Shown here: positions 1 through 64,000 of the stretch, one piece after another
Layout of the letters: each line of letters begins with the position of its first letter
How positions within the stretch are numbered: the stretch's first letter is position 1
Assembly (NCBI GenBank): GCA_038214255.1
Contig: JBBQRZ010000008.1
Coordinates: 23,832 to 87,831 of the forward strand
DNA from: Candidatus Limnocylindrales bacterium
GTDB taxonomy: Bacteria; Chloroflexota; Limnocylindria; Limnocylindrales; CSP1-4
DNA: 64,000 bases
Direction: 5' to 3'
Notes under the pieces: model-generated
What the model was told of the DNA's origin: nothing
Database searches by the model: none
What the model saw: only the letters and a program-made list of their open reading frames with translations
Translations under genes and position numbers: made by a program

Positions 1-1943
1 ATGTCCGGACCAGGGTGACGACGGCGCTCGTGGCCATGGCCGAGTCGATCGAACGCCTCGGCGGCACGCGCGAGAAGTTCATCGGCGATGCCGTCTTTGC
101 CGTCTTCGGCTGGCCCGAGGCCCACGATGACGACGCGGTTCGGGCAGCGCTCGCGGCGTTGAGCATCCGGGCCAGCCTGCTCGAGCCGCGCGACGGCGCC
201 GAGCCGCTCGAGGTCCGGATCGGGATCGCCACGGGCGAGGTCGTGACCGCCGATCGGGCACCCTCGGGAAACGGCGATCTGGGCCTCACGGGCGAAGCGA
301 TCACGACGGCGGCCCGGATCCAGGCGCTGGCCCGGCCGGGGGAGATCCTCGTCGACGGCCGGACTCGGGATGCCGCGCGCGGTCGGCTCGCGCTCGACGG
401 ACGCGGCGCTGTGGTGTTGCGCGGCCAATCGACCCCGGTGGAGTTGCACGCGCTGCTCGGCGAAGCGGGCCTGAGCGCCTGGACCTCGCATCGGGCCGTC
501 CCACCCGGCCCGCTTGTGGGGCGCGATCGCGAGCGGTCGATCCTCGTCGAGGCGCTCCAGCGCTGCCTTCGGACCGGGCATGGCGAGACCGTCCTGGTCG
601 TCGGCGAGGCCGGCGAGGGAAAGTCGCGCCTCTTGGCGGCGCTCGAGTCGACGGCCCGGCGCCTCGGCTTTGCCTGGGCCTGGACCGAGAACGTGTCCTA
701 CGCTCGCGGCGAGCCGTATCGCTGGGCGCGCCTCTTTGCGCAGACAGCCGCCGACGAGCACCACGTCGACTCGGGCACCTTCATCCGCCAGCTACTGTTC
801 AGCGACGACCTCGATCCGGCGACTGCCCAGCGGTACGGTGGGGCGATCGCGGCCATCGCGCGCGACGCGGCCTTCTCGGGCTGGGAGGCGGAGGCCGCGT
901 TCATGCCCGGCGATCCCGCCGAGGTGGCGAGCACCCTCTTCGAGCTCGCCTACCAGTACCTCGAGCGGCTGTTGTCCACGACCGGCCCGCGGGTCGTCGT
1001 CATCGACGACCTGCACTGGCTCGATCCGTCGAGCATTGCGATCGTGGAGCTCCTGGTCGACGCCACCGAGCGCTATCCGCTGGTGGTCCTCGCCGGCAGC
1101 CGGCCGGGACCGCTCCCGGTCTGGGCGGATCGTTCGAGCGTCCAGCGCCTCGAGCTGCACGGCCTGTCCGAACCGGAGACCGCTCGACTCGCGACCCTCG
1201 TGGCGCGGGCAGCGCTCGATGCCGAGGGGGCCCGGAGCATCCACGAACGGACCGCAGGGAACCCGCTGTTCATCACCGAGACCGTCCGCGCATTCCTCGA
1301 GGACGGCACGCTGACCTGGCGTGACGGGCGGGTTGCGATGGCCACCGACGCCGCGCCGACCGTCCCGGTCACCCTGCGGGCCGTCCTGGGCGCCCGCATC
1401 GATGCGCTCGACGCAGCCGGTCGCGAAACGCTCCGGGTAGCCTCCGTCATCGGTATCTCGTTCCGGGAGGGGCCGCTGTCCGACCTGCTCGGGACGTCGC
1501 CGGCACCGGGCGCGCTGCAGCGGCTGGCCGGAGCGGCGCTCATCAGCCCGACCGGCTACGGTGCCTGGCGCTTCGCGCACCCGCTCATCCGCGACGCAGC
1601 CTACAGCGGGATCCTGGCCAGCCGCCGGCGCGTGCTGCACGCGCGGATGGCGGACCACCTCGAGGCGCAGACCGCGGTGGCTGTTCCCCTGGGCCAGATC
1701 GCGAGGCACCGCGCCGCAGCCGGCGACCCCGCCCGCGCGCTGCCGCTCCTGCGCGAGGCCGCCGTCTATGCGATGGGCATGGGCGCCGCCGCCGAAGCCG
1801 CCGCGTTCTGGCGCGAGGCGGCCGAGCTGAGCGCGCCCGGCGACCCGGAGGCGTCCGCCCTGGACCAGGGACGGGCGGACGAGGCGATGGCCGCGGCGAG
1901 TGCGCTCCGAGAGGCGGCTGCGGTCGAACCGAGCCAGGCCTAG
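1..1943 (+). CDS. Class III adenylate/guanylate cyclase catalytic domain fused to an AAA+ ATPase (P-loop VLVVGEAGEGKS) and a TPR-like regulator domain; the 5' end lies upstream of the window
   Basis: ORF 15..1943 stays open to the window edge. Cyclase-like motifs (FIGDAVFAVFG, RIGIATGEV) are followed by a Walker A motif and a helical repeat tail. Confidence 0.7.
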   Translation, partial: VRTRVTTALVAMAESIERLGGTREKFIGDAVFAVFGWPEAHDDDAVRAALAALSIRASLLEPRDGAEPLEVRIGIATGEVVTADRAPSGNGDLGLTGEAITTAARIQALARPGEILVDGRTRDAARGRLALDGRGAVVLRGQSTPVELHALLGEAGLSAWTSHRAVPPGPLVGRDRERSILVEALQRCLRTGHGETVLVVGEAGEGKSRLLAALESTARRLGFAWAWTENVSYARGEPYRWARLFAQTAADEHHVDSGTFIRQLLFSDDLDPATAQRYGGAIAAIARDAAFSGWEAEAAFMPGDPAEVASTLFELAYQYLERLLSTTGPRVVVIDDLHWLDPSSIAIVELLVDATERYPLVVLAGSRPGPLPVWADRSSVQRLELHGLSEPETARLATLVARAALDAEGARSIHERTAGNPLFITETVRAFLEDGTLTWRDGRVAMATDAAPTVPVTLRAVLGARIDALDAAGRETLRVASVIGISFREGPLSDLLGTSPAPGALQRLAGAALISPTGYGAWRFAHPLIRDAAYSGILASRRRVLHARMADHLEAQTAVAVPLGQIARHRAAAGDPARALPLLREAAVYAMGMGAAAEAAAFWREAAELSAPGDPEASALDQGRADEAMAAASALREAAAVEPSQA

Positions 1944-2762
1944 ATCGCGGCCATCGGGTTCGGGTTTTCGGCCCGCCGACGGGCCGGGCTGACGGTCACG
2001 GTCAGGCCGTCGATCGCCGGGCGGACCCACGCCGCGGCGGCGCACAGGGACTCGAGCTCCGCCCGTCGGGCCGGCCCGTAGTGGACGAGGAGCGCGGCGC
2101 GAGCCTCGGCGTGCCGGGCCAGTTCGATCGCCTCCTCGGCGGTCAGATGGCCCCGCTCGGGGTCGTCGTGGGCCTCCTCCCGCAGCGCCGCCTCGACGAG
2201 CAGCAGGTCGGCACCGCGCAGCGCGTCCTCGACCGCAGCGGACGGGCCCGTGTCGCCGGTGTAGGCGAGGCGAGCCCCGTCGGGGGCCTCGATGGCCACG
2301 CCCCAGGCCGGCACGTAATGGCGACCCCGCACGAACCGAACCCGCAGGTCGCCGATCCTGAGCTCCGACGCCGGGTCGTATTCGACCGCATCGAACGCCG
2401 CGTCGAAGAAACCGGCGCGCTCCGAGACGGCTGTCGCGAGGGCATCGAAGCGGGGGCGGCCGCCGGGCGGCAGGTGGATCGGGAGGGGGTGCTCGGCCGG
2501 CTCGCCCCAGGGGTAGAGGTAGCGCAGGCCGACGATGTCGAGATAGTGGTCGGCGTGCATGTGGCCGACGATGATCGCGGTCAGCTCGTGCGGATCGAGG
2601 ACGCGCTGGAGGTTGCGGATCACGCCCTGGCCGACGTCAAGGAGGAGGGCCGTTCGCCCCCATTCCACGAGATACCCTGCGGCGGGCGTCGCCGGATGGG
2701 GGGCAGCCGTGCTGCACCCGAGCACGGTGAGGCGCAGGCGCTCCCCGAGGGTCTCGCTCATC
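1940..2762 (-). CDS. MBL-fold metallo-hydrolase (RNase Z or class II phosphodiesterase-like)
   Basis: HxHxDH motif (GHMHADHYLD) in ORF 1940..2923. Start set at the internal MSETLGERL, where the conserved N-terminus begins. Confidence 0.7.
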
Positions 2763-2850
2763 CCGGGAATGCTAGGGCTTCGCCGGCCGTGGCACAGCGG
2801 CGCGCCGACCGGCCTCGTGTCGGCCCGCAGACAGACGGTACGATGCCCAC

Positions 2851-3549
2851 ATGCTCGTTGGACGGCCCATCCTCGAGTCCCTGGCCGCGATCCCGTTCTT
2901 CGCGGGACTCGATCCGGCCGCACTCGAGCGGCTCGCCGCGACGATGCGCGCGCGCCGTTTCCGGCGTGGCGAGGTGATCTTCCACTTGGGCGACCCCGGT
3001 GACGCCCTGTTCGTCATCGTCAGCGGCGATGTCAAGATCTCGCTGCCGTCCGAGACGGGCGACGAGGCCATCCTGGCGACCCTCCAGTCGGGCGCGGTGT
3101 TCGGGGAACTGGCGCTCCTCGACGGCGCGCCGCGCTCCGCGACCGCGTCGGCGCTGAGCCCGACCGAGACGATCGTCCTGCCCCGCGATCGGTTCCGCGA
3201 GCTCATCGCGACCGAGGCACACGTCCGGGACGCCTTGCTCGCCTCGATCGCCGGGGAGCTCCGACGCCTGACCACGCACGTCGAGGAGCTGCATTTCCTC
3301 GACATCACCGGTCGTCTCGCGGCCCGTCTGGTCCGGCTCGCCAACGAAGGCGGAGCGTCGACCGCTGACGGCGGGATCCGATTGCGCTCGACCCTGACCC
3401 AGGCCGACCTCGCGGCGATGGTCGGCTGCACGCGCCAGAGCGTGAACAAGCTGCTCGGACAGTTCACGGACGAAGGACTGCTCCGCCTCGAGCGTGACGG
3501 CATCGTCGTGACCGACCTCGCCGGGCTCGTCGCGGCGTCGCGGCGCTAA
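2851..3549 (+). CDS. Crp/Fnr family transcriptional regulator
   Basis: cNMP-binding domain (FGELALLDGAPRSATA) plus a C-terminal HTH (TQADLAAMVGCTRQSVNKLL). Confidence 0.85.
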   Translation: MLVGRPILESLAAIPFFAGLDPAALERLAATMRARRFRRGEVIFHLGDPGDALFVIVSGDVKISLPSETGDEAILATLQSGAVFGELALLDGAPRSATASALSPTETIVLPRDRFRELIATEAHVRDALLASIAGELRRLTTHVEELHFLDITGRLAARLVRLANEGGASTADGGIRLRSTLTQADLAAMVGCTRQSVNKLLGQFTDEGLLRLERDGIVVTDLAGLVAASRR

Positions 3550-3561
3550 GGCGTCGCTGGG

Positions 3562-4833
3562 CTAGGACGCCGCTCGGGCGGTCCCGCCATCAGGGTCCGG
3601 GCCGCCGGGTCCGGCGTCTCGGAGTGTCGTCAGGAGCACGCTCGCGCCCACGAGCGCCGCCCGGGTCCGACCCTGGCGGCCGCCGAGGAACGCCATGCGG
3701 CGTTCGAGGTGCTCGCCCGACGGCGTCACGACCGCGACGGACACCGCCGTATCGCCCTTGCGCTCCCGGGTCCGCACGGCGAGCCCGACCTCGCAATCGC
3801 CGATCTCCGCGCCGCGCCGGGCATACGAAAGCAGGTCGCGGGCCGTCGTGCCGTGGGCTCGCGCCGGCGGGGCATCGGGCGCGATCGATTCACCGAAGGC
3901 CAGCCAGTCGACATCGCCAAGGAGCGCCGAAAGCTGACCGCCTGTCCCGATCTCGACGATCGCCAGCCGCCAGCCGAGCTCCTCGAGGCGATGGCCGATC
4001 GCCTCGGACCACGTGGTCTGGCCGGCCGCCCAGATGTGCTCGGCGAGACGGTCCTCGACGACCGTTCCGGCGCCCTCGACCAGCTCGGCGGCAGCAATCG
4101 CGGCCGATCCGTCCTCGCCGGGTCGTCCGACCGCCGACACGCGGACGTCGACGGCGTCGCTCCGCGCATACGTCGCGACCTGCGGATTGTTCCGTCGCAG
4201 CAGCTCGTCACCGAGGATGTCGGCGACCTGCGATTCGCCGATGCCCATGAGGCGGTAGGTGCGGACGGCCACGTCGGCTCCCATCCCGCGAGCGCGGAGC
4301 CGGGGCAGGGCCTCCCCGTGCCACATCGGCCGCATCTCGCGCGGAGGACCGGGCAGCGCGACGACGATCCGGCCGTCGGGCCGTGACACGAACCAGCCCG
4401 GGGCCGTGCCGTTGGGATTGGGCAGGGCACGCGCCGATGGGATCAGCCATGCCTGCTTGAGGTTGAGCTCCGGGAAGGGCATCTCGCGCCGCGCCCACAA
4501 CTCACGTAGCCATGCCTCGAGCGCGGCGTCGACGATCGTGGTCTCGCCGACGACCGAAGCGATCGATTCCCGAGTGAGGTCGTCGGGTGTCGGCCCCAGG
4601 CCACCGGTCGAGACGACGAGGTCCGATCGCCCCAAACCATCGCGGAAGGCCGCCGTCACGACGTCGAGCCGGTCGGGGAGTGCCGTGATCCGCGTCACGG
4701 TGACGCCGGCTTCGGTCAGCGAGCGCGCGAGCTCGCCGGCATTGGTGTCCTGGGTCTCCCCGACGGTCAGCTCCGAGCCGATGCTCAGGAGCTCCGCCGT
4801 CAGGAGATGATGCTCGGCCGAGGGCTGGTCCAT
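3562..4833 (-). CDS. cinA: Competence/damage-inducible protein CinA (MocF-like N domain plus CinA C domain)
   Basis: LLSIGSELTVGETQDTNAGELAR and STGGLGPTPDDLT motifs. Start set at MDQPS within ORF 3562..4878. Confidence 0.8.
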   Translation of the reverse strand: MDQPSAEHHLLTAELLSIGSELTVGETQDTNAGELARSLTEAGVTVTRITALPDRLDVVTAAFRDGLGRSDLVVSTGGLGPTPDDLTRESIASVVGETTIVDAALEAWLRELWARREMPFPELNLKQAWLIPSARALPNPNGTAPGWFVSRPDGRIVVALPGPPREMRPMWHGEALPRLRARGMGADVAVRTYRLMGIGESQVADILGDELLRRNNPQVATYARSDAVDVRVSAVGRPGEDGSAAIAAAELVEGAGTVVEDRLAEHIWAAGQTTWSEAIGHRLEELGWRLAIVEIGTGGQLSALLGDVDWLAFGESIAPDAPPARAHGTTARDLLSYARRGAEIGDCEVGLAVRTRERKGDTAVSVAVVTPSGEHLERRMAFLGGRQGRTRAALVGASVLLTTLRDAGPGGPDPDGGTARAAS

Positions 4834-4857
4834 AGCCGCCAGCGTAATGGTCCTGCC

Positions 4858-5802
4858 ATGCCCCGGCGGCCGGCGCACGTTGGAGCGCTACCCGGTCGCT
4901 GCTATCATCCCGGGGCCCACCCCGCAGCCCCGGGCCCACGCCCGCACCCCGAGCGGAGGACGATCCTGGACGACCCGAACGCGCCGAGTCCGAAGTCGCA
5001 CGGCGGATCGCCGCCGGGCCTGCTTGCGCAGGTCAAGGCGACGATCGACGCGGGCAAGCGACTCGCGGCCGCCCACATCGAGCTCGCCAAGGCCGAGGCC
5101 GCGTCGATCGCCGGCGAGGTCGCCCGCGTGGCGGCCCTGGCCGGGATCGCGATCGTCGTGATCATCTTCGCGGCGCTGCTGCTCACGATCGGTACGGCGC
5201 TGTTCCTCGGGGAGTGGCTGCTCGGGTCGATGGGCTGGGGCATCCTCCACGGACTGCTGTTCGCGCTCGCCGTGTCGACGGCCTGCGTCATCGCCGCATT
5301 CGGGACGCCGGCGCGCCGGATCGGGGCGGCGTTCGCCGCCGGCGTCGCCATGGCGATCCTGTTCGGCCTGATCTTCGGTCTCGACCTTCCCAACCGCGCC
5401 TATGCGGCGATCGGCGACCAGGCGGCAACCGGCATCGAGCCCGGCGTGCGCCCGCTTCTCGTCGGCGCGTGGATCATCGGCGTGGTCGGGCTCGCATTCG
5501 GGGTCGGCGTCGCCCTGCGGGTCGAGAGCGCCGGCTTGCGTCTGGCCGCGCTGCTTGGCCTGGCGATCCTCGGCGCGCTCGTCGGGGCGTTCAGCGCGAT
5601 CACGTTCGGGCCGCAGGTCGGTGCCGGGGTCGGCATCGTCATCGGCTACGTCACATGGATCGCCGTCATGGCGGTGGGTGCCGCGCGGCGAGGCGTGGAC
5701 ATCGAGGCACTGACGGCGCGGTTCTATCCAACCCAGACGATCGAGACCAGCAAGGAGACGCTCGAGTGGCTTCAGACACGAATGCCGCCCGGGATCGGGT
5801 GA
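4858..5802 (+). CDS. Integral membrane protein with Holin-X-like (phage holin family, PF07332-like) N-terminus and six predicted TM helices
   Basis: HIELAKAEAASIAGEVARVAALAGIAIVVIIFAALLL resembles Holin-X, and the TM triplet appears duplicated. The start codon is uncertain because the N-terminus is Pro-rich. Confidence 0.45.
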   Translation: MPRRPAHVGALPGRCYHPGAHPAAPGPRPHPERRTILDDPNAPSPKSHGGSPPGLLAQVKATIDAGKRLAAAHIELAKAEAASIAGEVARVAALAGIAIVVIIFAALLLTIGTALFLGEWLLGSMGWGILHGLLFALAVSTACVIAAFGTPARRIGAAFAAGVAMAILFGLIFGLDLPNRAYAAIGDQAATGIEPGVRPLLVGAWIIGVVGLAFGVGVALRVESAGLRLAALLGLAILGALVGAFSAITFGPQVGAGVGIVIGYVTWIAVMAVGAARRGVDIEALTARFYPTQTIETSKETLEWLQTRMPPGIG

Positions 5803-6350
5803 TCGCCGCCCGCGCCGACGTGGACGAGCAGCTGCGCCTGCTCCGAGCCTCCGGCCGGGCCGCGATCGACATCCCGGCGAAGGTGCGACGGAGCCCCGCC
5901 AAGGCCGCGGCGATCGCCGGAGGGATCGGGTTGATCGCCGCCAAGGCCCCACAGCGCGCCTTTGGCGCCGCCCGCCGGGCGGTACGCGGCGAGCAGAAGT
6001 CATGGCCCGAGCGACTGCTTCCCGACGAGATCGAGAAGACGCTCCGTCGGCTCGGGTCCGACGGCGAGAAGGTCCGCGGCGCGTTGGAACATGATTTCGC
6101 CGAGTACGCGAAGCGGTCGCAGAAGGATCGCCAGGCCGTGCCGAGGATGCTCCTGCTCGCCCTGGCCCGCCCGATGCTGTCGAGGGGGGCGAAAGCCGCG
6201 GCAGAATTCCTCATCAGCTCGAAGGACGAAGGGGTGACGACCCGGCTGGCGGACGTCCGCGAACGGGCCCGGACGCAGGTCGAGAAGCGGCACGGTGCCA
6301 CGACGAAACCCGCGCCCGACGGCGACACCGAGCCGCCCACCGGCATCTGA
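5799..6350 (+). CDS. Hypothetical protein, DUF3618-like partner of the holin-family protein
   Basis: Coding-like frame follows the stop of the membrane gene (tail of ORF 5214..6350). GTG start inferred at the stop overlap; codon usage is consistent. Confidence 0.35.
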   Translation: MIAARADVDEQLRLLRASGRAAIDIPAKVRRSPAKAAAIAGGIGLIAAKAPQRAFGAARRAVRGEQKSWPERLLPDEIEKTLRRLGSDGEKVRGALEHDFAEYAKRSQKDRQAVPRMLLLALARPMLSRGAKAAAEFLISSKDEGVTTRLADVRERARTQVEKRHGATTKPAPDGDTEPPTGI

Positions 6351-6376
6351 CCGCTCGCCGACCGGCGGGTCGGCGC

Positions 6377-6382
6377 TAGACT
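6377..6382 (+). promoter_or_regulatory. -10-like hexamer TAGACT (TAnnnT) 7 nt upstream of tRNA-Leu
   Basis: gcgcTAGACTctggccc sits directly before the tRNA 5' end. The same TGC-TAGACT motif recurs upstream of fhaA, the DUF4446 gene and the 45755 gene. Confidence 0.35.
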
Positions 6383-6389
6383 CTGGCCC

Positions 6390-6477
6390 GGGCGAGTGGC
6401 GGAATGGCAGACGCGCCGGCCTTAGGAGCCGGTGCCGCGCAAGCGGCGTGTCGGTTCGACTCCGACCTCGCCTACCA
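6390..6477 (+). tRNA. tRNA-Leu (anticodon TAG), type II with long variable arm; CCA encoded
   Basis: Acceptor stem GGGCGAG/CTCGCCT. Anticodon stem-loop CCGGC-CTTAGGA-GCCGG, T arm GTCGG-TTCGACT-CCGAC, discriminator A then CCA. Confidence 0.75.
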
Positions 6478-6517
6478 CGCCGCCCGTTCACGGGACCCGC
6501 CCTATACTGCCCGGGCG

Positions 6518-8065
6518 ATGCAGATCACCCGAACCCAGGCTCCCAAGTCCTCCATCCAGCTCGAGATCGAGCTTCCCCCGGATCGCCTCGACCGCGCCGT
6601 CGGCGACGCCGTCCGCCGCCTCTCGCAGCGCACGCGCGTTCCGGGATTCCGGCCGGGCAAGGCGCCGCGGCCCGTCCTGGAGCGGACCCTCGGCCCGGGC
6701 GTGGTCCTCGACGAGGCGGTCGAGCACCTGGTCCAGGACGCGTACCGAGAAGCCCTCGTCAGCGAGGTGATCCTGCCGCTCGCCAATGCCGACGTCGAGA
6801 TCGTCCAGGCCGAGGAGGGCAAGCCGCTCGTCTTCAAGGCGACGGTGCCGGTCCGTCCCGAGGTCGAGCTCGGCGACGTCAAGCACTTCAACTTCGGGCC
6901 CGACATCGACGCCATCGACGACGCCCGGGTCGACCAGGTCATCGAGGAGCTGCGCGATCAGAACGCGACGCTCGGCGCCGTCGAGGACCGGGGCGCCCAG
7001 GATGGCGACTATGCCGTGATCTCGTTCGTCGGCACCAAGGATGGGGAGCCCTTCGAGGGCGGCTCCTCGGACCGGATGCCGCTCATCCTCGGCCAGGAGC
7101 GCCTGATCCCGGGCTTCGAGGCCAACCTGCTCGGGCTCAAGCCCGGCGAGTCCGCCGAATTCGATATCACGTTCCCCGACGACTACGCCGAAGCCTCGCT
7201 CGCCGGCCAGACTGCGCATTTCAAGGTCGACCTCAAGGAGCTGCGCGAGAAGATCCAACCCGAGCTCGACAACGACTTCCTCACCACGCTCGGTGACTTC
7301 GAATCGCTCGACGCGTTGCGAACCGACGTGCGGCAGCGACTCGAGGCCAATGCGCTCGACCGCGCCCGTCACGACTTCGCCGACAAGATCATCGAGTACG
7401 CCGTGGCGAACGCGACGGTCGAGCTCCCCGATGTCCTCGTCGACCAGGAGGTCGAGGTGATGCACGACGAGTTCCGCGCGTCACTCGGCCGGCAGGGGAT
7501 CAGCGAGGAGGCGTATCTCAAGGCGGTCGAGAAGACCGGCGACGACCTCCACGGCGACTTCCGACCCAACGCGGAACGTCGGGTCAAGACGCTCCTGGTG
7601 CTCTCGAAGGTCGCCGAGGTCGAAGGAACCGAGGTCTTCGACGCCGAGGTCGACGCGGAGGTGGCGCGTGGCCGCGAGCGCTACGCGGACGACCCCCGTA
7701 CGACCGGCTACTTCGACTCGGAGCGCGGGCGGTCGTTCATCCGCAGCACGCTCCGCCGGAGCCGCGCCGTCGAGGCGATCATCGACGATTGGCTGGCGAC
7801 GCATCCCGAGCATCCGCCCCTGCCGCACCTCGAAGACGGGCCCGCCTCCGCGGTCGAGGGTGGTCAGGCCGAGGCCAACGGTTCGATCGGCGCGACCGAT
7901 CCGGGCTCGGTCATGGCCGGCGGCCGGCACGATCCTGACCATCCAGACCACGTCCATCCCGATCAAGACCGTCCGGACGCCGGAGCGGCGAGCACCGCCT
8001 CCACGGCGTCCGACGAGTCCGCCGAGTCCGCCGAGGCCGTCGACGAGCCGGCGGCGGCTGGCTGA
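6518..8065 (+). CDS. tig: Trigger factor with a roughly 80-aa acidic, His/Asp/Pro-rich C-terminal extension
   Basis: [20 protein letters not shown]...GFRPGKAP is a canonical trigger factor N-terminus. Start chosen as the internal ATG of ORF 6404..8065. Confidence 0.9.
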
Positions 8066-8121
8066 GCCCGTCCGGCGACCACGACACCGACCTGCCACCG
8101 AACACCCCAGGGAGATCCCGC

Positions 8122-8823
8122 ATGCTCGTTCCGATGGTCATCGAATCCTCCAGCCGGGGGGAGCGCGCCTATGACATCTACTCGCGGCTGCTGCGCGAGC
8201 GGATCATCTTCCTGGGCGACGCCATCGAGGACCACCTCGCCAACCTCGTCATCGCCCAGCTACTGTTCCTCGACTCCGAGGATCCGGAGAAGGACATCAG
8301 CCTCTACATCAACTCGCCCGGTGGCGTGGTGAACGCCGGTCTCGCCATCTACGACACGATGCAGTACCTGCGAGCCCCCGTGAGCACGATCTGCATCGGC
8401 ATGGCGGCGTCCATGGCCGCGGTCTTGCTGGCTGCCGGTCGAAAGGGCAAGCGCTACGCGCTGCCGAATGCCCGGATCATGATCCACCAGGGCTCCGGCG
8501 GATTCCGCGGCAACGCCCCCGATGCGATGATCCAGATGAAGGAGTGGGAATTCCTGGTGCAGCGCAACAACGAGATCCTTGCCCGCCACACGGGCCAGCC
8601 CCTCGAGAAGGTCGCCAAGGACACCGACCGCGACCTCTTCATGTCACCCGAGGCGGCCAAGGACTATGGCATCATCGACGCGGTCTACTCGGAGCAGTGG
8701 GATTCACTGACCGCGCAGCACCACGACGAGAAGGCGGCCGAAGTGGCCACCGGGACCGGCGACACATCAGAGGCGACACCGATCAAGGAAGTTTCGGAGC
8801 CGAAGCGCTCCAAGGGCGAGTAG
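8122..8823 (+). CDS. clpP: ATP-dependent Clp protease proteolytic subunit
   Basis: [35 protein letters not shown] and IMIHQGSGG active-site context. AGGGAG ribosome-binding site upstream. Confidence 0.9.
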
Positions 8824-8845
8824 GAACGGGACGAGAGACGGGCAC

Positions 8846-10156
<1,311 letters not shown>

Positions 10157-10208
10157 GGCTCCCGCGGCGCGCCCGGCGGACGGCGCCTCCGGCGCCAGCC
10201 GAACGAAC

Positions 10209-12929
10209 ATGACCAAGCTGTCAAAGGCCTACACGCCACGCGAGGTCGAGGGCCCGATCTACGAGCGCTGGCTCGCGGCGGACGTCTTCGCGCCCGACGG
10301 CGCGGGCTCGACCGCCGATCCGGACCTGCCGCCGTTCACGATCATCCAGCCCCCGCCCAACGTCACGGGCTCGCTCCACCTCGGGCACGCGCAGCGGACG
10401 GCGGTCGAAGATCTCATGATCCGCCACGCCCGGATGCTCGGCCACCCGGCGTTGTTCCTGCCGGGTCTCGATCACGCGAGCATCGCCGCCCAGTTCGTCC
10501 TCGACGGCATCCTCGCCAAGGAAGGGGAGAGCCGCCAGACCCTCGGTCGCGAGCGGTACCTCGAGCGGATGCGGGCCTTCTCCGACTCGACGAAGCCAAT
10601 CATCCTCGCGCAGCAGCGGAGGGTCGGCGCGTCGGCCGACTGGAGTCGGCTCCGCTACACCATGGACGACGTGTCGGCGAGGGCGGTCCGGGCCGCCTTC
10701 GAGCGGCTGTATCGCGACGGCCTCGCGTATCGCACGGAGGCGCTGATCAACTGGTGTCCGGGCTGCCGGACCAGCGTCAGCGATCTGGAGGTGATCCCGA
10801 CGCCCGAGACCGGGACGCTGTGGTTCGTCCGCTACCACCTGATCGACGAGTCGAGGAGCGCGCCGGATCCGGACGCCACGATCACGGTGGCCACGACGCG
10901 TCCCGAGACCATCCTCGGCGATACCGCGGTGGCGGTCCATCCCGAGGACGAGCGCTACCGGGACCTCGTCGGGCGCCGAGTGCGCATCCCGTTCGTCGAT
11001 CGCGACGTTCCGATCATCGCGGACGAGGTAGTCGATCGCACCTTCGGCACCGGTGCGGTGAAGATCACGCCGGCGCACGACCCCGACGATTACGCGACCG
11101 GCAAGCGCCACGGCCTGCCCGCGCCGACCATCCTGGCCGACGACGCCACGATCGAGAACACGGGAACCGAGTTCGACGGCCTCGATCGGTACGAGGCCCG
11201 GCGCCAGATCGTGGCCGCCCTTACCGAGCGTGGCGATCTCGCCTCGGAGCGGGTACACGAGATGATCGTGGGCCGCTGCCAGCGCAGCAACGACGTCCTC
11301 GAGCCGCGACTCAAGACCCAGTGGTTCATCCGGACCGAGCCGCTCGCCGCCCAGGCCCTCGAGGCGACCCGCACGGGGCGCACGAGGATCCTGCCCGAGC
11401 GGTTCGAGAAGACCTGGGAGCACTGGCTCACGAACATCAGGGACTGGAACGTCAGCCGCCAGCTGTGGTGGGGCCATCGAATCCCGGCCTGGTACTGCCC
11501 CGATGGACACGTGACGGTGTCCGCCGACGCGACCGGCCCGACCGGCTGCGAGGTCTGCGGTCGTCCGGCATCGGAGCTCCAGCAGGACGCGGACATCTTC
11601 GACACCTGGTTCAGCTCGGGGCTGTGGCCGTTCTCGACCCTCGGCTGGCCGGATCCCACGCCCGACTACCAGCGCTACTACCCGACCTCGGTGATGGAGA
11701 CCGCCTACGACATCATCTTCTTCTGGGTCGCACGGATGATGATGCTGGGCATCCAGCTGACCGGAACCGAGCCCTTCCACACGGTCTACCTCTCCGGGCT
11801 GATCCGCGACCCGGAGGGCGCGAAGATGTCGAAGACGAAGGGCAACGTCATCGACCCGATCGGAGTCATCGACGAGACGGGCGCCGACGCCTTGCGCTTC
11901 GCGCTGATCCACGGCGCCGCGCCCGGACAGGACCAGCGATTCGGGACGTCAAAGCTCGAGAACGCCCGGAACTTCGCGAACAAGCTCTGGAACGCCACGC
12001 GGTTCGTCATCGGGGCACGGCCGGTCTCGATCCCGGACGGAGCGGAGCGACGCCTTCCCGACGCCCGCCACGTCGGTCCGCTCGAGCGATGGCTCGCATC
12101 GCGCGCGGCGGCCACCGTGGCGGCGGTCGACTCGGCCATGACCGATTTCGCGTTCGGCGAGGTGACCCGCCTCCTGTACGACGCGATCTGGAGCGAGTTC
12201 TGCGACTGGGGCGTCGAGTTCGCGAAGGTCCGCCTCGCGGAGGAGGCCGGCTCGATCGAGGCCCGCGAGGCGACCTGGTGGTCGCTCGTCGCCGCGCTCG
12301 ACACGTACCTGCGGCTGCTCCACCCGGTCATGCCGTTCGTGACCGAGGCGCTGTGGGAGGCACTGCCACATCGCGCGTCCGACCCCGACCTGTTGATCGT
12401 GGCGCGCTGGCCTGGGGCGGCCGAGCGCGAGCCCGCGATCGAGGCCGAGGTCTCGGCCGTCATCGCGCTCGTCACGGAGCTCCGGAACGCCCGCGCGTCG
12501 GCGAAGCTCGCCGCCGGCGATTGGCTCGAGACGCGCGTGTTCGTGCCGATCGAGCTGGGTCCGACCTTCGAGGCGCTGCGACCCGCCGTCGAGCGCCTGG
12601 CCCGCGCCCGGCCGCTTGAGCGCGAGCTGACGCCCGAGGCTCTCCACGCATCCGCCGGTCCGCGCGACCTTTCGGTCGTGGTGGGCGGGACGGACATCGA
12701 GGCTCGGGTCCGCCCTGCCGCGCCTGCGGCCGAGGCGGCGGATCTCGAACGGGCGCGCCTGGAGCGCGAGCTCGCCGAGGCCGAGGGTTGGCTGGCGGCC
12801 GCGCGCGATCGCCTCGCGAACGACGCGTTCATGAGCAAGGCGCCACCGGCGGTCGTCGAGGGCGCCCGAGGACGCGCGGCCGAGCTGGCCGATCAGGTGG
12901 CTCGACTCCGAGACCGGCTGGGTCGCTGA
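10209..12929 (+). CDS. valS: Valine--tRNA ligase
   Basis: Class I HIGH motif (SLHLGHAQ), KMSKT motif (KMSKTKGNV), and a coiled-coil C-terminus. Start at the internal ATG of ORF 10089..12929. Confidence 0.92.
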   Translation: MTKLSKAYTPREVEGPIYERWLAADVFAPDGAGSTADPDLPPFTIIQPPPNVTGSLHLGHAQRTAVEDLMIRHARMLGHPALFLPGLDHASIAAQFVLDGILAKEGESRQTLGRERYLERMRAFSDSTKPIILAQQRRVGASADWSRLRYTMDDVSARAVRAAFERLYRDGLAYRTEALINWCPGCRTSVSDLEVIPTPETGTLWFVRYHLIDESRSAPDPDATITVATTRPETILGDTAVAVHPEDERYRDLVGRRVRIPFVDRDVPIIADEVVDRTFGTGAVKITPAHDPDDYATGKRHGLPAPTILADDATIENTGTEFDGLDRYEARRQIVAALTERGDLASERVHEMIVGRCQRSNDVLEPRLKTQWFIRTEPLAAQALEATRTGRTRILPERFEKTWEHWLTNIRDWNVSRQLWWGHRIPAWYCPDGHVTVSADATGPTGCEVCGRPASELQQDADIFDTWFSSGLWPFSTLGWPDPTPDYQRYYPTSVMETAYDIIFFWVARMMMLGIQLTGTEPFHTVYLSGLIRDPEGAKMSKTKGNVIDPIGVIDETGADALRFALIHGAAPGQDQRFGTSKLENARNFANKLWNATRFVIGARPVSIPDGAERRLPDARHVGPLERWLASRAAATVAAVDSAMTDFAFGEVTRLLYDAIWSEFCDWGVEFAKVRLAEEAGSIEAREATWWSLVAALDTYLRLLHPVMPFVTEALWEALPHRASDPDLLIVARWPGAAEREPAIEAEVSAVIALVTELRNARASAKLAAGDWLETRVFVPIELGPTFEALRPAVERLARARPLERELTPEALHASAGPRDLSVVVGGTDIEARVRPAAPAAEAADLERARLERELAEAEGWLAAARDRLANDAFMSKAPPAVVEGARGRAAELADQVARLRDRLGR

Positions 12930-12942
12930 CGCTGGGCCCGGT

Positions 12943-12989
12943 GGCCCGGATCAGCGAGCGGAGGAGGAGACCCCTCGCGGATCCGGGCC
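12943..12989. terminator. GC-rich hairpin between convergent valS and ABC permease genes (candidate bidirectional terminator)
   Basis: GGCCCGGATCAGCGAG ... CTCGCGGATCCGGGCC forms a roughly 16-bp stem with one mismatch and a 15-nt loop. Confidence 0.4.
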
Positions 12990-13000
12990 CGGGTCTGCGT

Positions 13001-13915
13001 TCAGCCCTTCACGGCACCGCCCGTGATCCCGCGGACGAAGTACCGCTGCAGGGCGAAGAACACGATGAGCGGGAGGGCCATCGAGATGAAGGCCGCCGCC
13101 ATCAGCAGCTGCCAATCGCCGCCGAGTGACGTGGCTAGGCTGGCCACCGCCATCGTTAGGGGCAGGTTGGGAGCATTGGCCGCCCCGATGAACATCAGGG
13201 CGACGAGGAGGTCGTTCCAGACGAACAGGAACTGGAAGATCACGAGCGCGGCGATCGCCGGCACGCTCATCGGGAGCGCGAGTCGGAAGAAGGCCGTGGC
13301 GTGACCAGCTCCGTCGATGGAGGCGGACTCGAAGACTTCCCTCGGCAGTCCGCCCATGTAGTTGCGCAGGAGGTAGATGGCGAACGGCAGGCCGTACCCC
13401 GTGTGCGCCAGCCAGACGGCGACGAACGCCCCGGGACCGGCGCCGAGGAGATGGATGCCCTTTGGGCCAAGGAGGTTCAACAGCGGCACGAACGTCGTCT
13501 GCAGCGGGATGACCAGCAGGCCGACGATCACGACGAACAGGACGTCGCGGCCGCGGAACTTCATCCATGAGAATGCGTAGGCCGCGAACGCGGCGACCGC
13601 GATCGGGATGATCGTCGATGGGATGGTGATCAGGAGGCTGTTGACGAAGGCCTGGCTGATGCCGCCACGGCTCAGCACCTGCTGGTAATTCTCGATGGTG
13701 AACGAGTAGGGCGGCAACAGCGCGTTCCACCAGCCCGATGACGCGACCGCCTGTGCCGGTCGCACCGAGTTGACGAGGAGCCCGAAGGTCGGCAGCAGCC
13801 ACACGACCATGATCGCGATGACCGCGACGTTGAGCATGACCCGGCCGCTCGGTCGTCGGCGGCGGCGGGCAGAGCCCGTGGCCGCGACCGCGCGGGGAAC
13901 GGTGACTGCCGTCAT
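13001..13915 (-). CDS. Carbohydrate ABC transporter permease (MalG-like)
   Basis: Six-TM permease with an EAA-like loop (ESASIDGAGHATAFFRLALP). Confidence 0.85.
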   Translation of the reverse strand: MTAVTVPRAVAATGSARRRRRPSGRVMLNVAVIAIMVVWLLPTFGLLVNSVRPAQAVASSGWWNALLPPYSFTIENYQQVLSRGGISQAFVNSLLITIPSTIIPIAVAAFAAYAFSWMKFRGRDVLFVVIVGLLVIPLQTTFVPLLNLLGPKGIHLLGAGPGAFVAVWLAHTGYGLPFAIYLLRNYMGGLPREVFESASIDGAGHATAFFRLALPMSVPAIAALVIFQFLFVWNDLLVALMFIGAANAPNLPLTMAVASLATSLGGDWQLLMAAAFISMALPLIVFFALQRYFVRGITGGAVKG

Positions 13916-14883
13916 CGGATGGCCTCCTGCTCTCGGAACCGGCGGATGTTGATGACCATGACCGGGATGATCAGGAGCAGCAGGATCACCGCGATGGCGC
14001 TGGCCCGGCCAGGCTGGGAGTTGGTGAACAGCTCCTTGTACATCTGGTTGGCGATGACGTTCGTGTCGTAGTTCCCGCTCGTCATGACGTACACGATGTC
14101 GAACGCCTTGAGCGCGGTGATGATCATCGTCGTCGCGACGACGGCGACCGTCGGCAGCAGCAGCGGGAAGGTGATCTTGCGGAAGACCTGGACCTCATTG
14201 GCGCCGTCCACGCGGGCGGCTTCCAGGAGCTCCGCGCTGATGCCCTTCAATGCCGCGGACAGGATGACCATGCAGAAGCCTGTCCACGTCCAGACCGCCA
14301 CGACGATCAGGGCGATCGTATTGAGCGGTGCGTCCTGGATCCAGGTGATGGGCTGGAAGCCGAGGGCGGTTATGCCGGCATTGAGCAGCCCCGTCTGGGC
14401 ATGCCCGGGCGGCTGATAGTCGTAGACGAATCGCCAGATGATGCTTGCGCCGACGAAGCTGATCGCCAGGGGCACGAAGACGACCGATTTCGCGACCGAT
14501 TCATACCGAACGCGATCCACGAGGATGGCGATGATCAACCCGCCGCCGACGGCCAGGAAGGTCAGCACGACGAGCCAGATGATGTTGTTTCGGAGCGACA
14601 CAAGGGTGTCGGGGCTCGTAAAGAAGTAGTTGTAATTGTTCAGGCCGACGAACGCCTTGGAGAACTTGTCCTCGAAGCTCAGGATGACGGTATTGAGGGT
14701 GGGGTAGACGAGGAAGACGAACAGGAACAGAAGAGCCGGCAGTAGCCAGAGCCAAGGCCTGACCGAGGCCTGCAGGCGACTCGGAACCAGGCGCAGGATC
14801 TGCTCGACGACGAAGACGTAGCCGATCACCGTGGCCGGAACTCCCACGACGACGATGAGCGCGGTGACGAGCCGTGGATCCAT
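13912..14883 (-). CDS. Carbohydrate ABC transporter permease (MalF-like)
   Basis: Multi-TM permease; 4-bp overlap with the downstream permease gene. Confidence 0.85.
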   Translation of the reverse strand: MDPRLVTALIVVVGVPATVIGYVFVVEQILRLVPSRLQASVRPWLWLLPALLFLFVFLVYPTLNTVILSFEDKFSKAFVGLNNYNYFFTSPDTLVSLRNNIIWLVVLTFLAVGGGLIIAILVDRVRYESVAKSVVFVPLAISFVGASIIWRFVYDYQPPGHAQTGLLNAGITALGFQPITWIQDAPLNTIALIVVAVWTWTGFCMVILSAALKGISAELLEAARVDGANEVQVFRKITFPLLLPTVAVVATTMIITALKAFDIVYVMTSGNYDTNVIANQMYKELFTNSQPGRASAIAVILLLLIIPVMVINIRRFREQEAIR

Positions 14884-14951
14884 GGGGTCTCCCGGGCTGC
14901 GCGCCGACCGGAGCGGGCGGCCCGCTCCGGTCGGCTTCTAGGGGTGCCGAA

Positions 14952-16307
14952 TCAGCCGCCGTAGGCGGCGGTCTGGGCGGCGTCGAGGTTGGTGAGGACC
15001 GTATCGAGCGTTGATGGGTCCTTCGTGTAGGTGACGATGCCCTTGAAGAACGCGTCGTTCATCGCCTGGGGCATGTTGTCCGACGCGTCGAACCGGAAGA
15101 TCTTTGCGGCGGCGAGGTCGCCGGCCGCCTTCTTGAGGATCTCACTGGGATAGTTCGTGACGCTCTTGTTCGCCGACAGCGCCCCGCCCCGGCCGACCCA
15201 GATGGACTGGGCCTGCGCGGTCGAGAGGTACGCGATCAGCGACTTGGCCTGCGGAGTGTCGTTGAACATCCCGAACAAGTCGCCAGAGCCCTCGACGGCG
15301 CCGGCGAACGAGGTGTTGATGTCAGGGAACGGGAAGAAGTCGAACTGGCCGTCCTTGGCTCCGCCCGTCTTCTTGAACGCGTCCGTGATGAACGTCGCGT
15401 GGTTGACGAACACACAACCGGGCGGGCTCGAGAACAGGTGGTCGCCGGAGGCGACGAAGTTCGTCGCGAGGACGTTCTTCGAGCCGCCGAACGAGTTCGC
15501 GATGACGTTGCCGAAGGCCTCGAAGGCCTGCTTGATCTCGGGCGTGGACCACTTCTGCTGCCCGGCTGTCCACTTGTCGTAGACATCCGGTCCGCTCTGA
15601 TGGAGGACGAAGCCCTCGATCCAGTCCGTGGCCGGCCAGCCCGTGGCCGCGCCCGACTCGAGGCCGACGCAGAAGGTCTTGGCATCTCCACCGATCGTCC
15701 CGGCGGTCTCCTTGCCCTTGGCAAGCAGGTCGTCGTACGTTGTTGGGTCGCCGCCCTTGTAGACGTCCTTGTTGAACCAGAACAGGCCCTTGATGTCGGC
15801 CTTGATGAAGATGCCCGTGATCTTGCTGTCGAGCGTTCCGAGCGCGACAAGACCGGGCGACGTCTCCGACTTGTAGGTCGTGACATCCAGCACGTCATCG
15901 AGGGCCTTCAGTGCGCCGCCCTTGTAGTACTCGGCCATCTGGCCCGGGCCCGGCAGGCCGGCCAGATCCGGCAGCAGCCCCGACTGGACGCCGGTCGAGA
16001 GGACCGCGTTGATGTCGCGCGTCCCGGTGTACTGGACCTTGGCTCCGGTTTGCGCCTCCCATGGGGCGACCATCGCCAGGAACGAGTCCTGCTCGGCGCC
16101 TGTCCACGTACCGATGACGCTGACCGTGCCGCCGAGCGAGCCGCTCCCCGCTGCGCCGCCACTGGCGGCCGGGGCGCTGGCACCCCCGCCGCCGGTCGAG
16201 GCCGCCGGAGCGGTACTCCCGCCCGGTGACGAGCAGGCTGCCGTCGCCAACGCGATCGCAGCCAGGAATCCGGCGGTCCGACGCCACCGGAATGTTCTCT
16301 CCTCCAT
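14952..16307 (-). CDS. Extracellular solute-binding protein (sugar ABC transporter, CUT1 family), lipoprotein
   Basis: Signal peptide with lipobox LATAAC, a Gly/Ser-rich linker, then solute-binding-protein-like sequence. Confidence 0.85.
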   Translation of the reverse strand: MEERTFRWRRTAGFLAAIALATAACSSPGGSTAPAASTGGGGASAPAASGGAAGSGSLGGTVSVIGTWTGAEQDSFLAMVAPWEAQTGAKVQYTGTRDINAVLSTGVQSGLLPDLAGLPGPGQMAEYYKGGALKALDDVLDVTTYKSETSPGLVALGTLDSKITGIFIKADIKGLFWFNKDVYKGGDPTTYDDLLAKGKETAGTIGGDAKTFCVGLESGAATGWPATDWIEGFVLHQSGPDVYDKWTAGQQKWSTPEIKQAFEAFGNVIANSFGGSKNVLATNFVASGDHLFSSPPGCVFVNHATFITDAFKKTGGAKDGQFDFFPFPDINTSFAGAVEGSGDLFGMFNDTPQAKSLIAYLSTAQAQSIWVGRGGALSANKSVTNYPSEILKKAAGDLAAAKIFRFDASDNMPQAMNDAFFKGIVTYTKDPSTLDTVLTNLDAAQTAAYGG

Positions 16308-16397
16308 ATCCGTCTCTCCTTTCCCGGATGATCGACCCGGTCGTCCGGGTCGATGCCTGGGCTGTGGGATGGCGCGACCGCGTCTGCGGCCGCTCCG

Positions 16398-17426
16398 TTA
16401 CGCCGCGGCCGGTGGGGCCGTCGACGCGCGCACGATGAGCTCGGTCGGGAGCAACGTCCGTTCCGGCACCACCCGGTCGGCGATGCGGTCCAGGAGCGTT
16501 CGTCCAGCGGCCTGCCCGAGCTCGAAGGCCGGCAACCGGACGGTGGTGAGGGGAGGGTCGAAATAGGCGGCGAGCGGGATGTCATCGAATCCGACGACCG
16601 AAACGTCGTCGGGCACGCGGCGGCCCGCCTCGCGCAGGGCGCCGATCGCGCCCAGGGCAACCACGTCGCTCCCGACGAACACGGCGCCGAAGGAGGTTCG
16701 CGCCAGCAGCCCGACCATGGCCGCGCGACCACTCGGGGCGTCGAAGAGGCCCTCTGCGACCAAGTCGGGATCCTGGGCGATCCCGGCCGCCTGGAGGGCC
16801 AGTCGGTACCCCTCCAGCCGCTCCTGGGCAGCGGTGTACATGACCGGGGCGTTGGTGATGCAGGCGATCCGCCGATGCCCGAGGGAGATGAGGTGGTCCA
16901 CCGCGCCGCGTGCCCCGGCGACGTTGTCGACGTCGACGCTCGTGATGGCCACACCCGGCAGGCGACCCTGGAGCACGATCGGGAACTCGTCCCGCATGAG
17001 GTCGACGAGCGAGGGGTCGTCCACCCGCGGCCCGGAGATCACGAGGCCGTCGGCATGCTGGGCCCGGAGCAGGGCGGTGTACGTCTGCTCCAGCCCGTCG
17101 GGGGCGAGCGGCTCGACCAACACCCGAAAGCCACCGGCCCGCGCGGCCGAGGCGAGGCCGCGCAGGGTCTCGGCGAGGACCGCGTCACCAGCGATCTGCT
17201 CGGGAGACTGGCGCATGACGAGCGCGATGATGTGGGTCCGGCCGCCGGCCAACTGGCGCGCGGGCCCGTGCGGGTGGTAGCCGAGACGCGCCGCGGCCTG
17301 CTGCACTCGGCGACGGGTCTTCTCGGGGATCTTGACGTCCGTGCGCTCGTTCATGACGAAGGACACGGTCGTTCGCGAGACCCCCGCCTCGACCGCGACG
17401 TCCGCGCTGGTGGGTCGCTTCGGCAT
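16398..17426 (-). CDS. LacI family transcriptional regulator
   Basis: N-terminal HTH (PTSADVAVEAGVSRTTVSFVMN) and a periplasmic-binding-protein-like effector domain. Confidence 0.85.
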   Translation of the reverse strand: MPKRPTSADVAVEAGVSRTTVSFVMNERTDVKIPEKTRRRVQQAAARLGYHPHGPARQLAGGRTHIIALVMRQSPEQIAGDAVLAETLRGLASAARAGGFRVLVEPLAPDGLEQTYTALLRAQHADGLVISGPRVDDPSLVDLMRDEFPIVLQGRLPGVAITSVDVDNVAGARGAVDHLISLGHRRIACITNAPVMYTAAQERLEGYRLALQAAGIAQDPDLVAEGLFDAPSGRAAMVGLLARTSFGAVFVGSDVVALGAIGALREAGRRVPDDVSVVGFDDIPLAAYFDPPLTTVRLPAFELGQAAGRTLLDRIADRVVPERTLLPTELIVRASTAPPAAA

Positions 17427-17474
17427 CGTTCGACTGCCGCTCCTCCTCCTTGACGGCGCGTCCGCGACGTGGTC

Positions 17475-17526
17475 GACTAACGCGCGTCAGTAACGCGTAT
17501 CAATGACGCGTTGGCGACGTATTGTC
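17475..17526. promoter_or_regulatory. Divergent control region with three copies of an ACGCG(T) palindromic half-site motif (candidate LacI-family operator)
   Basis: ctaACGCGCGTcagtAACGCGTatcaatgACGCGTtgg lies between the divergent lacI-like and alpha-glucosidase genes. Confidence 0.3.
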
Positions 17527-17597
17527 AAGACCGTAGCGCGACGGTGCCGCACCATCGCCGCAACCTCGCCGCGCGGTCCGCTCTGGGTGGAGGAGCA

Positions 17598-19292
17598 ATG
17601 ATGGCCGTCGAGGCGCAGGTCGCACCCCGATCGCAACACCCCATGGCGCTCGGCGACGACTGGTGGCGCCGCGGCGTCGTGTATCAAGTCTACCCACGAA
17701 GCTTCGCCGACCGGAACGGCGACGGTACGGGCGACCTGCCCGGCATCATCGACCACCTCGATTACCTCGGGCCCGCGGGCCTGGGGATCGACGCGATCTG
17801 GCTATCGCCGATCTATCCCTCGCCCGGGCTCGATGTCGGCTATGACGTCACCGACCACGGTGCGATCGATCCGTTGCTCGGGACCGACGACGACTTCGAC
17901 CGGCTCATCGAGGGCTGCCATCGGCGCGGGATCCGGGTGATCCTCGATCTCGTGATGAACCACACGAGTGACCAGCATCCCTGGTTCACGGCCTCGCGCT
18001 CGGCACGCGATGGGCCCTATGCCGACTGGTACATCTGGCGCGACCCGTCGGGCTTCGACGCCCGTGGGCGCCCGCTCGCGCCGAACGACTGGGTCTCCTG
18101 GTTCGGTGGGCCGGCCTGGACCTATGACCCGGAACGGGGCCAGTTCTACCACCACACGTTCCTCGTCGAACAGCCCGAGCTCGATTGGCGCAACCCGGCG
18201 GTGGAGGCCGCCCAGTTCGCGATGGTCAAGCGCTGGCTCGATCGAGGCGTGGACGGCTTCCGTCTGGACACCTTCAACGTTTTCCTCAAGCACCCGGACA
18301 TGCCCTCGAACCCACGGCGACGTGGCCGGACGGCCTGGACGCGCCAGGAACACCGATTCGACTTCGACCAACCTGATCTGCCGGCGCTCATCGCCCGCTT
18401 TCGCAAGCTTCTTGACGCGAATCCCGGCCACATGAGCGTGGGCGAGCTGTTCGTCGGCACGACCGAGGGGGCGGCCGCGCTCACGGTCGAGGGGCATCTC
18501 GTCTTCGACTGGGAGCTCTTGACGCGACCGTGGTCGGCGGCCGCGTTCCGGGCGGCGATCGTCCGGCGCGAGCGCGCCTTCCGCGGCGACAAGTGGCCGA
18601 CCGTCGTGCTCTCCAACCACGACCAGCCCCGGCACGCCTCGCGGCTGGCGGCCACGGTCGGCGGCGGTCCCGAGGTCCAGGACGCGGTCGCCAAGGCCGC
18701 CGCGATCCTCGAGCTGACGATCCGCGGGGCGCCGTTCCTGTACTACGGGGAGGAGCTGGGCAGCGGCGACGTCACCATCCCGCCCGACGAGAGCATCGAC
18801 GAGGCGGCCAAGCATGTGAGCCCCGACTTTCCCTGGTGGGACCGTTCGCAATCGCGCGCACCGATGCCCTGGACGAATGGGCCAGGAGCCGGATTCACGA
18901 CCGCTCGGCCGTGGCTGCGCTTCGCTTCCGATGTGGCGACCCGCAACGTCGCGGTTGAGACGGCCGATCCCGAGTCGGTCCTGGCGTGCTATACGCGTTT
19001 GCTTGCGGCGCGACGAAGCACGCGCGTGCTCCAGGACGGCGAGCTGGCACTCGTCCGAACGACCGATCCGACCGTCCTCGGCTACCGTCGATTCGGCACT
19101 GGTCCGGAGGCCCTGGTGCTCGTGGCATTCGGGCCCGAGCCCGGGACGACGACGGTGCCGCAGCCAGGCCGGGGCCGGGTCTGGCGGCCGCTCGTCGGGA
19201 CGCATCTCGACCTGTCCGAACGCCTCGAGCCTGGATCGTCGGTCACGCTCCGGCCCTACGAGGGCGTGATCGCGCTCGCCGCGAAGGATTGA
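17598..19292 (+). CDS. GH13 alpha-glucosidase or oligo-1,6-glucosidase / trehalose-6-phosphate hydrolase-like
   Basis: WWRRGVVYQVYPRSFADRNGDGTGDLPGI, DAIWLSPIY and GFRLDTFNV motifs. Start at ATG with GGAGGAG ribosome-binding site. Confidence 0.85.
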   Translation: MMAVEAQVAPRSQHPMALGDDWWRRGVVYQVYPRSFADRNGDGTGDLPGIIDHLDYLGPAGLGIDAIWLSPIYPSPGLDVGYDVTDHGAIDPLLGTDDDFDRLIEGCHRRGIRVILDLVMNHTSDQHPWFTASRSARDGPYADWYIWRDPSGFDARGRPLAPNDWVSWFGGPAWTYDPERGQFYHHTFLVEQPELDWRNPAVEAAQFAMVKRWLDRGVDGFRLDTFNVFLKHPDMPSNPRRRGRTAWTRQEHRFDFDQPDLPALIARFRKLLDANPGHMSVGELFVGTTEGAAALTVEGHLVFDWELLTRPWSAAAFRAAIVRRERAFRGDKWPTVVLSNHDQPRHASRLAATVGGGPEVQDAVAKAAAILELTIRGAPFLYYGEELGSGDVTIPPDESIDEAAKHVSPDFPWWDRSQSRAPMPWTNGPGAGFTTARPWLRFASDVATRNVAVETADPESVLACYTRLLAARRSTRVLQDGELALVRTTDPTVLGYRRFGTGPEALVLVAFGPEPGTTTVPQPGRGRVWRPLVGTHLDLSERLEPGSSVTLRPYEGVIALAAKD

Positions 19293-19364
19293 CCTCCGGC
19301 GCCCCCGCATGGCCCCCGGTAACCGGGCGAACGGGTCGCCCTGCTACCATGACTCCCGATCCAG

Positions 19365-20141
19365 ATGCCCCCGGGGAGGCCCCTCGTGCCGCTCGACTTC
19401 CTCAAGCGCAAGAACACTGCCGACGTGCCGACCCCGACCGTCGGGCCGCCTCCGACCGGCTCGGTCACGTTGCCGGAAGAAGTCGTCGCGCAGGACTACC
19501 AGCTCAAGCTGTACTACGCGGGCAAGACGAGTGAGGGCGTCCGGATGAAGGCTGGCCCCGAGGCGATGGCCGAGTTGCCATCGATGCTCGTTGGCCTGGC
19601 CAAGGCCGAGATCGAGGTCGTGGAGCCCCTCCCCATCGAGTTCAGCCAGGCGACGCCGACGATCGCGCATCCGTCCGAGGCGATGCAGTGGCTCAATGCC
19701 CATCACGTCCACTCGCCGATCACCCGCCACGCGCTCGTCGTCCTCGAGTCCATCGACGCGATCGATCTGGCCTTCGATACCTTCGTCTGCTCGTTGCTCG
19801 ACGGAGAGATCGACACGAGCGGCTATCCCGAGTACAACGCCGTGGTCGGCGGCGTGGCCGCGCACTGGGACGAGGCGACGGGTGACATGATCTGCCGGGC
19901 CGTCGTCGGATGGGGCGGGCGGGGAGTTCGCGGCGATACGGACCGCATCGGTGCCAAACTCCTCGCTGGCCTGCTGACGAACGTCCTCACCAACCAGCAT
20001 GCGATGGGCCTGACGGCGATCGATCGCCCGGTCCCGGCGGCCGGCCGGGGCGGCTTGGTGTGCGCCCATTGCGGGTTCGCGTCGGCCCACGAGCGGGCCT
20101 TCTACTGCCCGAAGTGCGGCATGCGTCTCCTTCGCGGCTGA
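19365..20141 (+). CDS. Hypothetical protein with C-terminal zinc ribbon (CAHCG...CPKCG)
   Basis: Coding-like composition; four Cys at the C-terminus; no recognisable catalytic domain. Confidence 0.5.
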   Translation: MPPGRPLVPLDFLKRKNTADVPTPTVGPPPTGSVTLPEEVVAQDYQLKLYYAGKTSEGVRMKAGPEAMAELPSMLVGLAKAEIEVVEPLPIEFSQATPTIAHPSEAMQWLNAHHVHSPITRHALVVLESIDAIDLAFDTFVCSLLDGEIDTSGYPEYNAVVGGVAAHWDEATGDMICRAVVGWGGRGVRGDTDRIGAKLLAGLLTNVLTNQHAMGLTAIDRPVPAAGRGGLVCAHCGFASAHERAFYCPKCGMRLLRG

Positions 20142-20160
20142 CGACAGGGGATCCGCGCCC

Positions 20161-20580
20161 GTGCCGCTCTACGACTACGTCTGCGAGGCCTGCAGACACC
20201 GGTTCGAGGTGATCCACGGCGTCCACGGCGAGGGCCCGGCGACGTGCCCGAGCTGCGGCAAGGGTCCGATCAGGAAGGGGATCACCACGGCGGCGATCCA
20301 CTACAAGGGTTCTGGCTGGGCCAAGAAGGAACGCCACGCGGCAGTCAAGTCGGGCGTCAAGGCCGACAGCGATGGCTCGGGCGGGGAGACGGGTGCGGGC
20401 GGCAAGGATGGCGACAAGGCCACCAACGACGCGGACAAGGGCGGGGACAAGGCCGTAAAGCCGTCCAGCGGCACGGAGAAGGGCGCGCCGAGCAGGTCCG
20501 AGAAGGCCGGCAGGGACCGTACCGAGAAAGCCGGCGAGGACCGGTCCGCCAAGCCATCCGCGGCCTCGACCGGCGACTGA
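20161..20580 (+). CDS. FmdB-family putative regulatory zinc-ribbon protein with Lys/Asp/Gly-rich disordered tail
   Basis: MPLYDYVCEACRHRFEV...CPSCG (CxxC...CxxC); GTG start. Confidence 0.7.
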   Translation: MPLYDYVCEACRHRFEVIHGVHGEGPATCPSCGKGPIRKGITTAAIHYKGSGWAKKERHAAVKSGVKADSDGSGGETGAGGKDGDKATNDADKGGDKAVKPSSGTEKGAPSRSEKAGRDRTEKAGEDRSAKPSAASTGD

Positions 20581-20584
20581 CCAG

Positions 20585-20824
20585 ATGCCATCGGCCAACG
20601 ACTGGATCCTGCTCTCCGAGGCCCAGGCGATCCTCGCCGCGGCCAACGTCCACTTCACGACCTCGACGATCGGCGGGTGGGCCCGGGACGGCCGGCTCCA
20701 GAGCATCAAGCTCGGCGGACGGCGCTATGTCCGCCGCGGGCAGATCCGCGCGCTGATCGCGGGGCCGCGTCGCGTTCCCGCGGACGCCGTTCAGCCGGCT
20801 CTGTTCGACGAGCTCCGGGACTGA
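20585..20824 (+). CDS. Excisionase-family helix-turn-helix DNA-binding protein
   Basis: ILLSEAQAIL...WARDGRLQSIKLGGRRYVRRGQIRALI matches HTH_17-like architecture. Start is 4 bp after the fmdB-like stop. Confidence 0.55.
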   Translation: MPSANDWILLSEAQAILAAANVHFTTSTIGGWARDGRLQSIKLGGRRYVRRGQIRALIAGPRRVPADAVQPALFDELRD

Positions 20825-20836
20825 CCCCGCGCGCCA

Positions 20837-21748
20837 ATGGACGTGGCCATCGTGCTAGGACAGTTCCTCGACCGGCCGCGGGTTGCCTACGTTCGGTCGG
20901 TGCTCGACGTCTACGGTCGGGCGCCCGGCGGACTGCTGGCGAACGGTCTCGCGTTCGCTGCCCTTTTCTCGGCATTCCCGATCGCGTTCGTGACCCTCGG
21001 GGTAGCCGGCTTGCTCATCGGCAATCCGGCCGACCGGGCGGTCCTGGCCGAGTCGATCGCCGCCGTCGCCCCGCCGCTCCGCGAGGTCGTCGACGAGGCC
21101 GTGGCGGCCCTGGCCTCGGGCGCGGCGGTCACGTCGATCGTCGGCGTCGTCGGCCTCATCTGGACGGTCAGCCAGTTCTACGTGACGCTTGACGTGGCCT
21201 TCTCGCGGATCTTCACCGATCGACCGGAGCGTGACGTGTTCCGGCGCGTGGCCCGCGGGTTCGCGTGGGTGGCCGGGCTCGTGGGGATCGTCGTTGTGCT
21301 TATCGTCGCGGGGACGCTCGCCGCGGCCGCCAAGACATTCCTGCCGGAGTCGTACGGGACCCTCTGGAAGGTCGGCGACGTGCTCGCTTCGCCACTGGTG
21401 CTCGTCGGGGTCGGCGTCCTCGTCGTTCTGGTCGTCTACCGGGTCGTGCCGCCGCGGGCACCATCCTGGGGCGCGATCTGGCTGCCGGCCATCGTGGCCG
21501 GCCTGGCGATCGTCGCCCTCAGCCAGCTCTTCCTGTTCCTCGCTCCGCGCCTCATCGGCTCGGCTGCGCTCGCGGGATCGCTCGCAACCGCGTTCGTGGC
21601 CCTGGCCTGGCTGTCGTTCACGTTCCAGGCGCTGTTGTACGGCGCGGCCTGGGTCCGGGTACGCGACGAGGGAGCGCCTGGGACGGGCGGTTCAGCCCTG
21701 CCGGGTGCCGCAACGGCGGCAGAATCGGGCGGTCGCGGAGAGCGATAG
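20837..21748 (+). CDS. YihY/BrkB family inner membrane protein
   Basis: [15 protein letters not shown] and [15 protein letters not shown] motifs; multiple TM segments. Confidence 0.8.
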
Positions 21749-23230
21749 TCCGCAGCTGACACAGGCCTGGACGCCGCTCTTTGCGGCGGTTGCGACGGGA
21801 GCGGCCGTCACCTCGCGAGCCGATTCGGCCCAGAGCTGTTCGATCCCTCCGCTCGCCACGGCCGGCCGGCCAAAGGACGGGAGTCCACCGGCGCCGCGGT
21901 CGGCGGGCCACTCGGGCTGAGCCGGCCAGTTGGGGTTCGTCGATGCAGTGCTCGGTTCGACCGGTGCACGGAACGGTCCCGCTGGCGGGACCGCGATGGG
22001 CTGATCGCCGGCGCCGGGAGCGGGCACATCGGGTGCCACGATCCGCCAGGTCGGCTGTTCGACGACATCGCGACGGGCTTCCTCGGCCGCGACGACCGGC
22101 TCGGGCTCGGGCCCCGGTGCGGCGGCAACGACCGGCTCGGGCTCGGGCTCCGGTGCGGCGGCGATAACCGGCTCGGGTTCGGGCTCCAGCACGGCGGCGA
22201 TAACCGGCTCGGGTTCGGGTTCAGGTACGGCGGCGATAACCGGCTCGGGTTCGGGTTCCGGTACGGCGGCGACGACCGGCTCGGGCTCCAGCGCGGCGGC
22301 GACGGGCTCGGGAGCCGCGGCGATGACTGGATGGAGCTCGGGCTCCGGTCCGGCTGCGGCGATCGGCTCAACCTCGGGCTCGGCTGGGACCAGCTCGGCC
22401 TCGAACGCGGCGAGCTCGTCGTCGAGACTCTGGCCCGGGCGGAATCGCCGGAGGAGGTCCGTCGTCTGCTCCGCCGCCGCCGCGGCGCGTTCATCGGGAT
22501 CCTCGGCAGCATCGCTCGTCGGCGGGACCGGCGTGACCGGACGCGGGGCGATGGGCGCCGCACCGATGTCAGCCAGGCGTGCGGCGGCATCGATCGGCTC
22601 GAGACCCTCATCCTCGTCGAATCCGGTGCCAGCGATCTCGCCTGCCTCGAACTCGTCCGCTCGCGCCCGGAGCAGATCCCAGGCTGGCGCTTCCTCGGCC
22701 CGCAGAGCGCCTGGCTCGACCGTCGCGTCGAGCCCGGACGCGAGGTCGACCGTCGGTAGTTCGTCGCGAAGCAGATCGCTGGTTGGCCAGGCCATGGCGT
22801 CAGCCATCGGGGGCGGTTCGTGATGTCCGTTCGGCCCGCCGTTCCCCCCGTTGGTCTCGAGGCCCGCGGCCGGGTCGAGGTGGGGGAATGGGGCTTGCAG
22901 GATGTCGTGGCCCAGGTGCGGCGCGCACGACAGGCACTGGCCCTCGGCCTCGTTCCAGCAGTTGCCGCACGTGTACTGGCGGCAGGACATGCAGAAGTTG
23001 AAGGTCTTGTGGAACGCGTCGAGCTGGTGGGTCGTGACTTCTCGGTCGGACTCGCTGCGCGCGGCCGCCATCGCCTCGTCCAACGACGTGTCGTCGGACA
23101 TGACGAAGTTCTTGAGGCCGCGGGAGAGGACCTTGACGCCCCTGAGGCGCGGCCCGCGGGGCGCCCCGGACTCGAAGGTGTAGCGCGTGCCGCACCGTTC
23201 GCAGAAGGATTCGGTCAAGATCTCGGGCAT
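21692..23230 (-). CDS. Double zinc-ribbon protein with acidic Pro/Glu/Ala tandem-repeat linker ([11 protein letters not shown] repeats)
   Basis: N-terminal CERCG...[14 protein letters not shown]...CLSCAP and C-terminal CVSCG...CRRCG. Start set at MPEILTESF; the upstream part of ORF 21692..24022 overlaps fhaA and was rejected. Confidence 0.65.
22091..22270. repeat. Five tandem copies of a 36-bp coding repeat (gaynaccggctcgggytcgggytcnrgyrcggcggc), plus degenerate copies on both sides
   Basis: Direct inspection. Encodes the [11 protein letters not shown] 12-aa repeats of the zinc-ribbon protein on the minus strand. Confidence 0.7.
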
Positions 23231-23383
23231 CGGGTCCCCGGAGCAGGGTCGCTGGACAAGTTCAGGCCGGACGGACCACCCGAACGAGGCGAGAGTATAC
23301 CCCCACGTGCTGTGCGCCCCAGCACCGGGGGTACTGACGACACACGCGGATGGTCCCTCCCGGGGGCGCTCGGGACCCTCTGC

Positions 23384-23389
23384 TAGACT
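23384..23389 (+). promoter_or_regulatory. Extended -10-like element TGC-TAGACT 12 nt upstream of the fhaA ATG
   Basis: ctcTGCTAGACTccgccaccgaccATG; same motif as upstream of tRNA-Leu. Confidence 0.35.
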
Positions 23390-23401
23390 CCGCCACCGAC
23401 C

Positions 23402-24190
23402 ATGCCGCCGCTGGCCGCCATCGAGCGGTTCTTCGAACGCCTCTTCGAGCGTCCGTCCGCGCGTCTCTTCCGGGCACGTCTCCAGCCGGTCCAGCTGCAG
23501 CGTCGGATCGAGCGTGCGATGGAGGCGGATCGGCTCGCTACCGCCGACCGCACCCTTGTCCCGAACCGCTTCGTCGTCCATCTCAATCCCGACGACCTCG
23601 TCAAGTTCGGCGACATGACGGACAGCCTCGCATCGGAGCTCGCCGATGGCGCGCTTGTCTTCGCCCGGGCCCGCCGCTACACGCTCGTCGATCGACCTCG
23701 CGTCGATCTGCTGAGCGACCCGACCGTCGACCGAGCCGATATCCGGGTGACCGCGCGGTATGCCGATCCGATCCCCGGACGCGACGAGCGCGTGCCCCAC
23801 GAGCTCGATCTCGACGAAGCCGGCGACGACTCGCGCGGCCCGGTCCGCGCCGACACGATGGTCTACACGATCCCACGGCCCAGCGCGCCGCGCGCCCGGT
23901 TGCGGGTCACGAGCCAGGAGGGCGCGAGCCGAACCTGCGACTTCGACGGCGGTGGCTTCACGATCGGCCGAGCGGCCGACAACGATCTCGTGCTCCCTGA
24001 CGGTGGCGTCTCGCGCCACCACGCCCGGATCGTGGGTCGGCGAGGGACGCTGGTCTACACCGACTTGGGCAGCACCAACGGGTCGCGGGTGAATGGCGTG
24101 ACCGTCGGGGAGCTGGTGCTCGGCGCGGGCGACCGCATCGAGCTGGGCGATACCGTCATCGTCGTCGAGGTCGCCGGGGACGTGCCCTAG
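23402..24190 (+). CDS. fhaA: FHA domain protein FhaA (DUF3662 N-domain plus C-terminal FHA)
   Basis: [11 protein letters not shown] at the N-terminus; FHA core [23 protein letters not shown]...[14 protein letters not shown]. Confidence 0.8.
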
Positions 24191-24631
24191 ATGGACGGGT
24201 TCCTGGCCGTCATCTGGATCGTCCGGCTCCTGTTCCTCGCCCTCCTGTATCTATTTCTCGCCAGGGTCGTGCGCTCGCTGCTGCGCGACCTGCGGGCGGC
24301 GGCGCGAGAGCCATCGAGCTCGCTCGGCCGCCTGATCGTCCTCGACTCGCCGAGCGGCGAGCCGCCGCAGGGCCGCTCGTTCGATCTCGACGCGATCACG
24401 ACACTCGGGCGGGACGTCAACAACGCGATCGTCATCGAAGACCCGTTCGCCTCGGCCGAGCACGCCGTATTGACATACCGCGGCCAGAGCTGGTACGTGG
24501 AGGATCTCGGGAGCACGAACGGGACCTATGTCAACGGAGGCCCGGTCGCCGACCTGTCGCCACTCGGGTATGGCGATGAGGTCGCGATCGGCCAGGTCCG
24601 GTTGCGCCTCGAGCGAGCGCGGCCCGCATGA
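24191..24631 (+). CDS. fhaB: FHA domain membrane protein FhaB/FipA-like
   Basis: N-terminal TM helix then FHA ([22 protein letters not shown]...[14 protein letters not shown]). ATG abuts the fhaA stop. Confidence 0.75.
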
Positions 24632-24641
24632 GCTCGTCCGC

Positions 24642-26069
24642 GTGAGCGTGAGCCCCCGGGCGGCATCGGCGCCGACGCTGCCGCGGATCCTAGGGCCGAT
24701 CCACCCCCGGCCGCGGTGGACGGAGGCGCGCCTGCTCGGGATCGTCGCGGTGGCGCTCATCGTCGGAAGCCTGTCGCTCGGCATGACGCTCGCGCATCGG
24801 TTCGCCCCCTACGACGCGGGCGGGCTCGCGATCTACCTCGCCGCGCTGGGTGGCGCGCACGTCGCCCAGGTCCTGGCCGGACGCCGATCCGACCAGATCC
24901 TCCTGCCCGCCGTCGGCCTCCTCGGGGGGATATCGCTGCTGCTCATGCAGCGGCTGCCGCAGGATCTCGTGACGCTCAAGGTCGGTGGCTCGACGATCGG
25001 CCTCGGCGACATCCAGCTCGCTTGGCTGTGCCTCGCGATCGCCGTCGCCACGACCCTCGGGATCGTCGTCCGCTCGGACACCTGGCTGCGTCGCTACAAG
25101 TACACCTGGGCGGCGGTCGGCATCGCGCTGCTGCTGCTCACGTTCGTGCTCGGGGTGGACGTCGGCGGCCAGCGGTTGACTCTCCGGATCGGACCGGTCA
25201 GCGGCCAGCCCTCGGAGCTGCTAAAGGTCATCCTCGTCGTGTTCCTCGCCGGATACCTTTCCGAGAACCGGCCGCTGCTGATCGAGCAGGACACGCGCCT
25301 CGGGCCGCTACGCCTGCCGCCGCTGCCGTACCTCGCGCCGATGGTCGCGATGTGGGCGATCGCGCTCGGCATCGTCGTCGTCCAGCGCGATCTCGGCGCC
25401 GCCCTGCTGTTCTACGCGGTCTTCCTGGCTCTGCTGTACGCGGCGACCGGCCGGCTGAGCCTGGTCCTCATCGGTCTCGTCCTGTTCGTCCTGGGGAGCG
25501 CGCTCATGGCGTCGCTGTTCGACCACGTGCGCGCGCGGATCGACATCTGGATCGATCCCTTCGCCGACCCGCTCGGGACCGGCTACCAGATCGTCCAGTC
25601 GCTCCACGCCTTCGCCCGAGGCGGGCTCCTCGGGGTGGGGCTCGGTGCCGGGCTGCCGATGGTCGGGGGGCGGCTGCCGATCCCGGAGATCCATACCGAC
25701 TTCCCCCTCGCCGCGCTCGGCGAGGAGCTCGGGCTCGTGGGGGTCATCGCGATCCTGGGCGTGTACCTGGTCGTGGTCGAGCGCGGCCTGCGGATCGGCG
25801 CCTCGGCCGCCGACGACTTCCGCTCGATCCTCGCGACCGGCCTGGCCCTCGTCATCGGCGTCCAGGCGGTGATCATCGCGGCGGGCGACCTCAAGGTCCT
25901 GCCGCTCACCGGCGTCACCTTGCCGTTCATCAGCTACGGCGGCTCCTCGCTCCTCGCGAATGCGGTGGTGGTCGGCCTGCTCCTGGCGCTCTCGGACAAG
26001 GGCGTCGAGCCGCCCCCGCCGCCGACGGCCGGCGGCTGGCGGTCGCGCCTGCGGCGACGGCCGCGCTGA
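24642..26069 (+). CDS. rodA: FtsW/RodA/SpoVE family peptidoglycan glycosyltransferase
   Basis: Ten or more TM segments and the conserved GVGLGAG...PEIHTDF region. GTG start inferred 10 nt after the fhaB stop; the upstream part of ORF 24528 overlaps fhaB. Confidence 0.8.
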   Translation: MSVSPRAASAPTLPRILGPIHPRPRWTEARLLGIVAVALIVGSLSLGMTLAHRFAPYDAGGLAIYLAALGGAHVAQVLAGRRSDQILLPAVGLLGGISLLLMQRLPQDLVTLKVGGSTIGLGDIQLAWLCLAIAVATTLGIVVRSDTWLRRYKYTWAAVGIALLLLTFVLGVDVGGQRLTLRIGPVSGQPSELLKVILVVFLAGYLSENRPLLIEQDTRLGPLRLPPLPYLAPMVAMWAIALGIVVVQRDLGAALLFYAVFLALLYAATGRLSLVLIGLVLFVLGSALMASLFDHVRARIDIWIDPFADPLGTGYQIVQSLHAFARGGLLGVGLGAGLPMVGGRLPIPEIHTDFPLAALGEELGLVGVIAILGVYLVVVERGLRIGASAADDFRSILATGLALVIGVQAVIIAAGDLKVLPLTGVTLPFISYGGSSLLANAVVVGLLLALSDKGVEPPPPPTAGGWRSRLRRRPR

Positions 26070-27562
26070 TGCTCGCCACCTCGTCGCGGCGCCGCCCGCT
26101 CGGTCGGACGATCCTCCACGTCGCGATCGTCATCTCGATGGCCTTCGGCGTGCTGGCGGGCGCAGGCGGCTACTGGTCGGTCGTCGTGGCGCCGGATCTC
26201 GTCCGCTCCCCGTACGACCCGGCGGTGATCGCCGCCGCCCGGACGGTCCCGCGCGGCAAGATCCTCGATCGTGCCGGCCTGGTCCTTGCCCGCAACGCGA
26301 AGGACGCCAACGGCGAGTTCTACCGCGTCTACCGGGGACCGGCGATCAGCCAGGTCGTCGGGTACGCCTCGGGGACCTACGGCCGGGCCGGCCTCGAGCG
26401 GGGCTACGACGCCGAGCTCACCGGGCTCGCCGGCGACGCCCTCACAGGCGCGTTCCGCAAGTTCGGCGCCAGCCAGTACGACCCGAGCGATCTCGTCCTC
26501 TCACTCGACTACGGCCTCCAGCGGGATGCCGTCCGGGCGCTCGGCAACCGGCGCGGGGCCATCGTCATGCTCGACCCGACGACTGGTGAGGTTCGCGCGC
26601 TCGCCTCGACGCCGACCTATGACGCCTCGAAGATCACCGATCCGGCCACCGCGGCGACGGCGTTCGCCGCGCTCCAGGACGACAAGGACCAGCCGCTCCT
26701 GCCGCGCGCGACGCTGGGGCGGTACGTGCCGGGCTCCGTGTTCAAGATCGTGACCGCGATGGCCGGGCTTGGCTCGGGTGCGATCACGCCGTCGACGACC
26801 TACAAGGAACAGCCAGCTGCCGAGAAACGCGGGCTGATGGTGAAGGGATTCCGGGTGCACGACGGCCATCATCCGCAGACGGGCTCGACGCCGCTCGATC
26901 TTGTCAGCGCCACCGAGGTGTCGTGCAACATCTGGTACGCGCTGACCGGCCTGCGCACCGGCGGCGCCGACCTGGTCGCCTACGCCGGCCGGCTCGGTTT
27001 CGGTGCGCCGTTGCCGTTCGACCTCCCGACCGCGGCGTCGCAGGTGACCGGCGGAACCGGGAAGGCCCCGGGCGGGTTCGTCGACGACGTGGAGCTTGCC
27101 AACGCGTCCTACGGCCAGGGCGAGACGTTCGTGACTCCGCTCCAGATGGCACTGGTCGCGGCGACGGTGGCAAACGATGGGGCGCTCATGCGCCCACGCC
27201 TCGTGACCGCCCTGCGCAACAAGGGTGGGGAGCGCCAGATCGGCCCAGAACGTCTGCGCCAGGTCATCCCGGCCGACGAGGCGAAGGCCATCAACTCGGC
27301 GATGGTCGCCGCCGTCGAGGGTCCATTGGGCCGCCTGTTCACGACCGGGTCGAAGGTCCCAGGTGTGACGACCGCCGGCAAGTCCGGAACGGCCGAGCTC
27401 GGCGGCACAGGAGAACCGCACTCATGGTTCATCGGCTTCGCCCCGGCCGAGGCACCGCGGATCGCGATCGCCGTGCTCGTCGAGCAGGCCGGGCGCGGTG
27501 GCGAGGTGGCGGCGCCCATCGCCGGCCAGCTCATGGCCGGCTACCTGGCGGCGAACCCGTGA
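26069..27562 (+). CDS. pbpA: Penicillin-binding protein (class B transpeptidase, PbpA-like)
   Basis: N-terminal TM helix, SxxK (PGSVFK), and KSGTAE near the C-terminus. ATG overlaps the rodA stop (TGATG). Confidence 0.85.
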   Translation: MLATSSRRRPLGRTILHVAIVISMAFGVLAGAGGYWSVVVAPDLVRSPYDPAVIAAARTVPRGKILDRAGLVLARNAKDANGEFYRVYRGPAISQVVGYASGTYGRAGLERGYDAELTGLAGDALTGAFRKFGASQYDPSDLVLSLDYGLQRDAVRALGNRRGAIVMLDPTTGEVRALASTPTYDASKITDPATAATAFAALQDDKDQPLLPRATLGRYVPGSVFKIVTAMAGLGSGAITPSTTYKEQPAAEKRGLMVKGFRVHDGHHPQTGSTPLDLVSATEVSCNIWYALTGLRTGGADLVAYAGRLGFGAPLPFDLPTAASQVTGGTGKAPGGFVDDVELANASYGQGETFVTPLQMALVAATVANDGALMRPRLVTALRNKGGERQIGPERLRQVIPADEAKAINSAMVAAVEGPLGRLFTTGSKVPGVTTAGKSGTAELGGTGEPHSWFIGFAPAEAPRIAIAVLVEQAGRGGEVAAPIAGQLMAGYLAANP

Positions 27563-27840
27563 CCGACCCTGACGACCGCGGGCCCGAGGAGCGGCCGGGC
27601 CGGGCCACGCCGGTTCGAGACGTGCCGCCCCCTGACGCGCCGGCCCCCGATGTGGCGCGGACGCCGCGCCCCTGGATCGAGCGCATCGGCCTCGCCGCGA
27701 TCGCGACCGTGCTCGCGCTGATGTTCGGCGGCGTCGCGGCCTCGGCCTGGGTCGGCGGGGAGCCGTTCCTCGCGGTCATGGGTGGGATCGGCTGCCTGAT
27801 GACGGCCTGGGTCGGCGGACTGACGCTGTTCCGCGGCTGA
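27559..27840 (+). CDS. Small two-TM membrane protein
   Basis: GTG overlaps the pbpA stop (GTGA). Pro-rich N-terminus then two hydrophobic helices. Confidence 0.35.
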   Translation: MTDPDDRGPEERPGRATPVRDVPPPDAPAPDVARTPRPWIERIGLAAIATVLALMFGGVAASAWVGGEPFLAVMGGIGCLMTAWVGGLTLFRG

Positions 27841-28035
27841 AGGTTCGCGCGGAATGAGCGATTCGCCCCGGCGCAATGCCGTTCGGATCATGCCGCCGAA
27901 CGCCGCTTCGGAACCGATTTGACGGAACCGACGTACTATCCTGCGACACCACGGACCAGCACTGTGGTTCGTCGCACCCCCGAACGCCCGACCCCGGCGA
28001 TGCCGCACACGTCGCCGCAGCCGCGAGAGAGGCCG

Positions 28036-29052
28036 ATGTCGAAGATCCAGGAAACCGGGGACCGAGTCCTCGCCAACGTCGAGCGAGTCATCGTCGGCAA
28101 GCACCACGAGGTCCGCCTCGCGCTTGTCGCCCTCCTCTGCCGGGGCCACCTGCTCATCGAGGATGTGCCGGGGACCGGGAAGACCGTCCTGGCCAAGGCC
28201 ATCGCGCGAAGTCTCGGCTGTTCGTTCCGGCGCATCCAGTTCACGCCGGACCTCCTGCCCTCAGACGTTTCGGGCCTGTCGATCTACAACCAGAAGACCC
28301 AGGAGTTCGAGTTCCGGCCCGGACCGATCATGAGCCAGGTCGTGCTCGCCGACGAGATCAACCGGGCCACTCCCAAGACGCAGTCGGCGCTGCTCGAGTG
28401 CATGGAAGAGCGCCAGGCCACCATCGACGGAACGACCTATCCGATGCCCGACCCGTTCCTCGTCATCGCCACGCAGAACCCGATCGAGTACGAGGGCACG
28501 TTCGCCCTGCCGGAGGCCCAGCTCGACCGGTTCATGCTCCGGATCCGCCTCGGCTACCCTCAGCCGATCGAGGAGATCCTGATCCTCGACGAGCAGAAGC
28601 GCAGCCACCCGCTTGAGGAGATCGAGGAGGTCCTGAGCGTCGAAGAGCTACGCAGCCTCCAGGACGCCGTCCGTGAGATCTACGTCGATCCGACGGTCGC
28701 CGACTACATCGTCCGGGTCGTCAACGCCACGCGCAGCCATCCCGACGTCTACCTGGGCGCCTCGCCGCGCGGGTCGATCGCGCTCTACCGCGCCGGCCAG
28801 GCGCTGGCGGGGCTGCTCGGGCGCGACTATGTGATCCCCGACGACGTCAAGGCCCTCGCGGAGCCGGCCCTCGCCCACCGCCTGATCATCAAGACGAGCT
28901 CATCGATCCACGACGTCCAGGCCGGCCAGGTCGTGCGCGAGATCCTCGACGCCACTGCGATCGACGGCATCCGGCCGACCGGCGGCGGACCCACCGAGAT
29001 CCGACGGTCCGCCGCATCGAGTCGCGCGGGCACCAGCGCCGCCGGCGCCTAG
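28036..29052 (+). CDS. MoxR family AAA+ ATPase
   Basis: [33 protein letters not shown], plus an arginine-finger region. GAGAGAGG ribosome-binding site before the ATG. Confidence 0.85.
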
Positions 29053-29091
29053 TCCCTCGACGTCGAGCCAGCGAGCAACCGGGCGCGCGTC

Positions 29092-30348
29092 GTGATCCGC
29101 CGGCTGCAGTTCCTGGCCATCGCCACCGTCCTCATCGTGGCGTCGTTCTCGACCGGCCAGCCGTTCCTGTTCTATCTGCTCTATCTCGCGATCCTCGTCG
29201 TGGGTGGCTCGTACATTCTCGTCCGCCTCGGCCTGTCCGACCTGGAGGCCGGGTACGCGGTGAGCCAGCTCCACGGCCACGTCGGCGACCGGATGCGGGT
29301 CACGTACACGCTACGCAACGCCAGTCGCGTGCCCAAGCCGTGGCTCGAGGTCCACAACCCGACGACGCTGCCCGGCGGCCTGCCCGGGCGCGCCCTGCCG
29401 CTTGGCGGGCAGGCCGAGCGCTCGTGGCTGATCCGCGCCCCACTGACGCGTCGCGGCCATTTCCGGATCGAACCGCTCCACATCCGGACCGGCGATCCGT
29501 TCGGGTTCTACGAGGCTTCCGCGACCGTGGGTCAGGGGGTCAGCCTCGTCGTCTATCCGCGCCTGGAGCCACTGCCGGCCTGGCGCCTGCCGCCGGCAAG
29601 CCTCGAGGGCAGCCACGCCGCCCCCGAGCGGACCCTCCAGACGACGCCGCTCGCGACGACGGTCCGACCGTACGCGCCGGGCGACAGCATGAACCGCATC
29701 CACTGGCGCTCGACGGCGCGGCACGGTGACATCCAAGTCAAGGAGTTCGACCTGGAGCAGACCGCCGACGCATGGATCATCCTCGACCTCCAGCGCGCCA
29801 TCCAGGCCGGCCACGGCGACGATTCGACGACCGAGGTGGCCATCCGGGCGGCCGCCTCGATCGCCGACAGGGCGCTTACCGAAAACCGGGCGGTGGGGAT
29901 GACCGTCAACGCCGGCCGAACCGCGTTCCTGCCCGCCGATCGCGGCGGGCGCCAGCATCAGAAGATCATGCAGCTCCTCGCCGCCGTCGAGGCGGATCCG
30001 GGTAGCCCGCTCGTCGAGACGCTGATCGGCTCGGTCGGGCGCCTGCGGCGGGGGATGACCGCGGTTGTGATCACGGCCTCGAGCGATCCGGCCTGGGTCC
30101 GGCCGCTGGCGGCGCTCCGGACCCGGGGCGTGGCCTGCGTCGTCGTCGCGCTCGACGCCCCGGCCTTCGCCCAGGCCGAGCTCGAGGCACGCGCCGCCGC
30201 TACCGGCGAACCCGTCGTCCTCGATCCGGCGGCAACCGAGACCGCCGCCAAGCGTGCCCGCGCGTTGCGCCACGCCCTGGCCGAGTACGAGCTCAGATCG
30301 TTCACGGTCCGGCCGGGCCGCCCGCTCGGGGAGATGCTCGCTCGATGA
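29092..30348 (+). CDS. DUF58 domain protein (vWA-like partner of MoxR)
   Basis: Two N-terminal TM helices, a DUF58 core, GTG start. Confidence 0.8.
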   Translation: MIRRLQFLAIATVLIVASFSTGQPFLFYLLYLAILVVGGSYILVRLGLSDLEAGYAVSQLHGHVGDRMRVTYTLRNASRVPKPWLEVHNPTTLPGGLPGRALPLGGQAERSWLIRAPLTRRGHFRIEPLHIRTGDPFGFYEASATVGQGVSLVVYPRLEPLPAWRLPPASLEGSHAAPERTLQTTPLATTVRPYAPGDSMNRIHWRSTARHGDIQVKEFDLEQTADAWIILDLQRAIQAGHGDDSTTEVAIRAAASIADRALTENRAVGMTVNAGRTAFLPADRGGRQHQKIMQLLAAVEADPGSPLVETLIGSVGRLRRGMTAVVITASSDPAWVRPLAALRTRGVACVVVALDAPAFAQAELEARAAATGEPVVLDPAATETAAKRARALRHALAEYELRSFTVRPGRPLGEMLAR

Positions 30349-32633
30349 CCCGCGACCTGCCGCGGCGACCCTCGGAGGGCTGGCTGACCCTCGGCCTGGT
30401 CTTCCTGCTGAGCCTGACCCTGGCCTGGTCGCTCGACGACGCCAACCTGGTCGTCGGTCGTGGCGATTACACGGATTTCCTGGTCTGGACCGCGATCGGT
30501 GGGGCGTTCGCGGGGTTCGTCGGGTCGAAGGTCGGCTGGCGTCGCTGGACGACGTTCGCCGTTGGGGCGATGTTTGCCGCGCTCATCACGCCACTCATCG
30601 TGGGGTCGGTGCTGCTGCCCGACGGCGGCAACCTGTACCAGCTATTCGAAGCGACCGCGACCGCGTGCGTCGTCGCGTGGCGCGATCTGATCGTCTTCGA
30701 CCGGCTCTCGACGTCGGCATTCGGGCATCACCTGCTGGTGCTCGGCCTGATCGTGTGGGGCTCGTCGATGTTTGCCAGCTATGCCGCGTTCGGCCATCGG
30801 CGGCCGATCAACGGGGTGATCCTCATCGGCGTCCTGCTCGTCGGGAACATGGCACTGACGGTCCACGACCAGCTGGGCTACCTCGTCCTCTTCTCGCTCG
30901 CCGGGCTCTTCCTGCTGATCCGCTTCCACACGTTCGAGGAGTCGACCGAGTGGTTGCGTCGCCGAATCGGCGACCCGTCCGCGATCTCGGGGATGTACCT
31001 GCGCGGCGGGACGGTGTTCGTCGGGGCCGCGGTGCTTGGTTCGCTCGTCCTGACGTCGACCGCGAAATCGGCTCCCCTCAGCTCGATGTGGACCGACGTG
31101 GGCGGGAACATCGTCGAATGGTCCCGCGCGATCGAGAAGTTCCTCCCGGCCAGCGGCTCCGGCGTCTCCCTGGGGCCGGCGTTCGGTTCGACCGCGCCGA
31201 TCACCGGCTCGTGGACCACGAATGACGCGCCGGCGCTGTCGATCGACGTCCCGGCCGATCTCGACGTGATCCCGCACTGGGCGGCGGTGACGTACGACGT
31301 GTTCGACGTCCAGGGCTGGCGGCAGAGCCAGGCCACGTTCGTCGACCGCGCCCCGAACGTCGACCTGCTGGCCGACACCGGCGACGCCGTCGACGAGTCC
31401 GGCCGGCGCCCGCTGACCGTGAAGATCACCCCGGCGAACACCGCACCGACCCTCTCGACGATCTTTGCGCCGTCGACACCGCTGGCTGTCGACGCGCCGG
31501 TGACCGTCAAGCTCGTGGGCACCGAGGGGCACCTGGCCTCGATCGACCGGCGTCCATCGAAGAACCCCTATACGGTCTCCGCGCTGATCCCCCTGCGTGG
31601 CGATGGTGCTGGGGCGAGCCTGACCCAGAACCGCCTGCGGGCGGCGGGCACGGCCTACCCACCCGAGATCTCGGCGCTCTATCTCGGGCTGCCCCCGGAA
31701 GCCCTCGGTCCCGAGTCCGAAAAGATCCTCGCCGAGGTCAGGGCATTCGGGGCGCGCAACCCCTACGACATCGCGGCCTCGATCGTCCGCATCCTCCAGG
31801 ATCCCGCGAAGTTCACGTACTCCACCGACATCCGAGGCGTCGATTGCGCCGGCGTGTCGGTCGTCGAGTGCTTCGCCATCGCGAAGGGCGGCTACTGCGA
31901 GTACTACGCCTCCACGATGGCAGTGCTCCTGCGCGAGCTGGGCATCCCGGCACGCTTCGTCGAGGGGTATCTGCCGGGGTCGCGCGCCGAGGGCTCGAAC
32001 ACGGTCAACATCACCAACAATCAGGCCCATGCCTGGGTCGAGGTCTACTTCCCGCGCTACGGCTGGGTCACGTTCGACCCGACCGGCGGTGGGGTCGGCC
32101 AGAACCCGGCGCTGCCCTCGGGGGCACCGGTGTCGTCAGCCGGACCCGGGTCGTCGCCCAGTATCGACCCGCTCGGCAGCCGGGTCCCGCCACGCAACGA
32201 CGGGCGCGATCCGCTCGGGGGGACGTCGACGCCGATTCCGCGACCCGGCTCGTCCGGGCCGCTGATCGCGATCGCGCTGCTCCTCGCGGCCATCGTCGCC
32301 GGCCTGGCCTTCGTGGCCTGGCAGCGGGGACCGCGCGGCCCGGTGAGCGCCGACGACGTCTACGGCTCGATCACGCGGCTGGCCGGCCGCCTGGGCTTCG
32401 GTCCGCGGCCCAACCAGACGGTCTATGAGTACGCGGGAGCCCTCGCCGAGATCCTGCCGGTCGCCCGGCGCGAGCTCGAGACGGTCGCGCACGCCAAGGT
32501 CGAGGTCGCCTACGGCGGTCGGACGCTCGGCGCCGATCGGCTGCGCGGACTCCGCGAGGCGCAGCGGCGCCTGCGCCTGAGCCTGCTGCGCCTGGCTGTC
32601 CGGCGCGCCCGTCGCGGCCGAAACCGACGCTGA
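30345..32633 (+). CDS. Transglutaminase-like multi-pass membrane protein (TgpA-like, DUF3488 plus TGase core)
   Basis: Cys-His-Asp core (GGYCEYYAS...AHAWVEVYFP...VTFDPTGG), N-terminal multi-TM region, C-terminal TM. ATGA overlap with the DUF58 gene. Confidence 0.8.
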   Translation: MTRDLPRRPSEGWLTLGLVFLLSLTLAWSLDDANLVVGRGDYTDFLVWTAIGGAFAGFVGSKVGWRRWTTFAVGAMFAALITPLIVGSVLLPDGGNLYQLFEATATACVVAWRDLIVFDRLSTSAFGHHLLVLGLIVWGSSMFASYAAFGHRRPINGVILIGVLLVGNMALTVHDQLGYLVLFSLAGLFLLIRFHTFEESTEWLRRRIGDPSAISGMYLRGGTVFVGAAVLGSLVLTSTAKSAPLSSMWTDVGGNIVEWSRAIEKFLPASGSGVSLGPAFGSTAPITGSWTTNDAPALSIDVPADLDVIPHWAAVTYDVFDVQGWRQSQATFVDRAPNVDLLADTGDAVDESGRRPLTVKITPANTAPTLSTIFAPSTPLAVDAPVTVKLVGTEGHLASIDRRPSKNPYTVSALIPLRGDGAGASLTQNRLRAAGTAYPPEISALYLGLPPEALGPESEKILAEVRAFGARNPYDIAASIVRILQDPAKFTYSTDIRGVDCAGVSVVECFAIAKGGYCEYYASTMAVLLRELGIPARFVEGYLPGSRAEGSNTVNITNNQAHAWVEVYFPRYGWVTFDPTGGGVGQNPALPSGAPVSSAGPGSSPSIDPLGSRVPPRNDGRDPLGGTSTPIPRPGSSGPLIAIALLLAAIVAGLAFVAWQRGPRGPVSADDVYGSITRLAGRLGFGPRPNQTVYEYAGALAEILPVARRELETVAHAKVEVAYGGRTLGADRLRGLREAQRRLRLSLLRLAVRRARRGRNRR

Positions 32634-32666
32634 CCGCCGGCCACCGGCCGGCCCGGCTCCGCGCCC

Positions 32667-33395
32667 CTAGAGAGCGCCGCTGCGGCTGCGCGCCTCCTGG
32701 ACCTCCACGGCCTCCTCGTCGAGCAGGCCGGACAGGTGGCTCGTAAGGTTGTGCGCCCGGAGCACGGCTCGCCCGGCCCGGATGTCCACGACGGTGATCG
32801 CGCACAGGTCCATCGACCACATCCAGAACCGCTCGAGAGGCAAGTCGAACAGGGTCAGCAGCGCGATCTTGAACACGCCGTCGTGGCCGACGACGATCGA
32901 CCACGGCTGGTTCGCGGTGGCCGTCCCGTAGCCCGCGACCTGGTCCCGGTCGATCGACCCGGGCGTCCCGCCCTCGGCCAGGCGTTCGAGGGCGGAGGCC
33001 AGCCCGGGTCGCACCCGGTCCGCGACCGCCGCCAGCGATTCGCCGCCCGGTGCCCACGCGTCGGTCGGCGTGCGCCGCCACGCTGCCAGCTCCGCCGCAT
33101 AGCGGGTGCCGATCTCGTCGCGGTGCAGCCCTTCCCACTCGCCCTGTCCGATCTCGAGGAAGGCCGGATCGGCCCGCTGCGCGAGGCCGGTGGCGGCCGC
33201 GATCGCCTCGGCCGTCTCACGGGTCCGCACGAGCGGCGAATGGACGATCTCGCGCGCCGGTCCGGCGGGGAGTGGGAGCGCCGGTGGATCGTGCGGTCGG
33301 GCGAGGCGGTCGGCCACGAGGCGAGCCTGGCGGCGGCCGGTCGGCGAGAGCGGGGTCTCGGCCTGGCCCTGGAACCGACCCTCGACGATATACAC
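32667..33395 (-). CDS. Histidine phosphatase family protein (PGM-like); candidate phosphoserine phosphatase
   Basis: RHGQ-type motif context (VEGRFQGQAETPLSPTGRRQA) and a C-terminal His (IVVGHDGV). Confidence 0.8.
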   Translation of the reverse strand: MYIVEGRFQGQAETPLSPTGRRQARLVADRLARPHDPPALPLPAGPAREIVHSPLVRTRETAEAIAAATGLAQRADPAFLEIGQGEWEGLHRDEIGTRYAAELAAWRRTPTDAWAPGGESLAAVADRVRPGLASALERLAEGGTPGSIDRDQVAGYGTATANQPWSIVVGHDGVFKIALLTLFDLPLERFWMWSMDLCAITVVDIRAGRAVLRAHNLTSHLSGLLDEEAVEVQEARSRSGAL

Positions 33396-33469
33396 CGATT
33401 CGCCGTGGCGGACCAGGACGAGCGTCGCGTCGAGGCCGGCCGGGATCGGCGAGGTGACCAGCGGTCGAC

Positions 33470-35053
33470 TCAGCGCTCGCCGCCGAGGCGGATCGTCCAG
33501 AGATCGAGGACCGCCTCCTGGGCGCGGATCGCGATCTCGACCGGGGCCGGGAGGTCATCGTCGAGGGCGAGGATCATCAGCGCGTCTTCGCGCGGGCGCG
33601 TGCGCGCCAGGTGCATCGCGCTGATGTTCACGTCCGCCTCGCCGAGCATCGCCCCGATCCGACCGACCATCCCCGGTCGGTCCCGGTGGCGGCTGATGAG
33701 CATGACGTCGGCCGGCTCCATGTCGACCCGGTACTCGCCCAACCGAGTGATCCGGGGTTCGCCCGCCGCGACTGTGCCGGCCACGGCGACCGTCCCCTCG
33801 CGCGTCTCGCTCGACAGCGTCAACTGCGCGGCGTAGGCCCCGGCATCGGGGGTCTTGCGTTCGACCACGGTGATCCCGCGGGCCTTCGCGAGCGCGCCGG
33901 CGTTGACGAGGTTGACGCGCTCGGTGGTGACGGTCTCCAGGAGGCCGCGCAGCATGGCCGCCGTGAGGGGCGTGCCGTCGTACTCGGCGAGGTCGCCGGC
34001 GATCTCGAGCGTGAGCGTCTTGACCCCGCCGCGCGAGAACTGGGCGAAGAATCGGCCGAGGATCTCGGCCAGGGGCAGGTACGGGGCGATCGCGCGGGCG
34101 GTCTCGGGCGTGAGTAGCGGCGCGTTGACGGCGTACCGGGCGCTCCGCCCGGCCAGCACGTCGAGGACCTGGGCCGCGACCTCCTCGGCGACGAGGATCT
34201 GGGCCTCGGCCGTCGACGCGCCCAGGTGGGGGGTGAGCAACGTATTCGGCGACTGAAGCAGGGGCGACCCGACCGGTGGCTCCTGCTCGAAGACGTCGAT
34301 CCCGGCACCGCCGAGATGCCCGGATGCGAGCGCCTCGGCCAGCGCGGCTTCGTCGACGATCCCGCCGCGGGCCACATTGAGGACGATGGCTCCGGGCTGC
34401 ATCTTCGCGATCGCAGCGCGGCCGATCAACCCGCGTGTCGCCCGGCTGAGCGGGACGTGGACCGTGATGACGTCGGCGCGGGCGAGGAGCTCAGCGAGGG
34501 TCACGAGCTCGACATCGTGGTTGGCGGCCTGCTCGGCCGTCACGTATGGGTCCACTCCGAGCACGTTCATCTCCATCGCCCGCGCTCGGACGGCGATGGC
34601 CTGACCGATCTTGCCGAGGCCGACGATCCCGAGCGTGCGGCCGCGCAGCTCCAGGCCGGTGAACTCGGAGCGTTTCCATTCACCCCGTCGGACCGAGGCA
34701 TCGGCGGCCGCCGTCCGGCGGGCGACGCCGTAGAGCAGCGCGAGCGTGTGCTCGGCCGCCGCGATCGTGTTGCCGGTCGGGGCGTTGACGACCGTGATGC
34801 CGGCGCGCGTCGCGGCATCGAGGTCGACGTTGTCGACCCCGACTCCGGCTCGGCCGATGACGACGAGCCGGGTGCCGGCGGCGATGAGCGCCGCGTCCAC
34901 CTCGACCTGGCTGCGGACGATCAGGGCGTCGTAGTCGGGCACGATCGCGGCGAGCTCGGCCGGGGACAGGCCCGGACGTTCGTCGACCTCGTGCTGCGTC
35001 GCCAGGAGCTCGACGCCTTCGCGCGCGACCGGCTCGGCGACGAGGACCCTCAT
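33470..35053 (-). CDS. serA: D-3-phosphoglycerate dehydrogenase with ACT domain
   Basis: NAD-binding GLGKIGQAIA, the catalytic region, and an ASB/ACT C-terminus. Confidence 0.9.
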   Translation of the reverse strand: MRVLVAEPVAREGVELLATQHEVDERPGLSPAELAAIVPDYDALIVRSQVEVDAALIAAGTRLVVIGRAGVGVDNVDLDAATRAGITVVNAPTGNTIAAAEHTLALLYGVARRTAAADASVRRGEWKRSEFTGLELRGRTLGIVGLGKIGQAIAVRARAMEMNVLGVDPYVTAEQAANHDVELVTLAELLARADVITVHVPLSRATRGLIGRAAIAKMQPGAIVLNVARGGIVDEAALAEALASGHLGGAGIDVFEQEPPVGSPLLQSPNTLLTPHLGASTAEAQILVAEEVAAQVLDVLAGRSARYAVNAPLLTPETARAIAPYLPLAEILGRFFAQFSRGGVKTLTLEIAGDLAEYDGTPLTAAMLRGLLETVTTERVNLVNAGALAKARGITVVERKTPDAGAYAAQLTLSSETREGTVAVAGTVAAGEPRITRLGEYRVDMEPADVMLISRHRDRPGMVGRIGAMLGEADVNISAMHLARTRPREDALMILALDDDLPAPVEIAIRAQEAVLDLWTIRLGGER

Positions 35054-36240
35054 GCGCCCGCGCCGCTCGGAGTGCGCGTCGCGATGCCGAGCGATTCGAG
35101 GGCAGCGGCCTGGGCCGCACCGACCGCCGCGCCCGGGGTGACCGTGCGGCCGATCGCCAGGCAGGCGATTTCGAGCGCGCTGATCGCACCGAGGATCTCC
35201 TCGAGCGTGACCGATCCCAGGTGGCCCAGCCGGAAGATCTTGCCGGTCAGCTTGCCCTGGCCCCCGGCGAGGACCACGCCTCGTCCCTTGACCTCGGCGT
35301 TGAACGCCTTCCAGTCGAGGCCGTCGGGGACGTGGGCGGCAGTGACGGTCCGTGACGCGTGGCGCTGGTCGGCGAACAGCTCGAAGCCCAGCGCCAGGAG
35401 ACCGGCACGCGAGGCCGCGGCGCAGGCCTCGTGCCGGGCAAAGATGCTCGCCGCGCCCTCGAGCTGCATGAGGCGCAGGCCCTCGTCGACTTGGAACACC
35501 ACGGAGATCGCCGGCGTGAACGGCGTCTGGCCGTTGGTGGCCGCGTCACGATGGGCCCGCAGGTCCAGGTAGAAGCGGGGCATCCGCGCCGTCTCCATCG
35601 CCGCCCACGCCCGTGCTGACGCCGCGATCATCGCCAGGCCGGGTGCCGCCATCCAGGCCTTCTGCGAGCCCGTGACCACGACGTCGACGCCCCAGGCATC
35701 CATGTCGAAGGGCACGGCACCGAGGCCCGATACGCTGTCGACGAGGATGAGCGCCTCCGGGGTTTCCTCGCGGATCGCGGCGGCCAGCTCCGCGATGGGA
35801 TTCATGACCCCGGTCGAGGTCTCGTTGTGGGTGAGCAGCACCGCCCGGACATCCGACATCGCGCGCAGGCCCTCGCGCACCTCATCGGCGGCCGCCGCGT
35901 ACCCCCACTCGGCGTCGAGCTTGGTCACGTCGGCCCCATAGACCCCGGCGATCTTGGCGAAGCGGTCGCCGAACGAGCCGATCGAGACACCGAGCACGTG
36001 GTCGCCCGGCGACAACGTGTTGACGACCGCGGCCTCGAGGCCGCCGGATCCCGCGGTCGTGATCACCGCCACGTCGGAGGTCGTCCCGAAGAACGGCTTC
36101 ATGCCCGTCACGATCCGATCGAGTATCGCCGCGAACTCCGGGCCCCGGTGGTTGATCATCTGGCGCGCGCCGGCCTCGCGCACGCTCGGCGGTAGCGCGG
36201 TGGGGCCCGGGATGCGCAGGTTGGGCTCGAAGCGGTCCAC
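35050..36240 (-). CDS. Class V aminotransferase (serine-pyruvate / phosphoserine aminotransferase-like)
   Basis: PLP-lysine context (VVTGSQKAWMAAPG). GTG start with AGGAGA ribosome-binding site. The upstream part of ORF 35050..36903 is non-coding-like. Confidence 0.8.
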   Translation of the reverse strand: MDRFEPNLRIPGPTALPPSVREAGARQMINHRGPEFAAILDRIVTGMKPFFGTTSDVAVITTAGSGGLEAAVVNTLSPGDHVLGVSIGSFGDRFAKIAGVYGADVTKLDAEWGYAAAADEVREGLRAMSDVRAVLLTHNETSTGVMNPIAELAAAIREETPEALILVDSVSGLGAVPFDMDAWGVDVVVTGSQKAWMAAPGLAMIAASARAWAAMETARMPRFYLDLRAHRDAATNGQTPFTPAISVVFQVDEGLRLMQLEGAASIFARHEACAAASRAGLLALGFELFADQRHASRTVTAAHVPDGLDWKAFNAEVKGRGVVLAGGQGKLTGKIFRLGHLGSVTLEEILGAISALEIACLAIGRTVTPGAAVGAAQAAALESLGIATRTPSGAGA

Positions 36241-36406
36241 GTGGGTCTCCTGGGTGCGACGGGGATGGTGGCATCGTGCCACGGGTCGAGGCCGGCCGCC
36301 GGGCGACCCGGATCGGGGGATCGCGAGACGGCGGCTTGATCGCGTCGCATCGGTGGAACGCCGGGCGTCTTGACCTCGACCAGCACCTGGGGGAGCCTTT
36401 CTGCGC

Positions 36407-37336
36407 ATGACCCGCTCGCCGGCCCGCCGCGGCCGCCTACGACGCCTCGCCGCGATCGCCGTCGTGCTGTCGCTCGTCGCCGCCACCCTCACGACGCTGG
36501 CCATCGCGACGGATGCGTTCGGGGCGGGCGAACGCTGGGACGCGCTCCTGGCGAAGGTCGACCGCTTCCTCGCCGGCCCGGTCCCGCAGCGACACACCCT
36601 CTCGACCGTGCGCGTCACCCCGCCGCCCTCGATCGAGCCGGCGACCGCGCCGGCCACGCCGGATCCGTCGGGCCACGTCCCGACCGCGGCGCCGACGGTG
36701 AAGCCGAAACGCGTCGCGGTCGATATCAACATCGCCACCTCGCCCGACCAGGTCTTCAAGACCGAGCTCCACAAGGATTGGTGTGCCGTGGCCGGCGTCC
36801 AGATCGTGCTGGCCCAGCTGGGGCTTGCCGATACCTCCGACGCCACCCAGAACAAGCTCGCCGGGCGGATCCGCGAGTGGGACTCGTACGACGACAGCCA
36901 CAACGGGGACTGGGGCCCGGCTGCGATGGCCCTGGCCCTCCAGACCTATGGCGCCCCGGGCTACGAGATCCGGGCCTTCGAGGGTCGGAACGAAGCCCTG
37001 GTCGACGCGGCCCGGGCGATCGAGACGACCGGCTCGCCGGCGATCCTCCTGGCCTGGCGGGGTGCCCACACCTGGGTGATGTCCGGGTTCAAGGCCGATG
37101 CCGACCCCGTCCTCTTCGACCGCAACGTGCACATCTCCGGCACCTACATCCTCGACCCGTGGTATCCCCGGATCTCCTCGATCTGGGGCCCCTCCGACCC
37201 GCCGGGGACCTTCCAGGACAAGCCCGAGATGGAGCGCAACTTCCTGCCCTGGAAGCGGCCCGAAGGGAACTATCCGGACCGCGATGGGCTCTACATCACG
37301 GTGGTCCCGACGCTGCCGGCTCCGAAGGGGGGTTAG
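36407..37336 (+). CDS. Secreted protein with Tat-like signal and C39-like peptidase fold candidate
   Basis: RRGRLRRLAAIAVV signal sequence, a Pro/Thr/Ala linker, and conserved Cys (DWCAVAGVQ) and His residues. Confidence 0.6.
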   Translation: MTRSPARRGRLRRLAAIAVVLSLVAATLTTLAIATDAFGAGERWDALLAKVDRFLAGPVPQRHTLSTVRVTPPPSIEPATAPATPDPSGHVPTAAPTVKPKRVAVDINIATSPDQVFKTELHKDWCAVAGVQIVLAQLGLADTSDATQNKLAGRIREWDSYDDSHNGDWGPAAMALALQTYGAPGYEIRAFEGRNEALVDAARAIETTGSPAILLAWRGAHTWVMSGFKADADPVLFDRNVHISGTYILDPWYPRISSIWGPSDPPGTFQDKPEMERNFLPWKRPEGNYPDRDGLYITVVPTLPAPKGG

Positions 37337-38681
37337 GGGGCATCGCCCGTATCCGCCGGGCGAGGACGACGACGAGCAGCGCGAACCGGAGTGCGACCCC
37401 GGACGAGAACCCGATCGGGATGGCCGCCGCCCCCAGCGGGCCGGCGAGCACGAGCGTGACAAGGATCGTGACGCCGAATCCGACGAGCGTGGCAATCACC
37501 TGCCAGGCCGTGTGGTGGGTCGCGTAGATCGCCCGGCTGAACAGGTGCCCCAGGCTCTCGAACGGGATCGAGATCGCGAAGAGGGCGAGGACCAGGGAGG
37601 TGCGTGCCACGGCGTCGGCATCGAACCGGCCACCCAGGAAGAACAGGTCGATCGCGAATGGGCCGACGATCGCCAGGCCGAGCGCCGCGGCCGTGGTCAG
37701 GAGGCCGATCGTCAGGGCGTTGACCCGAACGAGGCGCACGAAGGCGGCTCGCTCGCCGGCCGCGTAGGCCGCAGCCAGCGATGGGAACGCGGCCACGGAG
37801 AAGGCGATGCCGATCAGGCTGACGGGCACGCTCTGGAAGTTGCGGGCGAGGTTGATCGTCGTGATGCTCCCGGTCGCGAGCGCCGAACCGACGCGGGTGA
37901 AGAATAGGAAGGTCAGCGGCTCGACCGGGCCGCTGCCGATCTTGGGGATCGCCAGCGCCACGAACTCGCGAACCGCCCCGGTGCCGACCCGAAATCGCGG
38001 CCGGATCCGAAATGGCGTCCGGAGCGACCCGATGACGCGGATCCCGAGGTGCAGGCTCGCCCCCAGGACCGCCCCCACCGCCGGCGCGTAGATCCCGATC
38101 TTTCCCGCGAGCAGTAGGGTGCCGACGACGATGCCGGTGTTGAACATCAGCGGCGCCGCGCCGTAGAAGAAGAAGCGACGCTCGGCGACGAGCACCTCGC
38201 CGATCGCAGTCGACGCCGCGAACAGCACCTGGGTGACGCACAGGATCCGGAACAGGGACACGTACAGGTCGCGACGCTCTGCATCGAATCCGGGGGCGAC
38301 GATCTGGACCGTCAGGGGCGCGGCGACGAACAGGACGACCGCGACGGCGCCCATCGCCAGGACCGCCAGGGTCAGGATCGTCTGGGCGAACTCGAAGGCC
38401 GCGCGCTCGCTCTCGCGTCGGAGGCCGCTGAAGATCGGGATGAACGGCGCCGCGAGCCCGCTCGCGACGATGACGCTGAAGGCGAGGTCGGGCAGGACGA
38501 ACGCCGTGTTGAACGTGTCGAGCTCGAGGCCGGCGCCGAACGTCCGCGTCAGGGCTCGGTCCCGAACCAGGCCCATGATGTAGCCGGAAAACGTCAGGGC
38601 CGACAGCAGGATCGCGCCGCGCGGCACGACGCGATCGATCAGCGGACGGATCGCGCCCAGGCGCGCGCTCGTTGTCGCCAT
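37296..38681 (-). CDS. murJ: Lipid II flippase MurJ
   Basis: MviN/MurJ N-terminal motif (SALTFSGYIMGLVRDRALTRTFGAG...DTFNTAFVLPD), about 14 TM segments. Start at MATTSARLG. Confidence 0.85.
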   Translation of the reverse strand: MATTSARLGAIRPLIDRVVPRGAILLSALTFSGYIMGLVRDRALTRTFGAGLELDTFNTAFVLPDLAFSVIVASGLAAPFIPIFSGLRRESERAAFEFAQTILTLAVLAMGAVAVVLFVAAPLTVQIVAPGFDAERRDLYVSLFRILCVTQVLFAASTAIGEVLVAERRFFFYGAAPLMFNTGIVVGTLLLAGKIGIYAPAVGAVLGASLHLGIRVIGSLRTPFRIRPRFRVGTGAVREFVALAIPKIGSGPVEPLTFLFFTRVGSALATGSITTINLARNFQSVPVSLIGIAFSVAAFPSLAAAYAAGERAAFVRLVRVNALTIGLLTTAAALGLAIVGPFAIDLFFLGGRFDADAVARTSLVLALFAISIPFESLGHLFSRAIYATHHTAWQVIATLVGFGVTILVTLVLAGPLGAAAIPIGFSSGVALRFALLVVVLARRIRAMPPNPPSEPAASGPP

Positions 38682-38719
38682 GTCCTCAGGATGACGGCCG
38701 GAACGGCCCCGGTGCACCG

Positions 38720-39403
38720 CTATCGGGTCGGGCAGCGCTTGCTTCGCGGGGGAGCGGGCGCGAGGAGCAGGCGATCCAGCGTTTCGCCGTACCACCGTTC
38801 GAACCGGGACGGGCTCCAGCCACGGTCGACGACCAGGAGCCGGTACGTCTCGGGGCTGCCGATGGCACAGACGATGTCCGCGGCGGCGTCCAGGTCCAGC
38901 CCATCCCGAAAGGCGGTGGAGCCGGCCACGATGCGAAGAAGCTCTCGCTGCCCGTGGTAGCGCTGCTCGATGCCGACCTGCCGCAGCGCGGCGATCTCCG
39001 GGTCGGCGGCGGCGGCGCCCCGGACCACGTCGTCGATCTCGGCTCGGCGCTCCAGGATCGAGCGTCCGTTGCCGGCGAGGATCGACAGTCGACGATGGGG
39101 ATCGGGTTCCTCGCGCATCGCCTGTACCCAGTCCTGGTCGAGGACCGGGGGCGCCTCGGTGCCGCCGGCGATCGAGACATCGACGAGTGCCGACAGCACC
39201 GCGCGCTTGTTCCCGAACGTGGCGTAGATCGTTTCGGACGACACCTCCGCGCGCGTGGCGATCGCGTCGATCGTCGTCGCGACGTAGCCCCGCTCGACGA
39301 AGAGGGCGCGAGCCGCATCGAGGACGGCTCGACGGGTGGCGATCGCCGCCTCGCGGCGACGAGGTGACTCGTACGGGCGACGACGCTTGACAGATCCCGG
39401 CAT
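38720..39403 (-). CDS. TetR/AcrR family transcriptional regulator
   Basis: HTH ATTIDAIATRAEVSSETIYATF. Confidence 0.8.
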   Translation of the reverse strand: MPGSVKRRRPYESPRRREAAIATRRAVLDAARALFVERGYVATTIDAIATRAEVSSETIYATFGNKRAVLSALVDVSIAGGTEAPPVLDQDWVQAMREEPDPHRRLSILAGNGRSILERRAEIDDVVRGAAAADPEIAALRQVGIEQRYHGQRELLRIVAGSTAFRDGLDLDAAADIVCAIGSPETYRLLVVDRGWSPSRFERWYGETLDRLLLAPAPPRSKRCPTR

Positions 39404-39406
39404 GTG

Positions 39407-39444
39407 GTTACAGTATCACAGTATTCAGTACAGTTGTACTGTAG
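39407..39444. promoter_or_regulatory. AT-rich operator-like element with ACAGTA repeats and palindrome TACAGT-TGT-ACTGTA
   Basis: ttACAGTAtcACAGTAttcAGTACAGTTGTACTGTAg lies between the divergent tetR and the 39481 gene. It is a local AT island in a 70% GC background. Confidence 0.4.
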
Positions 39445-39480
39445 CCATAGAGAGATCGGCCCGGCCGAGAGGAGTCTCCC

Positions 39481-39771
39481 ATGACCGTCGTGCAGCTCGA
39501 GCATCCCGTTCGCGACTTCGCCATCTGGAAGGCCGCGTTTGACCGCGATCCCGTTCGTCGCGAGGCTTCGGGCGTGCGGCGCTATCGGATCTATCGACCG
39601 ATCGACGATCCGAAGTACATCGCGGTCGACCTGGAGTTCGATGGCCGGGACGAGGCGGAATCGTTCAAGCAGGCGCTCGAGGAGCTGTGGCGTTCGCCAC
39701 AGGCCGCTCCGGCGCTTGGCGGAACGCCTCGGGCCCGGATCGTGGACATCGTCGAGAGCCGGCAGTACTAG
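39481..39771 (+). CDS. Small hypothetical protein (96 aa), probable TetR target
   Basis: GAGGAG ribosome-binding site 6 nt upstream; coding-like composition. Confidence 0.5.
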   Translation: MTVVQLEHPVRDFAIWKAAFDRDPVRREASGVRRYRIYRPIDDPKYIAVDLEFDGRDEAESFKQALEELWRSPQAAPALGGTPRARIVDIVESRQY

Positions 39772-39796
39772 GCGCACCGGCAGAGCGGGCGGGGCG

Positions 39797-41299
39797 CTAG
39801 TCGGCGGCGTCCCGCTTCTCCGTGTCGGCCAGCTTCTTGCGATTGCCCTCGCGCTGCTTCATCAGGCCGTCGCCAGCGTGGTGGCTCTTCTCCGGTCCGG
39901 GGATCGCGCTGCGGCGTGGTCGGCCGGCCGCGCGGGCCTCGGTTCGCGAGGTCATTCGGGCGGCGAGGGTCGCTTCGTAGCCTTGGTCGGTGGGCAGGTA
40001 ATAACGTCGGTCCTTGAGTTCGTCGGGCAGGTACTGCTGGTCGACGTCGGCGCCTTCGAAATCGTGGGGAAAGCGGTAGCCGACCCCGATCCCGTGCTGC
40101 TTCATCCCGCGATGGGCGGCGTTCCGCAGGTGGAGTGGCACCGGCAGGGCACCGCTCGCCTCGACGTCCGAGACGGCCGCCCAGTAGGCCGCACCCGAGC
40201 GGTTCGACTTGGGCGCCGTCGCGATGTAGGTCGTCGCCTGGGCGAGCGCGTACTGCGCCGCCGGCAGGCCGATGTGGTCGAGGGCGGCCGCCGCCCCGAC
40301 GGCAACCTGGAGCGCCCTCGGGTCGGCGTTGCCGACATCCTCCGAGGCGCTGATGATCAGCCGGCGTACGATGAACCGGGGATCCTCACCGGCCGCGATC
40401 ATCGCGGCGAGCCAGTAGAGGGCCGCGTCGGGGTCGTTGCCGCGCAGGCTCTTGATGAACGCCGACACCGTGTCGTAGTGGCCGTCGCCGGCACGGTCAT
40501 AGGCGAGGACCCGTTGCTGCGCGGCGGCCTCGATGTCCTCGAGGCGGGGCGTGACGTGGCCGTCGACTTCGCGAATGTCCTCCGCCTCCGCGAGCGCCAC
40601 CGCCCCTTCGAGAACGTTCAGCGCAGCGCGGGCATCCCCACCGGCGAGCGACACGAGATGCTCGAACGCGGGTTCGTCGAGCGCAACGCCGCCGTCGGGA
40701 CCGAGGGGCCCGGCCAGCCCGTGTTCCGGGTCCGCGAGGGCACGACGGACGACCGTCGCGACCTCGTCGTCGGTCAACGCCTCGAGCCGCCAGACCCGCA
40801 TCCGCGACAGCAGGGCGGAGTTCACCTCGAAGTAGGGGTTCTCGGTGGTGGCGCCGACGAGCGTGATCGTGCCGTCCTCCACGTGCGGGAGGAGGGCATC
40901 CTGCTGGGCCTTGTTGAACCGATGGATCTCGTCGAGGAACAGGACGGTCCGCGTGCCGTGCAGGGCCAGCCGGTCCTGCGCCTCGGCGATGAGCGCGCGA
41001 ACGTCCGCCACTCCGGCCATGACCGCCGAGATCGTGGAGAAATAGGCCCCCACTTCGCCGGCCAGCAGGCGGGCCAGGCTCGTCTTCCCCGTGCCGGGCG
41101 GTCCCCACAGCAGGATCGAGGCGAGATGACCGCGCGCGATGCCGCGCCGGAGCGGTCCGCGTTCACCGACGAGGTGGCCCTGGCCGACGAACTCGTCGAG
41201 GTTCCGGGGACGCATCCGGGCGGCCAGCGGCTGGCGCTCGGGCGGCGGTTGGAACAGCGCTTCAGGGCGGGCCCCGGTCGGGCGCCGGGCGGTCGGCAT
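39797..41299 (-). CDS. rarA: Replication-associated recombination protein A (MgsA/RarA AAA+ ATPase) with basic C-terminal tail
   Basis: [49 protein letters not shown]. Confidence 0.85.
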
Positions 41300-41308
41300 G
41301 GCCCGTGG

Positions 41309-41314
41309 ATGGTA
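41309..41314 (-). promoter_or_regulatory. -10-like TACCAT (GCTACCAT motif) 9 nt upstream of the rarA ATG
   Basis: On the minus strand: gcGCTACCATccacgggccATG. Confidence 0.3.
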
Positions 41315-41345
41315 GCGCGGTCGCGCAGCGACCCGCGCCCTTCGG

Positions 41346-41741
41346 TCAGAGTGCCGTGGCGCCCGTCAGGTGCATGATCGCCCACAGCGCGATGAGGATG
41401 ATGACGAGCGAACCACCGATGAGCGCGATCCGTCGGACGTCGCGGACGACGTAGTCGTAGTCCTCGCCGGCCCGCACGGCCAGCGAGCCGGGACGGGTTG
41501 GGGCGAGGGGCTCCGACTCACGGCGGTTCCGATCGCGTGTGCGCCGCCGGGTTGCCTCGGCGGCGCGCTCCTCGGCGACGATCTGGGCCTCGAGCTCGGC
41601 GGCGCGGGCCTCCTCCTGCGGGGTGAGCGTGGCCGGGCGCGGCGTCGAGGCCGGGACGATCGCGGATGGTCGCGGACCGCTGCGCTGGGTCCGGGCTCGC
41701 TGGCCCGGTCGGGTGCTGCTGCCGCGAGCGCGCTTCGCCAT
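41346..41741 (-). CDS. Hypothetical protein with C-terminal TM anchor
   Basis: Arg/Pro-rich N-terminus and a C-terminal hydrophobic helix (IALIGGSLVIILIALWAIM). Start uncertain. Confidence 0.35.
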   Translation of the reverse strand: MAKRARGSSTRPGQRARTQRSGPRPSAIVPASTPRPATLTPQEEARAAELEAQIVAEERAAEATRRRTRDRNRRESEPLAPTRPGSLAVRAGEDYDYVVRDVRRIALIGGSLVIILIALWAIMHLTGATAL

Positions 41742-41871
41742 GATCGCCGAGGTGCCTCCGGGTCGAGATGCGGATCGAGGGGACAACCGCCCGCGGTCGA
41801 CTCCGCCAGCGGGGAGGATAGCACCGGATCCGGGTCCGGACGGTGATGCTTGGGGAGTACGGGGGCCCTGC

Positions 41872-41877
41872 TAGACT
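41872..41877 (+). promoter_or_regulatory. Extended -10-like TGC-TAGACT upstream of the DUF4446 gene
   Basis: ccTGCTAGACTcgcgacaccgccgcGGAGGatg, with a ribosome-binding site GGAGG downstream. Confidence 0.35.
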
Positions 41878-41896
41878 CGCGACACCGCCGCGGAGG

Positions 41897-42397
41897 ATGC
41901 ACGCCATCGATCTCGACGCGCTCATCGAACCCTATCGTGGAGCCATCACCCTGGGGCTCGTCCTGACCGTCGCGATCCTCCTGATCGTGGCCCTGTCGCT
42001 GGCTCGTCGCACGTCGCGCCTGAAGGGCCGGCTGGATCGGCTGACGCGCGGCGAGGAGGGCGACAGCATCGAGGACGTCATCGATGCGCACCTCGATCGG
42101 GTCCAGGCGCTGGGCCGCGGCATGGACGATCTGGCGGCCCGGACGCGGGCCATCGAGGCCGCATCCGTGCACGCCTTCCAGCAGGTCGGGCTGGTCCGCT
42201 ACAACCCGTTCGACGACACCGGCGGCAACCAGAGCTTCGCCCTCGCGATGCTCGACGCGAATGGCGACGGGTGGGTGCTTTCCAGCCTCCACAGCCGCAC
42301 CGGCACGCGCGTTTACGCCAAGCCGATCAACAAGGGCCGCTCGGACGCTGCGCTCTCGGCCGAGGAGTCCGCCGCCATCCGCCAGGCGACGGCCTGA
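41897..42397 (+). CDS. DUF4446 family protein
   Basis: N-terminal TM helix plus a conserved LVRYNPFDDTGGNQSFALAMLDANGDGWVLSSLH block. Start chosen at the ATG preceded by GGAGG. Confidence 0.65.
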   Translation: MHAIDLDALIEPYRGAITLGLVLTVAILLIVALSLARRTSRLKGRLDRLTRGEEGDSIEDVIDAHLDRVQALGRGMDDLAARTRAIEAASVHAFQQVGLVRYNPFDDTGGNQSFALAMLDANGDGWVLSSLHSRTGTRVYAKPINKGRSDAALSAEESAAIRQATA

Positions 42398-42434
42398 CAG
42401 CCTAGGTGTCACGGCGGTCGACGATGGTGTCCAC

Positions 42435-45400
42435 ATGGCCCCCATTGCACCCGCGCCGACGCCCTCGGCCACACCGAAGCCCAGGTCCACGCCGATGACC
42501 CGCCTGCGGGTCCGGACGCGCCGGCACGAGCCAACGCCGCTGGAGCAGATCCCAGCCTGGCGCGACCTCGTCCCGGTGATGGACCCGGAGGTGGCGGGCC
42601 TGCCTGGCGGCGGCATGGAGGCGCTCCTGGGCGGCCTCGATCCTGACCAGCTGCGGGCCGTGACCCACGGGGAGGGGCCGCTCCTCGTCGTCGCCGGCGC
42701 GGGCACCGGCAAGACCCAGGTCATCACCCGCCGGATCGCCTGGCTCATCGCGTCGAGACGGGCCAAGCCCTCGGAGATTCTCGCGCTGACCTTCACCGAC
42801 AAGGCCGCAGACGAGATGGCTGTCCGGGTGGATCAGCTTGTGCCGTACGGCTACACCGACACCTCGATCGCGACGTTCCATGCCTTCGGGGATCGGCTCA
42901 TCCGCGAACACGCCCTTGAGCTCGGCCTGTCGCCCGAGGTCCGGGTGCTGTCCCGGGCCGAGGTGGTGATCTTCCTGCGCGAGCATCTGTACGAGTTCGA
43001 GCTCGACGAATACCGGCCGCTCGGCGATCCGACGCGCTTCCTGGCAGCCCTCGCGACGTTGTTCAGCCGCTGCAAGGACGAGGACATCACGCCGGCGAGC
43101 TACGCCGACCACGCCGGCCGCGTTGGCGTCGAGGCGGCGCGGGTGGCGGCCGCGCTGGCCGAATCCGGCGACGACGCGACGGATGCGGATCGGGACGCGG
43201 CGGACGCCGCGGCCGAGGACACCCGGCGCCAGGGTGAGCTCGCCCGAGCCTACGGCCGATACCAGGACCTGCTCGCGGCCAACGGATTCATCGACTTCGG
43301 CGACCAGGTCGCCCTCGCCCTGCGGCTCGTGCGCGAGTCGGCCGCCGCCAGGACGGCGATCGCCGGGCGCTTCCGGTACCTGCTCGTTGACGAGTTCCAG
43401 GACACGAATCGCGCGCAGGCGGAGCTGGTGGCCCTGCTCGCCGAACCGCATCGCAACGTCACGGTCGTCGGCGACGACGACCAGGCGATCTATGCGTTCC
43501 GGGGCGCCGCGGTGGACAACATCCTCGACTTCGAGGCGCGCTACCGGGGTGCCCGGACCGTGGTGCTGCGCCGGAACTACCGATCGCTCGCCCCAGTGCT
43601 CGACGCTGCGCATCGACTAGTACGGTTCAACGATCCTGACCGGCTCGAGGTCCGGACGGGCATCGTCAAGCGGCTCCGCGCGCAGCGGGTCGATCCGGCC
43701 CCGCCACCGGTCCGGCTCGAGGCCTTCGCGACCGGCTCCGAGGAGGCGGATTGGATCGCCGCGGACGTGAGCCGCCGGATCGCTGCCGGGGCCCACCCGC
43801 GGGATCATGCCGTGCTCGTCCGCGCCAATGGGCATGCCGACCCGGTGTTGCGGGCGTTCAACCTGGCCGGGATCCCGTGGCGGTTCTCCGGAGCGTCGGG
43901 CCTCTACGCCCGTCCGGAGGTCCGTCTCCTGATGGCGTTCCTGCGCACGATTGCGGACCCGGAGTCGAGCGTCGACCTGTACGGCGTCGCGTCGTCATCG
44001 ATCTACGGGCTTGGCGGCGAGGACCTGACCGCGATCGTGAACAACGCACGGCGCCGGAACCGGTCGGTCCGCGCCGTCCTCGACGAGCTCGAGCGCCAGC
44101 CCGGCATCCTGCGCGTGTCGCCCGCCACGCGTGCGGGCGTGCACCGCCTCGTCGTGGACCTGGCGCGCTACACGGAGCTCGCCCATGAACGGCCCGCGGG
44201 CGAGGTGCTGTACGCCTTTCTTCGCGAAAGCGGGCTCCTCGCACGGTTGGCCTCGGCGGACACGCCGGCGGGGGAGGAGGGCCTCGCCAACGTGGTCCGC
44301 TTCTTCGACATCGTGCGGGCGCAGTCGGCGCTTCTCGCCGACGACCGGGCCGTGTTCGTTGCCCGTCATCTCCAGACGCTCATCGAGGCCGGCGACGACC
44401 CGGCGACCGCCGACCTGGACCCGGACGTCGATGCGGTCGCCGTCCTGACCGTCCACAAGGCAAAGGGCCTCGAGTTCCCGGTGGTCTATCTGCCCGGACT
44501 CGTCGCCGGCCGGTTCCCGGGCAACGGCCGCGGCGAGCCGCTGGGATTGCCGGCCGGCCTTGGGCGAGGGGAGCCGCCAACCAGCGAACGGAGCCTCGCC
44601 GAGGAGCGACGACTCTGCTACGTGGCGATGACGCGGGCTCGCGACGAGCTGATCCTCTCGCATGCGGCGGACTACGGGGGATCGAGGGCCCGCAGGGTGT
44701 CGCCGTTCGTCCTCGAGGCCCTCGACCTGCCGGCGACCGCGGGGACGCCCGGGGCCGGGGCCCTGGTGGCCACGCCGGAGGAGCGACTCGCCGGGTTCGA
44801 GCCGGTCGACCCGCCGCCCCCCGCGTTCCGCGGTCCGATCGAGGAGCCGCTGTCGCTCAGCTTCTACCAGGTGGACGACTACCTGACGTGCCCGCTCAAG
44901 TACAAGTACGGCCATGTCCTGCGGGTCCCGCTGGCGCCCCACCACGCGCTCGTGTACGGCGCGGCCCTGCACAAGGCGGTCCAGCTTTTCCACCATCGCC
45001 ACGCTCGCGGTCACGTCATGAGCGAGGCGGAGCTCGACGAGGTACTCGATTCGGCCTGGTCGAACGAGGGGTTCGTCAGCCGAGAGCACGAGGAGGCGCG
45101 ACTCGCCGCCGGGCGGGCCGCGCTGCGCCGCTTCCGAGAGGAGCAGCTCCAGCCGGGCGCGATCATCCCCGCCTACGTTGAACGCGAATTCAGCTTCATG
45201 CTCGATGGGGATCGGGTCCGCGGCCGGTGGGACCGGGTCGACATCGAGCCCGCCGAATCGGTCGCCGAGGCTCCGGACGATGCGTCGCCGGAGCTTCCGA
45301 GCGCGGACGTCGTGACGCCGACCCTCGGGATCATGGGCCGGGAGCGCGTGACGATCACCGACTACAAGTCCTCGGACGTGCGCGATCCGGCAAAGGCGCG

Positions 45401-45680
45401 CCAGCGGGCACGCGACTCGCTCCAGCTCCAGATCTACGCGATGGGCTACGAAGCGCTGACCGGACGGCTGCCCGATGCGATCGCCCTGCATTTCCTCGAA
45501 TCGGGCCTGGTCGGGCGGGTCCCCGTCGATCCCAAGCGTCTCGCCAGGGCGCGCGCCAAGATCCGGACGGCCGCCGCCGGCATCCGGGCGCGCGATTACA
45601 CGGCGAAGCCGGACCAGCTCGCCTGCTCGTGGTGTGCCTTCCGGGACATCTGTCCGGCGAGCGTCGCGACGAATCGCTAG
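42435..45680 (+). CDS. UvrD/Rep-type superfamily 1 helicase fused to a C-terminal RecB-family PD-(D/E)XK nuclease with Cys cluster (AddA/AdnB-like helicase-nuclease)
   Basis: Walker A AGAGTGKTQV. UvrD motifs YLLVDEFQDTN and VGDDDQAIYAFRGA. Nuclease ITDYKSS; Cys cluster LTCPLKYKY...CSWCAFRDICP. Confidence 0.8.
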   Translation: MAPIAPAPTPSATPKPRSTPMTRLRVRTRRHEPTPLEQIPAWRDLVPVMDPEVAGLPGGGMEALLGGLDPDQLRAVTHGEGPLLVVAGAGTGKTQVITRRIAWLIASRRAKPSEILALTFTDKAADEMAVRVDQLVPYGYTDTSIATFHAFGDRLIREHALELGLSPEVRVLSRAEVVIFLREHLYEFELDEYRPLGDPTRFLAALATLFSRCKDEDITPASYADHAGRVGVEAARVAAALAESGDDATDADRDAADAAAEDTRRQGELARAYGRYQDLLAANGFIDFGDQVALALRLVRESAAARTAIAGRFRYLLVDEFQDTNRAQAELVALLAEPHRNVTVVGDDDQAIYAFRGAAVDNILDFEARYRGARTVVLRRNYRSLAPVLDAAHRLVRFNDPDRLEVRTGIVKRLRAQRVDPAPPPVRLEAFATGSEEADWIAADVSRRIAAGAHPRDHAVLVRANGHADPVLRAFNLAGIPWRFSGASGLYARPEVRLLMAFLRTIADPESSVDLYGVASSSIYGLGGEDLTAIVNNARRRNRSVRAVLDELERQPGILRVSPATRAGVHRLVVDLARYTELAHERPAGEVLYAFLRESGLLARLASADTPAGEEGLANVVRFFDIVRAQSALLADDRAVFVARHLQTLIEAGDDPATADLDPDVDAVAVLTVHKAKGLEFPVVYLPGLVAGRFPGNGRGEPLGLPAGLGRGEPPTSERSLAEERRLCYVAMTRARDELILSHAADYGGSRARRVSPFVLEALDLPATAGTPGAGALVATPEERLAGFEPVDPPPPAFRGPIEEPLSLSFYQVDDYLTCPLKYKYGHVLRVPLAPHHALVYGAALHKAVQLFHHRHARGHVMSEAELDEVLDSAWSNEGFVSREHEEARLAAGRAALRRFREEQLQPGAIIPAYVEREFSFMLDGDRVRGRWDRVDIEPAESVAEAPDDASPELPSADVVTPTLGIMGRERVTITDYKSSDVRDPAKARQRARDSLQLQIYAMGYEALTGRLPDAIALHFLESGLVGRVPVDPKRLARARAKIRTAAAGIRARDYTAKPDQLACSWCAFRDICPASVATNR

Positions 45681-45740
45681 GCCCCAGTGGTTCCGTGGCG
45701 CCGTCGCGCGCGAGCCACGACCGATGGGTAGTGGCCGCCC

Positions 45741-45746
45741 TAGACT
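45741..45746 (+). promoter_or_regulatory. -10-like TAGACT 8 nt upstream of the ATG at 45755 (leaderless candidate)
   Basis: ccCTAGACTcgccggagATG. Confidence 0.3.
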
Positions 45747-45754
45747 CGCCGGAG

Positions 45755-46129
45755 ATGGAAGCACGCGACCGGCTCATGAACCTGGCTGTCTTCGCGGTCG
45801 CGGGGGTCGTGTGGCTGCTCGTCGCACTGATCGTGACGACCCGCGATCCGGTCGTCGATCCGATCGCCGGCTTTGTCGGCGCGGCGCTGATCGGCCTGGC
45901 GGTCGGCCTGACGACCGTCCCGATCTTCTGGCTTGTCGTCTTCGGTCGCCATCGACGCATCGCGTACCACGGGGACTGGACGCGGGCCGCTCGCCGCGGC
46001 GCGTGGGTCGGGCTCACCGTCGCGGTCGTCGTGGTCCTCCGGATCCAGGGTCTCCTCGAGCTGCCGATTGCGCTGTTCATCCTTGCCCTGGTCGTCGTCG
46101 CCGAGGCCACCCTCTCGACCGAGCGCTGA
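45755..46129 (+). CDS. Small multi-TM membrane protein
   Basis: Four hydrophobic helices; sits in the tail of ORF 45227..46129 after the helicase stop. Confidence 0.45.
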   Translation: MEARDRLMNLAVFAVAGVVWLLVALIVTTRDPVVDPIAGFVGAALIGLAVGLTTVPIFWLVVFGRHRRIAYHGDWTRAARRGAWVGLTVAVVVVLRIQGLLELPIALFILALVVVAEATLSTER

Positions 46130-46182
46130 CGCGCGCGGGACGCTACGCTCCGGGGACCCACCGCCATCGTCCCGGAGGCCAC

Positions 46183-47385
46183 GTGCCCGACCTGACCGCC
46201 GTCCGACCCGCCGCGCCCCATGCCGAGACGAAGGCCCGCCTGGCGCGTGCCGTCGCCGAGTCCGGGGGCGAGATCCTCGACCTGTCGCACCGGATCCACG
46301 CGAACCCGGAGCCCGCGTTTGAGGAGGTCCAGGCGTCGAGCTGGGTGGCGGAGATCCTGCGGGCCCACGAATTCGAGGTCGTGCACCCGGCCGGGAGCCT
46401 CGCGACCGCGATCCGGGGCGTCCGTCGCGGCGGACTCGGTGGCGACGGCCCGCGGATCGGGATCCTGGCCGAATACGACGCGCTGCCCGGCCTGGGCCAT
46501 GGCTGCGGCCACAACACGATGGCGGCGTCCGGCGTCGGGGCCGCGGTCGCGCTTGCCTCGATCGCCGACGAGCTGGCCGGCGAGATCGTCTTCCTGGGAA
46601 CGCCGGCGGAGGAGCGGGGAAGCGGCAAGCAGGTCATGATCGACGACGGCCTCTTCGCCGGCCTGGACGCGGCGCTGCTCTACCACCCCTGCGACCGAAA
46701 CCACGTCGAGAGCCGGGCGCTCGCCTCCGAGGACGTCGACGTCGTCTACACCGGGCTGCAGGCACACGCTTCGTCCGATCCGTGGATGGGCAAGAACGCG
46801 CTCGATGCGCTTGTCCTGCTGTTCACCTCGGTCGGGCTCTGGCGCCAGCAACTATTGCCCACAGCGCGCGTGCACGGGATCGTCCGGGAGGGCGGCACCG
46901 CCGCCAACATCATCCCGGATCGCGCGACCGGCTGGTTCATGCTGCGCAGCCCCGACATGGCCGAATACGAGCGGATGCGAGAGCAGTTCACGAAGATGGC
47001 CGAGGCGGCGGCGCTCGCGACCGGAACGACGGTCGAGGTGACCTACTCGGGACTGGCGATGACGATGCGCAGCAACCGGGTGCTCGCCGAGCGGTTCCGC
47101 GCGAACATGGCCGCGTACGGCGTCGACGACATGGGCCTCGATCCGAATCCCGGCAGCACGGACATGGCCAACGTGAGCTGGGTCTGCCCGACGATCCATC
47201 CCGATCTCGCAATCTGTGACGAGGGCGTGCCGGCGCATTCCACGCGGTTCCGCGACGCCGCGATCACGCCACGCGCCGACGAGACGACCCTGCTGGCGGC
47301 GACGCTCGTCGCCCAGACCGCGTACGACCTGTTCGCCGATCCGGAGCTGATCGAGGCGGCCTGGCAGGAGTTCCGCGCCGCTTGA
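46183..47385 (+). CDS. M20D family amidohydrolase (hippurate hydrolase / aminoacylase-like)
   Basis: Metal-binding GHGCGHN. GTG start 4 nt after a GGAGG ribosome-binding site. Confidence 0.8.
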   Translation: MPDLTAVRPAAPHAETKARLARAVAESGGEILDLSHRIHANPEPAFEEVQASSWVAEILRAHEFEVVHPAGSLATAIRGVRRGGLGGDGPRIGILAEYDALPGLGHGCGHNTMAASGVGAAVALASIADELAGEIVFLGTPAEERGSGKQVMIDDGLFAGLDAALLYHPCDRNHVESRALASEDVDVVYTGLQAHASSDPWMGKNALDALVLLFTSVGLWRQQLLPTARVHGIVREGGTAANIIPDRATGWFMLRSPDMAEYERMREQFTKMAEAAALATGTTVEVTYSGLAMTMRSNRVLAERFRANMAAYGVDDMGLDPNPGSTDMANVSWVCPTIHPDLAICDEGVPAHSTRFRDAAITPRADETTLLAATLVAQTAYDLFADPELIEAAWQEFRAA

Positions 47386-47573
47386 GCGCGCCGGCGGGCT
47401 GACCCCGGCCGCGCCAGGCGGCGGGTGGCCCGGGTCGCGCCCGGGACGGGTGCTACCATCGGATCGGCGCGCCCCGCTGGACGATCGGCCTTCGAACCGG
47501 CGGCGCCCCCCACGAGACGGACCATTCCTCGCTGCGACCGGCCTGCCGGTGCGCGCCCGTCTCCGGAGGAACC

Positions 47574-48629
47574 GTGGCTGAGCGCCGACCCGACTTCGCG
47601 GCCGCGAACGGCTGGGATCGCGAGTACGAGAGCTACAGCGACTTCGACCTGCCCCCGTACGTCGGTCCGTCGACCTTCATGAACCTGCCGTGGATCACCG
47701 ATCCGGCCGAGCTCCGCCGGCGCAGCGTCGACGTGGCGATCGTCGGTGCGCCGTTCGACGACGCGGTGAGCCACCGGGCCGGCGCCCGATTCGGCCCTCG
47801 AGCGATCCGGGAGGCGCAATACACCTCGGGCGCGATCCACTCGCTCCAGCTGGAGATCGATGCGTTCGACCATCTGACGGTGGTCGATGCGGGCGACGCG
47901 AACATCGTGCCCTCGTGGATCGAGCGCGGCCACGCGATGATCTACCGCAAGATCCGGCAGGTCGCCGAGACGGGTGCCATCCCGATCGTGCTCGGGGGCG
48001 ATCACTCGATCACCTGGCCGAGCGCGACGGCCGTCGCCGAGGTCCGCCGGCCCGGCAGCATCGGTATCGTCCATTTCGACGCGCACGCGGACACCGCCAA
48101 CGACACGTTCGGCGTGCTGGCGAGCCACGGGACCCCGATGCGCCGGCTGATCGAGTCGGGAGCGGTCCTAGGCAAGAACTTCGTCCAGGTCGGGCTGCGC
48201 GGCTACTGGCCGCCGGCCGAGACGTTCGCGTGGATGCGCGAGCAGGGCCTGCGCTGGCACTTCATGCACGAGATCGAGGAGCGCGGGGCGGAGGCCGTCA
48301 TCGCCCAGGCGATCGAGGAGGCGCTCGACGGCCCCGACTACATCTACCTGAGCCTCGACATCGATGTCATCGATCCGGGCATGGCGCCGGGCACCGGCAC
48401 GCCCGAGCCCGGGGGCATGCTTACGCGCGAGGTTCTGCGAGCCATCCGCCAGATCGTCGGGGCGGTCGAGCTGGCCGGCATGGACATCGTCGAGGTCTCG
48501 CCGCCATACGACCACGCCGAGACGACGGCCATGGCCGCCAACCGCGCGGCCCTCGAGGCGATCAGCGCGCTCGCGGTGCGCCGGCGTGACGGAAAGCGCG
48601 TCCGCTGGGAGTTGTCCGCCGGATCCTGA
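47574..48629 (+). CDS. speB: Agmatinase / ureohydrolase family protein
   Basis: GGDHSITWP and DAHADT Mn-binding motifs. GTG start after a GGAGGA ribosome-binding site. Confidence 0.8.
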   Translation: MAERRPDFAAANGWDREYESYSDFDLPPYVGPSTFMNLPWITDPAELRRRSVDVAIVGAPFDDAVSHRAGARFGPRAIREAQYTSGAIHSLQLEIDAFDHLTVVDAGDANIVPSWIERGHAMIYRKIRQVAETGAIPIVLGGDHSITWPSATAVAEVRRPGSIGIVHFDAHADTANDTFGVLASHGTPMRRLIESGAVLGKNFVQVGLRGYWPPAETFAWMREQGLRWHFMHEIEERGAEAVIAQAIEEALDGPDYIYLSLDIDVIDPGMAPGTGTPEPGGMLTREVLRAIRQIVGAVELAGMDIVEVSPPYDHAETTAMAANRAALEAISALAVRRRDGKRVRWELSAGS

Positions 48630-48654
48630 TAGCAGCGCTGCGATGGGCGGTCGC

Positions 48655-48660
48655 TACCAT
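48655..48660 (+). promoter_or_regulatory. -10-like TACCAT 8 nt upstream of the methyltransferase ATG (leaderless candidate)
   Basis: tcGCTACCATcaccgctgATG. Confidence 0.3.
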
Positions 48661-48668
48661 CACCGCTG

Positions 48669-49490
48669 ATGTTCGATCGACCCGATGCCGCGACCGCCGC
48701 GGCGCTCGCTCGGCTGTATGACCTCGACCTCGTCGATGACCCGGGCGACCTAGACCTCTACCTCGCGCTCGCGGACCGGGCCGACGGGGCGGTCCTCGAG
48801 CTCGCCGCCGGTACCGGCCGGTTGGCCGTGCCCCTCGCCGCCGCCGGTCATCGGGTCACGGCCGTCGACATCGACCCGACCATGCTCCGCCGTGCCCAGC
48901 TCCGCGCCGACGCCGCGCGACTGCCCGATGGCCGCTTCGAGACCGTGGAGGCCGACCTGCTCGGCCTGCGCCTGCCCGATGCCGGTCGATTCCGTTTCGC
49001 CTTCATCGGCCTGAACTCGATCATGCTTCTGGCCGACCGCGACCACCAGCGTGAGGCGTTTCGGACGCTTGCCAGGCATCTCGCACCGGGCGGCCTGGCC
49101 GCGGTCGACGCCTGGCTGCCCGATGCCGACGACCTCGCCCGGTTCGACGGGCGGATCACCCTCGAGTGGCCGCGAACCGACCCCGAAACCGGGGCCGTCG
49201 TCACGAAGACCGGTTCCGCGCAACACGACGCGGCGACGGGCACCGTCACCCTGACCGCGATCTACGAGGTCGGGGCACAGGGGGAGCCGCCGGCCCGCTG
49301 GGTGCGGCGCGACCGCCTTCGCCTGATCTCGCCCGACGAACTGGCGGGCTTCGCCGACGATGCCGGCCTGGAGGTGGAGCTGGTCGCGGGCGGCTATGAC
49401 CTGTCGCCCCTGGGCCCTGGCTCGGAGCGTGCGGTGCTCGTCGCCGTCCGCCGCGGCCGTGCGACGGGAGCACGCCAGACGGCTGACTGA
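48669..49490 (+). CDS. Class I SAM-dependent methyltransferase
   Basis: Motif I VLELAAGTGRLAVPLA. Confidence 0.8.
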   Translation: MFDRPDAATAAALARLYDLDLVDDPGDLDLYLALADRADGAVLELAAGTGRLAVPLAAAGHRVTAVDIDPTMLRRAQLRADAARLPDGRFETVEADLLGLRLPDAGRFRFAFIGLNSIMLLADRDHQREAFRTLARHLAPGGLAAVDAWLPDADDLARFDGRITLEWPRTDPETGAVVTKTGSAQHDAATGTVTLTAIYEVGAQGEPPARWVRRDRLRLISPDELAGFADDAGLEVELVAGGYDLSPLGPGSERAVLVAVRRGRATGARQTAD

Positions 49491-49507
49491 CCCGCGGGCA
49501 CGATCGC

Positions 49508-50674
49508 GTGGTATCGTCGATTTCGATGTCCAGCGAGCAGACGCGACTGCTGATCGTCGAAGACGTACCGCAGGTCGCCCAGTACATCCGCGGCCTGCTC
49601 AATGCGCAGGCCCATGTCAAGGTGCTCGACATCCTCTCTGACGGCGGCAAGGCGATCGCGCAGATCGGCGAGCTACGCCCGGACGTCGTGCTCGTCGATG
49701 CGCTCCTGCAGGGCCGGATCAAGGGGCCCCAGCTGATCGAGCAGATCCGCGAATCGGGATTGGGTGTGCCGGTCATCGCCCTGACCGTGCCGCAGAACCC
49801 GATCGAGGTCGATCCGGCGCGGGGCATCCACGGCGTGCTCGCGATGCCGTTCTCGGGCTTCGATCTGATGACCCGGATCGCCCAGGTGCGCAAGGAATTC
49901 TCGGCGCAGGGCACGGTGGCCGCGACGCGGGTCTTCTCGGTGTTCGCCCCCAAGGGCGGCGTCGGCAAGACGACCATCGCCTTCAACCTGGCGGTCGCCC
50001 TCGGCCAGCTCGGGCAGCGGACCGTGCTCATCGATGGCAGCGTCCAGTTCGGCGACCTTCGGTCGCTCCTCAAGGTCCCCGCCGACGCGCCGTCGATCCT
50101 CGACCTGCCGACTGACCGGATCGCAGAGTCGGACCTGTCCGATGTGCTGTGGCGCGACCCCTCGGGCATCGACATCCTGCTGGCCCCGCCGCGCATCGAG
50201 ATGGCCGAGATGATCACACCGCGCGACGTCGACAAGGTGCTCTCGCTCCTGCGCCGCGTCTACCACGCCATCGTCATCGACATGTCGAGCGTCATCAACG
50301 ACATCAACCTCGCGTTCCTCGATGCGAGTGACACGATCATCGAGATCGTCACGTACGACTCGACGACGATCCACAACACGATCGCGCTGGCCGACACGTT
50401 CCGCTCGATCGGTTACGCCGCGTCCAAGGTCCGCTATCTCGTGAACCGCGCCGACAGCCCGGGCGGCATCGATCCTGCGGCCCTCGAGCGGGCCCTCGGG
50501 CGCGTGCCCGAACATTCGGTCGTGTCCGACGGGCCGCTCGTCGTGCGGTCGAACAACGAGGGTGTTCCGTTCATCCTCGCGAATCCGTCGGCGCCGGTCA
50601 GCCAGGACATCGCCCGGATCGCCGCGGAGTTGCTCGGGCTCACCCAGGTCCCCGTCGGGGCGGGGCGTCCATAG
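49508..50674 (+). CDS. Response-regulator receiver domain fused to MinD/ParA-type ATPase (CpaE/TadZ-like), orphan
   Basis: LLIVEDV...VVLVDALL receiver; deviant Walker A FAPKGGVGKTT. Confidence 0.7.
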   Translation: MVSSISMSSEQTRLLIVEDVPQVAQYIRGLLNAQAHVKVLDILSDGGKAIAQIGELRPDVVLVDALLQGRIKGPQLIEQIRESGLGVPVIALTVPQNPIEVDPARGIHGVLAMPFSGFDLMTRIAQVRKEFSAQGTVAATRVFSVFAPKGGVGKTTIAFNLAVALGQLGQRTVLIDGSVQFGDLRSLLKVPADAPSILDLPTDRIAESDLSDVLWRDPSGIDILLAPPRIEMAEMITPRDVDKVLSLLRRVYHAIVIDMSSVINDINLAFLDASDTIIEIVTYDSTTIHNTIALADTFRSIGYAASKVRYLVNRADSPGGIDPAALERALGRVPEHSVVSDGPLVVRSNNEGVPFILANPSAPVSQDIARIAAELLGLTQVPVGAGRP

Positions 50675-50678
50675 GGCC

Positions 50679-51599
50679 GTGTCCGACCCTCGACCCATCG
50701 GCGTCTTCGATTCGGGAGTGGGCGGCCTCACGGTCCTGCGCGAGATCATCCGCCGCACCCCCCACGAGTCGACGATCTATCTCGGCGACAACGCCCGTAC
50801 CCCCTATGGCGTGCGCACCGACGACGAGGTGCTCGCGTTCTCGACTCAGTCGCTCGATGCGCTCGTCGAGCGCGACGTGAAGGCGCTCGTCGTGGCCTGC
50901 AACACCTCCACGGCCGTGGGGATCGGGGCCTTTCGGCGCCGCTACGACCTGCCGGTGCTCGGCGTGATCCGTCCCGGCGCCGGAGCCGCCGCCCTCGCGA
51001 CGCGCAATCGGCGGGTCGGGGTCATCGCGACCCCGGCCACGATCCGATCGCATGCCTACTTCGCCTCGATCAAGGACGAGAACCCGGCGGTCGAGGTGTA
51101 TGAGCACGCGACGCCGGCGCTCGTCCCGCTCGTCGAGGCGGGGGAACTGACCGGCCCGATCGCCGAGGCGACCGTCGCCGAGGCGCTGGCGCCACTACTC
51201 GGGGAGCGTGACGCGTCGGGCGAGTCGATCTTCCGGCGGCCATCGGGTGCAACGGTCGATACGCTGCTCCTCGGCTGCACCCATTACCCCCTGCTCGGGC
51301 CGCTCATCGCTGCGATCGCCGGGCAGCACGTCGCGATCGTCGACTCGGCGACGGCGACCGCCTCGGCGCTCGCCGAGCTGCTCATCGTCAACGGCCTCGA
51401 GGCTCCCGGCGCGACGCGAGGCACGGCGGCGGATGCCGGGCTGGGCGGACAGGGCCGCGCGGTCGAGGCGATCTCGCCGCCGATCCACCGGCAGCTCACG
51501 ACGGGCGATCCGGATCGGTTCGCCGATCTCGCCGGGCGATTGTTCGGTAACGCGTTCCCGACGGTCGAGCCGGTCGAGCTCCGGGCGCTCGTCCCGTGA
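50679..51599 (+). CDS. murI: Glutamate racemase
   Basis: IGVFDSGVGGLTVL and VVACNTST motifs. GTG start just after the preceding stop. Confidence 0.85.
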   Translation: MSDPRPIGVFDSGVGGLTVLREIIRRTPHESTIYLGDNARTPYGVRTDDEVLAFSTQSLDALVERDVKALVVACNTSTAVGIGAFRRRYDLPVLGVIRPGAGAAALATRNRRVGVIATPATIRSHAYFASIKDENPAVEVYEHATPALVPLVEAGELTGPIAEATVAEALAPLLGERDASGESIFRRPSGATVDTLLLGCTHYPLLGPLIAAIAGQHVAIVDSATATASALAELLIVNGLEAPGATRGTAADAGLGGQGRAVEAISPPIHRQLTTGDPDRFADLAGRLFGNAFPTVEPVELRALVP

Positions 51600-52819
51600 T
51601 GACGCGTCGAGGCCGGACGAACCGGCGAACCGGGAGCTCCTGGCGGGATGACCGCGCCTGGCAGGCCGGGATCCTCATCGGCTCCGCGCTCGGGGCCGCG
51701 GCCACCGTCGTCGGCCGCCATCTCGAGCGCTCCGCGCGGGAAGGTTTGGTCGACTGGCCGACGGTCGAGCGACTGGCGATCGGGCGTCTCGCCCAGGCCC
51801 CGGGGACCCTGCCGCAGACAGAGCTCGATGCGGCCGAGGCCGACTACGCCGCCGCGATGGGCCGCATCGTCCCGGCGCTCTCGAGTGCCCTGGGGAGCGA
51901 GCTGCCAGGCGTCGTCGAACGGTCGGGCGTCGTCGACCGCGCCGGCTGGGTGCGCGCCAACACCGCCTCGTTCGCGTCACTCATCGGCAAGCTCGAGGCG
52001 GACCTGCTCGACCAGGTCGTCCCGGTCGGGGGTGGCCTCGGGAAAGCCACGATGGCCATCGCCAACCGCTGGATCATGACCCGCCAGCTCGGGTTCCTGC
52101 TCGGGTTCATGGGGCAGCGGGTCCTCGGCCAGTACGACCTGGCCCTCCTGTCGGCCGAGCAGGCGCCGGGCCGCCTCCTGTTCGTCGAGGAGAACATCCG
52201 CCAGACGGCGCGGTCGCTCGACGTCCCGATCGGCCCGTTCCGGACCTGGATCGCACTGCACGAGACGACCCACGCGTTCGAATTCGAGGCGCACCCCTGG
52301 TTGCGGCCGTACCTCGCGTCGCGCCTCGAACGCCAGCTCACGCTGTTCGGCGGCGATGCCCAGAACATGGGCCGGGAGGCGCTGCGCGGTCTCGGCCGAG
52401 CGCTCCGGGGCGAGTCGGGCGGCGAGCATTGGATGGAGCGGCTGATGGGCGAGGAACAGCGTCGGCTGTTCCGCGAGACCCAGGCGGTGATGAGCCTGCT
52501 CGAGGGCTTCAGTGACTACGTCATGGACGAGGTGGGCCGCGACCTCGTCCCCGATGTCGAGCGGATCAGCGCCCGATTCCACGAGCGCCGGGCGAGGCGC
52601 ACCGCGTTCGAGCGCTCGATGCTGCGCCTCACCGGGATGGACCTCAAGCTCGAGCAGTACAAGAAGGGCGAGCAGTTCGTGCGCGCGATCGCCGACGCCC
52701 GTGGGCGCGAGGCCCTCAACCGGTTGTGGGACGGGCCCGAGTCGCTCCCGCTCGATGGCGAGATCGAGGCGCCCGACACGTGGATCGCGCGGGTCCTCGG
52801 CCCGGCGGGCCCGCGGTGA
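51596..52819 (+). CDS. DUF2342-family zinc-dependent metalloprotease (HExxH)
   Basis: HETTHAFE motif; GTG/ATG overlapping the murI stop. Confidence 0.75.
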   Translation: MMTRRGRTNRRTGSSWRDDRAWQAGILIGSALGAAATVVGRHLERSAREGLVDWPTVERLAIGRLAQAPGTLPQTELDAAEADYAAAMGRIVPALSSALGSELPGVVERSGVVDRAGWVRANTASFASLIGKLEADLLDQVVPVGGGLGKATMAIANRWIMTRQLGFLLGFMGQRVLGQYDLALLSAEQAPGRLLFVEENIRQTARSLDVPIGPFRTWIALHETTHAFEFEAHPWLRPYLASRLERQLTLFGGDAQNMGREALRGLGRALRGESGGEHWMERLMGEEQRRLFRETQAVMSLLEGFSDYVMDEVGRDLVPDVERISARFHERRARRTAFERSMLRLTGMDLKLEQYKKGEQFVRAIADARGREALNRLWDGPESLPLDGEIEAPDTWIARVLGPAGPR

Positions 52820-53901
52820 CCGGCGCACCCGAGCCCGTCCGGCACGCCGGCCCCGGGAGCGGCCCCGCTGGTGCGCCGACGGCGATCGCCCTGAGTCCGA
52901 TCCTGTCGGCCCGCTATCGCTCGCGCGACCTTGAGCAAATCCGGGCGTCGGCGCCGGGAGCGCGGCTCGTGACCGTGTCCGCCGAGGGGCTGGCGGACGG
53001 GCCGCTCGACGACGTGGAGGTGATGCTCCGCGGGTGGCTGAGCTCGGACGCGTTCGATCGCTTGCTGGCGCGCGCCCCACGCCTGACCTGGGTCCACTCG
53101 GCGACGTCGGGCGTGGAGCGGGCCCTGACGCCCGCGGCTCTCGAGCGCGGGCTCATCGTCACGAACGCGCGAGGCGTGTTCAGCCGGCCCATCGCTGAGT
53201 ACGTGCTGATGATGATCCTCGCGGTGAGCCGGCGGCTGCCTCAGCTGCTCGAGCTGCAGCGCGAGCGAACCTGGCAGCCGCTCGAAGGTGCCGAGCTGCG
53301 CGACGTGACGGTCGGAATCGTGGGCCTTGGCTCGATCGGACGGGCGGTCGGGGTCCTGGCGACGGCGTTCGGGTGCCGGGTCGTCGCGGTTCGTCGGCGG
53401 CCGGAACAGGGGAACGGTGCCGACCCCGAGCGGGCCCCCACCGGCGCCGGCGAGGATCGGTCGGTCGGCGACGTCATGCTCGACCGGGTGGGCGGGCCCG
53501 AGACGCTGCCCGAGCTCCTCGGCGAGTCTGACTTCATCGTGCTCGCCGCGCCGCTGACACCCGAGACGGAGGGGATGATCAACGCGACGACGCTCGACCT
53601 GGTCAAGCCGGGCGCGTGGCTCATCAACATCGCGCGAGGCCGCCTCATCGACGAGCGAGCGCTCCTGCGCGCCCTGCGCGATGGCTCGCTCGGCGGGGCG
53701 ATCCTCGATACGTTCCGCGACGAGCCGTTGCCGCCGACGTCGCCGTTCTACGACCTGCCGAACGTCATCGTCACCCCGCACACGGCCTGGTCGAGCGGTC
53801 GGGTGCTCGACCGCAGCGTCGAGCTGTTCTGCGACAACCTGCGACGGTTCGCCACGGGCGAGCCGCTCCTCAACGTGGTCGATCCGGCCGCCGGCTACTG
53901 A
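52816..53901 (+). CDS. D-isomer-specific 2-hydroxyacid dehydrogenase family protein
   Basis: GIVGLGSIGRAVG NAD-binding motif and the catalytic His region (PHTAWSS). GTG overlaps the preceding stop. Confidence 0.75.
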   Translation: MTGAPEPVRHAGPGSGPAGAPTAIALSPILSARYRSRDLEQIRASAPGARLVTVSAEGLADGPLDDVEVMLRGWLSSDAFDRLLARAPRLTWVHSATSGVERALTPAALERGLIVTNARGVFSRPIAEYVLMMILAVSRRLPQLLELQRERTWQPLEGAELRDVTVGIVGLGSIGRAVGVLATAFGCRVVAVRRRPEQGNGADPERAPTGAGEDRSVGDVMLDRVGGPETLPELLGESDFIVLAAPLTPETEGMINATTLDLVKPGAWLINIARGRLIDERALLRALRDGSLGGAILDTFRDEPLPPTSPFYDLPNVIVTPHTAWSSGRVLDRSVELFCDNLRRFATGEPLLNVVDPAAGY

Positions 53902-53943
53902 CGCCGGGCACGACCGCGCCGCGGCCCCGGTACGATCGGTCCC

Positions 53944-55047
53944 ATGCAGATCGCCATCGTCGGGCTTGCCGGGTCGGGCAAGACGACCGTCTTCAACACG
54001 CTGACCCGGGGCCACGCGGAAACCGGCGGCTACGGCGGGGTCACGCTCAACGTCGGGGTCGTCAAGGTCCCGGACGAGCGGCTCGACCGGCTGGCCGAGA
54101 TCTTCAAGCCCAAAAAGATCGTCCACGCCGACGTCACGTACGCCGACCTGCCGGCGCCGCCCGCCTCGACCGATGGGAGGATCGGGACGGAGGAGTTGCC
54201 CGCCGACCACCTCGCACGATTGCGCGACTCGGATGCGCTGCTCCACGTCGTCCGCGCGTTCGAGGACCCCGCCCACCCTCATCCGGCCGGGAGCGTCGAC
54301 CCGGCCCGCGACCTCGATCAGCTGGACCTCGAGTTCACCATCGCTGACCTCGCGATGGCCGAGCGGCGGCTGGAGCGGCTCAAGGGCAGCGCGCGGCACG
54401 GCACGCAGGCGGAGCGCGAGGCCGCCGAGCGCGAGGAGGTCGTGCTGCACCGGATCCACGAAGGACTCGAGGCCGGGAGGCCGATCCGCGATCTCGGCCT
54501 CGACGAGGACGAGGAGAAGCTGATTCGCGGCTTCCGGTTCCTTACCCAGAAGCCGGTCCTCGTGCTGCTCAACGTCGGCGAGGGCGACGTCGCCCGGGAG
54601 CCCGAGCTCGTGGCGGCGATCGCCGCGGGATATCACCACGAGCACGCGATGGTCGACGCGCTCTCGGCCCGGATCGAGATGGAGCTCGGCGAGCTCGAGC
54701 CGGACGAGGCCGTGGCGTTCATGGAGGAGCTCGGGATCACCGGGTCGAGCCTGGACCGGGTCATCGCGCTGTCGTACCGGCTGCTGGGGCTCGTCTCGTT
54801 CCTCACCGCCGGACCCGATGAGGTCCGCGCGTGGCCGATCCCCGAGGGCTCGACGGCGGTCGATGCGGCCGGGGCCATCCATACCGATCTCGCGAAGGGC
54901 TTCATCCGCGCCGAGACGATCGGCTACGACGATCTGCTTACGCTCGGCTCCATGGCCGAGGCGAAGAAGGCCGGCCGGCTGCGCTCCGAGGGCAAGACCT
55001 ACCGGGTCCGCGACGGGGACGTGCTGGAGATCCTGTTCAGCCGCTGA
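53944..55047 (+). CDS. ychF: Ribosome-binding ATPase YchF
   Basis: G1 motif GLAGSGKTT and a TGS domain at the C-terminus. Confidence 0.9.
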   Translation: MQIAIVGLAGSGKTTVFNTLTRGHAETGGYGGVTLNVGVVKVPDERLDRLAEIFKPKKIVHADVTYADLPAPPASTDGRIGTEELPADHLARLRDSDALLHVVRAFEDPAHPHPAGSVDPARDLDQLDLEFTIADLAMAERRLERLKGSARHGTQAEREAAEREEVVLHRIHEGLEAGRPIRDLGLDEDEEKLIRGFRFLTQKPVLVLLNVGEGDVAREPELVAAIAAGYHHEHAMVDALSARIEMELGELEPDEAVAFMEELGITGSSLDRVIALSYRLLGLVSFLTAGPDEVRAWPIPEGSTAVDAAGAIHTDLAKGFIRAETIGYDDLLTLGSMAEAKKAGRLRSEGKTYRVRDGDVLEILFSR

Positions 55048-55056
55048 CCGCAGCGG

Positions 55057-55461
55057 TCAGTGCGGTCGCGATCCGCCGTTGACGTCGAGGTCGGCAAGCA
55101 ATGTCACGTAATCGGCCGAGGGCTCGGCAATCTCCTCCTCGTCGTCACCATCGTCGTCATCATCGTCCTCGTCGCCGGCATAGCCGGCATCGAGATCGGC
55201 GAGGAAGTTCCCGCTCTCCTCGGTCGAGACGTTGACGGCCGCGACCAGGCGATCGTCGGAGACGTGGATGAAGCCGTGCTCGCGCTCGAGCTCGACGGCG
55301 ATCGCCTCGCTGAGGGTATCGTGCCGGTACGAATTCTGGATCTGGTTCCGGATGCGCTGGACCAGTTCGAAGAACTCGTCGGGCTCCCACTCGGATTCGC
55401 TGACCACGAGCACGTCCGAGTAGACCTCGTCGTCGCCCTCGTGGAGCTCATAGAAGAACAC
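55057..55461 (-). CDS. Acidic hypothetical protein with poly-Asp/Glu tract
   Basis: GTG start with GAGGACGAGG ribosome-binding site. DEDDDDDDGDDEEE tract; no known domain recognised. Confidence 0.4.
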   Translation of the reverse strand: MFFYELHEGDDEVYSDVLVVSESEWEPDEFFELVQRIRNQIQNSYRHDTLSEAIAVELEREHGFIHVSDDRLVAAVNVSTEESGNFLADLDAGYAGDEDDDDDDGDDEEEIAEPSADYVTLLADLDVNGGSRPH

Positions 55462-55520
55462 GTGTTGCCTCGTCCTCGATGGCGGGGCCGCAGTATACGA
55501 CGGAGCTCCCGGAGGAGGCC

Positions 55521-56525
55521 ATGCGCCCACGCCGTCTCGAGGTCGTCCACGTCGGTTCGGCTGCGCGTGACGTGGCCGAGGACGACCCGCGCGGCTGGCG
55601 GCTCGGCGGTGGCGTCACCTACGCGGCCCTGACCACCGCCCGGCTCGGTCTGGACACGGCGGCGATCGTCGGCGTCGATCACCAGGCCCGCGACGCGACG
55701 GAGCTCGACGCGCTGCGCGAGGCGGGGGTCGACCTGCTCGTGGTCGAGCTGCCGGAGGGGCCCGTCTTCGACAACCGGGAGACGGCCGAGGGCCGGGTCC
55801 AGACCGCGATCCGGGTCGGCGCGCCGCTCGAGCCGCGGCCGCTGCCCGAGTCGTGGCTGGCGGCCGCCGCCTGGTCGCTCGTCCCGGTGGCCGGCGAGGT
55901 CGGCGACGCGTGGACCGCGATCATCCCGCCCGACGCCGTGGTCGCGGTGGGCTGGCAGGGCCTCCTCCGTCGACTTGCGGCGGGGGAGCGCGTCGGGCGC
56001 GTCGCGCCGACGACGCGGGCCCTGTTGCAGCGCGCCGACCTGGTGGGTGTCAGCCACCACGACGTCGACGCGGCGATGCCCCTTGTTTACCTGGCGGGGC
56101 TATTGCGGCCGGGCGCCCGACTCCTCGTCACCCAGGGCGCGCATGGCGGCCTGCTTGTCACGGCCGGCCCGGAGGGCACGGTCGGTCCGCTCGAGGTGGT
56201 GCGCTACCTGCCGACGCACACCGATGGCGAGGTAGATCCGACCGGGGCGGGCGACACGTTTCTTGCGGCGCTCGTCGCGGCAACCGTCCGACCGTCCATC
56301 CTCGGGCCGGGCCGGGGTCGATTCGGTGCGGACCTGCGATTCGCGGCCGCGGCCGGGTCGCTCGCCGTGGAGGGGGTCGGGTTGGGCGGGGTCCCGGATC
56401 TACCCGCGGTCACGCGCCGGCGGGTTCGCGAGCGCGTCCGTCGCGCGGTCCTGCCCAGCGCCGCGGCCCAGGTCGGGCTCGCGGATCCGATGCGGCCCGC
56501 CGACCTGGCGACGCCGCGTCGCTGA
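55521..56525 (+). CDS. PfkB-family carbohydrate kinase
   Basis: C-terminal DPTGAGDTFLAA motif. Start at MRPRRLEVVHVGS. Confidence 0.75.
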   Translation: MRPRRLEVVHVGSAARDVAEDDPRGWRLGGGVTYAALTTARLGLDTAAIVGVDHQARDATELDALREAGVDLLVVELPEGPVFDNRETAEGRVQTAIRVGAPLEPRPLPESWLAAAAWSLVPVAGEVGDAWTAIIPPDAVVAVGWQGLLRRLAAGERVGRVAPTTRALLQRADLVGVSHHDVDAAMPLVYLAGLLRPGARLLVTQGAHGGLLVTAGPEGTVGPLEVVRYLPTHTDGEVDPTGAGDTFLAALVAATVRPSILGPGRGRFGADLRFAAAAGSLAVEGVGLGGVPDLPAVTRRRVRERVRRAVLPSAAAQVGLADPMRPADLATPRR

Positions 56526-56581
56526 CCGCCCAAGTGCGCAGGCGCGACTTCGGCGTGCCGGCCACCCGCCCGCAGTGCTCC

Positions 56582-57598
56582 TCAGCCGGCCGGTGCGGGC
56601 CCGCTCGAGCCGCGCGCTTGCAGCCGGACCGGAAGGCGCACGACGGCGCCAGTCGTGACCCCGTTGCGACCCCGGACCGCACGGGTCAGCTGCTCCACGG
56701 CCCAGCGGCCCATCTCGGCGGTGCTCTGGGCGATCGTCGTCAGCGGCGGGTCCACGTACGCCGAGAGGGCCACGTCGTCGAACCCGACCACGCTCACGTC
56801 GGCGGGCACGCGCCGACCCCGTCGGCGCAGGGCGCGCATCGCCCCGATCGCCATGAGGTCGTTGTAGGCGACCACCGCCGTCGTGGCGGGCGCCCGGTCG
56901 AGCAGCTCGAGCATCGCGGCCTCCCCGCCGCCGACGAGCGGGGCTCCCGTGGCCACCACGACGGCATCGGAGCCGAGTCCGGCCGCATCGAGCCCGTCGC
57001 GCACGCCGGCGAGACGCTCGGGGGCATCGGCGTTACGCGGCGGGGGCATCAGGTACCCGAACCGCCGGTGCCCCAGGGCCAGGAGGTGATCGGCCGATTG
57101 CCGCCCGCCGTCGCGATTGTCCGAGGCGATCGAGGGCAGGTCGACATCGGGCGCGGCCGTGTTGATGAGCACGACTGGCAGCGGCGCCGCCGCGAGCCAC
57201 TCGCCGTGGCGCGCGCCTAGGCTGCTTGCCGCGATGATCAGGCCATCGACCCGCCGCTCGACGAGCAGGTCCAGGTAGAACATCTCCCGGTCCGGATCGT
57301 CGGCCGCGTTGCACAGCAGGATCGAATAGCCCTCGGCCCGGGCCGCGTCCTCGACGACCCGAACGAGCTCGGGGAAGTACGGGTTCTCGATGTCGGTGAC
57401 GATCAGGCCGAACGTCTGGGTGGATTGCCGTTTCAGCGATCGGGCGATCGCGGAGGGCCGGTAGTCGAGCTCGCGGGCGGCCTCGAGCACGCGGGCCTGC
57501 GTCTCGGGCGTGGCGTGCCCGAGACCCGCGAGCACCCGGCTGACGGTCGCCGTCGACACGGCCGCGCGTCGGGCCACGTCGGCGATGGTCGCGGCCAC
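56582..57598 (-). CDS. LacI family transcriptional regulator
   Basis: HTH TIADVARRAAVSTATVSRVL. Confidence 0.85.
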   Translation of the reverse strand: MAATIADVARRAAVSTATVSRVLAGLGHATPETQARVLEAARELDYRPSAIARSLKRQSTQTFGLIVTDIENPYFPELVRVVEDAARAEGYSILLCNAADDPDREMFYLDLLVERRVDGLIIAASSLGARHGEWLAAAPLPVVLINTAAPDVDLPSIASDNRDGGRQSADHLLALGHRRFGYLMPPPRNADAPERLAGVRDGLDAAGLGSDAVVVATGAPLVGGGEAAMLELLDRAPATTAVVAYNDLMAIGAMRALRRRGRRVPADVSVVGFDDVALSAYVDPPLTTIAQSTAEMGRWAVEQLTRAVRGRNGVTTGAVVRLPVRLQARGSSGPAPAG

Positions 57599-57627
57599 CG
57601 GTCGGGCCTCAGAGGGACGGTCGGTCC

Positions 57628-58548
57628 TCAGGCCTGCTTGGTCTGGTCCGGCACCTCGGCGGTAGCCTCGGCCCCGATCGGCACGGTCGGGACGTCCTCG
57701 CCGAGAGCCTCGCGCTTCGCCAGCATCTCGAGATCGGCCTGCAGCTCCTCGAGCTCCGAGCCGCCGCCCATGAGCGCATGGAGCTGCTCGGCGTTGAGCT
57801 CGCCGCGCCGATAGGTGCCCCCGGACCGCCCGCGGGTGAGGATCGTGAACGAGTCGCCGATCGGGAGCGCGTGCTGGACGTTGTGGGTGATGAAGATCAC
57901 GCCGAGGCCCTTGTTCCGGGCGGAGATCGCGTGGCGGAGCACGATCGCCGACTCCTTGACGCCAAGGGCCGACGTCGGTTCGTCGAGGATCAGGACCTTG
58001 GCCCCGAAGTACTCGGCCCGGGCGATCGCCAGGGTCTGGCGCTCGCCGCCGGACAGCGTCCCGACGAGCTGCTCGGTGTCGCGGACGTCGATCCCGATGT
58101 TGTGCATCTCGTCCCGGGCGATGCGCGCGGCCTTGTTACTGTCGAACTGGCGGAAGGGCCCGAACCCGACGGTCGGTTCGTTGCCGAGGAAGAAGTTCCG
58201 GCTGATGCTCATCAACGGCATGACCGAGAGGTCCTGGTAGACCGTCGCGATCCCGGCATCGAGCGCATCGCGCGGCGAGGTGAACGTGACCGGCTGACCG
58301 TCGATCGCGAGCGTGCCCTCGTCGGGCGGATGGACTCCGGACAGGGTCTTGATCAGGGTCGACTTGCCCGCGCCGTTGTCGCCGAGGAGGCAGTTGATCT
58401 CACCCGCCCGGACGGCCAGCGACACCCCTTCTAGGGCGACGACCGCGCCAAAGTACTTCGAGATGTTGCGGGCCTCGAGGAGCGGTCCGCCGTTTCCGGT
58501 TGGAGCGCGCGCCGGCGCGGGGGTCTGAGCGGTGTTCGGCATCTCCAT
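57628..58548 (-). CDS. ABC transporter ATP-binding protein (single nucleotide-binding domain)
   Basis: Walker [10 protein letters not shown], signature LSGGERQ, Walker B ILILDEPT. Confidence 0.85.
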
Positions 58549-58565
58549 GGCGTGCTCCCTCCCGC

Positions 58566-59642
58566 TCAGCGAAGGCCGGCGAACCGGCGCCGGATCCAGT
58601 TGTTGAGGACGACGGCGGCCAGCAACAGGCTACCGGTCGCGATCTTGTTCCAGTCGGCGTTGATCGACGCGTAGACGATCCCGATCTGGGCCATGCCCAG
58701 GGCCAGGGCGCCGAGGGCCGTCCCAGCGACAGAGCCGTAGCCGCCCGTCAGCAGGCAGCCGCCGATGACGGCCGTGGTGATCGCCGTCAGCTCCATCCCG
58801 CCGCCTCGAAGGATGTCGGCCGACGAGAACCGCATGCTCTGGATCGCGGCCAGGACGGATGCCGAGAAGGCGGTCAGGGCGAACAGCGAGATCTTGACCC
58901 GGGCGACCGGGACGCCGAGGTTGCGGGCCGCGACCGGGGAGCCGCCGACGCCGGCGATCCAGTTCCCGAACTTGCGGCGACCGAGGATGTAGGCGCCGAT
59001 GATCGCGATCGCCATCCACCACAGGATCGAGACCTGGAAGTCCGCGGTGCTGTCACCGAACTTGAGCGACAACTTCCAGTTGAAGATCCCCGAGATCGGG
59101 TCGGCGGCGATCTTGTCGGGGGCGATCGGGATGTAGGTGATGTTCGTGACGAGCGACGTCAGCACGGACGAGAGCCCGGCGATGATGAACAACGTCGCCA
59201 GGGTGACGATGAACGACGGCAGCCCCGTGCGGACGACGATGAACCCGTTGATCGATCCGAGGAAGGTCGTCAGGACCATCGAGATCAGGATCGACAGCCA
59301 GATCGGGAGGCCCCAGATCGTGGCGCAGATCCCGATCACGATCCCGGCGAACCCGACCATTGAGCCGACCGACAGGTCGAACTCGCCGGCGATCATCAGC
59401 AGCGCGACCGCGGTGCCGATGATCCCGACCTGGGCCGCCACGTCGAGATAGCCAAGCGTTCCCGGGATCGTCAGGAACGCGGTGTTGCCGCGGGCGACGG
59501 ACAGGATCGCGAACACGACCCACACGAAGACGACGATCACCAGCGCGCCGGCGGCGGGCTTGGCGAGCAGGCGCTGCGTAAGCGAGATTCGACGTAGTCG
59601 ATCGGGTGCGGGAGCCGGGCCGGCGTCCGCGGTCGTCGCCAT
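58566..59642 (-). CDS. ABC transporter permease (ribose/xylose-type)
   Basis: Ten-TM permease resembling the RbsC family. Confidence 0.85.
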
Positions 59643-59729
59643 CAGTCCCTCCGGGGTAGTCGGGAGGGGCCGGACGCGAGTCCGACCCCTCCGGTACGCG
59701 CCGGGCAGCCCCGGCGTGGCGAGGTCAGG

Positions 59730-60749
59730 TCAGCGCAGGCCCTTCGCCGCGAGGGCGATGACGTCGGCTGCGTTGTCCTTGGTGACGAAGCCCGGTCCGG
59801 TCATGATCAGGCCGGTGCCGTCGCCCGTCGGAAGATTGCGGGTCTCTGCGAAGTTCGTGAGGATCACGATCGGCAGATAGCCCTGCAGGAACTGCTGCTG
59901 GTCGATGGCGAAGTCCATCTTCCCGTCCTTGATCGCCGTCAGCACGTCGGCGCTGAGGTCGAAGGTCGCGAGATGGATCGGCTTGCCGGCTGCGGTGACG
60001 GCGGCGAGCGCCGGTCCGGCGACCGAGGGGCCGAGGGTCAGGATGCCGTCGATGGTCGGGTCGGACTGGAGGGCCGCCGCGATCGTGGCCTGCATACCGG
60101 CCGGATCGGAGATCTTCCCGGTCAGGACCTTGCCGGAGCCCTCGGCGACGCCGAGGCCCTGGAAGAAGCCATTGCAGCGCTGGGTCAGCGCCTGGTTGCC
60201 GACTTCCTGGTTGAAGCAGACGGCGTTCTTCACGCCGGCCGCCTTGAACTTTTCACCGGCGCCGATGCCGGCCTGGAGCTCGGTCTGCCCGATGTGGGCG
60301 AGGATGCCGAGCTTTTTGAAGACATCTGAGCCCGAGTTCATCGAGACGACCGGGATCCCGGCGGCGACGGCCTTCGAGATCGACGGGCTGAGGGCGTCGG
60401 GGTTCGGGATGGACACGACTAGGCCGCTCGGCTTCTTCGCGACGGCTGCGTCGATCAGGGCTGACATGCCCGGCATGTCGCTCTCCGCGCCCGGGGCGCT
60501 GTAGTTGGCCGTGACGCCCATGTCGGCTGCGCCGGCCTTGACGCCGTTCCGAACGACCCCCCAGAAGCCGTCGACGGCCTGGCCGTGGGTGACGATCTCG
60601 ATCTTGATGTCGGCGCGCTTCACGAGCGCGCCGTCCGGGCCCTTCGCACCGGCAGCGGCTCCGCCGCTCCCGCTCGGGGTCGCCGCGTTGCACGCGGCGA
60701 TGAGGATGACCGCGCCACCCAGCACGGCGATCGATTTCCGAAGATTCAT
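59730..60749 (-). CDS. Sugar ABC transporter periplasmic binding protein (RbsB-like), lipoprotein
   Basis: Signal peptide with lipobox LIAAC; periplasmic-binding-protein type I fold. GGAGGAGAG ribosome-binding site. Confidence 0.85.
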
Positions 60750-60798
60750 GTGCTCTCTCCTCCAATTGCCGCTCGCCCCTTCGCGAGCGAGCGCCCAC

Positions 60799-60823
60799 CG
60801 AGGTGCCTCGGATCGTCCGAGGC
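60799..60823 (-). promoter_or_regulatory. Three adjacent copies of CCGAGG/CCTCGG that can form two mutually exclusive hairpins in the leader of the binding-protein gene
   Basis: caCCGAGGtgCCTCGGatcgtCCGAGGct lies between the iolG-like stop and the transporter operon start. Confidence 0.3.
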
Positions 60824-60930
60824 TACTCGCCGGTGATCGCCGTGACTAGCCCTCTATTGCGCGTCTCCCGGATCCGTGCCGGCAGACGCGGCCGCCACCT
60901 CCTTTCGCCGGCCGCGTCGACCGGCTCTTC

Positions 60931-61934
60931 TCAGACGGGAATGTCGTCGAGCCGCACCGGGCGGTGCTCGTGGAGTGATCGGGTGGCGGCCTCGGCGACG
61001 CGCAACGCGGCGACGCCATCGACGGCCGTGCATGGACTCGGTGCGTCGCCGAGGGCGACCGCGACGAACGCTCCGAACTCGGCGGCATACGCCGCTTCGA
61101 AGCGGTTGATGAAGTCGCTCCAGGCGGGGCCGGCCGGCCCCGGGACGCCCGGCTCGACCGAGCGCAGTGGGGTGCGCGGCCCGAGGCCCACAGCCACGCT
61201 ATCGCCCGAGCCGAAGAGCTCCGCGCGGATGTCGTACCCGAGCGGATCGTGGCGGGCCACGGTCAGGACGGCAAACGGGCCATCGACGAGCCGCAGCGTG
61301 GCGACGGCTGTGTCGACGTCCCCGTACTTGGCGAAGACCGGGAAGCCGCGCACGCCACCGTCGGCGTACACCTCGTCCACCTCGCAGCCGGTCAGCCAGC
61401 GCAGGATGTCGAAGTCGTGGATCGAGAAGTCGCGAAACAGGCCGCCCGACTGGGGGATGTATGACTCGTGCGGCGGAGCCGGGTCGTGGCCGGCCAGGCG
61501 GACCGTGTAGAGCGTGCCCAGCTCGCCCGACTCCACGAGCCGGCGGGCCTCGCGGTAGCCGGCATCGAACCGGCGCTGGAAGCCCAGCTGGAACGGGACG
61601 CCGCTGCGTTCGATCTCGGCAGCGACGGCGATCGTGTCCTCGAGGGTCGCTGCGAGGGGCTTTCGCAGAAGGTTGGGAGGCCACGGCCGATGGCCGCGCG
61701 GATGAGCTCGGGATGGGCACTGGTGGCCGCGGCGATGACGACGGCATCGGCCGCGTCGAGCGCGGCCTCGATGCTGGAGCCGGCGCTGGCGATCCCGCCG
61801 ATCTCGGCCGCCACCTCGGCGGCGCGAGCCGCGTTCGGGTCGGCGACGACGACCTGGTCGACCCCCAGGGTGGACGTGAGGAGGCGCGCGTGGAGGTGCC
61901 CGATGCGTCCGGCGCCGAGCACCGCCACCCTCAT
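60931..61934 (-). pseudogene. Gfo/Idh/MocA oxidoreductase (inositol 2-dehydrogenase-like), disrupted by a 1-bp frameshift in an A3 run near 61660
   Basis: N-terminal Rossmann half (MRVAVLGAGRIGHLH...GLPTFCE) is in the frame of ORF 61392..63263. The C-terminal half (KPLAATLEDT...) is in the frame of ORF 60931..62166. The join falls exactly in the conserved CEKPLA motif. Confidence 0.6.
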
Positions 61935-62935
61935 CGCCTCGCCTCCGAACCGGCTCGTCGCAGGGCCCCCGCCAGCACGCGGCGGCCGATGGCCGCGCTC
62001 TCCGAGGGCGGCCCCCAGCAGCTGTCCTGCTCGACCATGAGCCAGCCGTCGTAGTCGCGCCGGGCGAGCGAGGCGACGATGCCGTCGAGATCCAGCAACC
62101 CCGAGCCGAGCTCGGTGAAGAGCCGCTCGTGGATCGCCACGCCGAAGCCGTCGACCTCGCCCGCACGCAGCCGCTGCAGGACCTTCCCGTCTACGTCCTT
62201 GAGGTGGACGTGGCGGACTCGGGCTCCGAGACGCTCCAACGCCTCGACCGGATCTCCGCCGCCGACCAGGTAGTGACCGACATCGAGGCAGATCCCGATA
62301 CGCGCCGGGTCCGTTGCGGCGACCAGTCGGTCCACCTCGGCCGGTGTCTCGATGAAGGACCCGCCGTGCGGGTGGAAGACGGTGGGATGGCCGAGCGCCG
62401 CGGCTGCGTCGGAAAGCGCGTGGAGGACGGCGACGAGGACATCCCAGGCGGCGTCGGTCAGCACGCTCGTCCCGGGCGCGCCGGCGCGACCGGCCCGCGC
62501 CGCGCGGTCGGGCGAGAGGTCGAGTGCGACGCACAGGACCTCGCCACCGGCCTCGTGCAGCAGGCGCAGCCGCTCGAGGCCGAGCCCGAGCGCGTCGGCG
62601 GTCGGGCCGTCGGCGGTGCTCGGCAACGAGGCGTACACCTCGGCCAGCCTCAGGTCGCGCTCCGCGAGCGCGCGGTGGAGCTCGACGCCCTCCGGGAATC
62701 CGAGACCGAGCTGGGTCCCTTCGAACCCGGTCCGGGCGATCTCGTCGAGGATGGTGAGCGCGTCGGTGCCCCGCCGCAGCTCCGCCAGGTCCACGTTGTT
62801 CCAGAGGATCGGCACGGTTCCGATGGCGGCGCGCGGCAAGGCGTCGCCGGGACGCCGGAGGCTGGCGCGGAGGCTGCGGGCCGGCGCCGCCGCGGTGCTC
62901 AACGGTGCTGCTCCTCGGCCACTCCGGCGGCCCAT
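61931..62935 (-). CDS. Sugar phosphate isomerase/epimerase (xylose-isomerase-like TIM barrel; IolE/inosose dehydratase-like)
   Basis: IGTVPILWNNVDL start region and HVHLKD metal-binding context. The upstream part of ORF 61931..63601 was rejected; start uncertain. Confidence 0.6.
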   Translation of the reverse strand: MGRRSGRGAAPLSTAAAPARSLRASLRRPGDALPRAAIGTVPILWNNVDLAELRRGTDALTILDEIARTGFEGTQLGLGFPEGVELHRALAERDLRLAEVYASLPSTADGPTADALGLGLERLRLLHEAGGEVLCVALDLSPDRAARAGRAGAPGTSVLTDAAWDVLVAVLHALSDAAAALGHPTVFHPHGGSFIETPAEVDRLVAATDPARIGICLDVGHYLVGGGDPVEALERLGARVRHVHLKDVDGKVLQRLRAGEVDGFGVAIHERLFTELGSGLLDLDGIVASLARRDYDGWLMVEQDSCWGPPSESAAIGRRVLAGALRRAGSEARR

Positions 62936-64000
62936 CGGGCGCGCTGCTCGGGATGGTACTCGGGGCTCGGCGCGTCCCACCAGCCGGTCTTGTCCGGTCC
63001 GGCAGCCACGAGATCGCGGTCGACGCGGACGTGGACGACCGACGGACCGCCTGACGCCAGCGCCCGGCCGACCGCGGCCCGGACCTCTCCGGGGTCGTCG
63101 ACGGTTTCTGCGTGCAGCCCGAACGCCCGCCCGATCGCCGCGAAGTCGGCGGAGTAAATGGAGCCGTCGGGGGTGACGAAGTCCGTCCAGGCCGACCGGC
63201 CGAAGAACGACTCCTGGCCGCCCTTGATGCTGATCCAGCCCGAGTTGTCGAGGACCACCGCACAGACCGGGGTGCCCGCCAGGACCGCGGTCTGCAGCTC
63301 CTGGATCGACTGCAGGAAGCTCCCGTCGCCCGAGATCGAGACCACCTGGCGCTCGGGTCTGGCGAGCTGGGCTCCGATCGCGGCCGGCAGCTCGAAGCCC
63401 ATGGTCGAGAAGCCGCCCGACGTGAGATGCGTCCGCGGCTGCCGCGTGACCCAGCGCTGCTTGACCATGCCCTGGGGAAGGCCCGCCCCGGTCACGACGA
63501 TCGCGTCCTCGCGGGTGGCGGCCTGGATCTCGCGGACCGCCCGGGCCATCGTCATCGGCGTGTTGCCCGAGCCGGACTTGACCTCGACCTGCGCGAACCA
63601 ATCCGCCTTCCGGCGCTGGATCTCATCGAAGTACGGCGTGGTTCGGTACGCGCCTGGACCCGCGCCGCTCCCCAGGGCGTCGAGGAGGTCCGTGAGCCCG
63701 GCCCCCGCGTCGCCGACGAGCGGCACCTCGACCGGGTAGTTCTTGCCGATCTCGCGCGTGTCGATATCGAGCTGGATGAGCTTCGTCGGTGGGATCGAGA
63801 AGGTGACGCCGGCGCGGTACGACGAGGCCGACCAGTCCGTGAACCGGTTGCCGACCGACAGCAGAACGTCGGCCCGGACGGCGAGTTCGTTGCCGCACGA
63901 CGAGGCCGTGTCGCCGATCGTCAATGCGGCGAGCTCGTGGGTCTCGTCGATCGCGCCCTTCCCGTTCCAGGTCGTCACGACCGGGGCGCCGAGCCGTTCG
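62899..64000 (-). CDS. Thiamine-diphosphate-dependent enzyme (IolD / acetolactate-synthase-like); the 5' end lies beyond the window
   Basis: TPP-binding GDGSF motif; the frame stays open to the window end. Confidence 0.7.
   Translation of the reverse strand, partial: ERLGAPVVTTWNGKGAIDETHELAALTIGDTASSCGNELAVRADVLLSVGNRFTDWSASSYRAGVTFSIPPTKLIQLDIDTREIGKNYPVEVPLVGDAGAGLTDLLDALGSGAGPGAYRTTPYFDEIQRRKADWFAQVEVKSGSGNTPMTMARAVREIQAATREDAIVVTGAGLPQGMVKQRWVTRQPRTHLTSGGFSTMGFELPAAIGAQLARPERQVVSISGDGSFLQSIQELQTAVLAGTPVCAVVLDNSGWISIKGGQESFFGRSAWTDFVTPDGSIYSADFAAIGRAFGLHAETVDDPGEVRAAVGRALASGGPSVVHVRVDRDLVAAGPDKTGWWDAPSPEYHPEQRARWAAGVAEEQHR

Follow-up and report, generated by a model that had tools for sequence, protein, structure and literature searches.

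A class-wide orphan protein with predicted zinc modules and a length-variable acidic repeat, encoded divergently from fhaA in Limnocylindria

The 512-aa protein encoded divergently from fhaA (21692–23230 including the stop codon, minus strand, of the 64 kb stretch of DNA analysed, hereafter the window) represents an uncharacterised orphan family whose parts are each of a familiar type and in which, judging from sequence and a structural model, an N-terminal eight-cysteine metal-binding domain and a C-terminal four-cysteine zinc ribbon flank a long acidic centre. We met the family only in Limnocylindria (Chloroflexota), formerly Ellin6529, an abundant and almost entirely uncultured group of soil and freshwater bacteria whose wall building is, to our knowledge, undescribed. 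Throughout this class it is strongly conserved beside the only recognisable wall-growth signalling operon of the locus. The protein reaches no Pfam or NCBIfam threshold, homology and fold searches returned no match pointing to any function, existing records label its homologues “hypothetical” or, wrongly, “L40E”, and we found no paper naming both “FhaA” and “zinc ribbon”. Our preferred reading, to which we give a probability of roughly one in three, is that it may serve as a flexible adaptor of the FhaA/FhaB–RodA–PBP elongation module, possibly through a phosphorylated Thr256. The scaffold or regulator role that the first-pass annotation had suggested derives from gene position only and is not established.

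By its conservation the reading frame is a genuine, expressed-type and selectively maintained gene, since hundreds of homologues keep the eight-cysteine N-terminal domain and the near-invariant C-terminal ribbon in-frame. An exhaustive profile search matched 796 cluster representatives (515 at E ≤ 1e-30), full-length relatives from this search and from the genome loci measure 400–700 aa, and homologues hold both ends in a single frame although their lengths span 367–836 aa; an NCBI contig of 103 kb encodes an identical protein, and an exact-sequence look-up of contigs with the window protein returned nothing. Long spurious ORFs do arise in high-GC DNA, with many among the ORFs of the window, short-read contigs often break or turn chimeric within the repeat, and several homologues are named L40E by JGI, which together would favour a chance ORF in 71% GC DNA, a repeat assembly artefact or ribosomal protein L40E. 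However, the termini and several internal motifs stay in-frame across hundreds of genomes, third-position GC is 0.95 within the N-terminal domain, and L40E, a roughly 50-aa archaeal/eukaryotic protein, gives no Ribosomal_L40e match at E ≤ 0.1 to this 512-aa product; we regard this explanation as already refuted by the conservation data, leaving it virtually no weight, and read the array copy number as assembled. A search with the 129-aa N-terminal domain returned matches all ≤226 aa, suggesting a spurious long tail, but the 400–700-aa relatives counter this, and the short matches are fragments or frameshifted calls. The frame extends mechanically to a GTG at 24022 (776 aa), a start that we rejected as it would run antisense through fhaA and homologues start where the domain begins. 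Their shared N-terminus, M-x-E-I-L-T-E (preceded by extra residues in a few gene calls), and the conserved promoter and leader upstream of 23230 argue that the 512-aa start is correct. Fifteen loci with a broken ORF retain the C-terminal ribbon, in another frame in 12 and in the same frame in three, mostly in long-read MAGs; as short-read contigs end or become chimeric at the repeat, and these frame breaks fall at the same place, automated annotations are often truncated or mislabelled.

The two-module architecture first read from the cysteine pattern is borne out by invariant cysteines at both ends. In the N-terminal domain (residues 1–118; 22877–23230, minus strand), the CxxC pairs C10/C13, C80/C83, C88/C91 and C99/C102 are invariant in 34 homologues, and in a 113-sequence alignment seven of the cysteines are invariant and C83 nearly so; H74 and W92 are invariant too. 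AlphaFold2 predicts a hairpin (4–9/16–20), a helix (50–76) and short strands (77–99), with pLDDT 81–87 across residues 70–100 and a mean of 64 for the N-terminal model; residues 21–46 form a basic Arg/Lys-rich loop, conserved yet predicted to be disordered. The C-terminal ribbon (GVQ(A/P)..., residues 487–512 plus the stop codon; 21692–21772, minus strand) is basic (pI 9.5), was found in 43 complete loci, and its CxxC-x10-CxxC (C490/C493, C504/C507) is invariant, with flanking residues, in the 113 sequences. A resemblance to the p258 protein encoded nearby was rejected, since this C-terminal region aligns with it (E = 0.036) in the ribbon only.

Homology and fold checks of these modules gave sub-threshold matches in Pfam and no relative in the PDB by sequence or by fold. 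The N-terminal domain draws DZR, DZR_2, Prok-RING_2 and Fer2_3, of which DZR and DZR_2 match weakly in 21–25 of the 34 members (best E 0.0068 and 0.052; none at the gathering cutoff), and the C-terminal ribbon draws Zn_Ribbon_1 (PF13240) at 19.6 bits (E = 7.6e-4, residues 490–509), below the 25-bit gathering cutoff. Like generic zinc ribbons (Zn_Ribbon_1, DZR PF12773, DZR_2 PF18912) the protein has CxxC-x(n)-CxxC knuckle pairs, and its C-terminal 26 residues align with Zn_Ribbon_1 and DZR; unlike them it scores under the cutoffs (19.6 against 25; 18.4 against 27.3), carries a 66-residue insertion, made up of a loop and a helix, between the first two knuckles of its N-terminal domain and adds a fourth CxxC there, and no curated family covers this domain. 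With Prok-RING_2 (PF14445), a binuclear treble-clef, it shares a set of eight metal ligands, potentially arranged as a cross-brace, and 20 of the 34 members match weakly (best E = 8.5e-4, residues 79–103). However, the protein itself scores 14.7 bits against a cutoff of 22.4 and aligns with the second half of the model only (positions 24–48 of 56), its 66-residue spacing between the first two ligand pairs lies beyond the usual RING range, and no ubiquitin-like system genes lie nearby. The FmdB ribbon encoded two genes away (20161–20580; TIGR02605/PF09723) begins with the same pattern, M-P-x(5-7)-C-E-x-C-G/R-x-R-F/Y-x-F/V-E, and is likewise followed by a disordered tail, but our protein has no Pfam or NCBIfam match to the FmdB family even at E ≤ 5, and 66 residues shift its second knuckle out of register.

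A different chemistry, in which the N-terminal domain binds an Fe–S cluster or acts as a thiol redox switch and so makes the protein a redox sensor, would fit the invariance of all eight cysteines and H74 and the C83-x4-C88-x2-C91-x7-C99 spacing, which resembles plant-type 2Fe-2S motifs; Fer2_3 is also the best single Pfam match of the window protein (E = 0.0085, 16.5 bits, residues 74–105). We consider it very unlikely, as that match lies well under its 27-bit cutoff and recurs in five of the 34 members only, against 20–25 for zinc-ribbon or RING-like models, C10-x2-C13-G is a classic zinc knuckle, and the predicted topology is a ribbon-like hairpin-knuckle.

The region between the modules had been described at first as a low-complexity linker; it is acidic and of low complexity, but it is no plain linker, as five or more conserved motifs or helices lie within it. 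About 370 largely disordered inter-domain residues make up this centre, the repeats fill about 100 of them, and hypervariability is confined to the PEPEPV repeat part. In the AlphaFold2 model, folded structure is limited to the N-terminal domain, helices 183–196, 245–261, 269–280 and 463–476, and the C-terminal ribbon. The whole protein is very acidic (net charge about −51), has no membrane helix and is predicted to be soluble and cytoplasmic.

The first motif, A-W-P-x-x-D-L (residues 147–153; 22772–22792, minus strand), occurs in 88 of 131 full-length homologues by a search whose pattern fixed W, P and D, with Leu commonest at its position (77 of 88); Thr follows W-P in only 49 of these 88, so A-W-P-T-x-D-L was set aside as a conserved phospho-site. 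The same fate met the conserved block Q-P-T-W-(R/Q)-I-V-A-P-(D/E) (residues 392–401; 22028–22057, minus strand), which a regex logo recovered in 68 of 131 sequences, 49 of them carrying Thr. Towards the C-terminus lies a block of (N/E)PxWPxQPEWP and GLP(S/F)(F/L)GRP followed by a helix (residues 432–476; 21803–21937, minus strand), in which P436, P439, W441, L466, W467 and S470 are invariant and helix 463–476 is predicted at a pLDDT of about 76.

Thr256 behaves differently from these variable threonines. It belongs to a conserved helix-RFRPG-helix element ending in (L/I)AA(Y/F)E (residues 245–280; 22391–22498, minus strand), which 40 of the 44 genome loci encode and in which T256, D270 and E277 are invariant among 113 sequences; a Thr stands seven residues ahead of F[RK]PG in 182 of 183 sequences, although a few homologues (L012 and L053) lack the half of the element that holds it. 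Encoded at 22463–22465 (minus strand), Thr256 sits in a T-x-x-L context whose +3 residue is Leu in 71 of 81 sequences and otherwise Met or Phe, and thus has the conserved Thr and hydrophobic +3 expected in sequence of an FHA phospho-ligand. It would be the best candidate phosphothreonine for reading by an FHA domain, and both metal modules, together with the conserved motifs, may act as docking sites. Against the adaptor reading, FHA domains usually bind extended peptides, and Thr256 falls inside a confidently predicted helix (245–261, which with 269–280 is modelled at pLDDT 79–89), whilst the other Thr motifs are not Thr-invariant (49/88, 49/68).

The partners proposed for the protein are encoded directly across the divergent junction. 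These are fhaA (FhaA_N plus FHA; 23402–24190, plus strand) and fhaB (N-terminal hydrophobic helix plus FHA; 24191–24631, plus strand), assigned by Pfam and NCBIfam, with rodA and a class B PBP gene downstream, and the FHA domains of both FhaA and FhaB retain the GR...SxxH...NG phosphothreonine-binding residues. Under the adaptor reading, cytoplasmic FhaA, membrane-anchored FhaB, RodA and the class B PBP would be the module served. Each of the 79 loci whose sequence reaches upstream of the gene keeps the divergent junction with fhaA, which lies 160–385 bp away even where FhaA identity falls to 47–55%; set against the yihY junction, broken in one locus (L054), and the GH13 junction, broken in about ten, this would favour a link with the FHA operon.

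Gene order may, however, simply have been inherited. The roughly 10 kb GH13–p258–FmdB–HTH–YihY–target–FhaA–FhaB–RodA–PBP stretch keeps its gene order throughout the sampled class, making synteny weak evidence, and as the 80 related loci belong to one class and were all chosen by similarity to our protein, the adjacency may be due to common descent and not to function. The 3′ end is held as tightly as the 5′ end: the convergent overlap with the yihY/BrkB-like gene (20837–21748, plus strand; Pfam Virul_fac_BrkB), which had been put at about 57 bp, is indeed 57 bp (21692–21748), the yihY stop TAG being the antisense of the Leu495 codon CTA, and measures 54–57 bp in 27 of 43 loci. We found no kinase or phosphatase in the window or the flanks of related loci; a scan for the Ser/Thr kinase catalytic-loop motif came back empty for the 64 kb and for the 10 kb on either side of each related locus, and the protein has no homology to cell-wall proteins. 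The protein would then be a general cytoplasmic hub or tether acting on other partners through its zinc modules and motifs and unrelated to the FHA/RodA/PBP operon, a possibility to which we give almost as much weight as to the adaptor; against it, the fhaA junction alone is never broken and the back-to-back promoter elements are conserved.

Those elements lie in the 171-bp control region shared with fhaA (23231–23401), which had been noted at the outset and is confirmed. An alignment of 66 intergenic regions shows a −10-like TAGACT 12 nt ahead of the fhaA ATG (23384–23389, plus strand) and a −10-like TATACT 63 nt ahead of the ATG of our gene (23294–23299, minus strand), both at least 90% conserved, with conserved GGACC and GTACC blocks between them; a scan of the region for canonical sigma-70 promoters and terminators returned nothing, and Rfam no family match. 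The two genes would be transcribed from conserved back-to-back promoters, which may co-ordinate their expression. The leader of our gene is steady in length at 60–72 nt and in nearly all loci contains a hairpin (GUUCGGGU ... GCCUGAAC; 23260–23285, minus strand), with a median z of −1.65 against dinucleotide shuffles, 83% of cells paired (23–56% when slid) and a covariation score matched by two of 500 shuffles. RNAalifold on a MAFFT leader alignment missed this local hairpin because of loop indels, and it was recovered by single-sequence folds and a hand-set structure.

The unexplained part of this region bears on a further alternative, in which the protein is a regulator that binds nucleic acid or RNA polymerase. 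The basic zinc modules would contact DNA or RNA, with the conserved divergent promoter or the leader as a conceivable target, and the acidic centre would be auto-inhibitory or activating. Binding to nucleic acids is common among zinc ribbons, and here both the C-terminal ribbon and the conserved, Arg/Lys-rich loop of the N-terminal domain are basic; the −10 elements do not account for the GGACC/GTACC blocks, and the leader hairpin is conserved. Yet the protein matches no DNA-binding family and no fold, its net charge would be unusual for a nucleic-acid binder, and the BldC-like HTH gene that lies nearby could equally serve the GGACC/GTACC sites, and we judge this role unlikely.

Returning to the adaptor reading, a precedent comes from mycobacteria, where the pseudokinase extension of MurJ is a phospho-ligand of FhaA (PMC11898655). 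MurJ of the window has no such extension, so FhaA here would need another ligand, and this orphan, conserved class-wide at the wall-growth operon, is a tangible candidate to fill that place, as ligand or adaptor, for FHA proteins in a group where MurJ lacks the actinobacterial phospho-docking domain. As with the mycobacterial ligands, the MviN/MurJ pseudokinase domain and CwlM, the protein is a candidate cell-wall-pathway protein readable by the FHA domain of FhaA, offering a conserved Thr with hydrophobic +3 in a flexible region, and its gene adjoins fhaA; it differs from these known ligands (PMC11898655) in having no sequence relationship to them and no PknB-like kinase in its locus. The kinase for Thr256 would be encoded elsewhere in the genome. 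Mycobacterial FhaA itself, an FhaA_N domain, a long disordered linker and an FHA domain in the same operon context, offers a likeness in layout, as our protein also has two folded end modules around a long, disordered, low-complexity middle; in contrast, FhaA of the window is short (262 aa, with a linker of about 50 residues), the long disordered region is found here in the divergent partner, and zinc ribbons take the place of FhaA_N and FHA at its two ends.

The part of the centre that does vary is a 36-bp tandem array encoding (V/A)PEPEPEPV(I/V)AA (22084–22288, minus strand), for which Tandem Repeats Finder reports period 36, 5.7 copies, 89% matches and a score of 277. A repeat search found five consecutive 36-nt spacings, the five clean units covering residues 323–382 (22085–22264), and degenerate copies reach to about 22411; this is the array placed by the first-pass annotation at 22091–22270, in a register shifted by 6 nt. 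Its expectation that the repeat would drive length variation also holds: clusters at ≥90% identity run from 513 to 525 and from 502 to 524 aa through in-frame PEPEPV indels only, all gaps (2–18 residues) falling inside the array and 9–16 mismatch columns elsewhere (metagenome assemblies), and relatives at about 80% identity likewise confine their indels to it. Copy number therefore differs in-frame among very close relatives with unchanged flanks, the mark of a slippage-prone coding repeat, units being gained and lost as replication slippage predicts.

More distant homologues carry arrays with other periods (15–177 bp) and other units at the equivalent place. As sequence and period are not conserved and presence and composition are, the segment behaves as a length-tolerant, acidic, proline-rich spacer. 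The (EP)n-(KP)n rod of TonB and the P/Q linker of ZipA are comparable Glu-Pro or Pro-rich spacers, and the (E-P)n runs here are likewise expected to be extended, length-setting and indel-tolerant; however, this spacer is purely acidic with V-x-A-A punctuation, the protein has no membrane anchor, and the repeats change period and unit between species. A bolder form of the adaptor reading, which we hold to be distinctly unlikely, would make the protein a Limnocylindria-specific, phosphorylation-read adaptor bridging the FHA domains of FhaA and FhaB to RodA–PBP, replacing both the phosphorylated MurJ pseudokinase domain and the long FhaA linker of actinobacteria, with the (EP)n array as an evolvable molecular ruler governing how far the complex extends. 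With short motifs frozen and the intervening repeat spacer turning over at strain level, the protein is a clean natural case that should be useful for studying the evolution of linker length. One locus (L073), seemingly an exception to the synteny, is a chimeric contig that switches to low-GC DNA inside the repeat.

The 512-aa translation of 21692-23230 (reverse strand) represents a real gene on several lines of evidence. The first-pass annotation had placed it divergent from fhaA across a 171 bp gap and overlapping a yihY-like gene by about 57 bp, and translation and open-reading frame coordinates agree: fhaA lies at 23402-24190 (forward strand; FhaA_N 2.9e-24, FHA 1.5e-17) and the convergent BrkB/YihY-family gene at 20837-21748 (forward strand). 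Read mechanically, the open-reading frame runs upstream to a GTG at 24022, giving 776 aa, but this start was rejected as the extension is antisense to fhaA; homologues begin at the domain start with M-(P/T)[12 protein letters not shown], a few gene calls carrying N-terminal extensions, and we therefore place the start at 23230. Third-position GC is 0.95 over the first 115 codons, and the Ala/Pro/Glu/Val-rich centre has the high first-position GC that its amino-acid composition predicts. When 1.84 billion cluster representatives were searched exhaustively with a profile, 796 relatives emerged (515 at E ≤ 1e-30), most of them 400-700 aa long with the domain at the N-terminus, and a scan of species-representative genomes found the family encoded in >580. 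Hits to a 129-aa query in a word-indexed search were all 95-226 aa long; full-length relatives score just as well, and this list appears length-biased and could mislead on domain architecture. Among 80 loci fetched for comparison, 43 have an uninterrupted open-reading frame whose protein (402-709 aa) ends in the ribbon C(V/I)SCGLSLSA(T/N)ARFCRRCG. In a further 15 the open-reading frame stops early, yet the ribbon follows at the expected distance, lying in another frame in 12 of these loci; as nearly all are long-read MAGs, indel errors in the repeat-rich centre explain the breaks most simply. A spurious open-reading frame is excluded, since a conserved module at each end flanks a length-variable, in-frame centre.

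The protein is soluble and highly acidic (pI 4.3, net charge ~-51, no segment hydrophobic enough for a membrane helix by hydropathy), with a Cys-rich module at each end, several short motifs that stay fixed and an (EP)n spacer that evolves freely, so that the architecture first described, zinc-ribbon ends around a low-complexity acidic centre, holds. The N-terminal domain (residues 1-118) shares 65-86% identity across the family, its invariant residues including C10, C13, C80, C83, C88, C91, C99, C102, H74 and W92. AlphaFold2 places the first knuckle on a hairpin, followed by a long helix (50-76) and three further knuckles on short strands (mean pLDDT 64, 81-87 at residues 70-100), with a conserved, low-confidence basic loop at 21-46. 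The centre is predicted to be disordered except for helices at 183-196, 245-261, 269-280 and 463-476. Conservation mapping and motif logos define its conserved elements: A-W-P-x-x-D-L (147-153), (I/F)D-A-A-A-R-L-A (213-220), a helix-turn-helix element [23 protein letters not shown](L/I)AA(Y/F)E (245-280, pLDDT 79-89), then beyond the repeat array (~285-383) D-x-V-x-Q-P-T-W-x-I-V-A-P-D (388-401), P-x-W-P-x-Q-P-E-W-P (433-442), G-L-P-x-x-G-R-P (449-456) and the helix G-G-I-E-x-L-W-A-E-S-x-R-E-V (461-474). Within these, L-P-(S/F)-(F/L)-G-R-P (450-456; 21863-21883, reverse strand) is loosely reminiscent of the C-terminal peptide of FtsZ, (I/V)-P-x-F-(L/M)-R. The C-terminal ribbon (487-512) is basic and nearly invariant.

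By sequence comparison the family is related to nothing known. Pfam recognised only the C-terminal ribbon, below threshold (19.6 bits against a cutoff of 25), NCBIfam gave no match, and PDB sequence searches with both profiles returned nothing meaningful. Scanned singly, 34 N-terminal domains matched DZR_2 (25/34), DZR (21/34), Prok-RING_2 (20/34; best E = 8.5e-4) and Fer2_3 (5/34) weakly, none reaching threshold; the weak Fer2_3 match and the Cys spacing are what speak for an Fe-S or redox-sensing N-terminal domain, which we consider improbable. Public names for the homologues are "hypothetical protein" or "ribosomal protein L40E", the latter based only on the ribbon and rejected here as it fails the Pfam scan. 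All named sources are Limnocylindria or Chloroflexota, evident mis-binnings aside, and a literature search found no paper combining "FhaA" with "zinc ribbon". The family is undescribed, yet its parts are of known kinds.

Tandem Repeats Finder reports a 36 bp period at 22084-22288 (5.7 copies, 89% matches), the units encoding (V/A)PEPEPEPV(I/V)AA. A repeat search found five consecutive 36 nt spacings with degenerate copies flanking, which upholds the five clean repeats described earlier but not their coordinates (22091-22270), whose register is off by 6 nt. Most homologues carry an array at the same place, with different periods (15-177 bp) and units (EPEPVAAEV, AEVVAEPEAV, APEPIAA, or an Ala/Gln/Glu-rich helical unit in some lineages), so the array has arisen afresh time and again instead of being inherited. 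Whole-unit indels within it separate the window protein from relatives at ~80% identity. Linker-length variation between strains, which the first-pass annotation anticipated, is supported most strongly by two clusters at ≥90% identity (lengths 513/523/523/525 and 502/520/520/520/524) in which all gap columns fall inside the PEPEPV array, with just 9-16 mismatch columns elsewhere; these are metagenome assemblies, for which the array is a known trouble spot, and the copy number in the window is as assembled. The repeat is a hazard for assembly and annotation: 11 of the 80 contigs end inside it (loci L001, L003, L007, L009, L011, L024, L044, L057, L064, L067 and L080), and another, L073 (1-5760), is a chimera passing within the linker from high-GC Limnocylindria DNA to low-GC DNA, binned as Kapaibacterium.

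The control region holds back-to-back -10-like hexamers, TAGACT (23384-23389, forward strand) and TATACT (23294-23299, reverse strand, 63 nt ahead of the target ATG), both ≥90% conserved in 66 loci. The first is only 12 nt before the fhaA ATG, so the fhaA mRNA would be near-leaderless. A generic sigma-70 scan and Rfam found nothing in this region. The target leader (23231-23293) keeps a constant 60-72 nt and has near its 5′ end a conserved stem-loop (23260-23285, reverse strand), whose outer stem, GUUCG/CGAAC, also occurs in compensatory variants (GCUCG/CGAGC) and whose inner stem varies but stays paired. Support for this hairpin is moderate (median z -1.65 against shuffles; 83% of cells paired versus 23-56% when slid; covariation score attained or exceeded in 2/500 shuffles). 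The leader's 5′ CCCC(G) is complementary to the GGGG of the ribosome-binding site, with no covariation. Between the hexamers lie conserved GGACC(A/T)TC and GTACC blocks, unexplained by -35 spacing, which may form an operator. Such blocks, with the basic ribbon and basic loop, would suit a nucleic-acid or RNA-polymerase-binding regulator acting at the divergent region, but the extreme acidity of the protein and the lack of any family match make this unlikely.

Wherever upstream flank is available (79 loci), fhaA is divergent at 160-385 bp, followed by fhaB (an N-terminal hydrophobic helix plus FHA), rodA and a class B PBP gene, even where FhaA identity falls to 47-55%. The downstream side is also kept, with yihY, a BldC-like HTH gene, an FmdB ribbon gene, a 258-aa orphan and a GH13 gene. 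Because the stretch is collinear throughout and the target served to select every locus, synteny alone is weak evidence, and it is possible, on class-restricted data, that the adjacency is inherited and the function unrelated to the FHA operon. Downstream, yihY lies ~3.2 kb from the target 3′ end in one locus (L054), and ~10 loci lack GH13 or have it displaced; the never-broken fhaA junction and conserved control region favour a specific tie. We infer that the protein would serve as an adaptor for the FHA/RodA/PBP module, a tentative model to which we give a probability of about 0.35; a scaffold role, as first proposed, is plausible. In their translations, both FhaA and FhaB keep the GR...SxxH...NG phosphothreonine-binding residues, so their FHA domains need phospho-Thr ligands. 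The pT+3 position is the main determinant of FHA selectivity. Thr256, the one essentially invariant Thr of the disordered region (182/183), has Leu, Met or Phe at +3. Mycobacterial FhaA reads CwlM and the phosphorylated pseudokinase domain of MviN/MurJ (PMC11898655). In contrast to mycobacterial MurJ, whose pseudokinase extension is the FhaA docking site, the window MurJ (37296-38795, reverse strand) is a bare flippase without that C-terminal extension. Against the adaptor model, Thr256 sits within a confidently predicted helix, its half-motif is absent in two loci, and neither the 64 kb window nor the 10 kb on either side of any related locus contains a Ser/Thr kinase catalytic-loop motif; recognition of phosphorylated Thr256 by an FHA domain is, as a specific step, doubtful. 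The actinobacterial cluster has a PP2C phosphatase gene between fhaB and rodA, whereas the window has none there.

The convergent overlap with yihY (21692-21748) is 54 or 57 bp in 27/43 loci and leaves no room for a terminator between these genes. In the invariant ribbon, the Leu495 codon CTA is read antisense as the yihY stop codon TAG, so ribbon sequence constrains the YihY tail. The 258-aa orphan (19365-20141, forward strand) matches neither Pfam nor NCBIfam families and carries a terminal CxxC-x11-CxxC ribbon of its own. Most related loci encode it at 73-90% identity, hence it is more conserved than FhaA or YihY; with the target and the FmdB ribbon protein (20161-20580) the locus therefore encodes three ribbon proteins. 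At 27919-32633 (forward strand), directly after the PBP gene, a MoxR-type AAA+ ATPase is followed by a DUF58 protein and a transglutaminase-like/DUF4129 protein; this trio is a common one, appended here to the wall-synthesis operon.

Follow-up and report, generated by a model that had tools for sequence, protein, structure and literature searches.

A cell-wall synthase operon with two FHA-domain proteins and an adjoining, probably separate MoxR-DUF58-transglutaminase operon in Candidatus Limnocylindria

The stretch of DNA analyzed here (64 kb, hereafter the window) carries eight plus-strand genes in the order fhaA, fhaB, rodA, pbpA, a small two-TM gene, moxR, a DUF58 gene and a TgpA-like transglutaminase gene. 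The region is likely to comprise two adjoining but separate transcription units on a Ca. Limnocylindria (Chloroflexota) chromosome, with moxR having its own promoter and the kinases being encoded elsewhere. The first unit, fhaA-fhaB-rodA-pbpA-(small two-TM gene), encodes a SEDS polymerase paired with a class B PBP transpeptidase, together with two FHA-domain adaptors that would recognize threonines phosphorylated by Ser/Thr kinases from other parts of the genome. The second unit, moxR-DUF58-tgpA, would be transcribed from a conserved promoter resembling those of ECF (envelope-stress) sigma factors. It encodes a chaperone-like AAA+ ATPase, the DUF58 protein that partners it and a polytopic membrane transglutaminase whose Cys-His-Asp domain is extracytoplasmic. 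The side-by-side placement of the two units across the class is a peculiarity of the lineage, and it is frequently interrupted. Neither module is unusual: the first is an operon for cell-wall synthases that includes two FHA regulators, the second a MoxR-DUF58-transglutaminase operon of a widespread kind.

Gene content and host lineage

The gene content and order given in the initial annotation were confirmed by Pfam, with all genes on the plus strand (Table 1). Its frame of reference, the Actinomycetota, had to be replaced, as all of the 80 loci nearest in a PbpA search belonged to Chloroflexota, Ca. Limnocylindria (70-78% identity). Three boundaries were also revised. Position 23231, taken as the start of the cluster, is the edge of the divergent minus-strand gene, and fhaA begins at 23402. 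The start of rodA is uncertain: GTG 24642 is more likely than ATG 24628, which is out of frame with rodA, and in an identical Logan contig the gene is called from the position that corresponds to 24642. For moxR, TTG 27919 was rejected in favour of ATG 28036, where the Shine-Dalgarno sequence GAGAGAGG is conserved and ATG is present in all relatives. This start leaves 195 nt of non-coding DNA between the small TM gene and moxR.

Table 1. Features of the region (positions in the window)
Feature	Position	Strand	Description
Zn-ribbon/Pro-rich gene, divergent	21692-23230	-	
Divergent intergenic region, Zn-ribbon/Pro-rich gene vs fhaA	23231-23401		Two conserved motifs
fhaA	23402-24190	+	Pfam FhaA_N (DUF3662) E=2.9e-24, FHA E=1.5e-17
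fhaB-like gene	24191-24631	+	Pfam FHA 8.2e-19
rodA/ftsW-type SEDS peptidoglycan polymerase	24642-26069	+	Pfam FTSW_RODA_SPOVE 4.5e-70; ~10 TM (TM scan)
pbpA, class B penicillin-binding protein	26069-27562	+	Pfam PBP_dimer_2 + Transpeptidase, 6.7e-59
Small two-TM gene, 93 aa	27559-27840	+	Pro/Arg-rich N-terminus, two TM helices
Promoter-like element GGAACC-N16-CGTACTAT	27910-27939	+	ECF (group IV) sigma promoter-like; 97 nt upstream of moxR
Predicted moxR leader, ~90-97 nt	27940-28035	+	Ends in conserved Shine-Dalgarno GAGAGAGG (alignment)
moxR	28036-29052	+	Pfam AAA_3 3.6e-64, AAA_lid_2 3.4e-23
DUF58 protein	29092-30348	+	Pfam DUF58 2.1e-18; N-terminal TM helices (TM scan)
tgpA-like membrane transglutaminase	30345-32633	+	Pfam Transglut_core + DUF4129

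When 72 upstream regions were aligned, columns conserved to at least 80% marked out two motifs in the divergent intergenic region: CGAGAGTATACC (23290-23301) and CTGCTAGACTCC (23380-23391). The latter contains a -10-like TAGACT with its 3' end 12 nt before the fhaA ATG, and the pair may represent promoter elements. FhaA consists of the FhaA_N (DUF3662) domain, a variable linker and a C-terminal FHA domain, and its best solved relatives are the FHA domain structures of M. tuberculosis FhaA (TB39.8), 3PO8 and 2LC1 (E~3e-11). The fhaB-like gene abuts fhaA (TAGATG) and was coupled to it in every context examined; its product has a single N-terminal TM helix (residues 5-23, hydropathy scan) followed by the FHA domain. 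A gap of 10 nt, without a PP2C gene, separates fhaB from rodA. PbpA has an N-terminal TM anchor, the PBP_dimer_2 domain and a transpeptidase domain with the motifs S223VFK, S285CN and K438SG, and its relatives in the PDB include M. tuberculosis PBPA 3LO7 and 3UN7 (E~1e-42). The start/stop overlaps in the initial annotation could be read from the sequence as claimed: TGATG at rodA/pbpA (26067-26071), GTGA at pbpA/small-TM (27559-27562) and ATGA at DUF58/TGase (30345-30348).

The small two-TM gene is the final gene of the first operon. Its 93 aa product had no matches in Pfam, its GC content by codon position is 0.77/0.62/0.91 (GC3 0.91), and tblastn recovered it from 79 of the 80 close relatives (53-87% identity). 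Two Limnocylindria loci at greater distance, L082 and L089, lack it.

MoxR is a MoxR-proper (MRP) AAA+ ATPase with a P-loop (VPGTGKT) and a Walker motif read from the translation, and is 85-98% identical among close relatives. The DUF58 gene follows after 39 nt; DUF58 proteins are the usual partners of MRP-type MoxR. The TgpA-like protein was predicted by TM scan to have ~6 N-terminal TM helices, an extracytoplasmic Transglut_core, a further TM helix (640-658) and a cytoplasmic DUF4129 domain. Its core contains C518 (GYCEYY), H562 (HAWVE) and D578 (FDPT). The sole PDB relative is the periplasmic domain of P. aeruginosa TgpA (6G49, E=3.6e-15), and the ortholog in L089 also matches TgpA_N.

The junction between the small TM gene and moxR

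The initial annotation described the synthase and MoxR modules as fused. This does not agree with the pattern of insertions among relatives, in which the small-TM/moxR junction was the only one repeatedly broken, and with the promoter-like motif that moxR has of its own. When a junction was counted as broken at more than 1 kb between adjacent genes, 17 of 73 relatives had inserts here, 1.1-8.7 kb in size, and 16 of these 17 interrupted loci had opposite-strand genes within the insert. The inserts comprised GDE (glycogen debranching enzyme; 7 loci), GH63-like genes (7), DsbD/thioredoxin (1) and a cyclase with GlcDH or PhoX (2), functions unrelated to the cell-envelope cluster. No inserts above 1 kb were found at fhaA/fhaB, fhaB/rodA, rodA/pbpA or pbpA/small-TM (75-79 loci per junction), nor at moxR/DUF58 or DUF58/TGase (61-69 loci).

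Upstream of moxR, GGAACC-N16-CGTACTAT occurs exactly in 62 loci, one copy per locus. The relaxed form GAAC[CT]-N16-CGTA[CG]TAT is shared by 71 distinct sequences, in every one of which it precedes the moxR ATG by 95-113 nt, and in the window the pattern GGAAC-N17-CGTAC has a single match (chance expectation 0.04). In none of the 17 interrupted loci was the motif separated from moxR. Judged from this conservation, the element is a good candidate for moxR's own promoter. The predicted leader had no match in Rfam, and the leaders gave no consensus structure and a stability no greater than that of shuffled sequences.

As to the type of promoter, ECF -10 elements commonly have a CGT core, and the B. 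subtilis sigma-W promoter reads TGAAAC-N16-CGTA. The -35 half has the GGAAC of the GGAAC(TT) consensus that the group IV sigma factor sigma-E of E. coli uses, and GGAAC with its AA core is a hallmark of this and other group IV factors (PMC1540707). The motif might instead combine a housekeeping-type promoter (-10 TACTAT) with a conserved transcription factor operator, a reading that we regard as possible but rather unlikely. Both TACTAT and TACCAT conform to a TAnnnT -10, L082 and L089 keep the -10 half CGTAC[CT]AT whereas L089, the most distant locus, has lost the -35 half, and the ~50 window proteins yielded neither an ECF sigma nor an anti-sigma factor. However, besides the ECF-like features of both halves, GGAACC shares just 2 of 6 positions with TTGACA and yet is invariant in the 62 loci. 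An ECF-type promoter is the preferred interpretation.

The two units are adjacent across the class, including L089, but the junction is interrupted in the relatives described above; a conserved motif that may act as a promoter precedes moxR, but a pattern scan detected no intrinsic terminator between the units and the fold z-score there is -0.18, so that some read-through from pbpA into moxR is possible in this genome. In close relatives the neighbourhood is collinear throughout, from an amylase gene to SerA and an aminotransferase, which makes bare linkage uninformative. Adjacency is also kept in L089, where PbpA identity is only 40% and the downstream flank differs, and here it goes beyond trivial short-range synteny.

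That the eight genes make up a single unit for envelope remodelling, co-transcribed or coupled in function, with MoxR/DUF58 and the transglutaminase acting on or with the RodA-PbpA synthase, appears improbable. It would fit the shared strand, the adjacency conserved over Limnocylindria including the divergent L082 and L089, the undetected terminator and the cell-wall role proposed by the authors of the TgpA study (PMC3507681). Anecdotal parallels, in which the triad or TgpA alone is near cell-wall or Ser/Thr-signalling genes, are a Nonomuraea triad divergent from mraZ-rsmH-...-ftsI, the Bifidobacterium PFNA cluster pkb2-fn3-moxR-duf58-tgm-prpC-hyp-fha (PMC8430577) and the order PBP2-peptidase-VanW-TgpA-like on a Rubrobacter plasmid. 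It is opposed by the unrelated opposite-strand genes that split the junction in 16 of 73 close relatives while the other internal junctions are intact, by the invariant promoter-like motif and ~97 nt leader that belong to moxR, by the unrelated contexts of the triad in Listeria, Ralstonia and Arthrobacter, and by another Chloroflexi MAG in which rodA-pbpA is followed by a convergent MFS gene and not by moxR.

FHA proteins, phosphatase and kinases

The absence of pstP, pknA and pknB reported in the initial annotation holds across the 64 kb. HRDxKPxN and PP2C motifs were found in none of the six frames, tblastn with Actinomyces oris PstP, PknA and PknB and Tsukamurella PknA and PknB gave zero matches at E<=0.01 in the window while positive controls matched, and no PP2C or Hanks kinase Pfam families were present among the ~50 window proteins. 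Nothing was found with the actinobacterial PstP, PknA and PknB queries in ~1.5 Mb of syntenic Chloroflexota loci either, all of which cover one small genomic region.

The cluster is nevertheless not "reduced", as it had been called. Nine more distant Chloroflexota-type FhaA contexts, including two divergent Limnocylindria-type loci, Kouleothrix and several Chloroflexi MAGs, always had fhaA paired with fhaB and never had a PP2C or kinase gene in the operon (0/9), which marks the cluster as the normal form of the phylum. The lack of phosphatase and kinases in cis is thus the normal Chloroflexota layout and not a loss. In only three of the nine was rodA-pbpA present (the Limnocylindria-type loci and one other MAG), and moxR followed the fhaA cluster in the Limnocylindria-type loci only.

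Both FHA domains have intact phosphothreonine-binding residues (GR189-190, S204-R-H-H207 and T225-N-G in FhaA; GR, SAEH and TNG in the FhaB-like protein), and Thr152 in the otherwise variable FhaA linker is at least 90% conserved across 323 homologues. These features fit the earlier suggestion that the FHA proteins depend on kinases elsewhere, and Ser/Thr kinases from other loci probably serve them. Very unlikely, in our view, is a lineage that has lost Ser/Thr kinase and phosphatase signalling and whose FHA proteins act without phosphorylation. The small genomes of Limnocylindria (mean 2.39 Mb, PMC10608941) and the absence of kinase and phosphatase genes from the window and the syntenic loci would be compatible with it, but those loci are silent on the remaining genome. 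All canonical binding residues are retained, the linker Thr is conserved as expected of a phospho-acceptor, and in one Chloroflexota-type relative the gene for a giant Pkinase protein lies 6 kb away from the fhaAB pair.

Comparison with known systems

The first operon resembles the actinobacterial fhaA-pknB cluster (M. tuberculosis Rv0020c-Rv0014c) in the order and orientation of FhaA, FhaB, RodA and PbpA, in tight or overlapping junctions and in conserved FHA binding residues. The Actinomyces oris and Tsukamurella controls showed the canonical FhaA-FHA-PP2C-RodA-PBP-STK-PknB order, whereas in the window, from a Chloroflexota host, no PP2C gene lies in the short fhaB-rodA gap and pbpA is followed by the lineage-specific small two-TM gene and not by kinases. 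The fhaA-fhaB pair is the sole constant part in other Chloroflexota.

The putative moxR promoter shares with ECF (group IV) promoters a GGAAC -35 with an AA core, a 16-17 nt spacer and a -10 beginning CGT(A), but its -10 runs into TACTAT, which would also suit a housekeeping sigma factor.

The MoxR-DUF58-TgpA triad stands on its own in Listeria, Ralstonia, Pseudomonas and actinomycetes, and the module is known from many phyla. The Listeria and Ralstonia triads agree with that of the window in gene order and in the 4-nt DUF58/TgpA overlap, Arthrobacter has the triad with cell-wall neighbours absent, and P. aeruginosa PA2875-PA2874-tgpA is co-transcribed (PMC3507681). The core of the Bifidobacterium PFNA cluster is aaa-atp-duf58-tgm, to which kinase, FN3 protein, PP2C and FHA genes are added that are absent from the triad here (PMC8430577). 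As in other MoxR(MRP)-DUF58-TgpA operons, the transglutaminase of the window combines an N-terminal polytopic domain, an extracytoplasmic Cys-His-Asp core and a C-terminal TM helix. It differs in its C-terminal DUF4129 and in an N-terminal domain below the Pfam TgpA_N threshold, and the triad itself differs in lying directly downstream of a SEDS/bPBP operon, with a putative ECF-like promoter.

Gene content and host lineage

ORF lists of the window are noisy because of its G+C content of 71%; genes were called from third-position GC and Pfam matches. The gene content and order described in the initial annotation were confirmed, and the junctions TAGATG, TGATG, GTGA and ATGA read as described there. 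Three details were corrected: position 23231, taken as the edge of the cluster, is merely the border of a divergent gene on the minus strand, rodA probably begins with the GTG at 24642, and moxR starts at the ATG at 28036, which is preceded by a conserved Shine-Dalgarno sequence (GAGAGAGG) and leaves a spacer of 195 nt to the small two-TM gene.

Features of the cluster and its flanks (positions in the window)
Feature	Position	Strand	Description
ABC sugar-transporter operon	13001-16307	-	GC 0.64 vs 0.71; unusually low first-position GC
Alpha-amylase and LacI/ABC sugar cluster	13001-19292		
Gene for 512-aa protein, divergent from fhaA	21692-23230	-	Cys-rich zinc-ribbon-like motifs at N- and C-terminus, the latter with a weak Pfam match (Zn_Ribbon_1/DZR)
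36-bp tandem repeat within the preceding gene	22084-22288		5.7 copies; encodes PEPEPEPV(I/V)AA(V/A)
Motif CGAGAGTATACC	23290-23301		upstream of fhaA
Motif CTGCTAGACTCC	23380-23391		upstream of fhaA; includes -10-like TAGACT
fhaA	23402-24190	+	FhaA_N (DUF3662) + FHA (Pfam)
FhaA Thr152	~23855-23857		...RADTMVY...; candidate phospho-acceptor site
fhaB-like	24191-24631	+	small protein, TM + FHA (Pfam, TM scan)
SEDS rodA/ftsW	~24642-26069	+	FTSW_RODA_SPOVE (Pfam)
pbpA, class B PBP	26069-27562	+	PBP_dimer_2 + transpeptidase; SVFK, SCN and KSG motifs
Small two-TM ORF, 93 aa	27559-27840	+	no Pfam match
Motif GGAACC-N16-CGTACTAT	27910-27939		putative ECF-like promoter of moxR
moxR leader	27940-28035		
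moxR	28036-29052	+	AAA_3 (3.6e-64) + AAA_lid_2 (Pfam)
DUF58	29092-30348	+	DUF58 (2.1e-18, Pfam)
TgpA-like transglutaminase	30345-32633	+	Transglut_core (2.7e-21) + DUF4129 (Pfam)
MurJ lipid II flippase	37296-38795	-	4.7 kb downstream of tgpA

In the PDB, PbpA matched M. tuberculosis PBPA and the top matches of FhaA were M. tuberculosis FhaA. The translated MoxR sequence contains an intact P-loop (VPGTGKT) and Walker B motif (VVLADEINR). In the transglutaminase, about six N-terminal TM helices precede an extracytoplasmic core containing C518, H562 and D578, after which come a further TM helix and the cytoplasmic DUF4129 domain. Among solved structures the protein has a single relative, the periplasmic domain of TgpA from P. 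aeruginosa (6G49, E=3.6e-15). Pfam returned no TgpA_N (TgpA_N/DUF3488) match for the window protein at E<=0.01; the domain is on record for its ortholog in L089, a divergent locus labelled Ca. Limnocylindria.

To place the host, a set with one genome per species was searched with PbpA, which gave 343 relatives, and the best 80 of these (70-78% identity) were examined. All 80 had the Limnocylindria (Chloroflexota) gene order, and the labels of nearly all records were Chloroflexota, Chloroflexia or Ca. Limnocylindria/Limnocylindrales; a few were odd. Genomes of Ca. Limnocylindria average 2.39 Mb with 68.9% GC (PMC10608941), and the GC content of the window is compatible with this class. Because both the nearest PbpA relatives and the GC content point to Limnocylindria, the actinobacterial frame in which the cluster had been described does not apply; the host is not a member of the Actinomycetota, and an fhaA-rodA-pbpA block in high-GC DNA need not be of actinobacterial origin. 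Seven metagenome-assembled genome (MAG) records labelled 'Candidatus Saccharimonadales', 'Patescibacteria group' or 'uncultured Anaerolineaceae' (L009, L032, L042, L054, L056, L079 and L081) showed exactly the Limnocylindria synteny, with PbpA 71-77% identical, and are probably mislabelled or contaminated bins.

The small two-TM gene was present in 79 of these 80 closest relatives. In L082 and L089, two Limnocylindria loci that are more divergent, it is absent, and a non-coding stretch of 105-135 nt separates pbpA from moxR. The operon acquired this gene recently, as a lineage-specific addition. A homologue of the divergently encoded 512-aa protein occupied the same position in about one third of the Limnocylindria relatives (38-55% identity; tblastn, best 80 of 343). 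The sugar-transporter operon further upstream, with its deviating base composition, may have been acquired horizontally.

The junction between the small two-TM gene and moxR

The initial annotation had treated the MoxR-DUF58-TgpA triad as fused to the fhaA-pbpA block. Among the best 80 of the 343 relatives the whole neighbourhood was collinear, from the upstream amylase gene as far as the downstream genes for SerA and an aminotransferase, so that linkage as such is barely informative. As a test for unity we determined which junctions carry more than 1 kb of inserted DNA in these loci. No such insertion was found at fhaA/fhaB, fhaB/rodA, rodA/pbpA or pbpA/small-TM (0 of 75-79 loci at each), nor at moxR/DUF58 or DUF58/transglutaminase (0 of 61-69 loci at each), while the junction between the small two-TM gene and moxR was interrupted by 1.1-8.7 kb in 17 of 73 loci. 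The inserted genes were unrelated in function and lay on the opposite strand in 16 of the 17 loci; they encoded a glycogen debranching enzyme (7 loci), a GH63/MGH1-like hydrolase (7 loci), a DsbD-thioredoxin protein (1 locus) or a cyclase with glucose dehydrogenase or PhoX (2 loci). The possibility that the inserts house the 'missing' kinases was rejected on the basis of this content.

Thirteen relatives carried glycogen-debranching and/or GH63-like genes at this junction (L010, L019, L025, L027, L033, L041-L043, L054, L061, L070, L072 and L081). A few kb upstream of the cluster, the window itself contains the alpha-amylase and LacI/ABC sugar cluster. Glycan-metabolism genes thus seem to have a hot spot of gain and loss in this region.

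Within the 200 nt upstream of moxR, the motif GGAACC-N16-CGTACTAT was invariant. It matched once in the window, against 0.04 matches expected by chance, and in 62 loci its exact form had a single copy each; 71 distinct sequences contained a slightly relaxed form, in every case at a distance of 95-113 nt from the moxR ATG. In every locus with an insertion between the small two-TM gene and moxR, the motif remained next to moxR. A GGAAC -35 element is characteristic of E. coli sigma-E and, by extension, of other group IV (ECF) sigma factors (PMC1540707). The moxR motif combines a conserved GGAAC -35 element with a spacer of ~16-17 nt and a -10 element whose core is CGT. CGT is a common core of ECF -10 elements. 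Judged by these features, the motif is a putative, ECF-like promoter. No sigma gene was found among the ~50 window proteins scanned, and a sigma-70 consensus scan of 23000-33000, which does not cover alternative sigma factors, returned no promoter. If it does act as a promoter, this strongly conserved element could offer a regulatory handle on the triad, and it is the one concrete new lead from this region.

The moxR leader has a near-constant length of ~95-113 nt. By eye, two putative hairpins can be drawn in it, one at the 5' side closed by GAC...GTC and another formed by GGCG...CGCC, and some changes look compensatory. RNAalifold gave essentially no consensus structure, the 71 leaders were no more stable than shuffled sequences (mean z +0.8), and Rfam returned no known RNA in 23000-33000.

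The elements conserved upstream of fhaA differ from those upstream of moxR. Both CGAGAGTATACC and CTGCTAGACTCC were at least 80% conserved in 72 fhaA upstream regions, and the TAGACT of the latter ends 12 nt before the fhaA ATG, which suggests a very short leader.

With one junction broken in 17 of 73 loci, the other internal junctions free of insertions above 1 kb and a promoter-like motif that stays with moxR, the term 'fused' cannot be kept. Two findings tell against a clean separation: the adjacency is retained even in L089, despite a PbpA identity of 40% and a changed downstream flank, and a pattern scan detected no terminator between the units, where the 77-nt fold was unremarkable (z=-0.18). 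We conclude that these are probably two transcription units, which lie side by side across the class, with read-through possible. The triad would itself form one co-transcribed unit, given its 39-nt moxR-DUF58 gap, its 4-nt DUF58/TgpA overlap and the lack of insertions above 1 kb at its junctions in 61-69 loci.

FHA proteins without neighbouring kinases

The reported absence of pstP, pknA and pknB was confirmed for the 64 kb. A six-frame motif scan found no Hanks-kinase or PP2C motifs, tblastn with PstP, PknA and PknB queries from Actinomyces oris and Tsukamurella gave no match while the positive controls matched, and Pfam detected no Pkinase or PP2C family among the ~50 window proteins. Hanks-kinase homologues were likewise absent from the 80 related loci (best 80 of the 343 PbpA relatives).

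The cluster had been called 'reduced' for this reason. More distant Chloroflexota contexts were collected from FhaA representatives at 34-60% identity and by profile search, and their contigs were inspected. The order FhaA-FhaB-RodA-PbpA-MoxR-DUF58-TGase was found in L082, a Limnocylindria-type metagenome contig (FhaA 44% identity), and the same order, ending in TgpA, in L089 (FhaA 37% identity). A Chloroflexi MAG had FhaA-FhaB-PNP-RodA-PbpA followed by a convergent MFS gene, Kouleothrix had FhaA-FhaB-nuo, and in other MAGs and contigs FhaA-FhaB was followed by VanW, an MTAP-like phosphorylase, a CoA ligase or a hypothetical gene. In none of the distant FhaA contexts examined did the operon contain a PP2C or kinase gene, and the constant unit in Chloroflexota is therefore the fhaA-fhaB pair. 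Not having pstP and pknAB in cis is normal for Chloroflexota and no reduction: the phylum has a widespread fhaA-fhaB pair that, in the contexts examined, is never in one operon with the phosphatase and kinases defining the actinobacterial cluster.

Among the loci examined, the only kinase near any fhaAB pair outside the Actinomycetota was a giant protein of 2107 aa that combines Pkinase, AAA_16, GAF and PAS domains and is encoded 6 kb downstream of the pair in a Chloroflexota-type MAG (L098 16826-20729; L099 9382-13285).

Both FHA domains retain the phosphothreonine-binding residues Gly-Arg, Ser-x-x-His and Thr-Asn-Gly. Thr152 of FhaA, which sits in an otherwise variable linker, was at least 90% conserved when 323 FhaA homologues, spanning near and distant Chloroflexota, were aligned, and is a candidate phospho-acceptor site. 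In M. tuberculosis FhaA, a linker threonine is phosphorylated by PknB. The conservation of the binding residues and of Thr152 favours FHA proteins that would rely on kinases encoded elsewhere in the genome.

Comparison with known operons

Both operons of the region belong to known kinds and represent new members of these, from a Chloroflexota class that is uncultured. The genes, their order and the absence of pstP, pknA and pknB stand as first observed. The interpretation has partial support; 'reduced', 'fused' and the actinobacterial frame do not stand, and the main use of the analysis is as a correction, with little as discovery.

A link between the triad and cell-wall synthesis has mixed support elsewhere. 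In Nonomuraea the triad is divergent from an adjoining mraZ-rsmH-...-ftsI cluster, and Bifidobacterium also shows a link; a Rubrobacter marinus plasmid (L093, NZ_CP045122.1, locus 1055-9155) carries co-directional genes for a sortase, PBP2 (mrdA), a trypsin-like peptidase, a VanW/PG-binding protein and a lone TgpA-like protein, without MoxR or DUF58. No cell-wall link was seen in Listeria, Ralstonia, an Arthrobacter replicon or a Kineococcus plasmid. The Limnocylindria adjacency, the bifidobacterial PFNA cluster, Nonomuraea and Rubrobacter are anecdotes that hint at a TgpA-cell-wall link in Terrabacteria, and counter-examples are as numerous. We consider it improbable that the triad is an ECF-sigma envelope-stress module whose transglutaminase modifies peptidoglycan or the SEDS/bPBP proteins, and that its adjacency to rodA-pbpA reflects an FHA/kinase-controlled link of TgpA to the cell wall in Terrabacteria.

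The Nonomuraea gerenzanensis locus (L092, NZ_LT559118.1 4379003-4399428) also has a Ser/Thr kinase gene ~6 kb downstream; this record is an 11.85 Mb chromosome filed as 'plasmid I' in a plasmid collection. In the window, the MurJ gene is separated from tgpA by genes for a histidine phosphatase, SerA, an aminotransferase and hypothetical proteins, and lies outside both operons.

The second unit corresponds to the MoxR(MRP)-DUF58-TgpA operon. It shares with it the AAA_3-type MoxR with DUF58 directly downstream, and a TgpA architecture of polytopic N-terminal part, Cys-His-Asp core and C-terminal TM helix. In P. aeruginosa, PA2875-PA2874-tgpA is co-transcribed, as determined by RT-PCR, and tgpA is essential (PMC3507681). 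The PFNA cluster of bifidobacteria contains the aaa-atp-duf58-tgm core alongside a Ser/Thr kinase gene and, in some species, PP2C and FHA genes too (PMC8430577). Listeria monocytogenes and a Ralstonia megaplasmid have the triad in identical order, with the same 4-nt DUF58/TgpA overlap, among unrelated neighbours, and the Arthrobacter replicon has it without cell-wall neighbours. Given these varied contexts, the triad is an autonomous, widespread module.

The first unit resembles the actinobacterial fhaA-pknB cluster, which in annotated Actinomyces oris and Tsukamurella records has its canonical order of FhaA, FHA, PP2C, FtsW/RodA, PBP2, STK and PknB. Both have FhaA (FhaA_N + FHA) followed by a small TM-FHA protein (FhaB/FipA), and the SEDS protein RodA followed by a PbpA-type class B PBP. 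They differ in that the window, whose host lies outside the Actinomycetota, has no PstP (PP2C) gene between fhaB and rodA, where stop and start are 10 nt apart, and no PknA or PASTA kinase PknB directly 3' of pbpA, where the small two-TM gene and then moxR are found instead.
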